Positions 1 through 64,000 of a DNA stretch of 64,000 bases are shown in pieces. Position 1 is the first letter of the stretch; each line of letters begins with the position of its first letter. The notes under the pieces are model-generated. The model saw only the letters and a list, made by a program, of their open reading frames with translations, did no database searches and had not been told where the DNA came from. Source of the DNA: Bacteroidales bacterium (GTDB lineage: Bacteria; Bacteroidota; Bacteroidia; Bacteroidales; 4484-276). Position numbers and translations under genes: made by a program. The stretch covers positions 8,619 through 72,618 of the forward strand of contig DASRND010000010.1 of NCBI GenBank assembly GCA_035647615.1, read 5' to 3'.

Positions 1-247
1 GCAGAATGCTGTGGAGGTCGGAAAAAAGCGGGTGATCTGTGTTGGCCTGAAACACTTTCTTTATGCCATCCTTACTGGAAGTGAGCAAGCCAGCTTTCTC
101 AAAACGGTTGAGCTCCAGCCGGATGGCATTGCTCGACTCACCAAATTCGGTGGCCAGCCCCCTCAGGTGCGCTTTTGCATTGGCATTCAGGAAAAACCTG
201 GTGATCAGCTTAATGCGTGTACGTGATGTAATCAGTGCGTCTATCAT
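1..247 (-). CDS. winged-helix (ArsR/MarR-like) transcriptional regulator, N-terminal part only; gene continues past window start
   Basis: Hand translation of the minus strand from ATG (247..245) gives MIDALITSRTRIKLITRFFLNANAKAHLRGLATEFGESSNAIRLELNRFEKAGLLTSSKDGIKKVFQANTDHPLFSDLHSIL, open to base 1. HTH-like core LRGLATEFGESSNAIRLELNRFEKAGLL. Missing from the ORF track because it is truncated. Confidence 0.6.
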   Translation of the reverse strand, partial: MIDALITSRTRIKLITRFFLNANAKAHLRGLATEFGESSNAIRLELNRFEKAGLLTSSKDGIKKVFQANTDHPLFSDLHSIL

Positions 248-389
248 GTGTTCCTTAAAACCGAGTAGCAAAACTACTCAACAATCTCTAACCACATAGA
301 AAAAAGAACAGTTATTTTTTGTTAATAACCGCTGCTATCCTACAAAGCATTGGTATTCAATGTGAATAAATCCTCGTGACAAACCCCAT

Positions 390-2309
390 TTATTTTAAAG
401 GAAAGATTTTTTCCTGCCGAAGGTAAGTCATGATGCGTTCTACATTTTCATCATCTCGTGGGTCCATAACCAAATGAGCATTTTCAGGGACATTATAATT
501 CGCATCAAGACCGGGCATATTTTCTATCTCCCCCCTGTCGGCTCTTTCCCAGAGTTTGGGTCGGTTTTCACGACCAAAATCCACGTCGGCATCCATGTAC
601 ACCAGATGAAATCTTTCCTGACCAATTATCTTCGCCACCTGCCGGCGAATGTTGTCGTCGGGCGAGATAAACGAGCAGAGTGTGATGATTCCCTGATCGT
701 TGAGCAAACGCGCCACGTGCGCCACGCGCCGCAGATGTTCGGCACGGTCGGAGGGTGAATAGTCGAGTTCGCGGGATAGTCCGGCGCGGATGGTGTTGCC
801 TTCGAGCAGCACCACAATAGCTCCTTCGTCGAAAAGGCGGCGCTCAAGGGTATAGGCAAGCCGGTTTTTGCCGCTGCCATGCAATCCAGTAATCCATACT
901 GTAGCACCTTTCTGATTGTAAAACCGGTCCCGCTCCTGCGAGGTGATGAGACATTCGCCATGCTCAATCTTCTCTATCTCCATGTCGGTGATGCGCAGCG
1001 AATTCTCGTCGGGCTTGCGCGCATCGATAATCATGCCCACGGCGCTGGTATTATTGGTAACAGGATCGATGAGCACAAATGAGCCTGTGCCATGATTCTT
1101 TTTGTAAGCGTCGAAGAACAAAGGCTTCGCGGTGGTGATGGCCACGCGTGCTATCTCATTCAGCGTAAGCTGTGTAGCCGGCGATTTTTCCAGCGTATTC
1201 ACATCGGTTTTGTAACGCACTGCGTCAATGCGGACGCGGGTGGTGGTGGTGGTATGTTTGATATAATATTGTGTGGCGGTGTCGAGCGGCTTCTCATCCA
1301 TCCATACCAGCATGGCTTCCTGGTGACGACCAATGAGTGGCAGATTGTCGGTATGCACAAGCATCTCGCCGCGTGAGATGTCTATTTCATCGGCGAGGGT
1401 CAGTGTAACCGACTGTGGTGGGAAAGCCATCTCCGGCTCACCGTCGTAGGTAACGATACGTTCCACCGTGCTGGTCTGCCGCGAGGGCAAGGCCATCACT
1501 GTGTCGCCTTTGCGCACGATACCGGAGGTAATACGTCCGGCAAATCCACGGAAAGTGAGCGTAGGGCGGTTTACGTATTGAACCGGCAACCTCAGGTCGC
1601 TGAAGTTGCGGTCGCTGCCAACATGTACCGTTTCAAGAAATTCGAGCAGACTTTTGCCATGATACCATGGCATCTTGTCGGTGATGTCCACCACGTTGTC
1701 GCCTTTAAGTGCCGATAGCGGGATAAAGTTTATATCGGGAATGTCGAGGCCGGTGATGAAGTTGCGGTAGTCGTTGCAGATGTTCTCAAACACCTCCTCG
1801 CTGTAGTCTGTCAGATCCATCTTATTAACCGCCAGCACCACGTGTTTTATCCCAAGAAGCGAGACGATAAAAGTATGCCGCCGCGTTTGCGTGATCACAC
1901 CTTTGCGTGCATCTATCAGGATGATGGCCAGGTTGGCGGTAGAGGCACCTGTAACCATGTTGCGGGTGTACTGCTCGTGGCCGGGTGTGTCGGCGATAAT
2001 AAACTTGCGCTTGTTGGTCGAGAAATAGCGATACGCCACGTCGATGGTAATGCCTTGTTCGCGTTCGGCTTTGAGACCGTCGAGCAACAGAGCGTAGTCG
2101 ATGTCGTCGCCGGCATGGCCGATGCGTTTGCTGTCGCGCTCCAGGGCCTGTAGATGATCTTCATAAAGCCGCTTGCTGTCGAAGAGCAACCGACCAATTA
2201 AAGTGCTTTTACCGTCATCAACCGAACCTGCCGTAAGAATACGCAGTAGATCCTTGTTTTGATCCTGATCGAGAAAGGCTTTGATATCAAGAGAGTGAGT
2301 TTGCTTCAT
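390..2309 (-). CDS. cysNC: sulfate adenylyltransferase subunit 1 (CysN GTPase) fused to a C-terminal APS-kinase-like domain
   Basis: ORF 390..2345. GTPase motifs [17 protein letters not shown] and NKMD are present. The C-terminal ~190 aa resemble APS kinase (FISP motif) but have altered catalytic motifs. Start placed at the MKQTHSL ATG (2309), because the upstream ORF extension lies in GC-rich repeat DNA. Confidence 0.9.
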
Positions 2310-2334
2310 GTTTTGAGAGTTTGTATTTGAAGTT

Positions 2335-2358
2335 GCATGGCGCATGGCGCATGGCGCG
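2335..2358. repeat. tandem heptamer GCATGGC x3 (member of the GC-rich GCGCC/GGCGC word family)
   Basis: Reads gcatggc gcatggc gcatggc gcg, 26 nt upstream of the cysNC start on the coding strand. Confidence 0.7.
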
Positions 2359-2374
2359 TGTTACGTAGCACAGA

Positions 2375-2440
2375 TTAGCTCATAGCTGAGCCATTTAAAT
2401 GCTTTGCAAATTAGTATTTCTTATTTTCGATAAAAGATCA
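2375..2440 (-). pseudogene. stump of a second four-helix-bundle gene (codons ~25-52 only, in-frame stops)
   Basis: Minus-strand ...gaaaataagaaatactaatttgcaaagcatttaaatggctcagctatgagctaa parallels the intact copy gaaaagaagaaatacaaatttgctgagcagttaaatgcggcagccatgagtatt (2750-2810) and the decayed copy at 6520-6560. Confidence 0.55.
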
Positions 2441-2525
2441 GTATGATTAAAAAACTAATAACTGTTAGCTTGCGACTCTTTGTATCATGCTCTATGCGCC
2501 AAGTGCCATGCTATCCAATCAAAAA

Positions 2526-2897
2526 TTATTTATCAATTGTTTTGAGGAGGGTTTTTCTGAAATTGGAAATCATGCTGCTTAGATGATTCAATTTTTCGAA
2601 ATGCTCCTCCTTAACTTCTTTGGGAATGTATCCTCTCATTAAAGTTATGGCGATAATATTGGCACATTCAAATGTTGATCGCCTTGCAATATTCAAAAAA
2701 TTAGCAAAATCCTTATCAGAATAAGAGCCGGAACCTTCGGCAATGTTATTCGTAATACTCATGGCTGCCGCATTTAACTGCTCAGCAAATTTGTATTTCT
2801 TCTTTTCGGTTAAAAGATCGGCAAGGTCGAAAAGCTGATTTGAAATTTCGCTGGCAAATTTCCATATTTCCAGTTGTTCAAATCTAAATCTTATCAT
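2526..2897 (-). CDS. four-helix-bundle protein (23S rRNA intervening-sequence protein / DGR Avd-like family)
   Basis: 123-aa ORF MIRFRFEQLEIWKFASEISNQLFDL...NNIAEGSGSYSDKDFANFLNIARRSTFECANII. The family is recognised from the F.FE.L.VW... start and the twin AEG / ARRS..E helices. Confidence 0.8.
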   Translation of the reverse strand: MIRFRFEQLEIWKFASEISNQLFDLADLLTEKKKYKFAEQLNAAAMSITNNIAEGSGSYSDKDFANFLNIARRSTFECANIIAITLMRGYIPKEVKEEHFEKLNHLSSMISNFRKTLLKTIDK

Positions 2898-3001
2898 AGG
2901 GATATTTGTATTTTATACATTCTTTTATCTTTTGTAAAACCAATGACGCACCTGCCGTTCCTTGCTCTAATTGTATTGCTCTACACACCCTGGGTCTTGT
3001 T

Positions 3002-3028
3002 CCAAGCTCTCCGCGCCTTGCGCCCTGC
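3002..3028. repeat. GC-rich word repeat (ccaagctctccgcgccttgcgccctgc) abutting the cysD stop codon
   Basis: On the minus strand this is gcagggcgcaaggcgcggagagcttgg. The same string recurs at 6686-6781 and similar strings at 6411-6460, 36503-36551 and 54874-54908. Confidence 0.7.
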
Positions 3029-3936
3029 TAAAAATATCCTTCCCTCTTCTTTTGCTCCATGCTGCCGTCCTGGTCGAAGTCGATGACGCGGGTGGTGCGT
3101 TCGCTTACGGTGGTGGTCATCATCTCTTCGACGATCTTTTCGATGGTGTCGGCTTCCGACTCGATGGCGCCGGTGAGCGGGTAGCATCCGAGGGTGCGAA
3201 AGCGTACCATCTTCATCTCTGCCTTAGCAGCAAGTTCGGGCGGCATGCGGTCGTCGTCCACGAGCACCCAGGCATCGTTGTATTTCACCACAGGCCGCTT
3301 TTTAGCATAGTAAAGGGGCACGATGGGAATTTTCTCCAGCCGGATGTATTGCCAGATGTCGAGTTCTGTCCAGTTGGAGAGCGGGAATACACGTATCGAC
3401 TCGCCTTTGTGAATGCGGGTATTGTAGATATTCCAAAGCTCCGGTCGCTGGCTTTTGGGCTCCCACTGGTGATACTGATCGCGGAAGCTAAAGATACGTT
3501 CTTTGGCGCGCGACTTCTCCTCATCGCGACGGGCGCCACCAAATGCTGCATCGAAACCATATTTGGTAAGTCCTTCCAGCAGCGCCTCTGTCTTCATAAT
3601 ATCGGTGTGTACCTTGCTGCCATGAGTAAAAGGTCCTACCCCACTCTCGAAAGCGGCTTTGTTGTAATGCACGATCAGATCCCAGCCTTTCTCGAGCGTG
3701 TAGTTCTCGCGAAAGGTGATCATCTCCGAAAACTTCCATTTGGAATCGATGTGCATCAATGGGAAAGGCACCTTGCCGGGATAGAAAGCTTTCTCAGCCA
3801 GACGCACCATCACGGAGGAGTCCTTGCCAATAGAATAAAGCATTACCGGGTTTTGAAATTCGGCAGCCACCTCGCGGATGATGTGGATGGCTTCCGCTTC
3901 GAGTTCCTGCAGGTGTGTTAGTTTATATCCGTTCAT
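3028..3936 (-). CDS. cysD: sulfate adenylyltransferase subunit 2
   Basis: 302-aa ORF with a PAPS-reductase-fold N-terminus ([11 protein letters not shown]) and C-terminal ...[17 protein letters not shown], typical of CysD. Overlaps cysC by 14 nt. Confidence 0.95.
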
Positions 3937-4501
3937 GTTGATAAGTTATTTCAGGTAAGATGATGGTCATAATTTTGTCGATGCTTTGCGCAATGGTAAA
4001 TTGACTGGTGTCGATGGCGAGGGCAGCTTGCTCTGGTGGCTCAAAAGGAGCATCCACACCGGTAAAGTTTTTGATAAGCCCTGCGCGGGCATCTTTGTAA
4101 AAGCCTTTGGGATCGCGCTTTTCGCAAATTTCGATGGGTGTACTTACGTAGATTTCTATAAAATCGGCCCTGCCGATGATCTGGCGTGCCATCCGGCGTA
4201 TTGCCCGGGTAGGACTGATAAAGCTGTTGATGGTAATTACTCCGCTACGAACCAGGAGTTTAGAAACCTCGGCAATGCGGCGGATGTTTTCAGTGCGGTC
4301 CTGTATGGTAAAACACAGGTTGCTGTTGATGCCTTTGCGGATGATGTCGCCGTCGAGCACCTGCGTCAGGTGACCTTTCTCATAAAGCCGCTTCTCAAGA
4401 GCCAGGGCAAGCGTGGTTTTTCCGGCTCCCGGCAAACCCGTAAACCAGACAACCCTCGAATGCTGGTGCAACAACTGCTCCTTTTCGGCACGGGTGATCA
4501 A
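3923..4501 (-). CDS. cysC: adenylyl-sulfate (APS) kinase, canonical motifs
   Basis: 192-aa ORF with Walker [10 protein letters not shown] plus LDGDIIR, FISP and [13 protein letters not shown]...NFTGVD. Confidence 0.9.
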
Positions 4502-4520
4502 AATGTTCGTTGTTTGTTGT

Positions 4521-4560
4521 TCCCTTCGACTACGCTGGTTTCGACAAGCTCAACCACCAC
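4521..4560. repeat. dispersed repeat TCCCTTCGACTACGCTGGTTTCGAC..CTCAACCACCAC
   Basis: The same words recur, expanded, at 39691..39780. Inverted relatives at 36286..36309 and 36402..36442. Confidence 0.75.
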
Positions 4561-4570
4561 AGGACAGGTG

Positions 4571-4605
4571 TTGTTTGTTGTTCGTTGTTCGTTGTTCGTT
4601 GTTTG
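4571..4605. repeat. tandem TTCGTTGTT-type word repeat
   Basis: Reads ttgtttgttgttcgttgttcgttgttcgttgtttg. A related array (cgttattcgttatttgttattcgttatttg) lies at 29701..29740. Confidence 0.7.
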
Positions 4606-4616
4606 TCTTAATTTCA

Positions 4617-6395
4617 TCAAAAGAACACCGCATACACGATCCCGACCGAAACCACCATATACAATAGCGTAAGCGGAAAGCCAATCCTGAAAAAGTCGTG
4701 GAACGTGTAGCCTCCGGGACCATACACCATCAGGTTGGTTTGATAACCGATAGGTGTGAGAAAACTGGCCGCTGCCGCGTAGGTCATTATGAGTACCAGC
4801 GGCATCGGGTTGACGTTCATCTTTATAGAAATGGTAAGCATGATTGGAAAAAGAATAGCAACTGCTGCCTTATTGTTAATATAGGCGCTAAGGACTGCCG
4901 AAATGATATAAATGCCAAAAAGTATGGTTAATGTCCCAAAAGGCATCAGGATATCGACCAGGAAATACCCAATATGGCTGGCCACACCCGACTTGAGCAT
5001 AGCAATGCCCAGTGCCAGGGACATAGCGATGATGATGGCCAGGTTGAAATCGACCGTCTTTGGAAGATCCTTGGGGTTGATGAGTTTGATAAGTAGCACG
5101 ATGGTGATGAGGATGGCAAGCGAAAGAAACAACGATACCAATTTGGTAGCTGAGAGAAAAACAGCAAGCATTAGTCCGCCAATGAGCAGCACCGATTCGT
5201 AAGGCTTGGTGCGGCGGTAATCTTTTACACGTGAAATGAGATAAAAATCCTGTGTGTTCATGCTGAGCTTATTAAAGTCGTTGCCTGCTATGAGTAGCAA
5301 TACGTCGCCGGGGCGCAGTTTCACGTTTCCAAGCTTTCCGGCAATACGCTCGCCATTGCGATGCAGCGCCACGACGGCAGCATCGTATTTACTGCGAATC
5401 ATGGCTTCTTTTACCGTGTTGCCGGCAAGGTTGGAGTTGTGTGATATCACCACCTCGATGGCCTCTGTATGATCTTTTCGGCGGTACATCCCAAGCTCTG
5501 AAAGCTCAAGGCCTGAGCGCGTTTTTACCAGTTCCGCAATGGTGTTGGTATCGCCGGCAAAAACCAGCACGTCGTCCTTTTGCAATATCTCGTTGGGATT
5601 GACAGGGCGCAGCCGCGTGTCACCACGGATTATCTCGGCCAGAAACAGCCCATTAAGACTTCGCAGCTCTGCTTGTTTTACACTTTTCCCGGGAAGCGAC
5701 GATTCGCTGCGGATGCGTGTCTCCACCAGATAACGACGCGTGTTTTCCACAAAGTCGTCCATCACATCGCGCCGCGAAGGCAAAAGCTTGTTGCTGAAAA
5801 ATATCAAAAACAGCGAGCCTAGGACGATCATCGGTAAACCCGCCCAGGCAAAATCAAAAATATCAAATGTCGAAAAGCCGGGAATCACCGTTTGTGCCTG
5901 TATCAGTCCATTCACAATAAGGTTGGTGCTGGTGCCAATAAGCGTAGCTGTTCCTCCCAAAATGGCAGCGTACGAAAGCGGTATGAGCAACTTGGATGGG
6001 CTCACCTTGTTGCGCTGGCTCCATGTATTTACATAAGGCATCAGAATAGCTACCAGCGGAGTATTGTTTAAAAATGCCGAGAGGGTAGAGACACTCAGCA
6101 CCATGCGCGTCAAAAAACTACGGTAGGTTTTGGCGCGCTTAAAGAAGTAATCAAAAAATCCTTCGAGCACACCGGTATTTCTTATCATCTCACCAATCAT
6201 CAACAACATGAGAACGATCAAAATCTGCTCATTGGCAAACCCGCTTAATATTTCGGCGGGCGTGAGGATGCCAAACATACCAAGCACCAGAATACCGGCG
6301 ATGAAAGTATAAGCAGGCCCTATCAATCCCGTGTACAACGACACGATGATGAAGATGATGACTGCCAGAACGATGATGCCTTCGAAGGTTAGCAT
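4617..6395 (-). CDS. SLC13/DASS-family anion permease with two central TrkA-C (RCK-C) domains; likely sulfate uptake given its operon context
   Basis: ORF 4617..6431 is polytopic, with a soluble insert (GKSVKQAELRSLNGLFLAEIIRGD... and ...NTVKEAMIRSKYDAAVVALHRNGERI...) typical of TrkA-C pairs. Start moved to MLTFEGII (6395) because the upstream codons lie in the GC-rich repeat. Confidence 0.85.
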   Translation of the reverse strand: MLTFEGIIVLAVIIFIIVSLYTGLIGPAYTFIAGILVLGMFGILTPAEILSGFANEQILIVLMLLMIGEMIRNTGVLEGFFDYFFKRAKTYRSFLTRMVLSVSTLSAFLNNTPLVAILMPYVNTWSQRNKVSPSKLLIPLSYAAILGGTATLIGTSTNLIVNGLIQAQTVIPGFSTFDIFDFAWAGLPMIVLGSLFLIFFSNKLLPSRRDVMDDFVENTRRYLVETRIRSESSLPGKSVKQAELRSLNGLFLAEIIRGDTRLRPVNPNEILQKDDVLVFAGDTNTIAELVKTRSGLELSELGMYRRKDHTEAIEVVISHNSNLAGNTVKEAMIRSKYDAAVVALHRNGERIAGKLGNVKLRPGDVLLLIAGNDFNKLSMNTQDFYLISRVKDYRRTKPYESVLLIGGLMLAVFLSATKLVSLFLSLAILITIVLLIKLINPKDLPKTVDFNLAIIIAMSLALGIAMLKSGVASHIGYFLVDILMPFGTLTILFGIYIISAVLSAYINNKAAVAILFPIMLTISIKMNVNPMPLVLIMTYAAAASFLTPIGYQTNLMVYGPGGYTFHDFFRIGFPLTLLYMVVSVGIVYAVFF

Positions 6396-6410
6396 TGATA
6401 CTGTTGGTTG

Positions 6411-6460
6411 GGCGCAAGGCGCGGGGCGCAAGGCGCAGGGCGCAAGGTAGAGTGCATGGC
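6411..6460. repeat. GC-rich word array (ggcgcaaggcgcggggcgcaaggcgcagggcgcaagg...)
   Basis: Direct reading. Same word family as 3002..3028 and 6686..6781. Confidence 0.75.
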
Positions 6461-6519
6461 TAAACGTGAAATGCCTATGATAAACGGCGTGGGATACAAG
6501 TAACTCATGGCTACTCGTT

Positions 6520-6643
6520 TAAATACTTTGCAAATTAGTACTTCTTCTTTTTCATTTAAAAGATCATCAAGATCAAAAAGCTGATTGCTAATTTCAATAG
6601 CGAATTCCCAAATTTCCAGTTGTTCAAACCTAAATTTTGTCAT
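6520..6643 (-). pseudogene. decayed four-helix-bundle gene (intact for ~33 codons, then frameshifted and truncated)
   Basis: ORF 6389..6643 starts MTKFRFEQLEIWEFAIEISNQLFDLDDLLNEKEE, compared with MIRFRFEQLEIWKFASEISNQLFDLADLLTEKKK in the intact copy. It then loses frame and runs into repeat-encoded APCA/LRPA text. Confidence 0.7.
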
Positions 6644-6685
6644 AGGGTTTTTAAACTAGTCAACCATGTTTTAATCTTTTGTTCT

Positions 6686-6781
6686 ACGCGCCAATCTCTT
6701 TGCGCCAAGCTCTTTGCGCCATGCTCTTTGCTCTCCGCGCCATGCTCTTTGCTCTCCGCGCCTTGCGCCCTGCGCCCTGCC
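6686..6781. repeat. GC-rich word array (ctctttgcgccaagctctttgcgccatgctctttgctctccgcgcc x2 ...ttgcgccctgcgccctgc)
   Basis: Direct reading. Internal ~24-nt duplication catgctctttgctctccgcgcc. Lies between the upxY stop and the decayed cassette. Confidence 0.8.
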
Positions 6782-7323
6782 TATTGCTTTGTTCGCACCT
6801 GACCGCGGTCTAACTCGGCCACCACCGACACACCCATCTGCTCGATCTGTAGCACCAGCTTGGTTTTGCCCACCCGAAGCACCTTTCCGTAAACGCCTTC
6901 CAGCGGCCCGCCGGCAATCTCTACATCCTGTCCGGCCTCCACTTTTATGCGATAGCCCTGGGTTTTGTTGAGAAACTTTTCGATGGCATCAATCTCTTTC
7001 TGACGAACAACAGCCGGCTTGCCCAAAAAAAATAAAAACCGAACTACTCCCTGAACCTGCAACACATTATAACGCTCACGTTCTGTTACTTTCACAAATA
7101 CATAGGAGTTGAACAAAGGCAGCTCCACCTTTTTGCGGCGGTCTTTCCATTGGCGCAGCGTGGTGTAAAGTGGAAGATAGCTATGAATACCACTTTCGCA
7201 AAGCCGCTCGTGTACCCGTTTTTCGGCGCGCGGCGCAGTGTATATCACGAGCCACTTAGCCACAGGTTTTTGAGCCGGTTTGGTAACTTTTACTACCCTG
7301 TATTCAATTCTTGGAACATCCAT
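6781..7323 (-). CDS. UpxY-family (NusG-like, KOW-containing) transcription antiterminator
   Basis: 180 aa. KWLVIYTAPRAEKRVHERLCESGIHSYLPL...LFNSYVFVKV (NusG N-terminal domain) plus GQDVEIAGGPLEGVYGKVLRVGK (KOW). Confidence 0.85.
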   Translation of the reverse strand: MDVPRIEYRVVKVTKPAQKPVAKWLVIYTAPRAEKRVHERLCESGIHSYLPLYTTLRQWKDRRKKVELPLFNSYVFVKVTERERYNVLQVQGVVRFLFFLGKPAVVRQKEIDAIEKFLNKTQGYRIKVEAGQDVEIAGGPLEGVYGKVLRVGKTKLVLQIEQMGVSVVAELDRGQVRTKQ

Positions 7324-7459
7324 GCTGTTAGTAGCTTACCTGTCTGTCCATACTGATACAGCTTCGCCAGGTCAGTTACATTTTTGTCATGTAAAGAGTT
7401 GATAATCTGTTATATAAAAAAATCACTTTACAACCTAAAAAACGCTGCAAAGTGAGTAA

Positions 7460-7467
7460 CAAAACTA
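7460..7467 (-). promoter_or_regulatory. candidate Bacteroidota -7 promoter box (TAGTTTTG on the minus strand) inside a 19-nt palindromic box
   Basis: Matches TAnnTTTG, 137 nt upstream of the upxY ATG. The 19-mer GAGTAACAAAACTACTCAA (7454..7472) recurs at 263..281. Confidence 0.4.
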
Positions 7468-7507
7468 CTCAAAAAATTTAATCTGCAATTTTTCAAAGTG
7501 AGAAAGA

Positions 7508-8425
7508 TCACTTGGTTGCATTGCGTATCTTATGTACTATGTTGATACTGTTGCGTGCAGCTTCCAATCCAAAGCCTTCGCCAGCCAGAATCTTTTCGTA
7601 TGCCACCGTGTGCAAATCAGTAAAACCCTGGCTAAATTCGATCTCGTCCCCATCTACTGTTATGCTGCGATAGGTACGCTGGCCGCGTTGCAGTATTTCT
7701 GTGGGGATATCATTTACGTCCAGACTGAGCTGCCACTTCACGCGCGCCCGTTCCAGTTCCAAAAAACCACTCACCTTGTCAGGCTGAGAGTTGGTGACAT
7801 GAACGTCGATAACTTCCCCAAAAATCCACGACAACATATCAAAAAAGTGCACACCAATGTTGGTAGCCACTCCACCCGACTTGGCAACATCGCCTTTCCA
7901 TGAAATAAAATACCAGCGACCACGGCTGGTAAAATAGGTAAGATCGACGTTGTAAATCTTATCCTGCGAGCCTTCGTCCACTTTCTTTTTCAGCCCGACG
8001 ATAGCCGGATGATGACGCAGCTGAAGGATGGTGTAAATCTTTTTTCCGGTCTCTTGCTCAATTTCCTGTAAAGCGTCCACATTCCATGGATTAAGCACGA
8101 TAGGTTTTTCACAAATAGCATGTGCCTCATTGCGCAAAGCCAGACGGATGTGGGCATCGTGCAGGTAGTTGGGTGAGCAGATGCTTACATAGTCGATGTT
8201 TTTGCCTGTATTCTGGCGGCGCAGCTTGTCGAGGTGCCGGTCGAAGCGCTCGGGTTCGGTAAAAAAGTCGGAATCGGGGAAAAAGCTGTCCATCTTACCC
8301 ATGCAATCAAAAGGGTCGAGGGCCGCCACAATGCGGTTTCCGGTGTCGGCGATTGCTTTCATGTGCCGCGGGGCAATGTATCCCGCTGAGCCTATCAACG
8401 CAAAGTTGAGTACTTTTTTTTCCAT
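7508..8425 (-). CDS. Gfo/Idh/MocA-family sugar-nucleotide oxidoreductase (WbpB-like)
   Basis: Real start MEKKVLNFALIGSAGYIAPRHMKAIADTGN (Rossmann N-terminus). The upstream part of ORF 7508..8665 overlaps the neighbouring gene. Confidence 0.8.
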   Translation of the reverse strand: MEKKVLNFALIGSAGYIAPRHMKAIADTGNRIVAALDPFDCMGKMDSFFPDSDFFTEPERFDRHLDKLRRQNTGKNIDYVSICSPNYLHDAHIRLALRNEAHAICEKPIVLNPWNVDALQEIEQETGKKIYTILQLRHHPAIVGLKKKVDEGSQDKIYNVDLTYFTSRGRWYFISWKGDVAKSGGVATNIGVHFFDMLSWIFGEVIDVHVTNSQPDKVSGFLELERARVKWQLSLDVNDIPTEILQRGQRTYRSITVDGDEIEFSQGFTDLHTVAYEKILAGEGFGLEAARNSINIVHKIRNATK

Positions 8426-8427
8426 AG

Positions 8428-9174
8428 TTAAATAGCTTTTTTGTGATACTGATCGCTTGCTTTGGCAATCAGATCGATGATATGCATGGTTTTTAAATTC
8501 AGTTGATGTTGGTCGATGTAGCTCTGCAGATGCATCAGACACGAGGAGTCGGTGGAGATAATGTATTCGGCGCCGGTTTTGAGCGCATGCTCCACCTTTT
8601 GTTCGGCCATGGCTGTAGAGATGGCTTCGTGCCTGATGGCAAAGGAGCCACCGAAACCACAGCATTCATCCGTTTTTTCCATCTCGACAAGCCGCACGCC
8701 ATCGATGCCCCGCAGAAGACGACGCGGTATTTCAGGGTCGAGATGATATTCGCGCAAAGCGGCGCATGAATCATGATAAGTGACCACGGCTTCGAATGTA
8801 CCGGGGATTTTATCCACTTTTAATACATTAACGATGAAGTCGGTGATCTCGAAAATGTTGTTTTTTATCTTTTTGTATTCGAGGTGCCAGGGGGAGTTGT
8901 AAAAGAGTTTTTCGTAGTAGTTGCGGATAAATCCGATGCAGGAAGCGCTGGCGCCGACAATAGGCCGCTCGCCCTTGAAGTCGCTCAAAAACTTAATGCC
9001 CAGCCTCCTTGCCTCCTCGCGGTAGCCACCGTTGAAGGCCATCTGTCCGCAACAGGTTTGGTTGGGGTTGTAATGCACTTCAACATCCAGCTTTTCGAGC
9101 ACCTGAACCATACTGAAAGCGGTAGATGGATATAGCTGATCGATGAAGCACGGAACAAAAATATCCACATCCAT
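8428..9174 (-). CDS. (Fe-S)-binding protein with two cysteine-rich CCG domains (LutA/GlcF-like)
   Basis: 248 aa with FVPCFIDQLYP..., QTCCGQMAFNGGY and DECCGFGGSFA motifs. Confidence 0.8.
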   Translation of the reverse strand: MDVDIFVPCFIDQLYPSTAFSMVQVLEKLDVEVHYNPNQTCCGQMAFNGGYREEARRLGIKFLSDFKGERPIVGASASCIGFIRNYYEKLFYNSPWHLEYKKIKNNIFEITDFIVNVLKVDKIPGTFEAVVTYHDSCAALREYHLDPEIPRRLLRGIDGVRLVEMEKTDECCGFGGSFAIRHEAISTAMAEQKVEHALKTGAEYIISTDSSCLMHLQSYIDQHQLNLKTMHIIDLIAKASDQYHKKAI

Positions 9175-9384
9175 AGCAATCTTTTTTATGCTTTAAAGCG
9201 GGCAAAAGTACAGCTAATAGTGTAAATGCTTCTCTTTATTAAAAAACTTACTTTATGATGAAGTTGGAAGTAGTCGTTAAAGAATGTTAATTAACGAGAT
9301 GGCTTGATGGTTCAAACCATAATTCTTGCTTGCTTTGTAGAAGGTTTTTTTTTACGGAAACGATGATTTGGTCAGGAATATTTT

Positions 9385-9392
9385 TATATTTG
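9385..9392 (+). promoter_or_regulatory. candidate -7 promoter box TATATTTG for giant gene A (implies a ~190-nt leader)
   Basis: Matches TAnnTTTG. No other match lies between it and the ATG at 9583. Confidence 0.35.
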
Positions 9393-9582
9393 CCAATTGG
9401 ATTTTTACTAATACATTGCGTATGATAAAGACTACACTACCTATCAATTTTCCTTTCGATTTTTGGCATCCATCGCCACAGCCTTCGGGTTAGCGGAGCA
9501 TGCCCTTTTAGCTAACTTTACGTACTTCAAGATTTTTTTGAAAAATCAAGTTTTTATAATTATTAATTTAAACCTAACGTTT

Positions 9583-12500
9583 ATGAAAAGAGTTACAAGT
9601 TTATTAATTGTTCTGCTCCTTTGGCTTAGCAGCGCTACGTATGCGCAGCCAGGCACTGTAGAGCTGGGCGCTGGCACGGCCTCTAACGGCACTACAGCCT
9701 CACCAACGCCCTATGGAACCTGGTACAAAAACCTGCGCCAGCAGTATCTTGTTCTGGCCAGCGAACTATCTTCGATCGGATTGGTGGCCGGCGACATTAC
9801 AGCCATCGGCTTCAATGTGGCAAATGTAAACACTTGCTCGGCCATGCCCAACTACACCATGAAAGTTAAAGCCACCACAGCTTCTGTGCTGACTACTACT
9901 TTCGATAATGAAGGTTATACTGAGGTTTGGTTCGATCAAAACTTCCTGCCGGTTAACGGTTGGAACACGCACACCTTTGGATCTCCATTTACTTGGAATG
10001 GCACCTCTAATCTGCTCGTGGATGTATGTTTCGACATGATCCCGGGATCTTACTCGCAAAATGCTTCTGTATTTTACACGCCCACTGCTACTAATCTATC
10101 GCTTCACTACTATAGCGATACACAGATAGCTTGTGGTACAACCAACTTAGGCACAACGTCACTCAACCGCGCAAACATGCAGTTTACAGGCGTTGTTGCA
10201 GGTTGTTTACCTCCCACCGGCATCGTTGCCGGCGACATCACCAATAACTCGGCTCTCATCAGTTGGACAGCGGGTACAGCTTCTCAATGGGATGTATTGT
10301 ATGGCATCGCCGGTTTCAATCCGCTCACCCAGGGAACTTTGGTAGAAGGGATTGCAAATCCTTCATACTCGGTAACCGGACTTTCCAGTTCAACATTCTA
10401 TGATGTTTACGTTCGCACCGACTGCGGTGCTGAAGTAAGCTCATGGGGCGGCCCCGTTAATTTCGTAACCCTGTGTGGTGTTTACACGCTGCCATTTGCT
10501 GAAAACTTTGATGGAGCTACCTTCCCCTCATTATGCTGGGGTAGATTTTCAGGACTTCTTGAACCTACTTCAATACTTACAGCCACTACAGCAGGTTGGG
10601 TGAAAGACGAGTGGCTAAATGTGGCTGCCAATCCTGATAAAGCAGCAAGAGTTAACATTTATGGTACTACTCATAAATATTGGTTAGTTACACCCGAAAT
10701 TGATTTGGGTGACGGCAGCACCGATTATCAAATGGAATTTGATGTAGCACTGATGGCTTATGGTAACAACAATCCCCCTGCTTTAACCGGCGTTGATGAC
10801 AAATTTGCTGTGGTAATTTCCCTTGATGGCGGCGTAAGCTGGTCGTCGGCAAATACGGTTCGCCTGTGGGACAATGCTGGTTCTACCTATGTTTTCAACG
10901 AAATCAGCAATCTTGGCCAGTGTGTTATTATTTCGTTGGCAGATTATAGTGGCATTGTGAAGTTAGCCTTTTATTCTGAATCCACTATTAGCAATGCCGA
11001 CAACGATTTGATGGTAAATAATTTGTTGATCCAGGTCCCTCCTGCTTGCCCAAAGCCATTATCACTGATTGCTCAAAATCCAACAATCAACAGTATTGAC
11101 TTAAGCTGGACACCCGGCGGCGATGAAACCGCATGGGAAATTTCTTATGGCACCCCGGGCTTCGACCCCAATACAGGCACCATAGTTTCTGCTGCCACCA
11201 ATCCTTTTACGCTTACTGGCTTATCATCAGCCACTTTCTATGAGGTGTATGTAAGAGCCGACTGTGGCACTGATGAAGTAAGCTCCTGGGCTGGCCCTGC
11301 TACTTTTGCAACCGCTTGTGTTGCTGTCAACGTTCCCATTCTTCAAAATTTTGATGCCCTTACGCCACCAGCGCTACCCCTTTGCTGGAGTAAAATCGTA
11401 AGTAATACAACTAACACATTCGTGGCAGTTGAAACGCAAAGTTCTACAACCTCGCATTCATTGCCTAACGATGTAAAGATTTATAATTCAGGTGCAGATA
11501 CTGCTAATCTTCTTCTGATTAGCCCTGAGATAATAGATCCATTGAATACTTTACGCATAAAGTTTTGGGCTAAAGGAGGCACCAATTATAGTCTTTTGCT
11601 CGGAACTATGAGCGACCCAATGGATGCAGCTACCTTTACTTTGCTCAACAATTTTACCGTTCCTGCAAATTATGCTGAATACCAATACGCCCTAACCGCA
11701 TACACAGGCACTGACACCTACTTAGCCTTCAAGCATGGACAAGGAGGCACCTACCATACAATTTATTTGGATGATGTAACAATTGAGCTTCTTCCCGATT
11801 GCATTGAACCTTTGGATGTATCAGTAAGCGATATTACCACCACTACTGCCACAATCGGCTGGACATCGCAAGGTGACGAAACTGCGTGGGATATTACCTA
11901 TGGTGAGCCAGGCTTCCTTCCCGATAATGGCACCATAGTTCCCGCTGCCACCAATCCTTTTACAATCACAGGCTTAACAGCAAACACTTCTTATGAGGTT
12001 TATGTAAGAGCCGACTGTGGAACAGATGAAGTAAGTGATTGGGCAGGCCCTGGTGCTTTTACCACATTATGTGAACCAACAGATTTGCCTTACATTGAGG
12101 ATTTTGAAAGCGCTATTGTACCCAATTTACCTCCTTGTACTTCAAGAGAAAAAATCGGACTTGGTAACGATTGGGCAACAGCCGCAGCTCCTGGCTACGG
12201 ATTTACCAGTAAAACCTTGCGGTACAGCTATAACTCATCGTATGCTGCAGACGCCTGGTTTTATACGAATGGAATGAATCTCAGTGAAGGTGTTAATTAC
12301 CTTTTATCATTCAGGTATGGGAATAACAATACAAGTTATGTTGAAAAGATGAAGGTTGCTTTGGGTACCGATCCAACACATACTGCAATGACCAATGTTA
12401 TTCTTGATTTTCCATCCATAAATCAGGGTAGCCCCCAAATTGTGGACTATACTTTCACTGTGCCTGCAGCAGGCGTTTACTATTTGGGATTCAACTGCTA

Positions 12501-15500
12501 TTCAGGTATAAACGAGTACTACCTTTACGTTGATGATATTGCAGTTGTAGAATTTGTTTCGGGCTCCCTTTCCGGCATAGTCACCGAAGCAACCCGCGGA
12601 GTTATCCAGGGAGCACTGGTAACAGCCGGCGTTAACGAGACCTACACCGATGCCTCAGGTTACTATCTTTTCGATGCGCTGCTTCCGGGTACTTACGATG
12701 TTACCTGCGAAGCCGATGGCTATTTCCCGATAACTGTTGAAGGTGTTGAGGTGATAGCTGACCTAACGACTACACAAGACTTTGAACTGGGCTATGCTAC
12801 CATTTCGGTTGCTCCCGAAAGCCTGACGCAAACTTTGTTGCCAGGTGGAACTGCTACGCAAATGCTCACTATCTCTAATACAGGAGGCACCGAGCCGCTG
12901 ACGTGGAGTGGTGCAATTGAACTTATGGCTTCGAAAGGACAAAAAGTATCTATTCCTGCTGCAAAACAGGTAACGGGTAGCGAAGTATCAAGGGGTAAAG
13001 CTCCTTCGACAAACGCTAGTCCCACAAAAGGTGCAGGCTTTGATGTTCTTAGAGGCTCAACAGGCTATGCATTTGATATGTATCCAGGGTCAGATTATGT
13101 TAATTTTGATACAGATACTCCAGGAGTGTATTCATTAACTGTCCCAACGACACGTTCAGTATATGCAGCAGACTTTGATGGAAACAATGTGTTCTATGCG
13201 ATCGATGAGGACTTAGCACAGCTTTTCACTGTTGATGTTGCTACCGGCGTATTTACACTTGTAGGCAGCACTCTGGCTGTTACAGATTTGGCATTTGACT
13301 ATACAACCAACACGATGTATGCAATAGATTATGTTGGAGCCAACACTCATCTTTTTGAACTTGACCTGATGACAGGTGCAACAACTTTTGTGGGTGATTG
13401 TGGTGCAGGGCTTATTATTTCATTAGCATGCGATGGTAATGGTGATTTGTACGGGTTTAACGTCTCTATTGATAATTTAGTTGCCATTAATAAAGTCAAC
13501 GGAGCATCCACTGCGATTGGGCCGGTAGGCTTTGATGGTAACTATGCACAGAGCATGGCCTGGGATCCTGCATCAGGTAACATCTACATGGCTGCTTTTA
13601 ACTATACAGCTGATCAGGGAGAATTGAGGATAGTCGATATCACCACCGGCGCAACCGCACTAATTGGAGCTTTCCCAGCCGGAGCTGAGATCTGTGGACT
13701 TGGCTTTATGGGCGCTATTGAGTCCTGGCTCTCCATTGATCCGATTTCTGGTATAATCGCCCCCGGCGCATCGCAGGACATCACTGTTACTTTTGATGCT
13801 ACCGATCTTGTGGATAGCACCTATCTGGCTAACATCAAGATTAACCACAACGGTCAGGAACTCACCGACGGTACTTTGCTCGTTCCGGCAACTTTAATCG
13901 TGGCATCAACCCAACCACCCGATGCCCCGACTTTGGTATCCCCGGTAAACCAGGCAACCATGGTTCCGCTGCAACCCGAGTTTGAATGGATCAATGGTGC
14001 TGGAACCGCTCAGGTGCAGTTTGAAGTTCGCGTAGGCGCAGGACTATCACAATCTGTTTACAAATCGCCTTGGTTTGTTGGCTCATCGATCAACCTGTCA
14101 GACGAAGGCGTAATATTGCTACCCAAAAAAGCCTACAGTTGGACGGTGAAAGCCAAAAACGCTGCGGGGTCTGTAACCAGTGTCAAGTGGACTTTTACAA
14201 CCATTGGCGCAGCTAAGGTTAGCGGGTTTGTTTCCGATGCTTACAGCTATTTACCACTCGAAGGAGCTACCATAACGTTTGAACCAGGCGGATACACTGC
14301 CACCACAGCGGCTAACGGCGGTTATTCCGTTGCACAGGTTATTCAAGGAACCTACACCGTAACGGCTATAAAGGATGGCTATAATTCAGAATCAATGGAA
14401 TTGGTGGTACCCGCCTCCGGCGAGGTATTTGCCAGCTTTGCCTTGAACCTCTATCTTGCTCCTCCTACTAACTTGCAGGCTCAAATTGTAGATGTGAACA
14501 ATGTGCATCTTTCGTGGATTTCACCCGATGCACCACCACCAACGTCATTTAGCGAAGGATTTGAAGATACTTACCCACCTATAGGATGGCTGAAAATAAA
14601 CCCCGATGGTGGAACCGGTTGGGATCAGCTGGCTGTTGGAACTACACCGCTGCCCGGATGGACTGGAAACGAAGCCACCGCTGCCCCTAATGGTGGTACT
14701 CAAATGGTATATGCTACCTGGACTACAGGTGGCAGTGCACAAAACGACCAGTGGCTGGTTACCCCTCAAATCGTTACCGCTGCCGAAGATGTGCTGAATT
14801 TCTATATGCGTTATTGGTTTAGTAGTTATGTTGATGCCGTGGATATCCTGATTTCAACGACTACCCAAAATAATCCTGCTGCATTCACAACCACAGTAGC
14901 AAACCTGAACTTTGGATCAGCGAGCAGCACCGACTGGGAACTATACACCTATAACCTGTCTGACTTTGTTGCTCCAGGAACACCAATTTACATTGCTTTC
15001 CGTGAATACATATCGGATAACATGAATGATGGCTCCTTCATAGCACTTGATAATGTTTATGTTGGTCCGCCTACAGATTTGGTTTTTGCTCCTCCAATCG
15101 AAAAACCAGGCATACATTCCATCGCAACCCGCGATTTAAATTATGTTAAAGTTGCTAATCCAACCAGTCAAACTGCAAAATCGACATCAAGAGCTCTGAT
15201 TGGTTTCAACGTTTACCGCAACGAAAATTTCCTGGTAAGCATCGCCGCTGATGTCACCGAAATTGATGATCTCAATCTTGCTGCCGGCACCTATGCTTAC
15301 ACCGTAAAAGCTGTCTATCCCCAGGGCGAATCAGAAGCCGTTGGACCAAAAACAGTGGCTATCCTGGCTCCGCCGGTATTGCTTTCGGCCGAAGCTGATT
15401 ATTATGGTGTAGATTTGGTTTGGGAAGATGGAGTTAATTATCCGGCAAACCTTGATGCCAATGCTAACTATTCGGTATCAAATGTTAAGGATAACCAGGC

Positions 15501-18500
15501 TCTTACTGAAAAAGAGAATCAATTGCATGGTCCTACAACCATTGTCCCCGTTGCAAACGGAAGTCGTGAGGTAGGTGATGACTGTGATAATCCGATTATT
15601 ATCACAACTTTGCCCTACACTGATGTCAATTACACTTGTGGAAGAGGAAATACTTACGAAAACACCTGCCTACAGCCTTATTATGATACCGGCGAGGATA
15701 TTATTTATCAACTTACCCTTACTGCGGCAGCTACCATTGAGCTCGATCTCGCTACCGTAACAGGCTATACAGGCATGTTGATAACTACAGAAAACCCCAT
15801 CGGTAATAATTGTATTGCCTTCGTTACAGGCTATAGCGGAAATAAAAACATGCTTGTTGAACTTGAAGCAGGTACTTATTTTATTATGATCGATACCTGG
15901 TCTGCTCCTGACTGCATTCCTGAATTTACGCTGACTGTTCAGGAGATCACACCCGAGCCAGGACAAACATGTAGTGCAGCAGTTACTGCCGTAGAAGGTC
16001 TTAACTCAGCTCCCATGCAACCTTACTGGTACGAGTTTACACCTACCGAAAGCAAAGCCGTTACCATCTCATCATGTATGGAAGGACAACTCATCGACAC
16101 CAAAATCGAAGTGTACGATGCCTGTGGTGGTAACCTTGTTGCTGCCAATGATGACATGTATGCTGAATGCAGCTACTACAACTATGCTTCCGGCGTAAGC
16201 TTTAACGCTGCCGCTGGTGTGAGCTACAAAATTTTCTGGCTAAACCCATATTCATCCGCAGCTTTTGACTTCACCATTGAACTGGAGGACCTGTGCATTC
16301 TTGAGATGCCCGCCGGCGCTATTGCCGAAGGCGAACCCTGCATCGAAGACGGTGGCGAAGACGTTACCAACGGTGGGTGTAATATGGATGAGCCCATGTT
16401 TACAACCATCAACTGTGGTGATGTAATCTGGGGAACGGCAAGCACCTATACTGTCGAAGGTGGCAACAGCAGAGATACCGATTGGTATGAGCTGGTAATC
16501 ACTGAACCAAAAACTGTGACCTTTAGCGTTACTGCCGAATTCCCTGTTGTTGCCGGCTTTGTCGAACAAATCGTTCCGGGAGTACCTGGCTGTGATAATA
16601 CTACAGAAAACATCATCCCAGCTGCATTAGCTGATCCATGTGAGGAAGCCTCTGTTACTGCCACACTTATTCCCGGTACCTATTATTTATTTGTCGGTAT
16701 GTCTGTATTCGAAGGACATCCTTGTGGTCTCAGCAACAACTATATCGCTGAGCTTACCTGTGAAGATGCATTTGTTCCTTACTTCAACGTGTATCGTAAT
16801 GGTGTGGATATCGCTGATGTTTATGGCAATACCTACTACGACGACGTGAACATTACCAATGGTCAGCAATATTGCTACAAAGTTTCAGAAGTAGTGGCCG
16901 AAGGCTTCCAAACTGGAAAATCGAATGAGCTTTGTGCTACCATCCCGATGATGCCTGAAATCGCAGTTAATCCTGAATCACTCACCGAGACGCACATTGT
17001 GCCACCGGCAAAAACCACCACAAAAACAGTGACCCTTACCAACGATGGTCAAGGTACTTTGAATTGGTATCTGCCATTAGGTGCTGCTGGTGAATATTGT
17101 GCTGCCTCTGCAACCAATCAGGACGAGTATATTTCAAACGTACTTTGTGGGGACATCAACAACTCCAGCGGATGGCAAAGTGCCATTGGTGATTACACTG
17201 CTATGTCAACTAACATCGCGCCTGGTGCTTCTGAACCCATCGTCGTTACCAATGGCAATCCCTGGGCTGTTGACAAGGTAACCTGCTGGGTTGACTGGAA
17301 CCTGGATTATGAATTTGGCGTAGGCACCAACGAAGAGTTCATCCTTACTACTGTGGATGTTGCTGAAACCTTTACCGGTGCTATTGCAGTGCCTGCAGGA
17401 ACACCTGCCGGTGATTACCGCATGCGTGTACGTATGAACTATTCATCTAATCCGCCTCCTTGTGGAGTAACAAGTTATGGTGAAGTTGAAGAGTATACTA
17501 TATCTGTAGGACAACCCTGGCTATCCGTTGATATCCTTGAAGGAACACTGGCTCCCGGCGCATCCATCGACATTGCGGTTACTTTCGATTCCGAAGGTCT
17601 TGAAGCCGGTATTTACAACGATGCGCTCAAATTTATGAGCAACGACCCAATAACTCCTGTGCTGACGGTTCCTGTTACATTCAACGTGGTATCCGCTCCA
17701 ATGATACAGAATATCGTTCTACCGTTAGGCTGGAGCGCATGGTCGTCGTACATTACACCTGCTGCACCTGCTAACGTATCGGATGTGATGGCTACTGTTG
17801 TGGACGATATGATCATTACACAACACTTCACCGAGCTGCTCTATCCGGGATATGGAATCAACACCATGGGTGCATTTAGCAACAACCACGGCTACATGAC
17901 CAAAATGGCTGCTGAGGCCACTCTTACCATCAGCGGTAACATGGCCAATCCGACTGTCCAACTCCACACCGGCTGGAACCTGATTCCTGTTCTGCAGGAA
18001 TGCTCCGAACTGGCTGAAGGCGTATTTAGCAACATCGATGGTTTTGTAATCGCGTGGGAACCCACCGGAAACGGGATTTATTACCCTGAATACGACATCT
18101 ACACGCTTACTAACCTGGTACCGGGCAAAGCTTACTACGTGAAAGTTACGCAAGCCGGCACATTCACTTATCCCGGCTGCGACAAATCTTCGGGCAATGT
18201 GTTCAGCGCTCCGCTGAGAGCTGCCAACACCACCTCCTGGAACGACGTAATCTTCACAGGCGTTAATCATGTGGTTGCATTCGATCAGAAAGCCACCAAC
18301 AATTTGCGCATTGGCGACATGATCGGTGCTTTTGCTAACGGATCGGTTTGTGCCGGTCTGGTAGAATACACAGGCGCTAATCTTGGTTTCACACTCTTTG
18401 GCAACGACATAACCACTATGGCCAACGAAGGCTTTGCAGATGGCGACGTCATGACCTACAAAGTGTTCCGTGCCGAAACCGGCGAAGAGTTTACGATGGA

Positions 18501-18840
18501 TGTGGTTTACAGTCTGGATGCTCCCAACAGCAGCACCTTTGCCATCAACGGTCTGTCGGTAATTACTGACCTGAAACTTGCTCCGCTCTCCATTGGCGAA
18601 AACACGCTGAAAAACCTGTCGATCTATCCCAATCCTTCGTCAGGCATCTTCAACATCGCCGTGAGCAGACTGGATACACAAATCGACTACGTTGTAATGA
18701 ATGCCCAGGGGCAGGAAATCTACAACGGCAACCTGATGGAATCGCAACAGCTCGACCTGAGCAGCGAAGCCAAAGGCATCTACTTCATTAAGTTTATCGG
18801 CGAAAGCGTTCTCAGAGTAGAGAAGCTCGTTATTAGATAG
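9583..18840 (+). CDS. giant secreted multidomain protein A (3085 aa), T9SS cargo
   Basis: Signal peptide MKRVTSLLIVLLLWLSSATYAQ. Three Fn3-like modules (..SWT.....W...YG..GF.P..G......NP..LTGL...T.YEVYVRADCG). Beta-sandwich modules with E.FE...PP..W motifs. CarboxypepD_reg-like module (GALVTAG..TYTDASGYY). Cys-rich GDDCDNP module. GEVED motif (SYGEVEEYTISV). C-terminal sorting domain LSIYPNPSSGIFNI...KGIYFIKF...VEKLVIR. Start moved from 9463 to the signal-peptide ATG. Confidence 0.9.
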   Translation: MKRVTSLLIVLLLWLSSATYAQPGTVELGAGTASNGTTASPTPYGTWYKNLRQQYLVLASELSSIGLVAGDITAIGFNVANVNTCSAMPNYTMKVKATTASVLTTTFDNEGYTEVWFDQNFLPVNGWNTHTFGSPFTWNGTSNLLVDVCFDMIPGSYSQNASVFYTPTATNLSLHYYSDTQIACGTTNLGTTSLNRANMQFTGVVAGCLPPTGIVAGDITNNSALISWTAGTASQWDVLYGIAGFNPLTQGTLVEGIANPSYSVTGLSSSTFYDVYVRTDCGAEVSSWGGPVNFVTLCGVYTLPFAENFDGATFPSLCWGRFSGLLEPTSILTATTAGWVKDEWLNVAANPDKAARVNIYGTTHKYWLVTPEIDLGDGSTDYQMEFDVALMAYGNNNPPALTGVDDKFAVVISLDGGVSWSSANTVRLWDNAGSTYVFNEISNLGQCVIISLADYSGIVKLAFYSESTISNADNDLMVNNLLIQVPPACPKPLSLIAQNPTINSIDLSWTPGGDETAWEISYGTPGFDPNTGTIVSAATNPFTLTGLSSATFYEVYVRADCGTDEVSSWAGPATFATACVAVNVPILQNFDALTPPALPLCWSKIVSNTTNTFVAVETQSSTTSHSLPNDVKIYNSGADTANLLLISPEIIDPLNTLRIKFWAKGGTNYSLLLGTMSDPMDAATFTLLNNFTVPANYAEYQYALTAYTGTDTYLAFKHGQGGTYHTIYLDDVTIELLPDCIEPLDVSVSDITTTTATIGWTSQGDETAWDITYGEPGFLPDNGTIVPAATNPFTITGLTANTSYEVYVRADCGTDEVSDWAGPGAFTTLCEPTDLPYIEDFESAIVPNLPPCTSREKIGLGNDWATAAAPGYGFTSKTLRYSYNSSYAADAWFYTNGMNLSEGVNYLLSFRYGNNNTSYVEKMKVALGTDPTHTAMTNVILDFPSINQGSPQIVDYTFTVPAAGVYYLGFNCYSGINEYYLYVDDIAVVEFVSGSLSGIVTEATRGVIQGALVTAGVNETYTDASGYYLFDALLPGTYDVTCEADGYFPITVEGVEVIADLTTTQDFELGYATISVAPESLTQTLLPGGTATQMLTISNTGGTEPLTWSGAIELMASKGQKVSIPAAKQVTGSEVSRGKAPSTNASPTKGAGFDVLRGSTGYAFDMYPGSDYVNFDTDTPGVYSLTVPTTRSVYAADFDGNNVFYAIDEDLAQLFTVDVATGVFTLVGSTLAVTDLAFDYTTNTMYAIDYVGANTHLFELDLMTGATTFVGDCGAGLIISLACDGNGDLYGFNVSIDNLVAINKVNGASTAIGPVGFDGNYAQSMAWDPASGNIYMAAFNYTADQGELRIVDITTGATALIGAFPAGAEICGLGFMGAIESWLSIDPISGIIAPGASQDITVTFDATDLVDSTYLANIKINHNGQELTDGTLLVPATLIVASTQPPDAPTLVSPVNQATMVPLQPEFEWINGAGTAQVQFEVRVGAGLSQSVYKSPWFVGSSINLSDEGVILLPKKAYSWTVKAKNAAGSVTSVKWTFTTIGAAKVSGFVSDAYSYLPLEGATITFEPGGYTATTAANGGYSVAQVIQGTYTVTAIKDGYNSESMELVVPASGEVFASFALNLYLAPPTNLQAQIVDVNNVHLSWISPDAPPPTSFSEGFEDTYPPIGWLKINPDGGTGWDQLAVGTTPLPGWTGNEATAAPNGGTQMVYATWTTGGSAQNDQWLVTPQIVTAAEDVLNFYMRYWFSSYVDAVDILISTTTQNNPAAFTTTVANLNFGSASSTDWELYTYNLSDFVAPGTPIYIAFREYISDNMNDGSFIALDNVYVGPPTDLVFAPPIEKPGIHSIATRDLNYVKVANPTSQTAKSTSRALIGFNVYRNENFLVSIAADVTEIDDLNLAAGTYAYTVKAVYPQGESEAVGPKTVAILAPPVLLSAEADYYGVDLVWEDGVNYPANLDANANYSVSNVKDNQALTEKENQLHGPTTIVPVANGSREVGDDCDNPIIITTLPYTDVNYTCGRGNTYENTCLQPYYDTGEDIIYQLTLTAAATIELDLATVTGYTGMLITTENPIGNNCIAFVTGYSGNKNMLVELEAGTYFIMIDTWSAPDCIPEFTLTVQEITPEPGQTCSAAVTAVEGLNSAPMQPYWYEFTPTESKAVTISSCMEGQLIDTKIEVYDACGGNLVAANDDMYAECSYYNYASGVSFNAAAGVSYKIFWLNPYSSAAFDFTIELEDLCILEMPAGAIAEGEPCIEDGGEDVTNGGCNMDEPMFTTINCGDVIWGTASTYTVEGGNSRDTDWYELVITEPKTVTFSVTAEFPVVAGFVEQIVPGVPGCDNTTENIIPAALADPCEEASVTATLIPGTYYLFVGMSVFEGHPCGLSNNYIAELTCEDAFVPYFNVYRNGVDIADVYGNTYYDDVNITNGQQYCYKVSEVVAEGFQTGKSNELCATIPMMPEIAVNPESLTETHIVPPAKTTTKTVTLTNDGQGTLNWYLPLGAAGEYCAASATNQDEYISNVLCGDINNSSGWQSAIGDYTAMSTNIAPGASEPIVVTNGNPWAVDKVTCWVDWNLDYEFGVGTNEEFILTTVDVAETFTGAIAVPAGTPAGDYRMRVRMNYSSNPPPCGVTSYGEVEEYTISVGQPWLSVDILEGTLAPGASIDIAVTFDSEGLEAGIYNDALKFMSNDPITPVLTVPVTFNVVSAPMIQNIVLPLGWSAWSSYITPAAPANVSDVMATVVDDMIITQHFTELLYPGYGINTMGAFSNNHGYMTKMAAEATLTISGNMANPTVQLHTGWNLIPVLQECSELAEGVFSNIDGFVIAWEPTGNGIYYPEYDIYTLTNLVPGKAYYVKVTQAGTFTYPGCDKSSGNVFSAPLRAANTTSWNDVIFTGVNHVVAFDQKATNNLRIGDMIGAFANGSVCAGLVEYTGANLGFTLFGNDITTMANEGFADGDVMTYKVFRAETGEEFTMDVVYSLDAPNSSTFAINGLSVITDLKLAPLSIGENTLKNLSIYPNPSSGIFNIAVSRLDTQIDYVVMNAQGQEIYNGNLMESQQLDLSSEAKGIYFIKFIGESVLRVEKLVIR
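17089..17507 (+). other. GEVED-type domain within protein A
   Basis: GEYCAASATNQDEYISNV...AGDYRMRVRMNYS...CGVTSYGEVEEYTISV. Confidence 0.6.
18586..18837 (+). other. T9SS (Por) C-terminal sorting domain of protein A
   Basis: Last 84 aa: LSIGENTLKNLSIYPNPSSGIFNIAV...MNAQGQEIYNGNL...SSEAKGIYFIKFIGESVLRVEKLVIR. Confidence 0.85.
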
Positions 18841-18867
18841 GCTTGATTAAAATTTTGTTAAAAAAAA

Positions 18868-18896
18868 CCTCTGCCAGACGGCAGGGGTTTTTTTTA
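18868..18896 (+). terminator. rho-independent terminator of gene A
   Basis: cctctgcc-agac-ggcagggg hairpin (8 bp, one G-U pair) followed by a T8 run. Confidence 0.8.
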
Positions 18897-19053
18897 TACC
18901 AGCTGTAAAAAATAGAAAAACTGGATGATCAATCTTTGCTACCCAATGAATTAGGATTAAAAAATAAGGCAACAAATCTGCCGGAAATTGATTATGAAAA
19001 CACGCTAAAGAAAACTACTTAAAGCTGCCGGCTTGTTTTTCCAGAAGATTTAG

Positions 19054-19061
19054 TATTTTTG
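19054..19061 (+). promoter_or_regulatory. candidate -7 promoter box TATTTTTG for giant gene B
   Basis: Matches TAnnTTTG, 55 nt upstream of the ATG at 19117. Confidence 0.4.
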
Positions 19062-19116
19062 CAAGAATACTTTTTATACTAGAACTTTCTTAATTATTAA
19101 TTAAAAAAACACTTTT

Positions 19117-22100
19117 ATGAAATTTTCAAGTTTACTAATTTTACTACTATTTGTTACCGGAGGCATCTGGGGACAAGTGCCAGGTCCAAACCTGAACGAA
19201 GGTTTTGAGGACGGGATTCCCGATAATTGGACTGTCCTGAATTTGGATGGGGGAGCCAATCAATGGGTATCCAGTACCACTTATCCACGCACTGGCACAC
19301 ACAGTGCAAGGATTGGATATGAAACCAGTTCGTTAAATAACAACGACTGGCTGATTACACCCCCGCTGTATGTTACTTCGGCCACTACTGATGAAATCAG
19401 TTTTTGGCTAAGAACCTACAGTGCCACGTATGCCGACCCCTGGGAGGTATTGGTTTCGACCACCAATACAAGTCCCGCCTCGTTCACTATAATAGATAGT
19501 GGCGACGGCATGCTGGGCGAATATGTCCAGAAAACCTATTCACTGGATTCCTATGGCGATGCCGTGGTTTACCTTGCCGTAAGATACTTGGGTGCCTATG
19601 ATTGGTCACTTTATGTAGATGATTTTATCGGTCCACCCATGATGGTGCCAACATGTCCAAAACCAACTGGTCTGACCGCCCAAAATCCTACCATCAACAG
19701 CATTGAGCTTGGCTGGACAGCCGGCAATACCGAGACCATGTGGGACGTACTCTACGGAACTGCAGGTTTCGACCCTGAAACTGAAGGAACGCTTGTTACA
19801 GGAATTGAATCGAATCCTTATGTCCTCGAAAACCTGACTCCTTCCACAGTTTATGAATATTATGTAAGAGCTGTTTGTGGCGAAGATGAAGTGAGCCTCT
19901 GGGCTGGCCCAAAACTCTTTAACACCCTGTGTACTTCCGTCAGCCTTCCTTTGATAGAACATTTCACCTATGTGACTACTCCTGAGCTTCCGCTTTGTTG
20001 GAGCTCGATTGTTACTAACACAACCAACACCTTTGCAAATGTTCAAACAACCACACTATACCCGGTTTCACCTCCTAACTCTGTTAAACTTTACAACTCC
20101 ACTGCTGATACTGCCGAAATACTGTTGATCACACCGGAAATTTCCGACCCGTTGGCAGGCAACCGGGTAATGTTTTCTGCAAGAGGTGGCGCCAACTACA
20201 GTTTGCTGATTGGAACCCTGAGCGATCCTACTGACCCGGCTACTTTTACAATGGTTGGTGAAGTCTCCCCTACGGGCGATCACTCACCCTTCCAGGTAAG
20301 CTTTGCCGATTATGCAGGAACTGACAGTTACATTGTCTTTAAACATGGCAACATGGGCAAATCACAAACCATTTACATTGATGATATTGTAATTGAAGAA
20401 TTGCCCGATTGTATCGAACCCATCGAACTGACTGTTTCAAATATCACCAACAATACGGCACTTTTGGGCTGGACTGCCCAGGGCGACGAAACTACATGGG
20501 ATATTGTTTATGGCACGTCAGGCTTCGATCCGCAAACCGGAGGAACAACAGTTGCCGGCGTTACGGTAAACCCTTACACAGTAACCGGACTTACCAGCGC
20601 AACTACTCACGAGTTTTATGTAAGAGCCGATTGTGGTGGCGATGTGAGTGTCTGGTCAGGCCCTGTTGCTTTTGTCACACTCTGCGATCCGTTTGATCTT
20701 CCTTTCCTGGAAAACTTCGATGGAGCTGCTACCGGCTCATTCCCCATTTGCTGGAGCAAAGCAGGTCTGGCCACCACCAACTGGACCATCTCAAACAGTT
20801 CCAATGCATTGGGCACAGCTCCTGAATTAAGATTCGGATACTCACCCTCCTTTACAGGCGAAGCATTGATGGTTTCTCCCGTTATCAATACCACAGGTGA
20901 AACATCACTGGCTATCGAATTTAAACACTACTACGACGATTACGCAGTTCCGTTTACCTTTGGGATGAAAACCACCTCGGACGGAACCACCTGGAACACC
21001 ATTTGGGAAGTCGTCGATCCGGTGGGCAACATAGGCCCCGAAGAGGTTTTGATCGATGTAAATAATAGTGATGTAGGCTCACCTACTTTCCAGTTTGCGT
21101 TTTTTGTTGACGGTTATACTTTTAACATGAACAACTGGTACATGGACGATATCCATGTTTTCGTTCCGCAAGTTGGCAACCTTGAAGGCACCGTAACAGA
21201 GGCTACCCGTGGCCCGATAGAAGGCGCCCTGATAACTGCCGACGATCACCAGACCTACACCGATGCCAGCGGTTATTACATCATCGAAAACATGATGACC
21301 GGCATCTACGATGTTACCTGCGAAGCCGAAGGCTATTTCCCGGTAACAGTAGAAGGTGTTGAGATTCTGGCTGACCAAACTATTGCACAAGACTTTACCC
21401 TGGGTTATGCTACCATCTCGGTTACACCCGAAAGCCTGCTGCAGAATATTTTGTCTGGTGAAACGGCAACACAAATGCTCACCATTTCCAATGCAGAGGG
21501 TACCGGTCCATTGAACTGGAAAGCTCAAATTCAACTGCAGGAGCCATCCGACTTCTACTTCCTGAATACACAACAGAAAAAGATGAAACCAAATGCAAAC
21601 GTTGATGAAACAGACCCCAATTCTACTCATGGCAATCCGGTTTCGACGGACGCTATGTATGATCTTTTGGGTTCGTTCCCTCTATTTGACGTGGGCGGGA
21701 CATACTCTTCAGCAACTGACGGAAACTTTATCTACACCGGCAGATGGAACGCTAATCAATATGATAAATATGACATGGAGGGTAATCACATAGAATCCTT
21801 CTCTATTCCTGGAGCCGGATTAACCAGAGACCTGACGTATGATGGTCAGTATTTCTATGGTTCACCCAACAGCGATTTAATTTATCAGATGGACTTCGAA
21901 ACACAAACCCTTGTAAGCACTATTGTAGCATCAGGCAACGCTATTCGAGGTATTGCTTACGATGAAGATGATGACGCCTTTTGGGTAGCAGGATCAAGCT
22001 TCAGCGGTCCATTCAGACAGATAAGCCGCGAAGGAACCGTTTTGCAAACTGTAACCACAACACTTGGTGGCATGTCAGGCCTTGCTTATGATAACGTTTC

Positions 22101-25100
22101 TCCTGATGGCCCCTACTTATGGGCATACACGCCTTCCACCAGTACAGGTGCTCATATCATTAATAAAATTAATATTACTACAGGAAGTGTAATCGAAAGC
22201 TTTGATGTTACTACTACAGGCATCACTGTTCTTCCAGGAGGAACCAGCGGCGGTCTTAATATCACCAACCTGGCAGTTCCCGGAAAATGGGTAATTATGG
22301 GTATTGTACAGAACGAGATTGCCTGGATACTCGAGCTTGCTGATTCAGATTCATGGCTAACCCTTGATATTTCAAGTGGTGTTGTCAACCCCGGCGAATC
22401 AACTGATGTTGAAGTTACTTTCGATGCTGGTGAATTGCCCATGGGTACCTACCTTGCCGATATTAAGATTACCCACAATGGCCAGGAGCCTACCGACGGC
22501 AGTGTGATAGTGCCCGTATCAATGATCGTCACCGAACCAGGCGCACCATTGCCTCCATATAATCCGATACCGCCCTCTGGCGCTACATTGGTTTCATTGC
22601 AGCCCGAACTGAGCTGGACCAACGGAGCAGGCACTTCAGAGGTGCAGGTTAATATACGCACAGTTACAGGGCCCTTTACAACTACTGTCTATAAATCAGA
22701 GTGGTTTACAGGTTCATCGTTCGATCTGGCTGACGTTCCGTTAACCTTAATGGCTGACAAGGAATATAACTGGCGTGTCTATGCAAGAAATTCCATTGCT
22801 ACCACCAAAGGCCCGAGATGGACTTTCACAACCGCCGGCGTTGGCACTATAGAAGGCATTGTTACTGATGCTTCCACCAGCGCACCACTCCAAGGTGTTA
22901 CAATTACTACTGAGCCCGAAGGCTACACTGCTACTACCGATGCTTCTGGCGCTTATTCCATCACCAATGTGGCATCAGGCACTTATGATGTAACTGCTGC
23001 ACTGGATGGTTATACTTCAGAATCGCAGGAAGTTACCGTTGGCGAAGGCCAAACTGTAATAGCTAACTTCGAACTGACTAAACCACTCGCACCTCCAACA
23101 AACTTGCAGGCTGTAGTTGAAGATTTCGTGAATGTAAATCTTAGCTGGGTCGCTCCCGAAGGAGGCACTGGTGGTGGACTATACGAATTGTCGTATCACC
23201 TGGGCACCCCTAATAATGCCTATTTTGAATTATGGGATTATGTTTACGGTGTTGTTTATGACGTAAGTGGATTTACCAACGTAACCATCGAAAAAGCAGA
23301 TTATCACCATGCCTCATGGGGTACGATGGGAATTTGGGATTACAAATTGCATATTGTAGATTGGGATACCTACACGTTGATTTCCTCGACACCGGTCCTG
23401 CAAACCACCGGTGATGATAAATGGGAAGTAAATGTTCCTCTGGGATCAATTCCTGAAAGCGGACTTGTAGGGATTTTTCTTGAGCCGATGGGCAATGCAG
23501 CTAATGATGCTTTCCCCAATCTTTCGTCAGATGATAACGCTACAACTACCAACTCATTCTTCGGTCCAATCAGCGACTTTTCGAACTTGAACCCTGGTAC
23601 AATTGGTAACTTCCTGATGGATCTCTGGATTATGGCCGACCCACTGGATGGTGGTGAACGCATACTTGTTCAGGCTCCTATCATCGAAGGCGCAACAACG
23701 GTATCTCATCAAAGCAGAGCCGTTCACGGAAACATCAGCACACCCATTGCACCCATAGAATATACCGGCGCAAATCGTGCTCTGACTGGTTTTAACGTTT
23801 ACCGTAATGGAGATTTCCTTGTAAACACCGACGCTTCAACTACAGAAATTGATGATCTCAATCTTGAAGGCGGCACCTATGCGTACACTGTTACTGCTGT
23901 TTACACAGAAGGCGAATCAGAAGCTGCCGGCCCTGCCACAGTGGGTATCCTGCCTCCTCCTGTACTCGTTTCTGCCGAACCCGATTTCTTAGGCGTAGAG
24001 CTGGTGTGGGAAAAAGGCACAAATTATCCTACCGATGCTAAACCGGGAATCTATACTACATCCAATGTGGAGTTGATGAGCGAGAAAAAAGAGTCAGCTC
24101 ACGGAATAACCAACGAAGTGCCTAAAGCAACTTCCGGACGCGCTGTTGGCGACGATTGTGACAATCCCATCATTCTCGATATGACTACACTGCCCGTAGT
24201 TGACGTTAATACAACCTGCGGACGTGGAAACAATTATGAAGAAACCTGCCTAGGGAGCTATGACAGCGGCGAAGACATCGTTTATCAATTCACTCTCACC
24301 GAAACCAAAGATTTGAAGTTCACGCTAGCTACAACTACATCCTATACAGGCATGCTGATAACTCAGGAATGCCCCATCTCAACCAATTGTGTGACATTCG
24401 TTACAGGTTCCGGAGGCAACAAAATGATGCAAGCCGTATTGGAAGCAGGAACTTATTATGTAATGATTGATACATGGGCAGCACCAGATTGCATCCCGGA
24501 GTTTACACTCACAATTGAAGAATTCGTAGTCCAGCCAGGCGACAACTGCGACAACCCGATCGTGATTGACGCATTGCCCTATACGGATGAGAATACGACA
24601 TGTGGACGTGGTAATACCTATATGGAAACCTGTCTGGGAAGCTATGACGGAGGCCAGGACATCGTTTATCAGATTGTGCCAACCGAAAACATGAAGGTAG
24701 AGTTCGATATGACAACTACCGCTACATGGACAGGAATGCTGATAACAGAGGAATGTCCGATAGGAATGAATTGCGTTAGTTTTATCACAGGTGCTTCCGG
24801 ACCGAAAACCATGGTGGTTGATCTGGTAGCAGGAACTTCTTATTATTTCATGCTCGATACCTATCCTCAACCAGACTGCTTCGACTTCACACTTAATGTT
24901 ACTGAAATTGAACCTTGTATTCTTGAGATGCCCGCCGGCGCCATTGCCGAAGGCGAGCCTTGCATTGAAGACGAGGGCGAAGACGTTACCAACGGCGGCT
25001 GTAATATGGATAATCCTATGTTTACACCGATCAATTTAGGTGATGTAATCTGGGGTACTGGCAGCACCTATCTCGTTGGAGCTTCCAAAAGCAGAGATAC

Positions 25101-28100
25101 TGACTGGTACGAACTGGTGATTACCGAACCAAAAACAGTGACCCTGACAGTAATTGCTGAATTCCCGGTTGTTGCCGGATTTATTGAGCAAACCATTCCG
25201 GGAGTACCTGGCTGCGAAAACATTACAGGATCCATCTCCCCGGCTGAACTAGCCGATCCCTGCGAGGAATTTATTGTTTCCAGTACACTTATTCCAGGTA
25301 CTTACTATCTATTTGTTGGCGTTTCTGTATTCGAAGGCTACCCTTGTGGAACCTCCAACAACTACATTGCTGAGCTTACCAGCGAAAGCGTCTTCCTGCC
25401 ACACTTTAATGTGTATCGTGATGGCGAACAGATTGCCGAGTCTTACTTAATGAACTACTACGATCAGGCAGACATCACCAACGGTGAAACTTATTGTTAC
25501 ACCGTTTCTGAAGTACCAGCAGTAGGCTTTGAAACCGGTATGTCGAACGAGCTATGCACTACCGTACCGCAGACGCCCGAAATCGCAGTTAATCCTGCTT
25601 CGATTACCGAGACACATATAATTCCACCTGCACAGATCACTACACAAACAGTAACCCTTACCAACAATGGAGCAGGCGAACTGGATTGGATCCTTGCATT
25701 AGAGCCTGATGGTGAATACTGCGATGCCTCTACCAACTATGAGGACGAGTTTATTTCAAACGTACTTTGTGGTGACATCAACAACCCCAGCGGATGGCAG
25801 AGTGCTATTAGCGATTACACAGATATCTCAACTAACATCGCCCCCGGCGCTTCCGAACCCATTATCGTTACCAATGGCAGCCCCTCCTCTTCTGACAAGG
25901 CAACCTGCTGGGTTGACTGGAACCTGGATTACACCTTTGGTGTTGGCACCAGCGAAGAGTTCATTCTCACCACTGATGACGGAGCTGCAACCTTTACGGG
26001 TGATATTACAGTTCCTGAAGGAACACCCGCTGGTAGTTACCGTATGCGCGTTCGCCTGACCTATTCAACTGCTCCGGCACCCTGTGGCGTAGCAAGTTAT
26101 GGTGAAGTAGAAGATTACACCATAACAGTAGGCCAAAGCTGGTTATCCGCTGATTTACTTGAAGGAACACTGGCTCCCGGCGCATCCACCGACATTACCC
26201 TTACTTTCGACTCAGAAGGTATGGAAGTCGGTGTCTACAATAAGGAACTCAATTTTATGAGTAACGACCCGATAACTCCTATACTGACAGTTCCTGTTCA
26301 ACTCAGCGTGGAAATATCAGCTATCGGAACCATTGCCGGTCATGTTACCGATGCTCTCTCACGTGGTCCTGTAGCTAATGCTACCATCACTATTGATGAG
26401 CTTCGTTATACTACTACCACCGACGAAGATGGTTTCTATGAACTGGAAGTTCAGGCAGGAGATTATTTGGTTACTGCTGCTAAAACCGGCTATATCACAC
26501 AAACAGCCGAAGTTACCGTTGTTGTCGACCTAACCACTACACAGGACTTCCTGCTCGAGTTTGCTGCTCCCATTTTGCTTTACGCAAATGGTGGTGTTGG
26601 CGAAATCAATCTGGGATGGACTGGTAATCCAGCCGCTCCTTACGACAATGATGCACGCTATTCGGTTACCAATATGGAATACAAAAACAATGTTGCCCTT
26701 ATTGATAAAGACGAGCAAGCGCACGGAATAACCAACGAGTTACCTAAAGCAACTTCCGGACGCGAAATTGGCGACGATTGTGATAACCCCTGGATCCTCG
26801 ACGTGACTACCTTACCTGTTGTTGATACCAACACAACCTGTGGACGTGGTAATACTTATTCAGAAACCTGCTTAGGAAATTATGATGGCGGCGAGGATAT
26901 TGTTTACCAGTTTACCCTCACCGAAGCCAAGATGTTGAAGCTTACGCTTACAACTGCTACAACCTGGACAGGCATGCTGATAACTCAGGAATGCCCCATT
27001 TCGACCAACTGTGTAACATTCATTACAGGCTCTACCGGCAACAAAGTTATTACCACCGCACTGGAAGCCGGAACTTATTATGTGATGATGGATACCTGGC
27101 CAACACCAAACTGCATTGACGAGCTTATATTCACAATTGATGAATTTATCCCCGAGCCAGGCGAGCTCTGCACTACTGCAATAGATTATGGCTTCGTAAA
27201 TGATGACCCGGTATTAGGCGCCATCGAACCTTCAGAAGCTGTATGGTACAGCTTTACTGCCGATCAGAATTTCGGCTCTGTAGATGTATCGCTTTGCGGC
27301 TCCAGCTTCGACACCAAACTCGAAGTTTGGTACAACTGCGATGATGCTACCTATGCTTACTACAATGACGACAGCCAGGTATGCAACGCCAAAGCAGCAC
27401 AGTCATTCATCTCCACAGGACCTATGCAAGCCGGCCAGACCTGGTATGCTAAAGTTTACGGATACAGCACCAATGCCGGTGATTACATTTTGGAAATCAC
27501 AGGTGTAGAGGCATGCGTTCTTGAAATGCCTGCCGGTGCTATTGCGGAAGGCGAACCCTGCATCGAAAACGAAGGCGAAGACGTTACCAACGGTGGCTGT
27601 AATATGGATGAACCTATGTTTACAACTATAAACTGTGGTGATGTAATCTGGGGATCTTCCAGCACCTATCTTGTGGGAACTTCCAAACGCAGAGATACAG
27701 ACTGGTACCAACTGGAAATTACAGAACCAAAAACTGTAACCTTCTCAGTAACTGCCGAATTCCCATCTGTTGCTGGTATTGTCGAACAAACAGTTCCGGG
27801 AGTTGCCGGTTGTGAAAACATCACAGGAAGCATTTCCCCTGCAGCCACTGCAGAACCATGTGAGGAAGCCTCTGTTACTGTCACACTCGTACCAGGAACT
27901 TACTACTTCTTTGTTGGCATTTCGGTTTTTGAAGGATATCCTTGTGGTATGTCCAACAACTACATCGCCGAACTTACCTGTGAGGAAGCCTTTATTCCTT
28001 ATTACGACGTATTCCGCGACGATGCCTTCCTTGCTCAAACCTATCTGGAAACCTACACTGATAACGAAGTACTGCCCGATGTGGAATATTGCTATACCGT

Positions 28101-29622
28101 CAGACAGTTCATCGAACCCGACGTAGTTACTCCACAATCTAATGAACTTTGTGCTTCCATGCTATGTGCTGCAGGCTGCAACTACATCTTCCTTCTCACC
28201 GACCAATTTGGCGACGGATGGAACGGCGCAAGCTTTACCATCATGCAGGGTGGATCTGAAATTGGAACCTACACACTTGCCTCAGGTGACATGGAAATTT
28301 TAGAAGTTAGTCTCTGCGATGCTACTGAAACCTCTTTCATCTGGAATAGTGGCTTGTATGATGGTGAATGTGCTTTCGAGATATATGATCCCGAATACAA
28401 TTCACTGTATTACTTTGAGTTTTACGAAAACCCATCTAACGGAGAGGTATTCTTCACCTTCATCACCGATTGTCCTGCTCTACTGGGCCAGGATATCGTT
28501 CTGACAGAAGGCTGGAGTGCCTGGTCGTCATACATGGCACTTGTTGATCCCGCTGACATTTCGGATGTAATGGCTCCCGTTGTCGACGACATGGTGATGA
28601 CGAAACATTTCGAAGAGATATTCTATCCTGACTATGGCCTCAACACCATCGGTATGTTCAGTAACAACCATGGATATCTTACCAACATGACTGCCGAGCG
28701 CACCCTCACCATCAGCGGTGAAATGGCCGATCCGACCATCTACCTCCAAACTGGCTGGAACCTCATTTCTGTTCTGCAGGAATGCTCCATCCTGGCCGAG
28801 GGCGTATTTAGCAGCATCAATGGTTTTGATATCGCATGGGAACCCACCGGAAACGGAATTTACTATCCGGAAGGCAACCTTTACACACTTACCAACCTGA
28901 TACCAGGCAAAGCTTACTACGTGAATGTTACGGAAGCCGGAGAATACACTTATCCCGGCTGCGACAAATCTTCGGGCAATATGTTCAGCGCTCCGCTGAG
29001 AGCTGCCAACACCACCTCCTGGAACGACGTAACCTACACTGGCGTTAACCATGTGGTAGTATTTGATCAGAAAGCTACCAACAACCTGCGCATCGGCGAC
29101 ATGATTGGTGCTTTTGCTAACGGATCGGTTTGTGCCGGTCTGGTAGAATACACAGGTGCTAATCTTGGCTTCACACTCTTTGGCGACGACATCTCTACAC
29201 CTGGCGCTGAAGGCTTCGTTGACGGCAACGTCATCACCTACAAAGTCTTCCGTGCCGAAACCGGTGAAGAGTTTACCATGGATGTGATCTACAGCCTGGA
29301 TGCTCCCAACAGCAGCACCTTTGCTGCCTACGGTCTGTCAGTAATTACTGACCTGAAACTTGCTCCGCTCTCCATTGGCGAAAACACGCTGAAAAACCTG
29401 TCGATATATCCGAATCCTTCGTCAGGCATCTTCAACATCGCCGTTAGCGGACTTGATACACAAGTCGACTACGTTGTAATGAATGCCCAGGGGCAGGAAG
29501 TTTACAACGGCAACCTGATGGAATCGCAGCAGCTCGACCTGAGCAACGAAGCCAAAGGTGTCTACTTCATTAAGTTTATCAGCGACAGCGTTCTCAGAGT
29601 AGAGAAGCTGGTTATTAGATAG
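19117..29622 (+). CDS. giant secreted multidomain protein B (3501 aa), T9SS cargo, paralog of A
   Basis: Signal peptide MKFSSLLILLLFVTGGIWGQ. Same module vocabulary as A: two Fn3-like modules, E.FE..P..W beta-sandwich modules, two CarboxypepD_reg-like modules, three GDDCDNP modules, two CILEMPAGAIAEGEPCIE modules and a GEVED motif (SYGEVEDYTITV). It also has a unique GDGWNG module. Same C-terminal sorting domain as A. Confidence 0.9.
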   Translation: MKFSSLLILLLFVTGGIWGQVPGPNLNEGFEDGIPDNWTVLNLDGGANQWVSSTTYPRTGTHSARIGYETSSLNNNDWLITPPLYVTSATTDEISFWLRTYSATYADPWEVLVSTTNTSPASFTIIDSGDGMLGEYVQKTYSLDSYGDAVVYLAVRYLGAYDWSLYVDDFIGPPMMVPTCPKPTGLTAQNPTINSIELGWTAGNTETMWDVLYGTAGFDPETEGTLVTGIESNPYVLENLTPSTVYEYYVRAVCGEDEVSLWAGPKLFNTLCTSVSLPLIEHFTYVTTPELPLCWSSIVTNTTNTFANVQTTTLYPVSPPNSVKLYNSTADTAEILLITPEISDPLAGNRVMFSARGGANYSLLIGTLSDPTDPATFTMVGEVSPTGDHSPFQVSFADYAGTDSYIVFKHGNMGKSQTIYIDDIVIEELPDCIEPIELTVSNITNNTALLGWTAQGDETTWDIVYGTSGFDPQTGGTTVAGVTVNPYTVTGLTSATTHEFYVRADCGGDVSVWSGPVAFVTLCDPFDLPFLENFDGAATGSFPICWSKAGLATTNWTISNSSNALGTAPELRFGYSPSFTGEALMVSPVINTTGETSLAIEFKHYYDDYAVPFTFGMKTTSDGTTWNTIWEVVDPVGNIGPEEVLIDVNNSDVGSPTFQFAFFVDGYTFNMNNWYMDDIHVFVPQVGNLEGTVTEATRGPIEGALITADDHQTYTDASGYYIIENMMTGIYDVTCEAEGYFPVTVEGVEILADQTIAQDFTLGYATISVTPESLLQNILSGETATQMLTISNAEGTGPLNWKAQIQLQEPSDFYFLNTQQKKMKPNANVDETDPNSTHGNPVSTDAMYDLLGSFPLFDVGGTYSSATDGNFIYTGRWNANQYDKYDMEGNHIESFSIPGAGLTRDLTYDGQYFYGSPNSDLIYQMDFETQTLVSTIVASGNAIRGIAYDEDDDAFWVAGSSFSGPFRQISREGTVLQTVTTTLGGMSGLAYDNVSPDGPYLWAYTPSTSTGAHIINKINITTGSVIESFDVTTTGITVLPGGTSGGLNITNLAVPGKWVIMGIVQNEIAWILELADSDSWLTLDISSGVVNPGESTDVEVTFDAGELPMGTYLADIKITHNGQEPTDGSVIVPVSMIVTEPGAPLPPYNPIPPSGATLVSLQPELSWTNGAGTSEVQVNIRTVTGPFTTTVYKSEWFTGSSFDLADVPLTLMADKEYNWRVYARNSIATTKGPRWTFTTAGVGTIEGIVTDASTSAPLQGVTITTEPEGYTATTDASGAYSITNVASGTYDVTAALDGYTSESQEVTVGEGQTVIANFELTKPLAPPTNLQAVVEDFVNVNLSWVAPEGGTGGGLYELSYHLGTPNNAYFELWDYVYGVVYDVSGFTNVTIEKADYHHASWGTMGIWDYKLHIVDWDTYTLISSTPVLQTTGDDKWEVNVPLGSIPESGLVGIFLEPMGNAANDAFPNLSSDDNATTTNSFFGPISDFSNLNPGTIGNFLMDLWIMADPLDGGERILVQAPIIEGATTVSHQSRAVHGNISTPIAPIEYTGANRALTGFNVYRNGDFLVNTDASTTEIDDLNLEGGTYAYTVTAVYTEGESEAAGPATVGILPPPVLVSAEPDFLGVELVWEKGTNYPTDAKPGIYTTSNVELMSEKKESAHGITNEVPKATSGRAVGDDCDNPIILDMTTLPVVDVNTTCGRGNNYEETCLGSYDSGEDIVYQFTLTETKDLKFTLATTTSYTGMLITQECPISTNCVTFVTGSGGNKMMQAVLEAGTYYVMIDTWAAPDCIPEFTLTIEEFVVQPGDNCDNPIVIDALPYTDENTTCGRGNTYMETCLGSYDGGQDIVYQIVPTENMKVEFDMTTTATWTGMLITEECPIGMNCVSFITGASGPKTMVVDLVAGTSYYFMLDTYPQPDCFDFTLNVTEIEPCILEMPAGAIAEGEPCIEDEGEDVTNGGCNMDNPMFTPINLGDVIWGTGSTYLVGASKSRDTDWYELVITEPKTVTLTVIAEFPVVAGFIEQTIPGVPGCENITGSISPAELADPCEEFIVSSTLIPGTYYLFVGVSVFEGYPCGTSNNYIAELTSESVFLPHFNVYRDGEQIAESYLMNYYDQADITNGETYCYTVSEVPAVGFETGMSNELCTTVPQTPEIAVNPASITETHIIPPAQITTQTVTLTNNGAGELDWILALEPDGEYCDASTNYEDEFISNVLCGDINNPSGWQSAISDYTDISTNIAPGASEPIIVTNGSPSSSDKATCWVDWNLDYTFGVGTSEEFILTTDDGAATFTGDITVPEGTPAGSYRMRVRLTYSTAPAPCGVASYGEVEDYTITVGQSWLSADLLEGTLAPGASTDITLTFDSEGMEVGVYNKELNFMSNDPITPILTVPVQLSVEISAIGTIAGHVTDALSRGPVANATITIDELRYTTTTDEDGFYELEVQAGDYLVTAAKTGYITQTAEVTVVVDLTTTQDFLLEFAAPILLYANGGVGEINLGWTGNPAAPYDNDARYSVTNMEYKNNVALIDKDEQAHGITNELPKATSGREIGDDCDNPWILDVTTLPVVDTNTTCGRGNTYSETCLGNYDGGEDIVYQFTLTEAKMLKLTLTTATTWTGMLITQECPISTNCVTFITGSTGNKVITTALEAGTYYVMMDTWPTPNCIDELIFTIDEFIPEPGELCTTAIDYGFVNDDPVLGAIEPSEAVWYSFTADQNFGSVDVSLCGSSFDTKLEVWYNCDDATYAYYNDDSQVCNAKAAQSFISTGPMQAGQTWYAKVYGYSTNAGDYILEITGVEACVLEMPAGAIAEGEPCIENEGEDVTNGGCNMDEPMFTTINCGDVIWGSSSTYLVGTSKRRDTDWYQLEITEPKTVTFSVTAEFPSVAGIVEQTVPGVAGCENITGSISPAATAEPCEEASVTVTLVPGTYYFFVGISVFEGYPCGMSNNYIAELTCEEAFIPYYDVFRDDAFLAQTYLETYTDNEVLPDVEYCYTVRQFIEPDVVTPQSNELCASMLCAAGCNYIFLLTDQFGDGWNGASFTIMQGGSEIGTYTLASGDMEILEVSLCDATETSFIWNSGLYDGECAFEIYDPEYNSLYYFEFYENPSNGEVFFTFITDCPALLGQDIVLTEGWSAWSSYMALVDPADISDVMAPVVDDMVMTKHFEEIFYPDYGLNTIGMFSNNHGYLTNMTAERTLTISGEMADPTIYLQTGWNLISVLQECSILAEGVFSSINGFDIAWEPTGNGIYYPEGNLYTLTNLIPGKAYYVNVTEAGEYTYPGCDKSSGNMFSAPLRAANTTSWNDVTYTGVNHVVVFDQKATNNLRIGDMIGAFANGSVCAGLVEYTGANLGFTLFGDDISTPGAEGFVDGNVITYKVFRAETGEEFTMDVIYSLDAPNSSTFAAYGLSVITDLKLAPLSIGENTLKNLSIYPNPSSGIFNIAVSGLDTQVDYVVMNAQGQEVYNGNLMESQQLDLSNEAKGVYFIKFISDSVLRVEKLVIR
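25711..26130 (+). other. GEVED-type domain within protein B
   Basis: GEYCDASTNYEDEFISNV...AGSYRMRVRLTYS...CGVASYGEVEDYTITV. Confidence 0.6.
29368..29619 (+). other. T9SS (Por) C-terminal sorting domain of protein B
   Basis: LSIGENTLKNLSIYPNPSSGIFNIAVSGLDTQVDYVVMNAQGQEVYNGNL...KGVYFIKFISDSVLRVEKLVIR. Confidence 0.85.
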
Positions 29623-29648
29623 GCTTGATTGAAATTTGTTAAAAGAAA

Positions 29649-29677
29649 CCCTCTGCCGTCTGGCAGAGGGTTTTTTT
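29649..29677 (+). terminator. rho-independent terminator of gene B
   Basis: ccctctgcc-gtct-ggcagaggg hairpin followed by a T7 run. Confidence 0.8.
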
Positions 29678-29700
29678 GTGCTTTTTAGATAAAATCGGGA

Positions 29701-29790
29701 ATCGTTATTCGTTATTTGTTATTCGTTATTTGTTAATGGTTAATCGTAAACGTCATTTATAAATCGTCCTTCGTAAATCGTCATTATTAA
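29701..29790. repeat. AT-rich word repeats (cgttattcgttatttgttattcgttatttg; aatcgtaaacgtc / aaatcgtcc / cgtaaatcgtc)
   Basis: Direct reading. Related to the array at 4571..4605. Confidence 0.65.
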
Positions 29791-29816
29791 TACCTTCGCG
29801 CAAAAATATTTTTGAT

Positions 29817-32408
29817 ATGAAAAAATGGCTCCTTTTCTTATTTATCAGCGCAATGCTCCTGGCTTGCAGCCGAACTGAAAACACATTTACGGAAGTGATA
29901 AAAACTGCTATTGGCACCGACTGGCAATTCCGTCAGGCCGACAGCAGCAGGTGGCATCCTGCCACTGTTCCGGGCACAGTACATACCGATTTGCTGGCCA
30001 ACCAAATGATTGAAGACCCGTTTTACCGCCTCAACGAAAAGCAGCAGCAGTGGATCGACAAGGTTGATTGGGAATATCAAGCCAGTTTTATCCTCTCTGA
30101 AGATATTTTGCGAAAGCAACACATCGAGCTGGTTTTTGAAGGACTCGACACCTACGCGGATGTTTTCCTCAACGACACTCTTATTCTTACTGCCGACAAC
30201 ATGTTCCGCACCTGGCGTATCGATTGCAAACCTTATCTAAAACCGGAAAATAATTTGCATATCGTCCTGAAATCCCCCATCAAAATCGGACTTCAAAAAT
30301 TAGATGATCTGGGCTATCAGTTACCTGCTGACAACGACCAGTCGGAAAATGGCGGGCTTGGCAAGCAGCGGGTGAGCATTTTTACGCGAAAGGCGGGTTA
30401 TCATTTTGGCTGGGATTGGGGGCCGCGGCTTGTTACATCAGGCATCTGGCGTCCGATCAGCATCGAAGCCTGGAGCCAGGCACGGATTGAGGATGCACAA
30501 ATCATCCAAAACCAACTCGACAACGAAAATGCAAATCTGACGATGGTGACGGAAGTGAAAGTTGACACTTTGCTACCGGCAACAATCGAAGTATGGTGTC
30601 AAAATAGTCAGCTTGCTTCCGAAAAGTTGCAGTTGCTGGCAGGGTCACATTTTTATGAAATGGATTTTGAAATTAATAACCCGAAACTCTGGTGGCCAAA
30701 CGGTTTGGGTGAAGCGTTTTTGTACCCCATCACCCTGAAGTTGATAATTGATAAGACACTGGCAGATACTGCACATATCGACGTTGGCCTGCGTACTTTG
30801 CAACTGGTACGCGAGCCTGACAGCGCTGGAGAGAGTTTTTATTTTGAAGTGAATGGTAGACCTGTTTTCGCCAAGGGCGCCAATTACATTCCCAACGATA
30901 TTTTTTTGCCGCGGGTAACTCCTCAGCATTATGAGCAAGTAGTTCAGGCTGCCGCCGATGCCAACATGAACATGCTACGCGTGTGGGGGGGCGGCATTTA
31001 CGAAGATGATCTTTTTTATGATCTCTGCGACCGCCACGGCATCATGATTTGGCAGGACTTTATGTTTGCCTGCGCCATGTACCCCGGCGATAACGCATTT
31101 CTGGAAAACGTCCACCACGAAGCAACCGACAACGTGAAGCGGCTGCGCAACCACCCTTGTCTGGCACTTTGGTGTGGCAACAATGAAATAGAAAACGCCT
31201 GGGGACCTTATGACGAAAACCGCGGCTGGGGCTGGAAGCAACGACATTCCGCCGGCGAACGTGCAGAGATTTGGCAGGCATACGACACGCTCTTTCACAA
31301 CATCCTTCCGCAATTAGTGCAACAGCTCGACGAAAAAACACCTTACTGGCACTCCTCGCCTTCGGCAGGCATGGGTAAGCTCGCCGGCGAGGACACTCCC
31401 TCGGGCGACGTGCATTATTGGGGTGTATGGCACGGCCAGCATCCTTTTGCTGATTATAAAAAATACAAAGCCCGCTTTATGAGCGAGTACGGATTTCAGT
31501 CGTTCCCGACAATGGCGTCTGTAGCCAAATTTACCGAACCACAGGATTGGGATTTGGACTCAGGGGTGATGACTGCACACCAGCGGTCGGGCATTGGCAA
31601 CCAGCGCATCCGCGCCTACATGGAAAACGACTACGTGGTACCGCAGGATTTCGAACAGCTGCTCTACGTGAGCCAGCTCCTGCAAGCAGAAGCCATACGC
31701 ACTGCTATCGAAGCGCACCGCAGCGCCATGCCTTATTGTATGGGTTCACTTTACTGGCAACTCAACGATGTGTGGCCGGTGGCATCGTGGTCGGGAATGG
31801 ATTCCTATGGACAATGGAAGGCGCTGCATTATGCCGCCAGAGAGGCGTTTAAAAATACAATAGTCACTGTTGATCAAACGGACAGCCTACTGCGATTTAT
31901 AGTGGTTTCGGATTTGGCAGAAACGCGAAAAGCCATTTTACAAATGGAAGTCATGAGTTTTGATGGGGACACCTTATTTAATAAAAATATTCTGATCACC
32001 ATCCCGGCGAACCAGGCACAGGAAGTTTTTGCGATAAGCATGCCTGAAATTTTGGCAAAAGCCAATCCACAAGAAGTGCTGCTAAGTGTGCGGCTGATGC
32101 AAGATGTTCAAATAATCGACAGAGCGCTGCATTATTTCGTCAGCCCGAAGGATATGCTGCTGCCTGATCCGGAAATAAAGCTGGATGTTTCAAAGGCAGA
32201 TGGTGGTGTAAAGATTGCGATAAGCGCAGACAAACTGGTAAAAAACCTCTTTTTGATGCATCAATCTGACGAAAATCATTTTTCCGACAACTTCTTTGAT
32301 TTGCCTGCCGGCGAAACAAAGGAAGTTTTTGTTGCCACAAATAGCGCTTCAGAAGATTTCCGAAAAGACTTGCGCATCATGCATCTTAAAGAAACTATGG
32401 TGGAATAG
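29817..32408 (+). CDS. GH2-family beta-mannosidase, lipoprotein
   Basis: 863 aa. Lipobox LLAC. WQFRQ...WHPATVPGTVHTDL N-terminus. WCGNNEIENAW (acid/base) and FMSEYGFQSFP (nucleophile) motifs. Confidence 0.85.
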   Translation: MKKWLLFLFISAMLLACSRTENTFTEVIKTAIGTDWQFRQADSSRWHPATVPGTVHTDLLANQMIEDPFYRLNEKQQQWIDKVDWEYQASFILSEDILRKQHIELVFEGLDTYADVFLNDTLILTADNMFRTWRIDCKPYLKPENNLHIVLKSPIKIGLQKLDDLGYQLPADNDQSENGGLGKQRVSIFTRKAGYHFGWDWGPRLVTSGIWRPISIEAWSQARIEDAQIIQNQLDNENANLTMVTEVKVDTLLPATIEVWCQNSQLASEKLQLLAGSHFYEMDFEINNPKLWWPNGLGEAFLYPITLKLIIDKTLADTAHIDVGLRTLQLVREPDSAGESFYFEVNGRPVFAKGANYIPNDIFLPRVTPQHYEQVVQAAADANMNMLRVWGGGIYEDDLFYDLCDRHGIMIWQDFMFACAMYPGDNAFLENVHHEATDNVKRLRNHPCLALWCGNNEIENAWGPYDENRGWGWKQRHSAGERAEIWQAYDTLFHNILPQLVQQLDEKTPYWHSSPSAGMGKLAGEDTPSGDVHYWGVWHGQHPFADYKKYKARFMSEYGFQSFPTMASVAKFTEPQDWDLDSGVMTAHQRSGIGNQRIRAYMENDYVVPQDFEQLLYVSQLLQAEAIRTAIEAHRSAMPYCMGSLYWQLNDVWPVASWSGMDSYGQWKALHYAAREAFKNTIVTVDQTDSLLRFIVVSDLAETRKAILQMEVMSFDGDTLFNKNILITIPANQAQEVFAISMPEILAKANPQEVLLSVRLMQDVQIIDRALHYFVSPKDMLLPDPEIKLDVSKADGGVKIAISADKLVKNLFLMHQSDENHFSDNFFDLPAGETKEVFVATNSASEDFRKDLRIMHLKETMVE

Positions 32409-32499
32409 TAAAAGACAGAAAGCATTTCTCCACATATCTCATCCGCACGGGATATTTGTTCGTAATGGAACTCCCAAACATTTCCATAAAGGCTTTGTT

Positions 32500-32889
32500 A
32501 TGCCATCAACAATCAACAACGAAAAACTTATGCGACCTTACATTACGAATTTAATTTTTGCCATTTTGCTCATCGTTCTTAGCCTGTGGGGATACTTTGC
32601 CAGCCCTTCACCGTCGTTCACCACTTTTATTCCGACTGCCTTTGGGGTTTTGTTTCTGGCTATGACGCCGGTGATGAAACGTGAAAACAAAAACACAGCA
32701 CACATCGTGGTAGCACTTACACTGCTGCTGGTGATAGCGCTTGTAAAACCGCTCACCGCCGCCATTGGCCGCAGCGACACAGCAGCTACGGTTCGCGTGG
32801 CCATCATGCTGGCAGGGGGTTTGGCGTCAATGATCATCTACATCAATAGTTTTATTAATGCTCGCCGCAGCAAAAAAACCACTCGCTAA
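32500..32889 (+). CDS. small integral membrane protein (4 predicted TM helices), function unknown
   Basis: Downstream part of ORF 32296..32889, starting at MPSTINNEKLMRPYITNLIFAILLIVLSLWGYF. The upstream part overlaps the mannosidase gene. Confidence 0.5.
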   Translation: MPSTINNEKLMRPYITNLIFAILLIVLSLWGYFASPSPSFTTFIPTAFGVLFLAMTPVMKRENKNTAHIVVALTLLLVIALVKPLTAAIGRSDTAATVRVAIMLAGGLASMIIYINSFINARRSKKTTR

Positions 32890-35294
32890 AACGAAATGGT
32901 GGCGCCTGCCAGAAAGTTGATGGGTGCTTGTGGGAAATAACCGTTGTCCATGTATTCGTTGCCTTCGGAATAATAACGATAAACCCACGCATTAGACGAA
33001 TATTTGGTGCTGAACAGGTTAGAGATATTAGCAAAAAGTTCCACCCTGCTGAACAACTTAGTTCCAAATCCATAGCTAATGTTGAGGTCATTCACAAAAT
33101 AAGCGTCGATCATCCGCTTGTCGCTCGAAGTGTTGTCGATGTACTGACGACCCACATATTTTGCAACAACTGCCACCGATAGGTTTTCGATGGGAATAAA
33201 CTGAATGGTGCCTCCCGCCACTACATCAGGCGAAAAGGAAAGGTCGGTATCGGTGAGTTCGTTTTCGAGCTGATGGTAGGGCGGGCTCCAGTTATCCACA
33301 AACGCCACGTACTGTTTTATCCGGTTCCTGCTCAGTGCGGCATTGGCTTCCAGATGCAGCCATCCGGTGGCCTTTACACCCGCCACCAACTCCACACCCG
33401 CACGATAGCTGTCGGGCACATTGGTAAAAATGGGCGCGCCGGTTTTGTTTATTTCACCGGTGAGCACCAGTTGATCTTTGTAATCCATATAATACAAATT
33501 CATGTTCAGACGAACCTTACCCGCGCTGTAATTGTAACCCAGCTCATAGTCGGTAAGCCTTTCAGCTTGCGGCTCGTGGTTTTCATCGGCATCGCGAAAG
33601 TCGCTGCGCGTAGGCTCACGATTTGCGATGGCAAACGAAAAATATACCTGATGATGGTTGTTGGGCTGATACATGGCGCCAAACTTCGGATTAAAAAATA
33701 AGAAATCGTGCTCCTGCGTAATGTCGCTCATATCGTCGTGCGTGCCGTCAATTTGGTAGTGAATTCCCCGCATCTGCAAATCAACAAAAGCATTCAGTAC
33801 TTTGGTGATTTGATAATTAATTTTCCCATAAATATTAAATTGTCTCTTTATGCCTTCATTTTCATACCATCGCTTGTCGAGGTTATTGGCATCCGAATAT
33901 TTGCTCCAGATCACGTTGCCGTAATGGTTGCCGTCGTAGTAATTCCAGCCGCCACCCACAGAAGCCGTGATCTTATCAAAACTATTATAGTTTCCTGAAA
34001 AGGTAAAACCATAAAAATCGTTGTCGAGATATTTGCGTGCGATCAAATCAGAAGCGCGCATCGTGTCGCCATTCACCACCACATTATCCAAACCATATTT
34101 GGCAAATTTCCCTTTGGATTTATAGCTCTCATAATATCCATAGCCACGCACGTAAAAGGCCGCAGCATTGATGTTGATTTTGCGACTTACCATCTGCGAA
34201 AGCAACAACTGATAATGATTCTGCTGGTAATTGTCGGTTTGGTTGTCGTAATAAGCCAGTTTCCCTTGATCATCCGTGTATTCGCCGGCGGGGTTGTAGG
34301 TGCGGTTGGTGGCCAGGCTGTCGGAAGGAATGCCATACCACGCCTGGTAGGTTTTTTGTTTTCCCGAAGTTACGTTAACACGCACAATGGTTTTGGCGCC
34401 ATAATATCCGCCACTGAGATAAAAACTTTTAAGATCAGAAGAAGCCCTGTCGATGTATCCGTCGGACGTAATTTTCGAAAGGCGGCCATCGATTGCAAAG
34501 CGACCGTTGAGCAAACCTGAGCCAAACGAGATCGTATTTTTAAAAGTCCGGTAGCTTCCTGCCGAGCTGCTAATGCGTGCATACGGTTCGGCCTGGAGTT
34601 TTTGTGTCTGCATGTTGATGCTTGCGCCAAAAGCTGCTGCCCCGTTGGTGCTGGTGCCCACGCCGCGCTGTATTTGTATGTTATCAACAGAACTGGCCAG
34701 GTCGGGCATATTTACCCAAAAAAGACCTTGCGACTCGGGATCGTTCATCGGTATCCCGTTCACGGTAACGTTGATGCGTGTGATGTCGGTGCCGCGGATG
34801 CGGATGCCGCTGTAACCTACGCCGGCGCCTGCATCAGTGGTAACAACAGTTGCTGGTGTAGATCGCAGCAGCAAGGGCAGGTCTTTGCCCAGGTTTTGTG
34901 TTTTAAGTTCCTCCTGGCCCACCTGCTGCCACGTACCAGGCGTTTTCTGACTCAGGCGTGTGGCGGTTATCACCACCTCATCTTCGAGTATGGTGCGAGG
35001 TTGCAACCCAAACTCCATCCGGGTGTCACGCGACAATTCTACTGTGGCCGTTTTTTTCTGGTAACCCAAAAAGGTAACCTCCACCTGAAAGGTACCGGCA
35101 GCCAGGTTTTTCATCACGAAATTACCCTGATGATCGGTTACCGCATTGTGGTAGGAGTTTGCAATAACCACGTGTGCGCCGGGCAGCGACTGACCACTTT
35201 CGGCATCGCGCACGGAGCCCGTAAAAGTGAATTGCGCCCAGAGGAATCCTGGCAGTGCCAATGCCGCCAGCAGCATAAAAAAGTTTTTTGTCAT
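32886..35294 (-). CDS. TonB-dependent outer-membrane receptor with N-terminal CarboxypepD_reg domain
   Basis: 802 aa. Signal peptide, then FTGSVRDAESGQSLPGAHVVI... Plug motifs (ITRINVTVNGIPMNDPESQG). C-terminal ...LAGATISF beta-barrel ending. Confidence 0.9.
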   Translation of the reverse strand: MTKNFFMLLAALALPGFLWAQFTFTGSVRDAESGQSLPGAHVVIANSYHNAVTDHQGNFVMKNLAAGTFQVEVTFLGYQKKTATVELSRDTRMEFGLQPRTILEDEVVITATRLSQKTPGTWQQVGQEELKTQNLGKDLPLLLRSTPATVVTTDAGAGVGYSGIRIRGTDITRINVTVNGIPMNDPESQGLFWVNMPDLASSVDNIQIQRGVGTSTNGAAAFGASINMQTQKLQAEPYARISSSAGSYRTFKNTISFGSGLLNGRFAIDGRLSKITSDGYIDRASSDLKSFYLSGGYYGAKTIVRVNVTSGKQKTYQAWYGIPSDSLATNRTYNPAGEYTDDQGKLAYYDNQTDNYQQNHYQLLLSQMVSRKININAAAFYVRGYGYYESYKSKGKFAKYGLDNVVVNGDTMRASDLIARKYLDNDFYGFTFSGNYNSFDKITASVGGGWNYYDGNHYGNVIWSKYSDANNLDKRWYENEGIKRQFNIYGKINYQITKVLNAFVDLQMRGIHYQIDGTHDDMSDITQEHDFLFFNPKFGAMYQPNNHHQVYFSFAIANREPTRSDFRDADENHEPQAERLTDYELGYNYSAGKVRLNMNLYYMDYKDQLVLTGEINKTGAPIFTNVPDSYRAGVELVAGVKATGWLHLEANAALSRNRIKQYVAFVDNWSPPYHQLENELTDTDLSFSPDVVAGGTIQFIPIENLSVAVVAKYVGRQYIDNTSSDKRMIDAYFVNDLNISYGFGTKLFSRVELFANISNLFSTKYSSNAWVYRYYSEGNEYMDNGYFPQAPINFLAGATISF

Positions 35295-35361
35295 TGTCGA
35301 TTGATTTTTAGTTCAACACATTCAGAAATAAAAATCAATAGAGGAAATAAGGTCAAATAAA

Positions 35362-35450
35362 AGCCATCTTTTCCCTTCGCCGGCATTACCCGGAGCAGGT
35401 TCAATGAGTATGATCTCAGCCCGTAATATTAAGGCACCCCTAGTTGATTC
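35362..35450 (-). ncRNA. TPP (THI-box) riboswitch
   Basis: Minus strand reads CTAGGGGTGCCttaatattacGGGCTGAGAtcatactcattGAACCTGctccGGGTAATGCCGGCGAAGGGAA. This matches the conserved GGGGUGC / CUGAGA / GAACCUG..GG.UAAUGCC.GCG.AGGGA core. It lies ~70 nt upstream of the receptor ATG. Confidence 0.85.
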
Positions 35451-35455
35451 GGTGG

Positions 35456-35463
35456 CAAAGATA
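35456..35463 (-). promoter_or_regulatory. candidate -7 promoter box (TATCTTTG on the minus strand) just upstream of the riboswitch
   Basis: Matches TAnnTTTG. The predicted start site falls at the riboswitch 5' end. Confidence 0.5.
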
Positions 35464-35664
35464 ACAGTTTTGTAAATAAAGCATGGTTTGTCGACAGGAT
35501 GTTGGTAAAAGTTAGCCAATAACGTTTCGATTTTTTAAAGACGTTTCGAGGTCTTGGAAAGATATAGGCGATCTACCTTTTTTGACGTTTCGAGGTCCTC
35601 TGGACGCCCGAAAGTCAAAATTGAATCGAAATCCTGGTTTTGTTTTAGCTTTCGCTGAAAGGAT

Positions 35665-35672
35665 TATTTTTG
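35665..35672 (+). promoter_or_regulatory. candidate -7 promoter box TATTTTTG for aroQ
   Basis: Matches TAnnTTTG, 18 nt upstream of the ATG at 35690. Confidence 0.45.
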
Positions 35673-35689
35673 CCCCAAAAGAACATCTC

Positions 35690-36109
35690 ATGAAAATCCT
35701 TATTCTCAACGGACCCAATCTCAATTTGCTGGGATCGCGCCAGACCGACATCTACGGCAGTGAAGATTTTGATTCTTTTCTGCAAAAGATCGAAAAGAAA
35801 TATCCGGAAATTAATTTTGATTACCGCCAGTCCAACATCGAGGGCGAGCTTATCGACCACCTGCATGCCGCGTGTGGTAAATACGACGGCATCATCCTCA
35901 ATGCGGGAGCTTACACGCATACCTCTGTGGCCATCGCCGATGCTGTGGCAGCCATCGATGTGCCGGTGATTGAAGTGCATATCTCCAATATTTTCAGTCG
36001 CGAAGATTTCCGGCAAATCTCCTTTATCGCTCCGGTGGCACATGGCACCATCTCAGGGTTTGGCCTCAAAAGCTATCTTTTGGCTATCGAGAGTTTCAGG
36101 ATGGAATGA
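35690..36109 (+). CDS. aroQ: type II 3-dehydroquinate dehydratase
   Basis: MKILILNGPNLNLLGSRQTDIYG...NAGAYTHTSVAIADA...IEVHISNIFSRE. Textbook AroQ motifs. Confidence 0.95.
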   Translation: MKILILNGPNLNLLGSRQTDIYGSEDFDSFLQKIEKKYPEINFDYRQSNIEGELIDHLHAACGKYDGIILNAGAYTHTSVAIADAVAAIDVPVIEVHISNIFSREDFRQISFIAPVAHGTISGFGLKSYLLAIESFRME

Positions 36110-36162
36110 AGACGGCAGGCGGCAGGTCGCAGTCTTCAGGCAACAGTCCCACTGCTTTCGCC

Positions 36163-36240
36163 TTCTTTTACTTCTTCATTCTGCGGTTCGATCTTCTGCG
36201 GTTCGATATTCAAAAAAAGAAATTTGGGAATGAAGAAGAA
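36163..36240. repeat. ~75-nt dispersed element (cttcttcattctgcggttcgat x2 ...attcaaaaaaagaaatttgggaatgaagaagaa)
   Basis: An inverted copy lies at 54905..54978 (shared core cggttcgatattcaaaaaaa..ga.attgggaatga). Partial copies at 39630..39694 and 40058..40083. Confidence 0.75.
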
Positions 36241-36285
36241 AAAGGAATATCGAATAAAGCCTTCCCTGAGCGTCGGATGGTGAGC

Positions 36286-36442
36286 GAAGTCGAACCAAGT
36301 CGAAGGGAATCTTAAATTACAGCCCCAAAGAAAAGGGCGGCATCTGATTCTAAATTTCAATCCATCAATAAAAAAACAGGCATAGCCTGTAAAAATAGAA
36401 CGGACGAGGACTTCGACAAGCTCAGCCACAGCAGCCTCGTCC
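36286..36442. repeat. inverted relatives of the TTCGAC word family plus a GGACGAGG...CCTCGTCC hairpin
   Basis: gaagtcgaaccaagtcgaagggaa (36286..36309) and ggacgaggacttcgacaagctcagccacagcagcctcgtcc (36402..36442). Confidence 0.6.
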
Positions 36443-36502
36443 AAACACCGGCAATTTTAAGTCCTCTTTAAATTCCTGCAACCGACGCTACGTGCCTTCC
36501 AC

Positions 36503-36551
36503 CTTGCGCCGCACCCTTTGCGCCTTGCGCCATGCTCTCTGCGCCCTGCGC
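36503..36551. repeat. GC-rich word array (accttgcgccgcaccctttgcgccttgcgccatgctctctgcgccctgcgc) abutting the GT2 stop codon
   Basis: Direct reading. Same family as 3002..3028 and 6686..6781. Confidence 0.75.
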
Positions 36552-37571
36552 TTATCCGCTGAACTTTTCCCCGTCGAGTTGGCCAAAGGTTTTAACACCT
36601 TTTACATAATGATCCATTGCAATGTTGCCTTGGTAGATCATGCTTACGTGGCGCTGCTCTATCAACCGACGTTTCCTTTTACTGATTTTGTATTTGTAAT
36701 AAAAACCCATGTGCGCCCGTGTCACAGCAACAAAGTGCCGGAAGCCACCGTCGAAAAGAAATTTAATGGCTGCTGCCACATCGAGGAAAAAACGCATGAA
36801 AAACACCTGATACAACTGGTTGGCCGGGAGGTTTTTGTAGAGCATTATGTTGTTGTTGCGGATGTTGAGATAGGTCTTGCGTGGCGAGGATTTGTCGAGC
36901 GAGCCACCGCCGATATGATACACCTCCGACTTGCCGCAATACATTATTTTATAGCCAAGCTGCTTGAGCCGCCAACAAATATCGATTTCTTCCATGTGGG
37001 CAAAGAAGTCCTTGTCGAGGCCGCCCACCTGATGATACAGGCTGGCGCGGATAAACATGCAAGCACCCGTAGCCCAAAAAACTTCACTGATGTCGTTGTA
37101 TTGCCCCTCATCCGTTTCGATAGACTGAAAGACGCGGCCACGACAAAACGGATAGCCATAACGGTCGATAAATCCGCCACCGGCACCTGCGTATTCAAAA
37201 ACGCTACGGTCGTCGAAAGAAAGGATTTTTGGCTGGCAGGCAGCAATGTTTTCATCGCTATCCATCAGCGCAATTACCGGCTGTAGCCAAGTTTGAGGAA
37301 CTTCGATATCGCTGTTGAGCAAAACATAATATTCCGAATCCACCTGTCGCAGCGCTGCATTGTAGCCTTCGGCAAATCCAAAATTTTCGGTGTTGAGGAT
37401 AAGTCTTACCTGCGGAAAATTGTTTTTGAGAAATTCCACCGAATCATCTGTGGAAGCATTGTCTGCAACAATTACGTCGGCTACGTCCCGGCAGCTATCG
37501 ATAACGCCTGGCAGGAACCGCTCCAGAAAATGGCGCCCGTTCCAGTTAAGTATTACTACGGCAATTTTCAT
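36552..37571 (-). CDS. family 2 glycosyltransferase
   Basis: 339 aa. MKIAVVILNWNGRHFLERFLP...VADNASTDDS...NSDIEV. GT-A fold with DxD-type motifs. Confidence 0.85.
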   Translation of the reverse strand: MKIAVVILNWNGRHFLERFLPGVIDSCRDVADVIVADNASTDDSVEFLKNNFPQVRLILNTENFGFAEGYNAALRQVDSEYYVLLNSDIEVPQTWLQPVIALMDSDENIAACQPKILSFDDRSVFEYAGAGGGFIDRYGYPFCRGRVFQSIETDEGQYNDISEVFWATGACMFIRASLYHQVGGLDKDFFAHMEEIDICWRLKQLGYKIMYCGKSEVYHIGGGSLDKSSPRKTYLNIRNNNIMLYKNLPANQLYQVFFMRFFLDVAAAIKFLFDGGFRHFVAVTRAHMGFYYKYKISKRKRRLIEQRHVSMIYQGNIAMDHYVKGVKTFGQLDGEKFSG

Positions 37572-37632
37572 CAGGGGCTAAAGTAATATTATCGCCGCTA
37601 TGACGACCAAAGCTGATGAAATTTTCGATAAA

Positions 37633-39165
37633 TTATCTGGGATTGTTGTACAAGTCGCCCGACTTGCCGCCGTATTTGTCGCCGTCAGGATTGATGCCGC
37701 CCTGCTGAAAACGGTTGTGCAGCTCGGCCTGCCAATTTTCGTTGCTTATCTCGCCGGGCATGTTGCTGTGTATTAATTTATAATTGTTGAGGGCGATATG
37801 AATGTTGGCAAACACAAACTTGCGGTTGCGCTGGTTGTCGATGGTATAATAATGCCAGATTTGATAAGGCACCGAGCCGGCGTCGTAGCCCTGCTCGCCA
37901 CCATCATTGATGGTCATGCCGCTGGTGCTGGCTGCAAAAGGCTGGTCGCTGATGGTGTTAGGCGGGCCGTACTTCAGGAAGATGCGACCCATATCGGTTC
38001 TATAACCCCTCTGCCCCTTCGAGCCGGGAGCGCCAAACTGATCATTCACAAGATCTACAGCGCTCAGATAATTGCGCCAGGCATATTCAGGATCTCCTTC
38101 GTTGCGGTCGAGCCAAAAATTAAAAAAGAAGCTCTGCATCATCTGTAGGTCGGCGTCACCTTTTTGTATCTGATAGGTGATAAACCTAAGCTCCACATCG
38201 GTGGCTACCGGAATCAGATAATCGATATAGTGCCGCAGCGTGTCTTTGCTGGTGATACGCGAAACGAACGAATTCTGCGCAGAAGCAGCGGCATAGTCAG
38301 CAAAGTCGATGGCCACAGCCGGATTGCTGCGTTGGAAAAACAGACGATTTTCAGCAATCACCTCATTTTCGCGGTTGCGCACCTCCACCACCAGATTGTA
38401 ATTTCCGGAGGCAAGATGCGTAATGTCGAAATTAGCGAAAATGATATTGACCGCTTTCGCTGATTCACGCTTAAACCGTGCAAATTTGTTGAGCTTTTTC
38501 CCGGTCTCGTAGGACTCCAAAAAATAATTTATTAAAAATGGCTCGCTTTCGCCAAATTGCTTTGTGGCATTGTAAATTTCAGAATAAAAAGTAAGCGTGG
38601 TTACCTTCTCGGGAAGGAAATTGTAAACGTAAGGCACCAGGTCATAGCCGCTTTTGCTGAGGATATTTTCTGTGGTAGTAGCCTCGTAAGATTCCACCAA
38701 CTGTATTCCTGAAACCGATGCTTCATCGGGTGGGAAGTTTATCTCAATGGTTTGCGTGGTAGCGTATGGAGGCATCTCGCTGCCCGGGTCGTTTATGGTG
38801 ATCTGAAAATCGTACACGCCGTTGGGAAGGCTAAAACGCTGTTGATCCAGAAAGTTAAAATCGATGTGGGAAGTATCCTTCACTACCGGACTAAGCAGCT
38901 CGTATTTATCATAATTTACCACCGCGCTGTCTTTGGTAAAGATCATGGAAACTTCTATTTTTCCCTGAAAGCCACCTTCGGGTAGCGGCTGGTAATTAAC
39001 GGTATTGCCCACCACCGAAAGATAAGTTTCCAGATAAGGCCCGTCGACAGGCGAATAAAATTTAGAATAAAAAAGCTGTGCCTGAACGTATCTGTCATTC
39101 TGTGCCATTGTAACATGAACAGACAAAACAAAAACTGTAAGCAGAAACAAATATCTTTTTAGCAT
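37633..39165 (-). CDS. GWxTD-domain protein, secreted
   Basis: Signal peptide MLKRYLFLLTVFVLSVHVTMAQ. C-terminal GYRTDMGRIFLKYGPPNTI...YQIWHY matches the GWxTD domain signature (Y in place of W). Start moved to 39165. Confidence 0.65.
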   Translation of the reverse strand: MLKRYLFLLTVFVLSVHVTMAQNDRYVQAQLFYSKFYSPVDGPYLETYLSVVGNTVNYQPLPEGGFQGKIEVSMIFTKDSAVVNYDKYELLSPVVKDTSHIDFNFLDQQRFSLPNGVYDFQITINDPGSEMPPYATTQTIEINFPPDEASVSGIQLVESYEATTTENILSKSGYDLVPYVYNFLPEKVTTLTFYSEIYNATKQFGESEPFLINYFLESYETGKKLNKFARFKRESAKAVNIIFANFDITHLASGNYNLVVEVRNRENEVIAENRLFFQRSNPAVAIDFADYAAASAQNSFVSRITSKDTLRHYIDYLIPVATDVELRFITYQIQKGDADLQMMQSFFFNFWLDRNEGDPEYAWRNYLSAVDLVNDQFGAPGSKGQRGYRTDMGRIFLKYGPPNTISDQPFAASTSGMTINDGGEQGYDAGSVPYQIWHYYTIDNQRNRKFVFANIHIALNNYKLIHSNMPGEISNENWQAELHNRFQQGGINPDGDKYGGKSGDLYNNPR

Positions 39166-39271
39166 AATAGTAGGTTTTCGTAACATCAAGACCAAAAGTA
39201 TTTTAATGACTCCCCACCACAGTTAATTAATAAGTATTTGGCTCTAAATGTTCAGTTTACGGTGTGGAAAT

Positions 39272-39452
39272 AAGAAGTTGTCAGGCTATCAAGTTGTCGG
39301 ATTAACGGGACGCGCCTGACAACATAATAACAACAAAACGTGCAACCCGACAACTTATTTCTCCAACCTGGCAACGGCGTAGCGGGCAACCCGACAAGGC
39401 GAGCGAAGCGAACTTACAACCCGACAACTTCTTCCCCTACCCGACAACTTTT
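39272..39452. repeat. array of CCCGACAACTT words (4 direct, 2-3 inverted)
   Basis: Inverted units: aagttgtcagg (39275) and aagttgtcgg (39291). Then cctgacaac (39315), acccgacaactt (39345, 39419, 39439) and acccgacaagg (39389). Confidence 0.75.
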
Positions 39453-39475
39453 TTTTGTACAAATCAAAAAAAGTA

Positions 39476-39483
39476 TACTTTTG
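39476..39483 (+). promoter_or_regulatory. candidate -7 promoter box TACTTTTG for tRNA-Ser
   Basis: Matches TAnnTTTG, 5 nt before the tRNA 5' end. Confidence 0.45.
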
Positions 39484-39487
39484 TCGC

Positions 39488-39572
39488 GGAGAGTTGGCAG
39501 AGCGGTCGATCGCGGCGGTCTTGAAAACCGTTGGCCCTCACGGGTCCGGGGGTTCGAATCCCTCACTCTCCG
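39488..39572 (+). tRNA. tRNA-Ser (anticodon UGA)
   Basis: Hand-folded. Acceptor GGAGAGT/ACTCTCC. Anticodon arm GCGGT-CTTGAAA-ACCGT. Long variable arm. T-loop TTCGAAT. No encoded CCA. Confidence 0.9.
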
Positions 39573-39582
39573 CTTCTAAACA

Positions 39583-39617
39583 AAAAGCCTTGATTTGTTC
39601 TAAATCAAGGCTTTTTG
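39583..39617 (+). terminator. rho-independent terminator after tRNA-Ser
   Basis: agccttgattt-gttct-aaatcaaggct hairpin followed by a T5 run. Confidence 0.75.
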
Positions 39618-39629
39618 CTTTTCCCGGCC

Positions 39630-39780
39630 TTTTACTTCTTCATTCGGTTTTCGGTATTCGATTTTTAATCTCCATTTTTCCAATTCGTCATTCCCTTCGA
39701 CTACGCTGGTTTCGACTAATTTTGACAAACTGGTTTCGACGGTTTCGACTACGCTGGTTTCGACTACGCTCAACCACCAC
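39630..39780. repeat. compound word repeats (cttcttcattcggttttcggtattcgat; TTCGACTACGCTGGTTTCGAC x3; CTCAACCACCAC)
   Basis: Direct reading. Partners at 4521..4560 and 36163..36240. Confidence 0.75.
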
Positions 39781-39823
39781 AACCCCGCGCTTTCTTTTGT
39801 TACAGCAGTTTCGTAGCCCAGGC

Positions 39824-39925
39824 GTTTACGCCTGGGTTTACGTGAACGACAAGAGAAATATTGAGGGCATTTATGCCCTTCTCAGATAACCGATGAAATA
39901 TTGTAAGGGCGTAAACGCCCTGCAA
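39824..39925. repeat. three short GC hairpins (cccaggcgtttacgcctggg; agggcatttatgccct; agggcgtaaacgccct)
   Basis: Perfect 6-8 bp palindromic stems read directly. Confidence 0.6.
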
Positions 39926-40172
39926 GAAATTGCGTGACCGCTTCAAGTCCCAGCCATGAATGGCGGGGCTACGGAGCCGTGGATGCGTTTGGTAAAATGC
40001 AGGAACAAGAAGGTTCCCATCTTAAAAGCAAATTTTCGATAGCAGCTGAATAGCTACGTTTTACTTCACCATTCGGTTTTTGTTTTTTTAAATTTTTGTT
40101 AAAGCTATTTTAATCCAGCTCTTCAGCCTCCTTCTTCAGCCTCCTTCTCCATCCCACTATCCACGTTATGTG

Positions 40173-40180
40173 TACTTTTG
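40173..40180 (+). promoter_or_regulatory. candidate -7 promoter box TACTTTTG for tatC
   Basis: Matches TAnnTTTG, 25 nt upstream of the ATG at 40205. Confidence 0.4.
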
Positions 40181-40204
40181 GCGACTAAAAAAATTGGGTA
40201 GCTG

Positions 40205-41062
40205 ATGCCAGAAGTTGATTCGACAAAGAAAACCAAAGGAGTGCTTCATCCGCGCAAGCCACAGCCGGCAGCGGGGCCTCGCAACTACCGGCAATATCTG
40301 ATCCGTCTGCGACGGCAAATGATCCGCAGCGCGGTGGTGATCATGCTCCTGGCAGTGGTAGCTTTTATGAACCGCAGCCTTATCTTCGACCACATCCTGC
40401 TGGCACCCAAAAATCCCGACTTTTTCACTAACGTGCTGTTTTGTAAAATAGGCACAAAGTTCAACATCCCCGATTTATGTTTTGATGCTTCGGCACTCAA
40501 GATTATCAATGTGAACATGGCCGGGCAGTTTCTCACTCATTTGTATGTTTCCATAGTTGCCGGCGTAGTGGTAGCGTTTCCTTATCTGCTTTACGAAATT
40601 TGGTCGTTTCTCTCTTTTGTACTTAGCATCAAAAGCCGGCGCGCCACGCTGGTCATTATGATAGTGGGTACTCTTTTATTTGTCGCGGGACTGCTGTTCA
40701 GTTATTACCTCATCGTTCCGCTCACCGTTAACTTCCTAGGAACCTATTTCGTGAGCGGGCAGGTGGCCAACCACGTGATGCTTGGCAGCTACATCGGCAC
40801 CGTTGCCTCACTATGCCTGGGGGTGGCGGTCTTTTTCGAGTTACCAATCTTCATTTTCTTTCTGGCGCGCTACGGCATTGTGGGGCCAAAAATGCTTGCA
40901 AAACAGCGGCGCATCATGGTCGTGGTGATCCTGATTGTTTCGACCATCATCACCCCACCCGACGTCATCAGCCAGATTATGGTGGGCATCCCGCTGTTGG
41001 TGCTTTACGAAATCAGCATCGTGGTGGCGCGCAGCGTTTGGCGGAAGCCGGCAGAGTCGTAG
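40205..41062 (+). CDS. tatC: TatC-like twin-arginine translocase subunit (atypical cytoplasmic motifs)
   Basis: 285 aa, six TM helices. Collinear by eye with E. coli TatC (..LAP.., PYLLYEIW, LFSYYLIVPL, FELPIFIFFLA, IITPPDVISQ). Confidence 0.75.
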   Translation: MPEVDSTKKTKGVLHPRKPQPAAGPRNYRQYLIRLRRQMIRSAVVIMLLAVVAFMNRSLIFDHILLAPKNPDFFTNVLFCKIGTKFNIPDLCFDASALKIINVNMAGQFLTHLYVSIVAGVVVAFPYLLYEIWSFLSFVLSIKSRRATLVIMIVGTLLFVAGLLFSYYLIVPLTVNFLGTYFVSGQVANHVMLGSYIGTVASLCLGVAVFFELPIFIFFLARYGIVGPKMLAKQRRIMVVVILIVSTIITPPDVISQIMVGIPLLVLYEISIVVARSVWRKPAES

Positions 41063-41189
41063 CAATTTGGTTTCTTTGCACAGGTTTTTAGAATGAATTA
41101 AATGTAAATGGTGTCCGGGTAAAAACAATAGATTCTTCTCCGCCGGTTGGCGGATCAGAAAGACAAGGGTTTGCGATGAGTTGGAAGAT

Positions 41190-41230
41190 GGAGGGCTTAG
41201 TCGGCGGCTGCGTCGCCGACTAAGCCCTCC
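41190..41230. repeat. perfect 17-bp hairpin (ggagggcttagtcggcg-gctgcgt-cgccgactaagccctcc) without a U-tract
   Basis: Direct reading. Followed by the word gtcattctgaacgaaacgcagtggagtgaagaatc (41248..41283). Confidence 0.7.
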
Positions 41231-41288
41231 CAAGAACCCTAACAACCTGTCATTCTGAACGAAACGCAGTGGAGTGAAGAATCTATTT

Positions 41289-42194
41289 ATGAAAAATGAT
41301 GTTTACCGGACAACAATGAATATCAAAAAAAATAAAGTGAAAGTACACCTCCCCAAACATCTGAAGACAGCGCTCAAGATCATCCTATCTTTGGGCATCC
41401 TGGCTTTTGTACTTTACAAAATCGATACAGGGGCGCTGTTGGAAGTTTTTGCACGGGTACAGCCGCTGTGGCTTTTGATGGCGCTGCTATTTTTTGCTTT
41501 ATCAAAATACATTTCAGCTTTTCGCTTACGCAGATTCCTACACAACACCGGCATCGACATTAGCGCCAGCTTCAATCTGAAACTCTACCTGCTGGGCATG
41601 TTTTACAATTTGTTTCTGCCCGGCGGCATCGGTGGCGACGGCTACAAAATCTATCTGCTCAACAAACGATACGACGTAAAAGCGCGGAACATCTTCTGGG
41701 CTATCCTGCTCGACCGCGTCATGGGGTTGCTGGCGCTGTTTTGTCTGGCTGCTGCCCTGGCCACCGCCGCTACCCTCCCCCACTTTTACAAAACCTACTC
41801 CTGGCTGCTCATCCCGCTGGCCATCATCGCTTTTTATTTTTTTATAAAAATCTTATTCGATCGTTACCGCGACATTTTTACCATTACGTTGCTGCAATCC
41901 TTTCTGGTTCAGCTTTCGCAAATGGTTTCGGCATTTTTTATCCTGCAGGCAATCGGCGTAAGCGATGCCACAATCGATTATCTGTTTATATTTCTGATCT
42001 CCTCCATTGTGGCGGCGTTGCCCATCACGATAGGTGGCGTTGGCTCGCGCGAAATCACTTTCCTGCTGGGGGCGCAGGTGATGCAACTCAGCACCAGCAA
42101 CAGCATTGCGCTAAGCTTGTTGTTTTATATCATCACCGCCCTGGTGTCGCTCACCGGAATTTATTACAGTATCAAAACCGAAAAATTAAAATAA
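41289..42194 (+). CDS. UPF0104 / lysyl-PG-synthase-TM-like (flippase-like) membrane protein
   Basis: ISAFRLRRFL..., FYNLFLPGGIGGDGYKIYLL, LPITIGGVGSREITFLLG. Start uncertain (41274 GTG lies in a repeat; ATGs at 41289 and 41316). Confidence 0.7.
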   Translation: MKNDVYRTTMNIKKNKVKVHLPKHLKTALKIILSLGILAFVLYKIDTGALLEVFARVQPLWLLMALLFFALSKYISAFRLRRFLHNTGIDISASFNLKLYLLGMFYNLFLPGGIGGDGYKIYLLNKRYDVKARNIFWAILLDRVMGLLALFCLAAALATAATLPHFYKTYSWLLIPLAIIAFYFFIKILFDRYRDIFTITLLQSFLVQLSQMVSAFFILQAIGVSDATIDYLFIFLISSIVAALPITIGGVGSREITFLLGAQVMQLSTSNSIALSLLFYIITALVSLTGIYYSIKTEKLK

Positions 42195-42210
42195 TTGGCT
42201 CTTTGGGATC

Positions 42211-43806
42211 ATGATTAAAACTTTGCAAAAATATCCGCTCATTCTCTACGCCACCGGTGGTATTCTGTTGATAATTGCGCTGCTGATCAACCTAGGCAGG
42301 ATTAACATTTTTATGGCTGTGGATGAAGCTACGCGCGGACTGGTGGCGCTCGAGATGATGATTTCGGGCAACTACGTTACGCCCACCATTTACGGCGACT
42401 TTTACTACAACAAGCCGCCACTCTTCCCATGGATTTTGGTTGTGTTTTTCAAACTTTTTGGTATGAGCGAAATGGTGCTGCGCCTGCCCACCGTGCTGTC
42501 GCTCATTGGCTTTGGTTTTACCATTTATTATTTCGTCTCACGCGAAATGGGCAAACAAGCGGGCATCATCACCGCTTTCCTGTTTGTCACTTTGGGGCGA
42601 TTGCTGTTTTGGGAATCGCTGCTCGGCTACATCGACACCACTTTTTCGTGGGTAATCTACACCATGCTGATGGTGGTGATTTATCATTTCCGGCGAAAGC
42701 AATATCTGCAACTCTTCCTTCTCTCCTACCTGCTGATGACGGTTGGTTATATGCTCAAAGGCTTGCCAGCCATCGTTTTTCAGGGCATCACGCTACTGGT
42801 GGTTTTCATCTCCGAAAAGGAATGGCGCCGGCTTTTCAATTGGCAGCATGTGGCAGGAGCAGGCGTTTTTGTGGTGCTGGCGGGAGGTTATTATCTGATG
42901 TATCATCATTACAATTCGCTGCAAAATGTTTTCGCCACTTTGTGGAGCGAATCGACCAACCGCACGGTGGCCACACAAGGTGTGAGCCTCACATTGCAGC
43001 ATTTGTACAAGTTTCCGGTGGAGATGCTCTACCATTATCTGCCCTGGACGCTGCTGCTGGTTTTTACGCTGGTGCGCGGATTTTGGAAAAAGGTTTTTCA
43101 AAATGGTTTCCTCAAACTAAGCCTGCTGGTGCTGCTTTTCAACCTCATCCCCTACTGGACGTCGCCGGATGTTTACCCCAAATACATCATGATGCTGGTA
43201 CCTCTGGCACTGTCGGTTTTTGTATTTTTTTATTTAGAAAACAAAAAACAAAACAAACGACTTTCCTCAATAATGGAATGGGTCTTTTTTGGCGCTGGAA
43301 TTCTGCTAACCATAGGCTACCTGGCGCTTCCGCTGATACCACAATTTGCCGACACGCCCGCCGCCAAAACCGTTGCCACCATTCTATTTGTGCTCTCGGC
43401 AATTTTGATGTATTTCTATTTCTACCTTCGCGACAAACGATTGATTATTTTTGCCATCGTGCTCATCGTGGGGCGCATTGCTTTTGGCTGGTATGTGTGG
43501 CCGCTAAGGGCTGAGCAGTTTGAAGTTTACGAAGAAGATGCCATCGAAGTGGCACAGATTACTGCCGATGAGCCTTTGCTTTATTATCACGCGCCCATGT
43601 TGCAATATGGAGCCACTTACGTGATGACGCGTGAAAAGCAGCAACTGATCCGGCAGGAGAAGCAGGAGCCGAAACCGGGAGTGTTTTACATCACCGACGA
43701 CAACGGGCTGGCGCTAATCCGGCAAGAAAACCAAGTGGAAATATTTTATCAATATCCCAATGTGGAGGATGGCAGAAATCTGAATTTGATAAAGATCATG
43801 AAATGA
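42211..43806 (+). CDS. ArnT/PMT-like polyprenyl-phosphate-sugar-dependent glycosyltransferase (GT39/GT83 type)
   Basis: 531 aa, polytopic. VDEATRGLVALEMMISGNYVTPTIYGDFYYNKPPLFPW matches the DE..R...KPPL periplasmic-loop signature. Confidence 0.8.
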   Translation: MIKTLQKYPLILYATGGILLIIALLINLGRINIFMAVDEATRGLVALEMMISGNYVTPTIYGDFYYNKPPLFPWILVVFFKLFGMSEMVLRLPTVLSLIGFGFTIYYFVSREMGKQAGIITAFLFVTLGRLLFWESLLGYIDTTFSWVIYTMLMVVIYHFRRKQYLQLFLLSYLLMTVGYMLKGLPAIVFQGITLLVVFISEKEWRRLFNWQHVAGAGVFVVLAGGYYLMYHHYNSLQNVFATLWSESTNRTVATQGVSLTLQHLYKFPVEMLYHYLPWTLLLVFTLVRGFWKKVFQNGFLKLSLLVLLFNLIPYWTSPDVYPKYIMMLVPLALSVFVFFYLENKKQNKRLSSIMEWVFFGAGILLTIGYLALPLIPQFADTPAAKTVATILFVLSAILMYFYFYLRDKRLIIFAIVLIVGRIAFGWYVWPLRAEQFEVYEEDAIEVAQITADEPLLYYHAPMLQYGATYVMTREKQQLIRQEKQEPKPGVFYITDDNGLALIRQENQVEIFYQYPNVEDGRNLNLIKIMK

Positions 43807-44771
43807 AAAAAACGAAAATATCCATCATTGCGCCGCTTTATAACGAACAGGAAAATGTGGGGCAGCTCGCCGCCGAAATCATCGGAGTGATGTCGGCAAC
43901 AGCCTACAATTACGAGGTGATCCTTGTAAACGACGGCAGTAGCGACGCCACCTGGCAGCGCATTGCTGATTTGCAGCAGTCGCATCCACAAATTACGGGT
44001 ATCGATCTGGCAGGAAACTATGGCCAGACCATCGCACTTCGCAGCGGTTTCGAAAATTCTACCGGCGATATCATCATTTTTATGGATGGCGATCTGCAAC
44101 ACAACCCGGCAGACCTGCCACGGTTCATTGCGAAAATAGAAGAAGGCTTTGATATGGTGGGCGGTGCCAAAGTAAAACGCCCGGAGAACTGGTTCAAGAG
44201 CAGCTTATCACGATTTGCGCACTGGCTCATCCACCGCATCTCCGGCGCCGACATGACCTACTTCGGCGCCACCTTCCGCGCCTACCGCCGATACCTGCTC
44301 GAAGAGTCGAACATGATTGGCGACGCACATCGCTTTCTGGGCGCTATCCTGGCGCGAAAAGGCATCCGCCAAACCGAAATCCCTATCGAAATACGACAGC
44401 GGGTAGCCGGCACCAGCAGCTATTCGCTCAAGAAAGTTTATCTGGTGATCATAGATTTGATATTTCTAAAATTCACCATCTCCTACATGAACAAGCCCTT
44501 CAGACTCTTTGGCGTCACCGGTGGACTGATGTTCATCGTCGGACTACTGCCCACGGTGTACCTCGTCATCGGCTCACTGTTTTTCCATTTCCACCTGCGC
44601 ATAGATTATCTGGTGGAGTTTCTGTTTTCGATCTTCGTCATGATCATGGGAATGTTGCTGGTGAGTTTTGGGCTTATTGCCGAAATTGGCATCTATAACT
44701 ACTATGCCCGTGGCAACCACAGCCCTTACAGCGTCCGGCGCATCATAAGGGAAAATCATAAAAAACAATAA
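43803..44771 (+). CDS. GT2 polyprenyl-phosphate hexose/HexNAc synthase (ArnC/GtrB/FlmF-like)
   Basis: ISIIAPLYNEQENV..., VNDGSSDAT, FMDGDLQHNP, plus two C-terminal TM helices. The start overlaps the upstream stop (ATGA). Confidence 0.85.
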   Translation: MKKTKISIIAPLYNEQENVGQLAAEIIGVMSATAYNYEVILVNDGSSDATWQRIADLQQSHPQITGIDLAGNYGQTIALRSGFENSTGDIIIFMDGDLQHNPADLPRFIAKIEEGFDMVGGAKVKRPENWFKSSLSRFAHWLIHRISGADMTYFGATFRAYRRYLLEESNMIGDAHRFLGAILARKGIRQTEIPIEIRQRVAGTSSYSLKKVYLVIIDLIFLKFTISYMNKPFRLFGVTGGLMFIVGLLPTVYLVIGSLFFHFHLRIDYLVEFLFSIFVMIMGMLLVSFGLIAEIGIYNYYARGNHSPYSVRRIIRENHKKQ

Positions 44772-44870
44772 AGCAAACCACAAATAAGCCTCAACATCAA
44801 TATTCAATAACCAAACCCGTCACGAATTTTTCCATTTTGATTTTCGGTTTTTAATTAAAAAGAAATAAGA

Positions 44871-45674
44871 ATGACTGATAAACGCCTGATCATAAATGCA
44901 GACGATTTTGGATGGGATGAAGCAGCCACAGCCGGAATCGCGCATTTACTCGAAAAAGGGAAGATCAGCAGCACCACCATTTTGGCCAACTTCGCCACCG
45001 AAAACGATCTTGAAAAGGTACGTTCCATCGACGGAATCAGCACCGGCCTTCACATCAATTTGATCAATGGCAAGCCGGTGAGCCGACCGGAAGAGGTGGA
45101 TACTTTACTCGATGCTGAAGGTAAGTTTTTGGGTGCTGGAAAATTGTACAAAAGGTTTTTGATGCGAAGGATAAATAAAGATCATATTGTGAAAGAGGTA
45201 GCGGCGCAAATCAAAAGCTTGCGCGAAAATGGTATCGACATCTCACACGCCGACAGCCACCAGCACCTGCATCAATTCCCCGGATTGGGAAAATGGATAT
45301 TGCAGGCGGTGGCCGACAATGGAATCAAAAAAGTAAGAAACTGTCGTTTGACTCGTATTCATGCAGGACGCAGTGTAGTGATCGCACTATTTGCAGCAAC
45401 AACATCACGCAATTTAAAACCTTTCCAACACCCGGATGCGCTGATAGCTGAGCTATCTTTTGGCAGCGATTATTCGGACGACTTTGCAAATCAACTACTG
45501 TCGTCCCATTTCCGCAAAGGTGATGTGTTCGAAATAATGACCCATCCGGCTACAGCCGACAAAACAGATTCGTACCTGCATCGCAAAGCAGAATTTGACT
45601 TTTGGGACACGCTACCGTTGAAAGAAATTTTGAGCGGGAATAAAATCAATATGATAAACTATCGCGAACTTTAG
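44871..45674 (+). CDS. YdjC/ChbG/HpnK/NaxD-family carbohydrate deacetylase
   Basis: MTDKRLIINADDFGWDEAATAGI...HADSHQHLH. Family-defining DDFG and H.H motifs. Confidence 0.8.
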   Translation: MTDKRLIINADDFGWDEAATAGIAHLLEKGKISSTTILANFATENDLEKVRSIDGISTGLHINLINGKPVSRPEEVDTLLDAEGKFLGAGKLYKRFLMRRINKDHIVKEVAAQIKSLRENGIDISHADSHQHLHQFPGLGKWILQAVADNGIKKVRNCRLTRIHAGRSVVIALFAATTSRNLKPFQHPDALIAELSFGSDYSDDFANQLLSSHFRKGDVFEIMTHPATADKTDSYLHRKAEFDFWDTLPLKEILSGNKINMINYREL

Positions 45675-45744
45675 TTCTTTGAAGAGAAAAACCTCCTGAA
45701 TGTTATTTTTAATTAAAAACATCCCCGCCGGCAACGGGTTTTCT

Positions 45745-45752
45745 TAACTTTG
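45745..45752 (+). promoter_or_regulatory. candidate -7 promoter box TAACTTTG for the mutase gene
   Basis: Matches TAnnTTTG, ~100 nt upstream of the ATG at 45850. Confidence 0.35.
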
Positions 45753-45849
45753 CCTACCTTATTGAAAAATGCATCATTCATATCCTTTCATTGGGAGAAA
45801 TGCTGCATTAATTATTAGAGCTTTACATTTTAAATAAAGAAATACTGTA

Positions 45850-47592
45850 ATGGATAAAAAGCAAATCGACCCAAAGATTATCGAAAGAGCCAACGTGTGG
45901 CTCACCAAGGATTACGACGCCGAAACCCGCGCTGCCGTGCAACGAATGATGGATGAGAATCCCGACGAACTCACCGAATCGTTTTATCAGGATCTGGAAT
46001 TTGGCACCGGCGGCCTGCGCGGACTAATCGGCAGTGGCACCAACCGGATGAATAAATATACGGTAGGAGCCGCCACACAAGGGCTGGCCAACTATTTGAA
46101 AAAGGTTTATCCGAAAGAAAAACAACTTCGCGCTGCTATCTCATTCGACCCACGCAACAAAAGCGATTACTTCGCACAAACTACCGCCGACGTTTTCTCA
46201 GCCAACGGTTTCACGGTGTATCTGTTCGACGCGCTGCGCCCCACCCCGGAGCTTTCGTTTACCATACGCCATCTCAACTGCCACACCGGTGTGATGATTA
46301 CTGCCTCGCACAACCCCAAAGAATACAACGGCTACAAAGCCTACTGGAACGACGGTGCGCAAATGATCCCACCGCACGACAAAAACGTGATCGATGAGGT
46401 AAAGAAAATACAAGTTAAGGATGTGAAATTTAAAGGCATCCCCGAAAATATACACATCATTGGCGAAGAGATAGACCGGCTCTATCTGGATGAAGTAGAA
46501 AAACTCTCGCTCTCGCCCACTTCTAATCACCGGCAGGCGGAGCTTCCATTGGTTTACACACCGCTTCACGGCACCGGCGTTAATCTGGTTCCGGCTGCGC
46601 TGGCGCGATTTGGCTTCGAAAATGTTTTTAAAGTGCATCAGCAGGATGTGGTGGATGGCAATTTCCCAACCATAGTTTCACCTAACCCCGAAGAGCCGGC
46701 AGCGCTGGCCATGGCACTCGACAAAGCACGCAAAGTAGATGCGGAGCTGGTGATGGCCACCGATCCCGACGCCGACCGTGTAGGGATAGCTGTGAAAGAT
46801 CTCCACGAAAATTACGTCTTGCTCAATGGCAACCAAACCGCCACTCTGCTTACCTGGTACCTGCTCACCATGTGGGAACGCAAAGAGATGCTCACAGGCA
46901 AAGAATACATCGTGAAAACCGTTGTCACCACCGAACTCATCAGCGACATAGCCAGAAAACACAAGGTAGAATGTTATGATGTGCTGACAGGTTTTAAATG
47001 GATTGCGGAAGTTATTCGTGAAAACGAAGGCAATAAAACCTTCATTGGCGGTGGCGAAGAAAGTTACGGATACATGATCGGCGACTTTGTGCGCGACAAA
47101 GATGCTGTTGCCTCCTGTGCCATGCTCGCCGAACTGGCTGCCTGGGCTGCAAACCAGCGCAAAAACATCTTCGGTCTGCTGCTCGACATCTACATCGAAT
47201 ATGGTTTTTATAAAGAAAATCTTCTGTCTGTGACCAAAAAAGGCAAAGCCGGCGCCGAGGAGATTCGCAAGATGATGGAGAATTTCAGAACCAAACCGCC
47301 CAAAACCATCAATGGCTCGGAGGTGGTGATGATAAAGGATTATCAGGAGCAAGTGCAAAAAGACCTGAAAAACGCAAAAGAAACCGCCATCAAATTACCC
47401 AAAAGCAACGTATTGCAGTTTTTTACTGCCGACGGCACCAAGATAAGCATGCGGCCATCGGGCACCGAACCCAAGATAAAATTCTATTTTGGCGTAAAAG
47501 GCGAACTAAAATCTGCCGCCGACTACGACAAAGTTAATGAGGCGCTCGACAAAAAGATTGATGCCGTAATCAGCGACATGAAACTGAAATAA
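45850..47592 (+). CDS. phospho-sugar mutase (phosphoglucomutase/phosphomannomutase family)
   Basis: 580 aa. Active-site TASHNPKEYNGYK, metal loop ATDPDADR, GGEESYG sugar-binding loop. Confidence 0.9.
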   Translation: MDKKQIDPKIIERANVWLTKDYDAETRAAVQRMMDENPDELTESFYQDLEFGTGGLRGLIGSGTNRMNKYTVGAATQGLANYLKKVYPKEKQLRAAISFDPRNKSDYFAQTTADVFSANGFTVYLFDALRPTPELSFTIRHLNCHTGVMITASHNPKEYNGYKAYWNDGAQMIPPHDKNVIDEVKKIQVKDVKFKGIPENIHIIGEEIDRLYLDEVEKLSLSPTSNHRQAELPLVYTPLHGTGVNLVPAALARFGFENVFKVHQQDVVDGNFPTIVSPNPEEPAALAMALDKARKVDAELVMATDPDADRVGIAVKDLHENYVLLNGNQTATLLTWYLLTMWERKEMLTGKEYIVKTVVTTELISDIARKHKVECYDVLTGFKWIAEVIRENEGNKTFIGGGEESYGYMIGDFVRDKDAVASCAMLAELAAWAANQRKNIFGLLLDIYIEYGFYKENLLSVTKKGKAGAEEIRKMMENFRTKPPKTINGSEVVMIKDYQEQVQKDLKNAKETAIKLPKSNVLQFFTADGTKISMRPSGTEPKIKFYFGVKGELKSAADYDKVNEALDKKIDAVISDMKLK

Positions 47593-47616
47593 AAACAAGC
47601 GACAAGCTCGAAAACT

Positions 47617-47654
47617 AAAAGCGCCACTTCCCGATAAGAAGTGGCGCTTTTTGA
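47617..47654. terminator. bidirectional rho-independent terminator
   Basis: gcgccacttc-ccgataa-gaagtggcgc hairpin flanked by an A-run and a T-run, between convergent genes. Confidence 0.8.
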
Positions 47655-47693
47655 TTGAAATCACTCTGAAACGATCCTAACAAATATAGTTTG

Positions 47694-48023
47694 TCACGGA
47701 AGAAGATTGTTTACCAATACGGTGTCGCGCACCGAATTGCTGCCCTTACCAAAAGCTTTGAGCGTTACGATAAAACTATCATTTTCTTCGTACAAATGCG
47801 TTGGTGAGGTGGCCGTACTTGCAGTACCATCGCCAAAGTTCCACTCGAAAGTCTGAGCATTTACGCTGGTGTTGTTAAAAATAACCTGCCCGGCAGAATC
47901 CGTCAATTGCCAGGTAAATGCAGCTTTCGGCTCCTTTTTGTCGTCGTCATCTTTTTTGCAGCCAATGGCCAGCAACACAAAGAGCACAAGAACCCACGGT
48001 AAATATTTTTTTGTAAAAGTCAT
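47694..48023 (-). CDS. small PKD-domain lipoprotein
   Basis: MTFTKKYLPWVLVLFVLLAIGC lipobox. FEWNFGDGTASTATSPTHLY PKD signature. Start moved to 48023. Confidence 0.7.
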   Translation of the reverse strand: MTFTKKYLPWVLVLFVLLAIGCKKDDDDKKEPKAAFTWQLTDSAGQVIFNNTSVNAQTFEWNFGDGTASTATSPTHLYEENDSFIVTLKAFGKGSNSVRDTVLVNNLLP

Positions 48024-48278
48024 AAAAAATAATTTTAAGATTTGACGGCAAAAGTAGTGCTTTGTTTTGGAAAATAATTGCATCGAGCAAAACAGGCGGA
48101 GTAACTTGTGGGGATTTTAAAAATTTTAGCAGTGTTTTGAACCGGGATTTTTAAAATTATTTATTTTCTTTGCAAATTAAGTCGGCAGCACCACAGGCTG
48201 TCGTGTATCTAAATCGGATGTGAAGCATTGATTAAGAAGGTGTTTCACATATTTTTTTTAATAAAAAATACTATTTTC

Positions 48279-48761
48279 ATGAAAATCGCAAAGAACAAAG
48301 TAGTAGGAATTCATTACACACTCACCGATGATCAGGGCAACACGCTCGATTCTTCTGACAGCCGCGACCCATTGTATTATCTGCATGGCAATGGCAATCT
48401 GATACCAGGCCTGGAGCGGGAGCTGGAAAACAAAAAGAAAGATGATGCTTTTAAAGTAACCATTCAGCCGGAAGATGCATACGGCAAACGCAATGACGAG
48501 ATGGTTTATGAACTTGACCGTTCCAAATTTCCCAATCCTAAAGAGATCGAGCCAGGCATGACTTTCACTTCACAAACCAACGAGGGCGACATCCATCTCA
48601 CAGTTGTAAAAATAGAAGGCGACAATGTTACGCTTGATGCCAACCATCCGCTTGCCGGTCAGAAACTTACTTTCGACGTAAAGGTGGTGGAGGTGCGCGA
48701 TGCCAGTGCGGAAGAACTCGAACACGGCCATGTGCATGGGCCTGATGGTCATCATCATTAG
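48279..48761 (+). CDS. slyD: FKBP-type peptidyl-prolyl isomerase, SlyD-like with His-rich tail
   Basis: VVGIHYTLTDDQGNTLDSS...NHPLAGQKLTFDVKVVEVR...HGHVHGPDGHHH. Confidence 0.9.
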   Translation: MKIAKNKVVGIHYTLTDDQGNTLDSSDSRDPLYYLHGNGNLIPGLERELENKKKDDAFKVTIQPEDAYGKRNDEMVYELDRSKFPNPKEIEPGMTFTSQTNEGDIHLTVVKIEGDNVTLDANHPLAGQKLTFDVKVVEVRDASAEELEHGHVHGPDGHHH

Positions 48762-48892
48762 CAAATTGGCCGGAAGCCAAATCCTGTAAGAGATTTTTTT
48801 CGGAAAATGTTTTGTTAATTCAGAATTAATCCGATCTTTGCACGCCGAAAAACGGGAGACCCCTTTGGGGTACGTTCTTTAAAAGATAGGAT

Positions 48893-48986
<94 letters not shown>

Positions 48987-49013
48987 CAGGATGAGTTCTT
49001 AAAAATAATAGTA

Positions 49014-49088
49014 CGGGGTATAGCGTAGTCCGGTTAGCGCGCCTGCTTTGGGAGCAGGAGGTCGTAAGTTCGAATCTTACTACCCCGA
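49014..49088 (+). tRNA. tRNA-Pro (anticodon UGG)
   Basis: Hand-folded. Acceptor CGGGGTA/TACCCCG. Anticodon arm CCTGC-TTTGGGA-GCAGG. T-arm GTAAG-TTCGAAT-CTTAC. Followed by a hairpin terminator (aggagt...actcct + T-run). Confidence 0.9.
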
Positions 49089-49137
49089 CGCAGTAAATCA
49101 AGGAGTTAAGTTAAATCTTGACTCCTTTTTTATTTTA

Positions 49138-49212
49138 CGGTGTAAACAAAAGTCCGGATAGTGCGTCACACTTTAAGGCGTGAAGATCGATGTTCGAATC
49201 TTACTACCCCGA
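49138..49212 (+). pseudogene. degenerate tRNA-like copy sharing the last 22 nt of tRNA-Pro
   Basis: gttcgaatcttactaccccgac (49192..49213) is identical to 49068..49089. The 5' acceptor CGGTGTA has one mismatch. The D and T stems and the anticodon stem do not pair. It has its own downstream hairpin (cagggag...ctccctg). Confidence 0.4.
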
Positions 49213-49445
49213 CATTGAAAAACAGGGAGTTAGAGTAAAATCTAGCTCCCTGTTTTATTTTGATTTTAAATACAGCATTTTGACTTCTAACTTTTTGCCC
49301 ACGAATCCCGCAATCGAGGTCAACCTGTTAGTGCTGAAATTCGAGATTTAAAATTCATTCGTAAGCCTAAAATCCAATTCCTACTTACTACCTACTTCTT
49401 CATCATATCTCATCTGTGCTTACTGCCCAACTGCCGACTGTTTTC

Positions 49446-50531
49446 TCACCCCTGATAACGATATGCGATGCAGTTGATGTTCATGCCGGCGCCTACAGAA
49501 GCGAAGAGCAGCAGGTCGCCCTGATTGAGGTCGTGTTTTTCGATGCAGGTGCCTTTGCGGATGCGGTCGTAGAGTGTGGGGATTGTAGCTACCGAGCTAT
49601 TGCCCAGCTTGCTGATGCTCATGGGCATGATGCCTTCGGGCGCCTGGCGTATTTTGTAAAGACGATAGAAACGTTTCACTATTTCGAAATCCATCTTCTC
49701 GTTGGCCTGATGGATAAAGATTTTCTTCACCTCGTCGATGGTGTGGCCTGACTTGTCGAGACACTCCTGCATGGCGTCGGGCACGTGGTTGAGCGAAAAC
49801 TCATAAATTTTACGGCCAAGCATCTTCATGTAACTGATCTCTGGCCTGGAGCCTTTCTGGTAGCCGGGGCCACGATAAAGGTAAAAAGCTTCTTTGTTGG
49901 CATAGGTTGCCATGCTGGTAGAGAGAATCCCATATTGCTGGTCGCTTTCGCTAATCTCCATCACCGTGGCGCCGGCGCCATCGGAGTAGAGCATCGAGTC
50001 GCGGTCGTTTTTGTCGACAACACGTGAAAGTGTTTCGGCTCCGATAACCAGGCAGCGCTTTGCCAGCCCCGACTGCATAAACGAGCGCGCCTGAATGGTT
50101 CCCTGTATCCATCCGGGGCAACCAAACACCACGTCGTAGCAAATGCATTTGGGATTGTTGATGTCGAGTTTGTTTTTCACTTTTGCAGCGATGCTGGGAA
50201 GCATGTCGGTTTGGACGGTACCAACTGGCACATCGCCGAAGTTGTGGGCCACAATGATGTGGTCAAGCGTTTCGGCGTCGATGTTGGCATCTTTTATGGC
50301 CTCCTGTGCCGCCAGAGTGGCAATGTCGCTGCACACCTGATCGTCGGTGGCATGACGGCGCTCTTCTATGCCGGTAATTGCACGAAACTTCTCACTTATT
50401 TGCGCATGAGGTTCAGCAAAAGCCACTCCTTCAACATCGAAAAACTGATTGACGGCAAAGTCTTCATTTTTTACCACACGAGAAGGAACGTAACTTCCTG
50501 TTCCTGTGATGAGAATATTTTTAAAACTCAT
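49446..50531 (-). CDS. 3-oxoacyl-ACP synthase III family (FabH-like) condensing enzyme
   Basis: 361 aa. ILITGTGSYVPSRVVKNEDF N-terminus, FGCPGW active-site region, HQANEKM and GAGMN C-terminal motifs. Confidence 0.85.
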   Translation of the reverse strand: MSFKNILITGTGSYVPSRVVKNEDFAVNQFFDVEGVAFAEPHAQISEKFRAITGIEERRHATDDQVCSDIATLAAQEAIKDANIDAETLDHIIVAHNFGDVPVGTVQTDMLPSIAAKVKNKLDINNPKCICYDVVFGCPGWIQGTIQARSFMQSGLAKRCLVIGAETLSRVVDKNDRDSMLYSDGAGATVMEISESDQQYGILSTSMATYANKEAFYLYRGPGYQKGSRPEISYMKMLGRKIYEFSLNHVPDAMQECLDKSGHTIDEVKKIFIHQANEKMDFEIVKRFYRLYKIRQAPEGIMPMSISKLGNSSVATIPTLYDRIRKGTCIEKHDLNQGDLLLFASVGAGMNINCIAYRYQG

Positions 50532-50601
50532 TATTTAAATTCTATTTTATTTAAACCAAAGAGCGCTGTAAAAAAACTCCGTTACAACGCTCTGTTCCTC
50601 G

Positions 50602-50675
50602 TGATCCAGGCGGGATTCGAACCCACGACCCGCAGCTTAGAAGGCTGCTGCTCTATCCAACTGAGCTACTGGACC
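50602..50675 (-). tRNA. tRNA-Arg (anticodon UCU)
   Basis: The reverse complement GGTCCAGTAGCTCAGTTGGATAGAGCAGCAGCCTTCTAAGCTGCGGGTCGTGGGTTCGAATCCCGCCTGGATCA folds as a cloverleaf with anticodon loop CTTCTAA. Confidence 0.9.
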
Positions 50676-50779
50676 TCTTTTTTTTCCTTTTAACGGGCGC
50701 AAAGATACACACATTATGTTTTTGCCAAAATCAAAACTTCCATTTCCCTACACGCATGCGCTGCTACTAACCTTTTTTT

Positions 50780-50787
50780 TACTTTTG
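50780..50787 (+). promoter_or_regulatory. candidate -7 promoter box TACTTTTG for the ykoF-like/pnuC unit
   Basis: Matches TAnnTTTG, 43 nt upstream of the ATG at 50830. Confidence 0.4.
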
Positions 50788-50829
50788 CCGGTATTATTGC
50801 TTTGATCATTATTTTAATAACAACAAACT

Positions 50830-51072
50830 ATGAATATTTCTGTCGAAGTAAGTTATTATCCGCTCAAGGTTGAATACAAGGCTCCTATCAAAGATTTTAT
50901 TGCACGCATCAGCAAGCACGAAGGGCTCAGAGCAGAAACCAACCACATGAGTACGCAAATTTTTGGTGAGTACCGTCAGGTGATGCAGGCACTTACCGAT
51001 GAAATTTACAAGTCTTTTGAGCTTCCTCACTCCATTTTTGTGATGAAGATCATCAATGCTGACCTTCGATAA
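50830..51072 (+). CDS. MTH1187/YkoF-like small ligand-binding protein (thiamine-binding-protein fold family)
   Basis: 80 aa. ISVEVSYYPL..EY...IKDFIARI...GL......MSTQIFGEY..VM pattern matches the family as I recall it. Confidence 0.55.
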   Translation: MNISVEVSYYPLKVEYKAPIKDFIARISKHEGLRAETNHMSTQIFGEYRQVMQALTDEIYKSFELPHSIFVMKIINADLR

Positions 51073-51083
51073 ACTGCTCGTCC

Positions 51084-51701
51084 GTGAATGAATTTTTTAA
51101 TCTTTTTTATCAAAACCTGTCCCACACCACCTGGCTCGAAGCTGTGGCTGTATTGTTTGGGTTACTGAGCGTGTGGTATGCCCGCAAGGAAAACATCCTG
51201 GTGTATCCAACTGGCATTATCTCGGTGCTTATTTACGTTTACATCTGCTATTTTGCCGGCCTTTATGCCGACATGGGCATCAATGGATTCTACTTTCTGA
51301 TGAGTGTGTATGGCTGGTACAAATGGACGCATCTCGACAGCGAGGAGCAAACCATCGTCATCACTTTCAACACCGCAAAGCAGCACCTCTTGAGCATTGT
51401 AGGCACCATCGTATTTTTTGCAGTGTTGTACTATTTGCTTTCTAATTACACCGATAGCACTGTGCCTGCATGGGATTCAGCCACTACGGCAATATTTATC
51501 GTGGGCATGTGGCTGATGGCGCTCAAAAAAGTGGAAAACTGGATTTTCTGGATCATCGGCGACTTTGTGTCGATACCACTTTATTTTTATAAAGGCCTTG
51601 CCTTGACAAGCTTTCAGTTTACAGTATTTCTGATTCTGGCAGTTTGGGGCTACATCGAGTGGCGCCAAAAAGCAAGAGAGCAGCAACTATGCACAAGTTA
51701 A
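51084..51701 (+). CDS. pnuC: PnuC-family vitamin (nicotinamide riboside type) transporter
   Basis: 205 aa, 7 TM. WLEAVAVLFGLLSVWYARKENILVYPTGI...GWYKW motifs. Confidence 0.85.
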   Translation: MNEFFNLFYQNLSHTTWLEAVAVLFGLLSVWYARKENILVYPTGIISVLIYVYICYFAGLYADMGINGFYFLMSVYGWYKWTHLDSEEQTIVITFNTAKQHLLSIVGTIVFFAVLYYLLSNYTDSTVPAWDSATTAIFIVGMWLMALKKVENWIFWIIGDFVSIPLYFYKGLALTSFQFTVFLILAVWGYIEWRQKAREQQLCTS

Positions 51702-52255
51702 CAAAAATTGCAATCACAGGTCCGGAATCGACGGGCAAGTCGATGCTGGCAAAACAACTGGCCAACCATTATCATGCGCTCTGGGTGCCGGAGTTTGCAC
51801 GCTACTATTTGCAGGAGCTTGGGCGCGATTACGTTTTCGACGACGTCCTGCACATTGCCCGGCAGCAGCAAAAATCACAGCAGGCTTTCGAAGAATTATC
51901 TTCTGATTTGCTTTTCAGCGATACCGAGCTGCTGGTAACCAAAATTTGGTGTGAAGTGAAGTATGGCAGCTGTCACCAATGGATTGAGGAAAATCTGCAA
52001 AAGCAGGATTTTGATTTGTACCTGCTCACCGACATAGATCTGCCGTGGGAATACGACGAGCTGCGCGAACATCCGCACCAGCGTGAAATGCTTTTTAAAC
52101 TTTACCAAAAGGCACTCGACAAGCAAGGTTTCCCTTACGTAATCATCAGCGGAACCGGAGAAAAACGCTTGCGCAATGCAGTGGAAGCTGTGGATAAGAT
52201 GATGAGCCAACGGGTTGTTTCAAGCCCCAAAAGGGATAACAACCCTGGCAGGTGA
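51689..52255 (+). CDS. NadR C-terminal-domain-like P-loop kinase (ribosylnicotinamide-kinase type ATPase)
   Basis: MHKLTKIAITGPESTGKSMLAKQLANHY..WVPEFARYY. Overlaps the pnuC end by 13 nt. Confidence 0.75.
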   Translation: MHKLTKIAITGPESTGKSMLAKQLANHYHALWVPEFARYYLQELGRDYVFDDVLHIARQQQKSQQAFEELSSDLLFSDTELLVTKIWCEVKYGSCHQWIEENLQKQDFDLYLLTDIDLPWEYDELREHPHQREMLFKLYQKALDKQGFPYVIISGTGEKRLRNAVEAVDKMMSQRVVSSPKRDNNPGR

Positions 52256-52344
52256 GGAAGTTGTAAGGTTGTCGAATTTTGATTGAATAATTGCGATGCG
52301 AAACGCAAACCAAATATCTTTTATTAAATATCGTTAGTCCGCTC

Positions 52345-53541
52345 ATGAAACAAGCTCATCCCTCCCGCCTCCACATTTTGTATCTGCCCCGCTGGTATCC
52401 GCACCGCTACGATCCCATGATGGGACTTTTCATCGAACGACACGGACTGGCTGTGTCACCACATGTCGACATTTCGGTACTTTACGTGCATGCTGATGAG
52501 AAGCTGAAAGGCAAAACTTACGAGATCGTTCATTCCGAAAATGGATTGTTTACAAAGCGTATTTATTTTAAAAAATCTGCAATAAAACCGGCTTTTCTGG
52601 CCAACCTGGTAAATTCCTGGCGTTTTGCCTTCAGCCATTTTAAGGGCATACGAATGATACGAAAGGAACGCGGGAAGGAAAACCTGGTGCACGTGCATGT
52701 GCTCACCCGATGTGGAGTTATTGCCCGCATCAACAAGCTGATACACGGAGTTCCTTACGTTATAACAGAGCACTGGACGCGCTATCTGCCCAACATGGAC
52801 ACTTATAGCGGTACGGTGCGTAAACTTTCGACACAGTGCGTGGTGCGAAACGCTGCGGCAGTGCTTCCCGTTACTGCCAACCTGCGCGATGCCATGATCG
52901 ACAACAAGCTGCGCAACGATAATTATGTGGTAATTCCCAATGTGGTGGATATCCAAAAATTTACGCCAGCGCAAAGCAAAAGCCCACGGACACGCAAAAA
53001 GATCGTGCATCTCTCTTGCTTTACCGATAAACAAAAAAACATTTCGGGCATCCTTCGGGTGATGGAAAAACTAAGCCAGCAACGCGATGACTTTGAGCTT
53101 ACCTTTATCGGCGATGGCGAAGACTTTGGCCGGATGCACCAACTTGCCGACGAAATGCATCTTACCGACAAAATCGTAAAATTTGCTGGTCTCAAAGAGG
53201 GTCAGGAGCTGGTGGAGCTGCTACGCCAGGCCGACCTGATGATTATGTTCAGCTACTTCGAAAACCTGCCGGTGGTTATCCTCGAAAGCTATGCCTGCGG
53301 CGTACCGGTAGTTTCGACGCGTGTGGGCGGCATCCACGAGCACCTCGACGAACGCCTGGGACAGCTTACCACTGCCGGCGACGAAGAGGAATTTATTGCT
53401 GCGCTCAACGATACACTGGATAATCTGGATCGCTATAAGAGCGAAACTATCAGACGCTACGCCGTCGAGCATTTCAGCAATGATGTGATTGGTAAATCTC
53501 TTTTTGAACTCTATCAATCGGTAGCACGAAAATCCAAATAA
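52345..53541 (+). CDS. GT4-type (GT-B fold) glycosyltransferase
   Basis: 398 aa. C-terminal FSYFENLPVVILESYACGVPVVSTRVGG (E-x7-E type motif). Start placed at MKQAHPSRLHILYLPRWYP. Confidence 0.8.
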   Translation: MKQAHPSRLHILYLPRWYPHRYDPMMGLFIERHGLAVSPHVDISVLYVHADEKLKGKTYEIVHSENGLFTKRIYFKKSAIKPAFLANLVNSWRFAFSHFKGIRMIRKERGKENLVHVHVLTRCGVIARINKLIHGVPYVITEHWTRYLPNMDTYSGTVRKLSTQCVVRNAAAVLPVTANLRDAMIDNKLRNDNYVVIPNVVDIQKFTPAQSKSPRTRKKIVHLSCFTDKQKNISGILRVMEKLSQQRDDFELTFIGDGEDFGRMHQLADEMHLTDKIVKFAGLKEGQELVELLRQADLMIMFSYFENLPVVILESYACGVPVVSTRVGGIHEHLDERLGQLTTAGDEEEFIAALNDTLDNLDRYKSETIRRYAVEHFSNDVIGKSLFELYQSVARKSK

Positions 53542-53590
53542 TCTCAAAAGATTTTTCCCACAGTTTTTTAATGATGAATCATCAGTTACT

Positions 53591-54868
53591 GTGCTCAACA
53601 AGATCATAAATACTTTCGGTACACGTGTGGCCATAGCGGTTATCAATCTGCTGATTGCCGTCATGGTATCCAAAATGCTGGGCACCGATGGCAAAGGAGT
53701 GCAGAGCCTTGTTCTTGTCAGCATCACCTACATCCTGGTTTTTGCCAATCTCATGGGGGGCGGCGCGCTGGTTTATCTCACACCACGTTTTCATTTTCAG
53801 ACACTGGCTGTGCCCGCCTATCTTTGGGCTGCAGCCAACAGCCTGGTTTTTTATTTTGTATTAAAAGTATTCGATCTGGTGCCACAGTCGATGGTTTTAC
53901 ACGTAATTATTCTGGCCGCCATCAATGGGTTTACTTCTATCAATGCCTCCATCCTTATCGGCAAAGAAAAGATCAAATCTTCCAATTCTATCATGCTGTT
54001 GCAGGTGGTGATAAGTGCACTGAGTCTGGCCGGATTTTTTTATGTGGCCGGCCTGGCCAGCATCCACAGCTACATCATCACTCTGTACATTGCTTTCGGC
54101 AGCGCTTTCGTGTTAAGCCTCATCCTGTTGCGCCGCCATACTGAGGGTTTGCGTCGTGCAACCTGGAAAGAATACCGCACCGCCTCCTATCAGATGCTGC
54201 ACTACGGTTTGCTCAATCAGTTGGCGCACATCGCCCAGTTGCTAAGCTTCAGGATGAGTTACTACTGGCTCAATGATTTGTATGGTGAAGCAGAGGTGGG
54301 CATTTACTCCAACGGCACTTCACTGGTGGAATCGATATGGTTGGTAAGCCGCAGCATCTGCATGGTACAATATGCGCATATTGCCAACAGTACCGACAAA
54401 GCTTCCTCGCAGAAACTCACAGCACAGCTCACGGTGGCTGCACTGGTGCTCAGCGCCGCACTTTTGCTGGTGCTGGTGATTCTTCCGCCTGCATTTTTTG
54501 TATGGCTATTCGGCCCCGGCTTTGGCCAGGTGGGAGCCGTGATCCTGTCGCTGGCTCCCGGCGTGCTGCTGTTTAACGTGGCGCTCATCGTAGGACATTA
54601 TTTTTCAGGCACCGGAAAATACCACGTCAATACCATTGCCTCTTTTGCAGGATTGGCGGTTGCTGTGGTTTTGTATAGTTTAATGATTCCTGCTCTGGGA
54701 ATTACCGGTGCCGGCTGGGCTACCAGTATTTCCTATTCTTTTACAAGCCTTATCGTGGTTTTGTTTTTCGCCCGCGAAATGGTTATCCGCCGCAGCGATA
54801 TTATCCCCCGAAAAGGTGAAATAAAAACGCTGATAGCTGAAGTGATGCATTCTTTGGGGAGAAGATGA
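53591..54868 (+). CDS. polysaccharide/oligosaccharide flippase (MOP/Wzx-like)
   Basis: 425 aa, ~12 TM. GTG start. Adjacent to the GT4 gene. Confidence 0.7.
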   Translation: MLNKIINTFGTRVAIAVINLLIAVMVSKMLGTDGKGVQSLVLVSITYILVFANLMGGGALVYLTPRFHFQTLAVPAYLWAAANSLVFYFVLKVFDLVPQSMVLHVIILAAINGFTSINASILIGKEKIKSSNSIMLLQVVISALSLAGFFYVAGLASIHSYIITLYIAFGSAFVLSLILLRRHTEGLRRATWKEYRTASYQMLHYGLLNQLAHIAQLLSFRMSYYWLNDLYGEAEVGIYSNGTSLVESIWLVSRSICMVQYAHIANSTDKASSQKLTAQLTVAALVLSAALLLVLVILPPAFFVWLFGPGFGQVGAVILSLAPGVLLFNVALIVGHYFSGTGKYHVNTIASFAGLAVAVVLYSLMIPALGITGAGWATSISYSFTSLIVVLFFAREMVIRRSDIIPRKGEIKTLIAEVMHSLGRR

Positions 54869-54873
54869 CGCTG

Positions 54874-54978
54874 GACGCAAGGCGCATAGAGCTTGGCGCA
54901 AGGCGCGGGATCATTCCCAATTCTATTTTTTTGAATATCGAACCGAAGAATATCGAATCTCGAATAATGAAATAAAAA
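54874..54978. repeat. composite repeat: GC-rich words (gacgcaaggcgcatagagcttggcgcaaggcgcggg) plus an inverted copy of the 36163..36240 element
   Basis: Direct comparison by eye. Starts 6 nt after the flippase stop codon. Confidence 0.75.
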
Positions 54979-55052
54979 ACTACTACTTGCCAACGGCTGG
55001 CCGCCCACAACCTAATTCCTGATCATCCATCGGCTGCATCTTTAGTCACATC

Positions 55053-55089
55053 AAAAAAAAGCGCCAATCTACGGGGAGTAGACTGGCGC
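55053..55089 (-). terminator. rho-independent terminator (minus strand) downstream of ytxH-like gene
   Basis: gcgccagtctac-tcccc-gtagattggcgc hairpin (one mismatch) followed by a T8 run on the minus strand. Confidence 0.7.
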
Positions 55090-55245
55090 AGGCATTGGGG
55101 GGACAATATAGTGAGTTTAAATTAAGGAGTCTGTACAAAATCAGGCTCAACAGTATCGTTTTTTAATAATTGGTTTTCAGGGGACGTTGTAATCATTGGC
55201 TAAAAAAAATCAGTCATTTTTTTAGAATCAGATCAACAGCATTGT

Positions 55246-55545
55246 TTACAGGTTGGTATTTCCAACTTTTCGGGCGGCAGTTTTGACCTCTTCAACTGCT
55301 TTGGCAGCAGCGCGTTGCACTTCCTCTTTTCCGACGTGCACATCTTTTTTGAACTTGTTCAACTGGCCTTCAAGATATTCCTTCTGGCTCTCAAAGGTAT
55401 CGACTACCGACTGCGAAACGTCTTTCATGGTTGATTTGAGCTTTTCCGCGGTTTCAGAACCCTTATCGGGAGCTATTAATAATCCTGCCACTACGCCGGC
55501 AATGGCACCTGCCAAAAATCCGGCTAATACATTTACTTTACTCAT
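55246..55545 (-). CDS. YtxH-domain protein
   Basis: 99 aa. N-terminal TM GFLAGAIAGVVAGLLIAPDKGSETAEKLK, then a charged helical tail. Confidence 0.8.
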   Translation of the reverse strand: MSKVNVLAGFLAGAIAGVVAGLLIAPDKGSETAEKLKSTMKDVSQSVVDTFESQKEYLEGQLNKFKKDVHVGKEEVQRAAAKAVEEVKTAARKVGNTNL

Positions 55546-55588
55546 AATATTTATTTTTTATGGTTTAAAAAACTTGATTCATTTCTTT

Positions 55589-55756
55589 CTATTTCCAGCC
55601 TCTAACTCCACCGCCAATCAGCGAAAGCAACAGAAGAACGACGAAAATAAAGAAGACAATTTTGGCTATTCCAGCTGCTCCGGCGGCGATACCACCAAAA
55701 CCAAGCACCGCTGCCACCAGGGCTACGATAAGAAAAATTATTGCTAGTCTCAACAT
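55589..55756 (-). CDS. DUF1328-type small membrane protein (55 aa)
   Basis: Hand translation: [55 protein letters not shown]. Below the ORF-track length cut-off. Confidence 0.7.
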
Positions 55757-56105
55757 AATGTATTTGTTTTAAAGTTTAAAATAAGTTTACTAAATAAATT
55801 TTTCGTTCAAATTCAGGTTGGTATGCGTAAATATTATGCCATCAAAAAATGAGGGCTATAGCAAAAAAACTTCAACCGATTGATTTAATGGTGTTTAAAA
55901 TAACATTCCTGACTTAATAATCGGATAATCATTTCCGTTTTCATGATAAGAATGTTCCACACTTGAGGCTAATAATCCACAAAAGCCACATGTCTGGTGG
56001 TTTGGAGCATTTATCTATTAGTACACATCCTCAAAGTTTTAACTACTAAATAAAGACAGCCGGCATATTTTTGGCCATGACTGGCGAAATTTTAAAACTG
56101 TAAAC

Positions 56106-56597
56106 ATGAAAAAATTAACTGTATTTACTTTTGTAATTCTATTAAGCAGCTTTAGCGCTATGGCACAATACAATTTTGCCATTGGCCTGCGAAGCGGCGG
56201 TACGTCGGGACTTACCCTAAAAAAGATGAACCCCGCATCAGCTTTCGAAGGCATCATCGGCTTCTGGCACGACGGACTGAGTGTTACGATCTTGTGGGAA
56301 AAGTATTCTCCCGCCTTCAACGAACCGGGTTTTAACTGGTACTATGGCGGTGGCGGACACGTAGCTTTTTATGGCGACGACTTCGACGGGCGTGGCCCTT
56401 CATGGTATCACCATCATTACGATGAGGATGATACGGGCGTGGGGTTGGGAATCGATGGAATTGTTGGGTTGGAATACAAAATACCCAACGTGCCCATTGC
56501 CATCAGCCTCGACGTGAAGCCTTATTTAGAAATAAATACCGACGGAGGAGTTCACTTCTCTCCCGATCCGGGCCTCGGAATTAAGGTAGCTTTTTGA
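56106..56597 (+). CDS. small outer-membrane beta-barrel-like protein
   Basis: Signal peptide ...SFSAMAQ, alternating-hydrophobicity strands, C-terminal ...GLGIKVAF. Confidence 0.5.
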   Translation: MKKLTVFTFVILLSSFSAMAQYNFAIGLRSGGTSGLTLKKMNPASAFEGIIGFWHDGLSVTILWEKYSPAFNEPGFNWYYGGGGHVAFYGDDFDGRGPSWYHHHYDEDDTGVGLGIDGIVGLEYKIPNVPIAISLDVKPYLEINTDGGVHFSPDPGLGIKVAF

Positions 56598-56621
56598 TGA
56601 AACAATTAGCATAAAAAACGG

Positions 56622-57617
56622 ATGAAAAAGAAACAGATCAAACACAAGCTGAAGGATTTCTTCAGGATAACCAAGAATGCGGTGCTCAATTTTGGCAGCA
56701 ACAATCCGCTAAACCTGGCCGGCACCACATCTTATTTTGCCTCCTTTTCGCTGGCGCCCATCCTTATCATTATCATCTCCCTGTTTGGACTGCTGGTAGG
56801 CGACGACACCATGCGCACCAAACTCTTCGAGGAGCTTAACAAACTCATCGGGCAGGACAGCAGCCTGGTGCTGCAAAATGCCATCGATAACTACGAACTT
56901 ACTAAAGACAGCGGCATCGCCACCATCATTGGCATCATCTTTTTTCTGGTGTCGGCCACCACATTGTTCGGCATCATGCAGGGTTCCATCAACTATATCT
57001 GGCGCGTAAAGGTGAAGAGTAACATCAAGATGAGTATTCTGAAACTCCTCAGAGACCGTGTATTTTCATTTGGTGTAATCCTTAGCCTCGGATTCTTACT
57101 TCTGGTATCGCTGATAGTAGATGCTTCCATCGCTTTTCTGCGCGCTTTTCTGTCGCAGCATTTTGGTCCCGACATGATAATTTTTGCACAGATTATAAAC
57201 CTGACGATCTCGTTGGGCATCGTGGGGACCATTTTCACCATTATCTACCGATTCCTGCCTGATGTAAAAGTAGAATGGAGCGCTGCCTGGTTTGGCGGAA
57301 TCTTTACTGCTGTGCTGTTTTCTTTAGGCAAAATCGCCATCGGGATGATCATCGGCAGCAGCAACATGGGAGTAGTTTACGGCGCCATCGGTTCGTTTAT
57401 CATCATCCTCATCTGGATCTATTACGCCTCCTTTATCCTTTATTTCGGCGTAGAGCTTACCAGGCAGTTTTCGCTGCTTTACAAGCACGAAAACGAGCCG
57501 TTGAATTTTGCGGTACCATTCCGAATCATTCAGGAAGATGACGATGGTGAAAGAGAAGAAAAATCGGTAGAGCATGCCATTTCAAACGAGACAACCCGAA
57601 AAAAGATGGGTGGTTAA
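56622..57617 (+). CDS. YihY/BrkB-family membrane protein
   Basis: 331 aa. NPLNLAGTTSYFASFSLAPILIII... and SFIIILIWIYYASFILYFGVELT motifs. Confidence 0.85.
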   Translation: MKKKQIKHKLKDFFRITKNAVLNFGSNNPLNLAGTTSYFASFSLAPILIIIISLFGLLVGDDTMRTKLFEELNKLIGQDSSLVLQNAIDNYELTKDSGIATIIGIIFFLVSATTLFGIMQGSINYIWRVKVKSNIKMSILKLLRDRVFSFGVILSLGFLLLVSLIVDASIAFLRAFLSQHFGPDMIIFAQIINLTISLGIVGTIFTIIYRFLPDVKVEWSAAWFGGIFTAVLFSLGKIAIGMIIGSSNMGVVYGAIGSFIIILIWIYYASFILYFGVELTRQFSLLYKHENEPLNFAVPFRIIQEDDDGEREEKSVEHAISNETTRKKMGG

Positions 57618-57701
57618 GCAGGGAAGATGGCGGGTTTTGAACTACACGGTTCTCAGCCTTTGCAACTGGAAAATTTCTTTTAAAACTTTTGACATTAAAA
57701 C

Positions 57702-57738
57702 AAAAAAACGGAGCCACTTGCGTGACTCCGTTTTTTTT
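57702..57738. terminator. bidirectional terminator
   Basis: cggag-ccacttgcgtga-ctccg hairpin flanked by A7 and T8 runs, between convergent genes. Confidence 0.65.
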
Positions 57739-57768
57739 GGATTGTCGCCATTAGCAAACAATCGGTTG

Positions 57769-57924
57769 TTAATCTTTTCGACGTTTCTTGATGAAGGCTA
57801 CCACAATGGCTATTACTGCCAGCACCAAAAGTACGTGGATAAAAAGCCCGATGATCTTAAATGTCAGACCTAAAATCCAGCCCAACAGCAGCATTGCAGC
57901 AACGATAAAAAGTAGCGTTTTCAT
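57769..57924 (-). CDS. small two-TM membrane protein (51 aa)
   Basis: Hand translation: MKTLLFIVAAMLLLGWILGLTFKIIGLFIHVLLVLAVIAIVVAFIKKRRKD. Starts 13 nt after the csbD-like stop codon. Confidence 0.5.
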   Translation of the reverse strand: MKTLLFIVAAMLLLGWILGLTFKIIGLFIHVLLVLAVIAIVVAFIKKRRKD

Positions 57925-57936
57925 AATGGAAGTATT

Positions 57937-58122
57937 TTACAGGCGGTTGATTTCGTCGATCAATTCCTGCTTAGCACGTCCGGTGCGTTGCTGAAGCCGA
58001 CCCAGTAGTTGGTCTTCCTGTCCTTCGAGGTAAGTAAGATCATCATCGGTAAGGTCGCCATATTTTTCTTTCAGTTTGCCTTTTACCACATTCCATTTTC
58101 CTTTAATTTCCAGCTTATTCAT
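57937..58122 (-). CDS. CsbD-family stress protein
   Basis: MNKLEIKGKWNVVKGKLKEKYGDLTDDDLTYLEGQEDQLLGRLQQRTG. Textbook CsbD pattern. Confidence 0.85.
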   Translation of the reverse strand: MNKLEIKGKWNVVKGKLKEKYGDLTDDDLTYLEGQEDQLLGRLQQRTGRAKQELIDEINRL

Positions 58123-58565
58123 AGTTGTAATATTTAAGTTTGTAAATAATGTGATGAAGCTGGAAAATTTTGTGCCATTTGCCTACGAAGAATTCATCCT
58201 ATTGAATTACAATCATTTATAACATTATACTGGTAAATTTGGTAAATAGTGTGGCAGATACATGTGAAGTCTTCTCCACACCAGATTCCACAACTTTCTA
58301 AAACGAAAAATGAGCCTTTCGGCTCATTGTTGGTAATCTGTTATGTGGCTTATTGTTTATGAATTTCTTTCCAAAATTCTTCTATCATTTTCCGGTTGAA
58401 GGCCTTCATTTCGCCGGGTGCGTTCATTGCATATTTATCATGGTTCCTGGCTTTCACTTCTATTGCGGCACTATCTTTCCCTACAAATCTTTCATGGTTT
58501 TTATTCTTTTAGAATTAAAAAGATAAAGAGTTGTTTTCTTAATTCTTGCCCTTGTCTTGTCCGAC

Positions 58566-59486
58566 TTAGACTGCAGCTTTAGAATGCGATCCTGCGATGT
58601 CAAGCTTCATTTCTGAAAGTTTCTCGCCGCCCCTTATACCAAAATCGAGCGTGCGGATGGGGAATGGGATCATAATATCGTTTTCGTCGAAGGCTTCTTT
58701 TATTTTTATAATGGCATTGTTGCGCACCACCAGAAAGCCCGGGTCGCCAGGATATTTTATCCAGAAGCGTATGGTAAAGTTGATGCTGCTGTCGCCAAAT
58801 TCGCCGTAATCAAATCCGATGTTGTCTTTGTCAATTACACCTTCCAGATTTTTTATCGTTTCGAGTGTCACGCGCTGCACCATTTTCAGGTCGTCGCCAT
58901 AGGAAACGCCAATTGACAAATCGATTCTTCTTTTACCGATTGCCGAATAGTTGGTGATGGGATGTTGCATCACATCTTTGTTGGGTATAAAAACTTCCTG
59001 CCCCTGAAAGGTCTCTATCACCGTTACACGCAGATTGGTGCGCTTGGCAGTGCCCATTACATCATTTACTTTTATCACCTGCCCAATTTCAAAGGGTCGG
59101 CGAAAAGCCAGAATAACTCCCGAAATAAAGTTGGCGGTGATATCCTGAAAAGCAAAGCCCAGCGCCAGTCCGAGAATTCCTACACCAGCAAGTATCGACG
59201 TTACAGCTTTATCAAGCTGAAGTATGCTAAGGACTATAAAAATCCCCACAATGAGTATCGACCACTTGATAATGGTGGCAAATAAACCTTCCAATGCTTT
59301 GTTTTCGGAGGTTTTTGAAAATAACTTTTTGAATATTTTGGCCGCAAATTTTGCCAAAACAATAAATATAATCAACAGTACGATGGCTACTGCCAGGTTG
59401 GGGATCATGCTTACAAAGGTTTCGAGCCACCCTTCTATTTTGTCCAGAACTGTTGCTACAGGCTTTTCTATATCCATTTTATCCAT
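58566..59486 (-). CDS. mscS: small-conductance mechanosensitive channel (MscS family)
   Basis: 306 aa. ...GVGILGLALGFAFQDITANFISGVILAFRRPFEIGQVIKV pore-helix / beta-domain signature. Confidence 0.9.
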   Translation of the reverse strand: MDKMDIEKPVATVLDKIEGWLETFVSMIPNLAVAIVLLIIFIVLAKFAAKIFKKLFSKTSENKALEGLFATIIKWSILIVGIFIVLSILQLDKAVTSILAGVGILGLALGFAFQDITANFISGVILAFRRPFEIGQVIKVNDVMGTAKRTNLRVTVIETFQGQEVFIPNKDVMQHPITNYSAIGKRRIDLSIGVSYGDDLKMVQRVTLETIKNLEGVIDKDNIGFDYGEFGDSSINFTIRFWIKYPGDPGFLVVRNNAIIKIKEAFDENDIMIPFPIRTLDFGIRGGEKLSEMKLDIAGSHSKAAV

Positions 59487-59537
59487 ATCTGCCGATGCTT
59501 TCTATAATTTTCTTAATGATGTTTTCCAACAAGAAAA

Positions 59538-59738
59538 TTATTTCCTGCGCACGGATGCCATAATGATTCCAACCACAGCCACAGCGCCGCTAAGGATTAC
59601 GGGCGTCCAGTTGGCCGAGCTAACGGCAACGTCCAATCCAAAAACCGAAAAAGTTTCGGAGTCGTTCATGGCCTGTATTCCAAACACTAACAACCCGATT
59701 ACACCCACTACAATTAGTATGATTCCTGCTACTCTCAT
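59538..59738 (-). CDS. small two-TM membrane protein (66 aa)
   Basis: MRVAGIILIVVGVIGLLVFGI...ILSGAVAVVGIIMASVRRK. Same strand as mscS and immediately upstream of it. Confidence 0.5.
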   Translation of the reverse strand: MRVAGIILIVVGVIGLLVFGIQAMNDSETFSVFGLDVAVSSANWTPVILSGAVAVVGIIMASVRRK

Positions 59739-59926
59739 GATGATTTTATTTTTAGTTTTTAATAAAAAAACTTGACTTGGCTAACATCATGCCACCAGGC
59801 TAAAAGACGATGAAAAGTACGGTGAAGCCTTATTGCAGTAGCTTTGAAGAAATTGCAGACAAGCTTTTTTGTTGGTAAGATAACTCCACAATTGTAGCAG
59901 ATAAACCTCACTGGCAGTACTCGGGC

Positions 59927-59960
59927 AAAAAAAAACGCCGACACAAGGCCGGCGATTTTT
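59927..59960 (-). terminator. terminator downstream of pruA (minus strand)
   Basis: cgccggccttgtgtcggcg hairpin followed by a T9 run on the minus strand. Confidence 0.65.
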
Positions 59961-60038
59961 AGTAGTAAAACAAAACTCAAATATTCTTGATTGAAATTTA
60001 TTTGGATTTTGTTATTTGATCATTGGAACGTGATTCCA

Positions 60039-61667
60039 TTAATCTTGCAAAAAAGGATATTTGTAACTTACAGGAGGCACGAAGCACTCCTTGATGGTAC
60101 GTGGGCTTAACCAACGTAGCAGGTTAATTTTCGAACCGGCTTTGTCGTTTGTTCCTGAGCCACGGGCACCGCCAAAGGGCTGCTGATTAACCACTGCACC
60201 TGTAGGTTTATCGTTAATGTAGAAGTTGCCTGCAGCATGTTTTAAATGCTTCATTACATACTCTATCACGTAGCGGTCTTTAGAGAAGATGCTTCCGGTA
60301 AGGGCATAGATAGAGGTGTTGTCGATCTCTTTCAGAACCTGATCAAAATCCTTGGGATCATAAACATAAACAGTGAGAACTGGTCCAAAAAGCTCTTCTT
60401 CCATCGTAGCATAATGCGGATCGGTAGTAAGCAAAATGGTAGGCTCGATAAAAAAGCCTTTGCTCTTGTCATATTTGCCACCGTGAAGGATTTCCACTTT
60501 GTCATCCTTGCGAGCACGATCAAGCACAGCTGCGAGTTTGTCGAAGGAGGCTTCATCAATAACAGCATTCACAAAGTTGGAAAAACTCTCAACCGTACCC
60601 ATTTTTATACTTTCAAGATCCCGCTTCATCTCTTTCAACACTTCATCCCACATAGTATTAGGAATATAGGCCCGTGATGCAGCCGAGCATTTCTGCCCCT
60701 GGTATTCGAAAGCGCCGCGTGTTAAGGCAGTAGCTACCTGCACCGGGTTAGCCGACTCATGTGCCAATACAAAGTTCTTTCCTCCCGTTTCACCAACAAT
60801 GCGCGGATAGGCTCTAAATTTGGAAATGTTGGTTCCGATTTCTTTCCAGATACTTTGGAATACTGCAGTACTTCCGGTATAATGAATTCCGGCAAAAGCA
60901 GGATGCGAAAAAATAATCTTTCCAGCCACTGGTCCACGAACAAAGATCAGGTTGATAACACCATCGGGCAAGCCAGCTTCCATAAATATCTCCATGATGA
61001 TACGTGCTGCGTAGATCTGTGTGTCGGATGCTTTCCACACCACCGTATTGCCCATCATTGCAGGAGCCGAAGGCAGGTTACCAGCGATAGCCGTAAAGTT
61101 GAAGGGAGTAAGTGCAAAAACAAATCCTTCGAGAGGGCGCTGCTCCAGGCGGTTCCACACCAGGTCGCCGCTATCGGGCTGTTCGCTGTAAATCTCGGTC
61201 ATATATTGTACGTTGAACCGAAGGAAGTCGGCAAACTCACAAGATGCGTCAATCTCGGCCTGATGCGCCGACTTGCTCTGTCCCAGCATAGTAGCTGCAT
61301 TGAGACGTGCACGGTACGGGCCTGAAATCAAGCCGGCAGCTTTTAGAAATATGGAGGCGCGCTGTTCCCACGGCATTTCCGCCCATTTCTCGCCTGCACG
61401 CAGCGCGGCATCGATAGCCATCTGTACATGCTTTTCATCGCCACGATGAAAATGACCCAGTAAATGTGCGCGTTCGTGCGGTGGACGAAGCTCCTGGAGA
61501 TTTCCGGTGCGAACTTCCTTACCGTCAATAATCATTGGAACATCCACCACTTCTGATTTGGCAGCTTTCAAAGCTTCTACCAATTTAATACGCTCATCTG
61601 AGCCTGGCTTGTACGAAAGTACCGGCTCATTCTTGGCCGGCGGAACGAAAAACATACTTTTTTGCAT
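60039..61667 (-). CDS. pruA: L-glutamate gamma-semialdehyde (1-pyrroline-5-carboxylate) dehydrogenase
   Basis: 542 aa aldehyde dehydrogenase. VGETGGKNF, EYQGQKCSAASR catalytic Cys region. PruA-type N- and C-termini. Confidence 0.9.
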   Translation of the reverse strand: MQKSMFFVPPAKNEPVLSYKPGSDERIKLVEALKAAKSEVVDVPMIIDGKEVRTGNLQELRPPHERAHLLGHFHRGDEKHVQMAIDAALRAGEKWAEMPWEQRASIFLKAAGLISGPYRARLNAATMLGQSKSAHQAEIDASCEFADFLRFNVQYMTEIYSEQPDSGDLVWNRLEQRPLEGFVFALTPFNFTAIAGNLPSAPAMMGNTVVWKASDTQIYAARIIMEIFMEAGLPDGVINLIFVRGPVAGKIIFSHPAFAGIHYTGSTAVFQSIWKEIGTNISKFRAYPRIVGETGGKNFVLAHESANPVQVATALTRGAFEYQGQKCSAASRAYIPNTMWDEVLKEMKRDLESIKMGTVESFSNFVNAVIDEASFDKLAAVLDRARKDDKVEILHGGKYDKSKGFFIEPTILLTTDPHYATMEEELFGPVLTVYVYDPKDFDQVLKEIDNTSIYALTGSIFSKDRYVIEYVMKHLKHAAGNFYINDKPTGAVVNQQPFGGARGSGTNDKAGSKINLLRWLSPRTIKECFVPPVSYKYPFLQD

Positions 61668-61944
61668 AAATTCCTTTTTAAGTTGTTAATAATAATTTTT
61701 TAAGCTGATATGTTCAATTTTTCGATAGGTCGTCGAAAGCATATCGCTTGCAAAGCTAAGCTCAATTAACACAACAAATCATCAAATGGCCCTTCTGTTA
61801 GTTTTAGTTAGCCATCACTAAACCAAGTCACAACGTTACGGATAGTGGTCAAATGCCACGAAAGTAAGGAAGCCGGTTCGGGCTCTGGCTATTTTCAATG
61901 ATTTTAAATTACACGATAATTAGCGTAAAAATTAAGTTTTGTCT

Positions 61945-61952
61945 TAATTTTG
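61945..61952 (+). promoter_or_regulatory. candidate -7 promoter box TAATTTTG for the rnf operon
   Basis: Matches TAnnTTTG, ~80 nt upstream of the rnfB start. Confidence 0.4.
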
Positions 61953-62030
61953 CCTTTCTCATCACGATTGTATTAATTGCATTATCGTCCTGAGTAAAAT
62001 ATTTCAGTACCCACCAAAAAGAACTGAAAC

Positions 62031-62948
62031 GTGAACGATGTAATGATTTATGCAGTGATCACTCTGAGCGCCATCGGCGTTGCTGCAGCTGTAATACTGT
62101 ATTTTGTGGCGCAAAAGTTTAAAGTAATCGAAGACCCGCGCATCGACGCGGTGGAAGAGATTGTACCGGGGGCCAACTGCGGCGGCTGTGGCTATGCCGG
62201 CTGCCGCGCTTTTGCCGAGGCGGTGGTGAATGCCGGAAATATGGATGGTTTTAACTGTCCCGTAGGCGGCAACGCAACCATGAAAGCGGTAGCGCGCATT
62301 TTGGGTCTGGAAGCCGAAGAAAAAGAGCCGCTCGTTGCTGTATTGCGCTGCAACGGCTCTTACGCACACGCTCCCAAAAAAGCCAACTACGAAGGCGCTA
62401 CCACCTGTGCTTTTGCACATGGCCTCTTTTCGGGCGAAAGCGGCTGCCCCAATGGCTGTCTCGGCCTTGGCGATTGCGTGGAATCGTGTGCCTTCGACGC
62501 GCTGTACATGGATCCCGAAACCGGCCTCCCTGTAGTCATCGAAGACAACTGCGTGGCTTGTAATGCTTGTGTAAAGGCGTGCCCTCGCAATATTTTCGAG
62601 CTGCGCCCCAAAGGCAAAAAGGAACGCCGCATCTACGTAAGTTGTGTAAACCAAGAAAAAGGTGTGCATGCCCGTAAAAACTGTGAGGTAGCCTGCATCG
62701 GCTGCGGTGCCTGCGTTAAAGTGTGTCCGTTCGACGCCATCACCATGACCAACAACCTCGCTTACATCGACCCGGAGAAATGCAGGCTCTGCCGCAAATG
62801 TGCACCGGTATGTCCTACCAATGCAATCCTCGAGATAAACTTTCCACCGCGCAAAGAACGACCTGAAAAAGCCAAAGACGATGCACCCAAAGACCCCGAC
62901 CCTACCCCGTTGCCACCACAGCAACCCGATATGTCGCAGGTTCATTAA
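62031..62948 (+). CDS. rnfB: Rnf electron-transport complex subunit B (polyferredoxin)
   Basis: N-terminal TM helix, CGGCGYAGC 4Fe-4S motif, and several CxxCxxCxxxCP ferredoxin motifs. GTG start (an ATG lies 4 codons later). Confidence 0.9.
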   Translation: MNDVMIYAVITLSAIGVAAAVILYFVAQKFKVIEDPRIDAVEEIVPGANCGGCGYAGCRAFAEAVVNAGNMDGFNCPVGGNATMKAVARILGLEAEEKEPLVAVLRCNGSYAHAPKKANYEGATTCAFAHGLFSGESGCPNGCLGLGDCVESCAFDALYMDPETGLPVVIEDNCVACNACVKACPRNIFELRPKGKKERRIYVSCVNQEKGVHARKNCEVACIGCGACVKVCPFDAITMTNNLAYIDPEKCRLCRKCAPVCPTNAILEINFPPRKERPEKAKDDAPKDPDPTPLPPQQPDMSQVH

Positions 62949-62986
62949 TTTTTTAAAAATGCACACGATCTCATAATAATAAAAAC

Positions 62987-64000
62987 ATGAGTTTGAAAAC
63001 TTTCACCATGGGAGGCGTTCATCCTCCCGAACAAAAAATTTCGGCTTCTGAAGCCATCCGCACGCTGCCGCTGCCCGCCACCATTACGGTGCCTGTGTCG
63101 CAGCACCTGGGAGCTCCGGCAGCCGTGGTGGTAAAGCGTGGCGACCTGGTGAAAACAGGTCAGTTGCTGGCCAAAGCCACCGGTTTTATCTCCGCCAACA
63201 TCCATTCTCCCGCCACCGGAAAAGTGGCCAAGATAGATGTGGTGCTGGATCAGTCGGGCTACAAACGCACCAGCGTGATCATCGAAACTACCGACGACGA
63301 GTGGATGGAAGATATCGACACCTCCGCCAATCTGATTCGTGAGATAACATTATCAAAAAAAGAAATCATCGACCGCATCCACACCATGGGCGTGGTTGGT
63401 CTGGGCGGCGCCACCTTCCCTGTGTATGTGAAGATGATGGTTCCCGAAGGCAAAAAAGCGGAATTGCTAATCATCAATGGCGTGGAGTGCGAGCCTTATC
63501 TTACCGCCGACCACCGCCTGATGCTTGAACGCAGCGACGAGCTTATGGTTGGCATCACCATTCTGATGCGCGCACTGGATGTTGATAAAGCTGTAATCGG
63601 CATCGAAAACAACAAACCCGACGCTATTCAAAAGCTGAGTGTACTTTGTCAGAAATATCCCGGCATCAGCGTGCAGGCGCTGAAAGTAAAATATCCGCAG
63701 GGTGGTGAGAAACAACTCATCAAAGCTGTAACAGGCCGTGAAGTACCTTCTGGCAAACTACCAATAGAAGTAGGTTGTGTGGTAGATAATGTGGGAACTG
63801 CCGTGGCTGTTTACGAAGCCGTTCAAAAAAACAAGCCGCTGATCGAGCGTGTGGTGACCATTTCCGGCAAGGCTGCAAAACGTCCGGGCAATTATTTGGC
63901 ACGCGTGGGCACGCCCATCAGCACACTGATAGAAGCTGCCGGCGGCACGCCCGAAAATCTTGGAAAAGTTGTAGGCGGCGGCCCCATGATGGGCAAAGCA
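62987..64000 (+). CDS. rnfC: Rnf complex subunit C, N-terminal part (runs off window end)
   Basis: Hand translation: MSLKTFTMGGVHPPEQKISASEAIRTLPLP...GVVGLGGATFPVYVKM...LIINGVECEPYLTADHRLM..., open to base 64000. Confidence 0.9.
   Translation, partial: MSLKTFTMGGVHPPEQKISASEAIRTLPLPATITVPVSQHLGAPAAVVVKRGDLVKTGQLLAKATGFISANIHSPATGKVAKIDVVLDQSGYKRTSVIIETTDDEWMEDIDTSANLIREITLSKKEIIDRIHTMGVVGLGGATFPVYVKMMVPEGKKAELLIINGVECEPYLTADHRLMLERSDELMVGITILMRALDVDKAVIGIENNKPDAIQKLSVLCQKYPGISVQALKVKYPQGGEKQLIKAVTGREVPSGKLPIEVGCVVDNVGTAVAVYEAVQKNKPLIERVVTISGKAAKRPGNYLARVGTPISTLIEAAGGTPENLGKVVGGGPMMGKA

Follow-up and report, generated by a model that had tools for sequence, protein, structure and literature searches.

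Four-gene module in Bacteroidales predicted to supply a lipid-linked hexosamine for envelope modification

Four adjacent genes in the genome of an uncultured Bacteroidales bacterium raise the question of whether they encode a route for attaching a hexosamine (HexN) to the cell envelope and, if so, which protein moves the lipid-linked sugar across the membrane and which molecule receives it. They are consecutive and on the same strand, at positions 41274-45674 in the ORF list for the window, the 64,000-nucleotide stretch of contig DASRND010000010.1 that was analysed, and encode a UPF0104 protein, a GT-C glycosyltransferase, a GT2 glycosyltransferase and a YdjC-family protein (Table 1). The original prediction compared them with Francisella FlmF2/NaxD/FlmK and Bordetella LgmA/LgmC/LgmB, which place GalN or GlcN on a lipid A phosphate (PMC11279074, PMC4993483; the former describes the role of NaxD, the latter LgmABC), and this Flm/NaxD-Lgm logic does fit the ArnC-type GT2, the YdjC deacetylase and the ArnT-like GT-C encoded here. 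The module is best read as a three-component system, consisting of a polyprenyl-phosphate GT2, a flippase and a GT-C, with an added deacetylase, and on balance the four genes probably make up a single operon whose products modify the envelope with hexosamine in the periplasm. The module would then be the Bacteroidota version of an antibiotic-resistance pathway already described, with a different candidate flippase.

Gene organization and conservation

The families named in the original prediction were all recovered by Pfam and NCBIfam profile matches that are far beyond chance (Table 1), and the motifs that it quoted (DE..R, KPPL, DGSSD, DGDLQH, INADDFG and HADSHQHLH) are present in the translations. 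The GT2 start does overlap the upstream stop, with the GT2 ATG and the GT-C TGA sharing 4 bp as ATGA. The UPF0104 ORF opens with a GTG and has an in-frame ATG at 41289, the start given in the original prediction, but as homologs are mostly 285 aa, translation may begin at the ATG near 41316, with 41289 as the other candidate. The inverted repeat upstream of the module, with 100% complementary arms at 41190-41206 and 41214-41230, is likely a terminator or boundary, and the hairpin downstream of the YdjC gene, judged from its sequence, likely marks the end of the four-gene transcription unit. The mutase gene lies directly after the module, as originally described, but is conserved only in close relatives and was rejected as a module member.

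Table 1. Positions of the module genes and flanking features in the window
Feature	Position	Strand	Length	Basis or detail
Perfect 17-nt inverted repeat between tatC and first module gene	41190..41230	.		Repeat search
UPF0104/MprF-flippase-domain-like polytopic membrane protein, without synthase domain	41274..42194	+	306 aa	PF03706 LPG_synthase_TM (1.2e-35); TIGR00374 flippase-like domain
ArnT-like GT-C glycosyltransferase	42211..43806	+	531 aa	PF13231 PMT_2 (7.8e-12)
ArnC/GtrB/DPM1-type GT2 polyprenyl-phosphate glycosyltransferase	43803..44771	+	322 aa	PF00535 (3.9e-31)
YdjC-family (ChbG/HpnK/NaxD-type) metal-dependent N-deacetylase, cytoplasmic	44871..45674	+	267 aa	PF04794 (9.6e-46)
Short GC-rich hairpin between YdjC and mutase genes, T/A runs either side	45724..45738	.		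Terminator-like site
PGM/PMM-family mutase, 3' of YdjC gene	45850-47592			Family match

Co-occurrence in other genomes had been proposed as a check on the original prediction, and the outcome strongly favours it. All four genes are present together in 16 of the 19 informative YdjC-type Bacteroidota loci, with carriers in the Lentimicrobiaceae, Sporocytophaga, Cytophaga, Hymenobacter and other Cytophagales, and the arrangement of the module genes among Bacteroidota loci takes five different orders or orientations. Candidate carriers in culture are Hymenobacter spp., Cytophaga aurantiaca DSM 3654 and Algoriphagus aestuarii. The YdjC gene is directly downstream of the GT2 gene in every YdjC-type Bacteroidota locus recovered, and no further neighbour family recurs across lineages at these loci. 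Three YdjC-type loci with some flanking sequence (L008, L013 and L039) lack an adjacent UPF0104 and GT-C, and a related set at L040 has YdjC, an ArnT-like GT-C, a GT2 and an epimerase, without UPF0104.

Enzymes of the putative donor pathway

The GT2 has a GT-A domain and, as predicted, two C-terminal hydrophobic transmembrane helices, located at residues 242-260 and 274-292. Its best solved relatives, ArnC (9hwj, 6.7e-47 over residues 5-320), GtrB (5ekp) and DPMS (5mlz), are polyprenyl-phosphate enzymes matched over the full length, and residues D44..D48 and D95-G-D97 are retained in 20 orthologs. The GT2s linked to YdjC form a separate clade, and the enzyme is presumed to be an undecaprenyl phosphate (Und-P)-HexNAc synthase. 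The match to the NCBIfam ArnC model is end-to-end with a score of 175 bits (cut-off 529), and that of the GT-C to the ArnT model is weak (42.7 bits, cut-off 567). As both are far below the equivalog cut-offs, substrates are not transferable by orthology.

For the YdjC protein the matches in the PDB are 2i5i (1.8e-15) and ChbG (7vi8, 2e-11). H61, H126, D128, H130, H132 and H134 are invariant in 40 homologs, with D11/D12 nearly so, and these are the D/H metal-site residues. There is no transmembrane segment or signal-like N-terminus, and the protein would convert Und-P-HexNAc to Und-P-HexN.

The GT-C has a 13-helix-type transmembrane domain and a small C-terminal periplasmic domain, with the DE..R motif at D38, E39 and R42 and KPPL at K68-L71. 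ArnT (5ezm) is its only sequence match in the PDB, at 7e-08 with the single sequence and 9e-22 over residues 16-477 with the family profile, and the best fold match of the model (pLDDT 93.6) is also ArnT (5f15, TM 0.68), followed by ALG12 (TM 0.51) and PglB (TM 0.47). D38/E39, K68, D142 and K183 are invariant and R251 and Y325 nearly invariant; they align with ArnT D55/E56, K85, D158, K203, R270 and Y345, positions with roles in catalysis or in binding of the Und-P phosphate (PMC7801869). The ArnT zinc ligands E84, H265 and H267 are not conserved in the alignment. Close relatives of the GT-C are also paired with a different GT2 subfamily, without YdjC, and so this GT-C clade is not tied to one sugar.

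The pathway that we regard as likely for the donor would begin at the cytoplasmic face with transfer of HexNAc from UDP-HexNAc to Und-P by the ArnC-type GT2. Removal of the acetyl group by cytoplasmic YdjC, the step assigned to NaxD and LgmC, would generate a cationic Und-P-HexN, with GlcN or GalN as the presumptive sugar. The UPF0104 protein, folded like the flippase domain of MprF, would carry this lipid-linked sugar across to the periplasmic leaflet, where the ArnT-like GT-C would pass HexN to an acceptor, of which the phosphate of lipid A or the innermost part of the LPS is the likeliest. If so placed, HexN would reduce the negative charge of the surface.

Acceptor of the hexosamine

Lipid A is a tentative choice of acceptor, falling just short of an even chance. 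Sugar-decorated monophosphoryl lipid A has been documented in Bacteroidota, without assignment of genes (PMC8707317, PMC11065906), and the literature searched contains no report of HexN-modified lipid A from this phylum. In sister modules without YdjC, a PAP2 phosphatase gene abuts the GT-C gene in 30 of 81 cases, a pairing that follows the logic of LpxE/F plus a glycosyltransferase and so points to lipid A-type acceptors. PAP2 is present in none of 25 YdjC-type modules, which agrees with a phosphate being the attachment site, as it is in Francisella and Bordetella. A UDP-HexNAc-type 4-epimerase is included in some YdjC-type modules. The sister modules belong to more distant GT-C clades.

With the same donor pathway, in which Und-P-HexN is made, flipped and used by the GT-C, the sugar could instead be transferred to LPS core or O-antigen, to some other polysaccharide of the surface, or to a protein of the periplasm or outer membrane or the O-glycan of such a protein, in a Gtr-like or PMT-like decoration. 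Taken jointly these acceptors are fairly unlikely. GT-C/PMT_2 enzymes serve many acceptor classes, and the module GT-C is no ArnT equivalog and lacks the zinc site. O-antigen decoration is common for three-component systems (PMC11127046), and the general O-glycosylation system of Bacteroidota has no assigned core flippase or transferases and produces glycans in which amino groups are rare (PMC12871550). Against this, ArnT is the sole solved sequence relative and best fold match, PMT1/2 are absent from the fold matches, a MIR domain was not detected, the GT-C/PAP2 pairs suit a phospholipid-type acceptor and the module is outside any O-antigen, capsule or LFG-type locus.

The UPF0104 protein as candidate flippase

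The homology to the lipid-flipping part of MprF that was originally proposed is supported by structure prediction. The AlphaFold model (pLDDT 83, with residues 1-25 below 50) has the MprF transmembrane fold: in a Foldseek search of the PDB, MprF structures take the first six places (TM 0.61-0.66), ahead of a match with a TM of 0.16. Neither sequence nor profile searches gave a PDB match. The UPF0104 protein is the sole candidate within the module for the flipping step, as no GtrA, SMR or MATE alternative is present in the conserved modules, and we lean slightly towards its being the flippase of the Und-P-linked sugar. COG0392 already bears the name 'predicted membrane flippase'. This role is also not new, having been predicted by Makarova et al. 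in 2015 from archaeal neighbourhoods with GT-C and AglD-like GT2 genes (PMC5898192), and proposed for the UPF0104 proteins HexF (PMC10128005) and GpgF (PMC12713373) as amino-glycolipid flippases. For the Flm/Lgm systems, where the original prediction noted no assigned flippase, LgmD is reported to be non-essential (PMC4993483).

The specificity originally proposed, for a deacetylated amino sugar, did not survive. Among 61 UPF0104-seeded Bacteroidota loci with >1 kb of upstream sequence, 56 have an ArnC-like GT2 gene as the next gene upstream in the same orientation, and the two genes usually overlap. A GT-C gene is usually close by, and YdjC is present in just 1 of 80 loci. UPF0104 is thus a general partner of ArnC-like GT2 enzymes in Bacteroidota and not specifically a flippase for deacetylated amino sugars.

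That partnership also accommodates a different function. The GT2 might depend on UPF0104 as an obligatory membrane partner or activator, in the way that GacI depends on GacJ, or UPF0104 might return free Und-P to the cytoplasmic leaflet, with Und-P-HexN flipped by an unlinked protein or spontaneously. The tight GT2-UPF0104 gene overlap would be just as likely if the two proteins formed a physical complex, L040 carries the three enzymes without UPF0104 and, to our knowledge, flippase activity has never been directly assayed or demonstrated for a stand-alone UPF0104 protein. The lipids are still made in hexF and gpgF mutants (PMC10128005, PMC12713373). We consider this alternative clearly unlikely, as the fold matches exclusively the lipid-translocating domain of MprF and, in YdjC-type modules, UPF0104 mostly adjoins the GT-C and not the GT2, a position consistent with action after synthesis of the donor and before its use in transfer. 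For Und-P recycling, other families, DedA and DUF368, have already been proposed (PMC9881974).

Relationship to known systems

At the family level the module shares with Flm and Lgm an ArnC-type GT2, a YdjC deacetylase for lipid-linked HexNAc and an ArnT-like GT-C in one cluster, and the synthesis of a cationic sugar donor on Und-P, but it comes from another phylum, has an extra conserved UPF0104 gene, and is without a regulator and outside a virulence context. ArnC and ArnT of the E. coli/Salmonella Arn pathway are the closest solved structures of the GT2 and GT-C, and the proposed order, with a donor made on Und-P, unmasked in the cytoplasm, flipped and used in the periplasm, is that of Arn. 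The Bacteroidales module, however, lacks ArnA/ArnB genes, would use YdjC rather than the CE4-type ArnD deformylase for unmasking and has UPF0104 in place of SMR-like ArnE/F as candidate flippase; its scores against the Arn models and missing zinc ligands set it further apart. GtrA/GtrB/GtrC, CsbB/GtcA/YfhO and Citrobacter GT136 similarly combine a polyprenyl-phosphate sugar synthase, a putative flippase and a GT-C (PMC11127046), but the published flippase candidates are GtrA, SMR or MATE proteins, whereas here there is a UPF0104 protein with the MprF fold and an added deacetylase. Archaeal AglD, a GT2-UPF0104 fusion, and the arCOG00899 neighbourhoods physically or genomically couple UPF0104 to a Dol-P/Und-P-type GT2 and a PMT/STT3-like GT-C, in N-glycosylation contexts without YdjC; the Bacteroidota genes are separate, but their overlap mirrors the AglD fusion (PMC5898192).

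The HexSDF genes of C. difficile and the GpgSDF genes of P. aeruginosa pair a UPF0104 'MprF-like flippase' with two enzymes, a glycosyltransferase and an N-deacetylase, whose lipid products bear a cationic amino sugar (PMC10128005, PMC12713373). There the final membrane lipid is glycosylated directly, by GT28/GT4 enzymes with CE4/COG3233-type deacetylases and no GT-C, whereas the lipid in the Bacteroidales module would be a carrier from which the sugar is passed on. The GT2, YdjC and UPF0104 proteins could nevertheless be the synthase, deacetylase and flippase for such a terminal amino-glycolipid, with the GT-C functionally unrelated. Known products of this type are GlcN-phosphatidylglycerol (GpgSDF), HNHDRG (HexSDF) and glucosaminyl-hopanoid (HpnI/K), and against the HpnK model the YdjC protein reaches 102 bits. 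This is very improbable, given that the GT2 is of the ArnC/GtrB/DPMS type over its whole length, does not belong with the GT4/GT28 lipid glycosyltransferases and has no HpnI match, that the GT-C gene is retained in the informative loci at the frequency given above, mostly beside UPF0104, and that a polyprenyl-phosphate donor, as made by this GT2 family, is exactly what a GT-C needs.

It is scarcely credible that YdjC is a catabolic, ChbG-like chitobiose deacetylase beside unrelated glycosyltransferase genes by chance. Homologs are automatically annotated as 'chitin disaccharide deacetylase', but its 104 bits on the ChbG model fall short of the cut-off of 227, chb/PTS or chitinase neighbours are absent, and its adjacency to GT2 is invariant across distant Bacteroidota despite rearrangements.

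A four-gene module conserved in Bacteroidota

Four consecutive genes in the window encode a UPF0104 membrane protein, an ArnT-like glycosyltransferase (GT-C), an ArnC-like glycosyltransferase (GT2) and a YdjC-family N-deacetylase, and every sequence motif named in the original prediction is present in their translations. The UPF0104 and GT-C genes are separated by 16 bp, the GT-C and GT2 genes share an ATGA stop/start overlap and a 99-bp gap precedes YdjC, a spacing that suggests the four genes may be expressed as one transcription unit. A perfect 17-nt GC-rich inverted repeat lies between tatC and the module and is followed directly by a sequence that resembles a dispersed intergenic repeat; a second GC-rich hairpin separates YdjC from a PGM/PMM-family mutase gene. 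A scan for sigma-70 promoters, which does not cover Bacteroidota promoters, returned no more than the shuffle expectation.

Features of the module, its surroundings and related loci
Locus	Feature	Position	Strand	Length
Window	Soluble GT2 glycosyltransferase	36552-37571	-	
Window	GWxTD-domain protein	37633-39195	-	520 aa
Window	tatC	40205-41062		
Window	Inverted repeat/hairpin, GGAGGGCTTAGTCGGCG / CGCCGACTAAGCCCTCC	41190-41230		17 nt (repeat)
Window	Repeat-like sequence, TGTCATTCTGAACGAAACGCAGTGGAGTGAAGAATC	41231-41275		
Window	UPF0104 ORF	41274-42194	+	306 aa
Window	GT-C ORF	42211-43806	+	531 aa
Window	GT2 ORF	43803-44771	+	322 aa
Window	YdjC ORF	44871-45674	+	267 aa
Window	GC-rich hairpin	45724-45738		
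Window	PGM/PMM-family mutase	45850-47592		
L007	4-Epimerase	8286-8663		
L009	4-Epimerase	9740-10699		
L011	4-Epimerase	9727-10686		
L047	4-Epimerase	6451-7434		
L033	YdjC homolog among GT4/GT2 genes	6773-13111		
L040	YdjC, GT-C, GT2 and epimerase genes	6001-10434		
L044	Sulfatase-superfamily membrane protein	1442-3304	-	620 aa
L082	Example of the GT2-UPF0104 unit	4880-8873		
L089	Example of the GT2-UPF0104 unit	7103-11139		

There is strong evidence that UPF0104, GT-C, GT2 and YdjC constitute a four-gene functional unit. Co-occurrence across Bacteroidota, the comparison by which the original prediction was to be judged, bore it out. A YdjC-based scan of one genome per species identified 38 loci, to which L039 and L045 were added, and the loci were screened by tblastn and with HMMs. 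All four genes are present within ~4 kb at 16 loci, in Lentimicrobiaceae, Sporocytophaga, Cytophaga, Hymenobacter, other Cytophagales and unclassified Bacteroidota, and the gene order is not fixed. Five arrangements were found, UPF0104-GT-C-GT2-YdjC, GT2-YdjC-GT-C-UPF0104, GT2-YdjC-UPF0104-(epimerase)-GT-C, GT-C-UPF0104-GT2-YdjC, and GT2-YdjC convergent with UPF0104-GT-C. Four further loci end at contig edges and are consistent with the module; three (L008, L013 and L039), with some flanking sequence present, are without adjacent UPF0104 and GT-C genes. When neighboring ORFs were clustered, only the four module families recurred across lineages. The window comes from an uncultured Bacteroidales/Lentimicrobiaceae bacterium. 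L001 shares 81-96% identity with it across the module, and the sequence P0121, labelled 'Bacteroidales bacterium', matches the window YdjC protein exactly.

The mutase gene, which follows the module in the window, is conserved, as is tatC, in the closest relatives only (it is syntenic in L001-L003) and so is not considered a member. Its best model match is to an archaeal-type GlmM (167 bits, below the cut-off), and it could supply hexosamine-1-phosphate in the lineage of the window. The soluble GT2 and GWxTD-domain genes, upstream on the opposite strand, have no conserved adjacency to the module in other lineages. Outside Bacteroidota, the YdjC loci do not resemble Lgm clusters: all of L022-L038 are without a module-type GT2, GT-C or UPF0104 gene nearby. 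The one inspected in detail, L033 from Cupriavidus respiraculi, has its YdjC homolog among several GT4/GT2 genes in a polysaccharide-type context.

Predicted activities of GT2, YdjC and GT-C

GT2 (PF00535, 3.9e-31) has the family and architecture of an ArnC/FlmF2-type synthase, with a GT-A domain, a conserved DxD motif (D95-G-D97) and two C-terminal transmembrane helices (residues 242-260 and 274-292). The NCBIfam ArnC model aligns with it end to end, at 175 bits relative to a cut-off of 529, and its best relatives of known structure, ArnC (9hwj; 6.7e-47 over residues 5-320), GtrB (5ekp) and a Dol-P-Man synthase (5mlz), are all polyprenyl-phosphate glycosyltransferases. In a rough neighbor-joining tree, the YdjC-linked GT2s form a separate clade (HMM scores of ~540 vs. 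~240).

YdjC (PF04794, 9.6e-46) is related to structures of EF_3048 (2i5i; 1.8e-15) and ChbG (7vi8). Its Asp/His metal site is intact, with D11/D12, H61, H126, D128, H130, H132 and H134 invariant or almost invariant across 40 homologs. As the protein has no hydrophobic segment and no signal-like N-terminus, it is predicted to be cytoplasmic. A catabolic, ChbG-like role is ruled out by gene context, and YdjC adjoins GT2 in every YdjC-type locus recovered from Bacteroidota.

The only relative of GT-C (PF13231 PMT_2, 7.8e-12) in the PDB is ArnT (5ezm/5f15), matched at 7e-08 by sequence and, with a family profile, at 9e-22 over residues 16-477; the NCBIfam ArnT model scores 42.7 bits, with a cut-off of 567. 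The AlphaFold model of GT-C (pLDDT 93.6) is closest in fold to ArnT (5f15, TM 0.68), followed by ALG12 (0.51) and PglB (0.47). By profile alignment, both the catalytic Asp and the residues that bind the phosphate of undecaprenyl phosphate (Und-P) are retained: D38/E39, K68, D142, K183, R251 and Y325, invariant or nearly so, align with D55/E56, K85, D158, K203, R270 (which we take to be a phosphate ligand) and Y345 of ArnT. In ArnT, K85 and Y345 touch the phosphate of the carrier lipid, and D55/E56, D158 and K203 touch the sugar or acceptor (PMC7801869). The zinc ligands E84, H265 and H267 of ArnT are not conserved in GT-C in the same alignment. A protein O-mannosyltransferase of the GT39 (PMT) type would have a PMT domain with a luminal MIR domain and be most similar to PMT1/2; in GT-C only PMT_2 is detected, with no MIR domain, and PMT1/2 are absent from both its PDB sequence matches and its top fold matches. 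In a rough neighbor-joining tree, the YdjC-linked GT-Cs are interspersed among the GT-Cs of modules without YdjC rather than grouping as one clade.

UPF0104 as the regular partner of ArnC-like GT2s

UPF0104 (PF03706 LPG_synthase_TM, 1.2e-35; TIGR00374, 'flippase-like') has no match in the PDB by sequence or by profile. Its AlphaFold model (pLDDT 83), however, has the fold of the N-terminal lipid-flippase transmembrane domain of MprF: the top six Foldseek matches are all MprF (TM 0.61-0.66, probability 1.00), with the next at TM 0.16, and the NCBIfam MprF model aligns with UPF0104 at positions 13-278 of 841. UPF0104 is not itself an MprF, being only 306 aa in length with PF03706 as its sole Pfam domain and without an aminoacyl-phosphatidylglycerol synthase domain.

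UPF0104 has 5530 relatives at E < 1e-3, GT-C has 266 and YdjC 164, and the homology searches returned almost exclusively Bacteroidota proteins. A metagenome scan seeded with a UPF0104 alignment identified 80 loci. An ArnC-like GT2 gene on the same strand lies directly upstream of UPF0104, typically overlapping it, at 56 of the 61 loci with >1 kb of upstream sequence, and YdjC is present at 1 of the 80; UPF0104 is therefore a regular partner of ArnC-like GT2s in Bacteroidota, with the YdjC version a minority variant. Where 3 kb is available on both sides, a GT-C gene is within 3.5 kb of UPF0104 at 26 of 36 loci. Relatives of UPF0104 with ~55% identity are found in three contexts: with GT-C, GT2 and a GalE-like epimerase but without YdjC (L044), in a four-gene set like that of the window (L045), and with GT2 alone (L046).

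A flippase role for UPF0104 was already inferred from GT2-UPF0104 fusions of the AglD type and from archaeal UPF0104/GT-C/GT2 neighborhoods (Makarova et al. 2015; PMC5898192), and a preprint on PplT generalizes the idea. HexF (PMC10128005) and GpgF (PMC12713373) are proposed flippases for amino-glycolipids. The flippase candidates named in reviews of three-component systems are GtrA, SMR and MATE proteins, without UPF0104 (PMC11127046). Judged from gene order, the near-obligate coupling of UPF0104 to ArnC-like GT2s is the strongest comparative evidence we gathered that this MprF-related family flips polyprenyl-phosphate monosaccharides in bacteria. For the module in the window, we lean slightly towards UPF0104 as the flippase of the lipid-linked sugar.

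Relationship to known pathways

The original prediction, of a Francisella Flm/NaxD-like pathway adding hexosamine (HexN) to lipid A with UPF0104 as the flippase, holds in part. The enzyme families and an enzymology of the Flm/NaxD and Lgm type are supported, the likeness being one of enzyme family; the assignment of UPF0104 specifically to the YdjC set is not, given the rarity of YdjC beside UPF0104. The module is best explained as an operon for periplasmic hexosamine transfer, in which an Und-P-N-acetylhexosamine (Und-P-HexNAc) synthase, a cytoplasmic deacetylase, a candidate UPF0104 flippase and an ArnT-like transferase would act. Und-P-HexNAc is quite probably made and deacetylated by this route. 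As regards the Lgm pathway, LgmD was reported as 'not essential' (PMC4993483).

The module also has the composition of a three-component system, with a GT2, a GT-C and a conserved third membrane protein, differing in that its putative flippase belongs to a family other than GtrA, SMR or MATE. It resembles the Arn (Ara4N) pathway, yet the matches to the ArnC and ArnT models fall far short of equivalog level, and ArnA/ArnB, the ArnD deformylase and the ArnE/F SMR flippase are all absent from the cluster. HexSDF/GpgSDF systems have UPF0104 as the sole component in common with the module; they combine a GT4/GT28 glycosyltransferase with a CE4/COG3233 deacetylase and have no GT-C, whereas the window has an ArnC-type GT2, YdjC and a conserved GT-C. 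A hopanoid HpnI/K/L pathway is dismissed by the presence of GT-C and the lack of any match to the HpnI or HpnL models. In the open-access literature, we found no description of the four-gene module or of HexN-modified lipid A in Bacteroidota.

Adding a cationic sugar to lipid A is one of the main ways in which bacteria become resistant to polymyxin and antimicrobial peptides, and it changes recognition by TLR4. To our knowledge, dephosphorylation by LpxF is the only lipid A modification well known in Bacteroidota. If UPF0104 flips the lipid-linked sugar and lipid A is the acceptor, the pathway would be the first amino-sugar modification of lipid A described in this phylum, and UPF0104 would be a fourth flippase family, beside GtrA, SMR/ArnEF and MATE, which bears on the wider question of which proteins flip polyprenyl-phosphate monosaccharides. 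The module and its far commoner relatives without YdjC provide candidates for the donor synthase, deacetylase, flippase and transferase, and cultured carriers exist, Hymenobacter, Cytophaga aurantiaca and Algoriphagus among them. The chief interest of the module is as an entry point to the widespread GT2-UPF0104-GT-C modules of Bacteroidota, with or without a PAP2 phosphatase.

Acceptor and sugar in modules with and without YdjC

The common unit in Bacteroidota, seen among L047-L126 (L082 and L089, for example), is an ArnC-like GT2 gene followed by UPF0104, usually with an ArnT-like GT-C gene nearby. In two lineage groups without YdjC, a gene for a PAP2 phosphatase (PF01569, 189-209 aa) is immediately upstream of, or overlaps, the GT-C gene. 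PAP2 is present at 30 of 81 loci without YdjC vs. none of the 25 YdjC-type loci. The pairing of such a phosphatase with an ArnT-like GT-C follows the logic of lipid A dephosphorylation and then glycosylation, as with LpxE/LpxF and the Rgt enzymes of Rhizobium. This pairing would fit the published sugar-bearing monophosphoryl lipid A of Echinicola, which carries GalA (PMC8707317), and of Cellulophaga, which has mannose at the 4′ position (PMC11065906); neither structure has assigned genes, and the Echinicola study makes no mention of a glycosyltransferase. The PAP2-bearing modules are candidates for lipid A dephosphorylation and glycosylation and could lie behind these Man and GalA decorations. 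That YdjC-type modules lack PAP2 would agree with HexN being attached to a phosphate, by analogy with Francisella and Bordetella.

Lipid A is a credible acceptor for the module in the window, with a likelihood we place just short of even. More tentatively, and with some doubt, UPF0104 proteins may be the dedicated Und-P-monosaccharide flippases of Bacteroidota three-component systems, the YdjC version in the window placing a cationic hexosamine on lipid A and the PAP2-bearing modules explaining the mannose and galacturonic acid decorations.

A TviC/WbpP/GalE-like NAD-dependent UDP-sugar 4-epimerase is encoded in or beside four YdjC-type modules (L007, L009, L011 and L047), and the module in the window, whose sugar may be GlcN or GalN, has no 4-epimerase gene. 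The epimerase hints at the use of GalNAc/GalN in these lineages and in L040. This metagenomic locus encodes YdjC, an ArnT-like GT-C (152 bits with the ArnT model), a PgfS/ArnC-like GT2 and a GalE-like epimerase, without UPF0104, a layout nearer to the three-gene set of the Francisella type. In L044, from Lentimicrobium, a sulfatase-superfamily membrane protein (LtaS/OpgB/YejM-like) that may be another envelope-modifying enzyme is encoded divergently from the GT-C/GT2/UPF0104/epimerase module.
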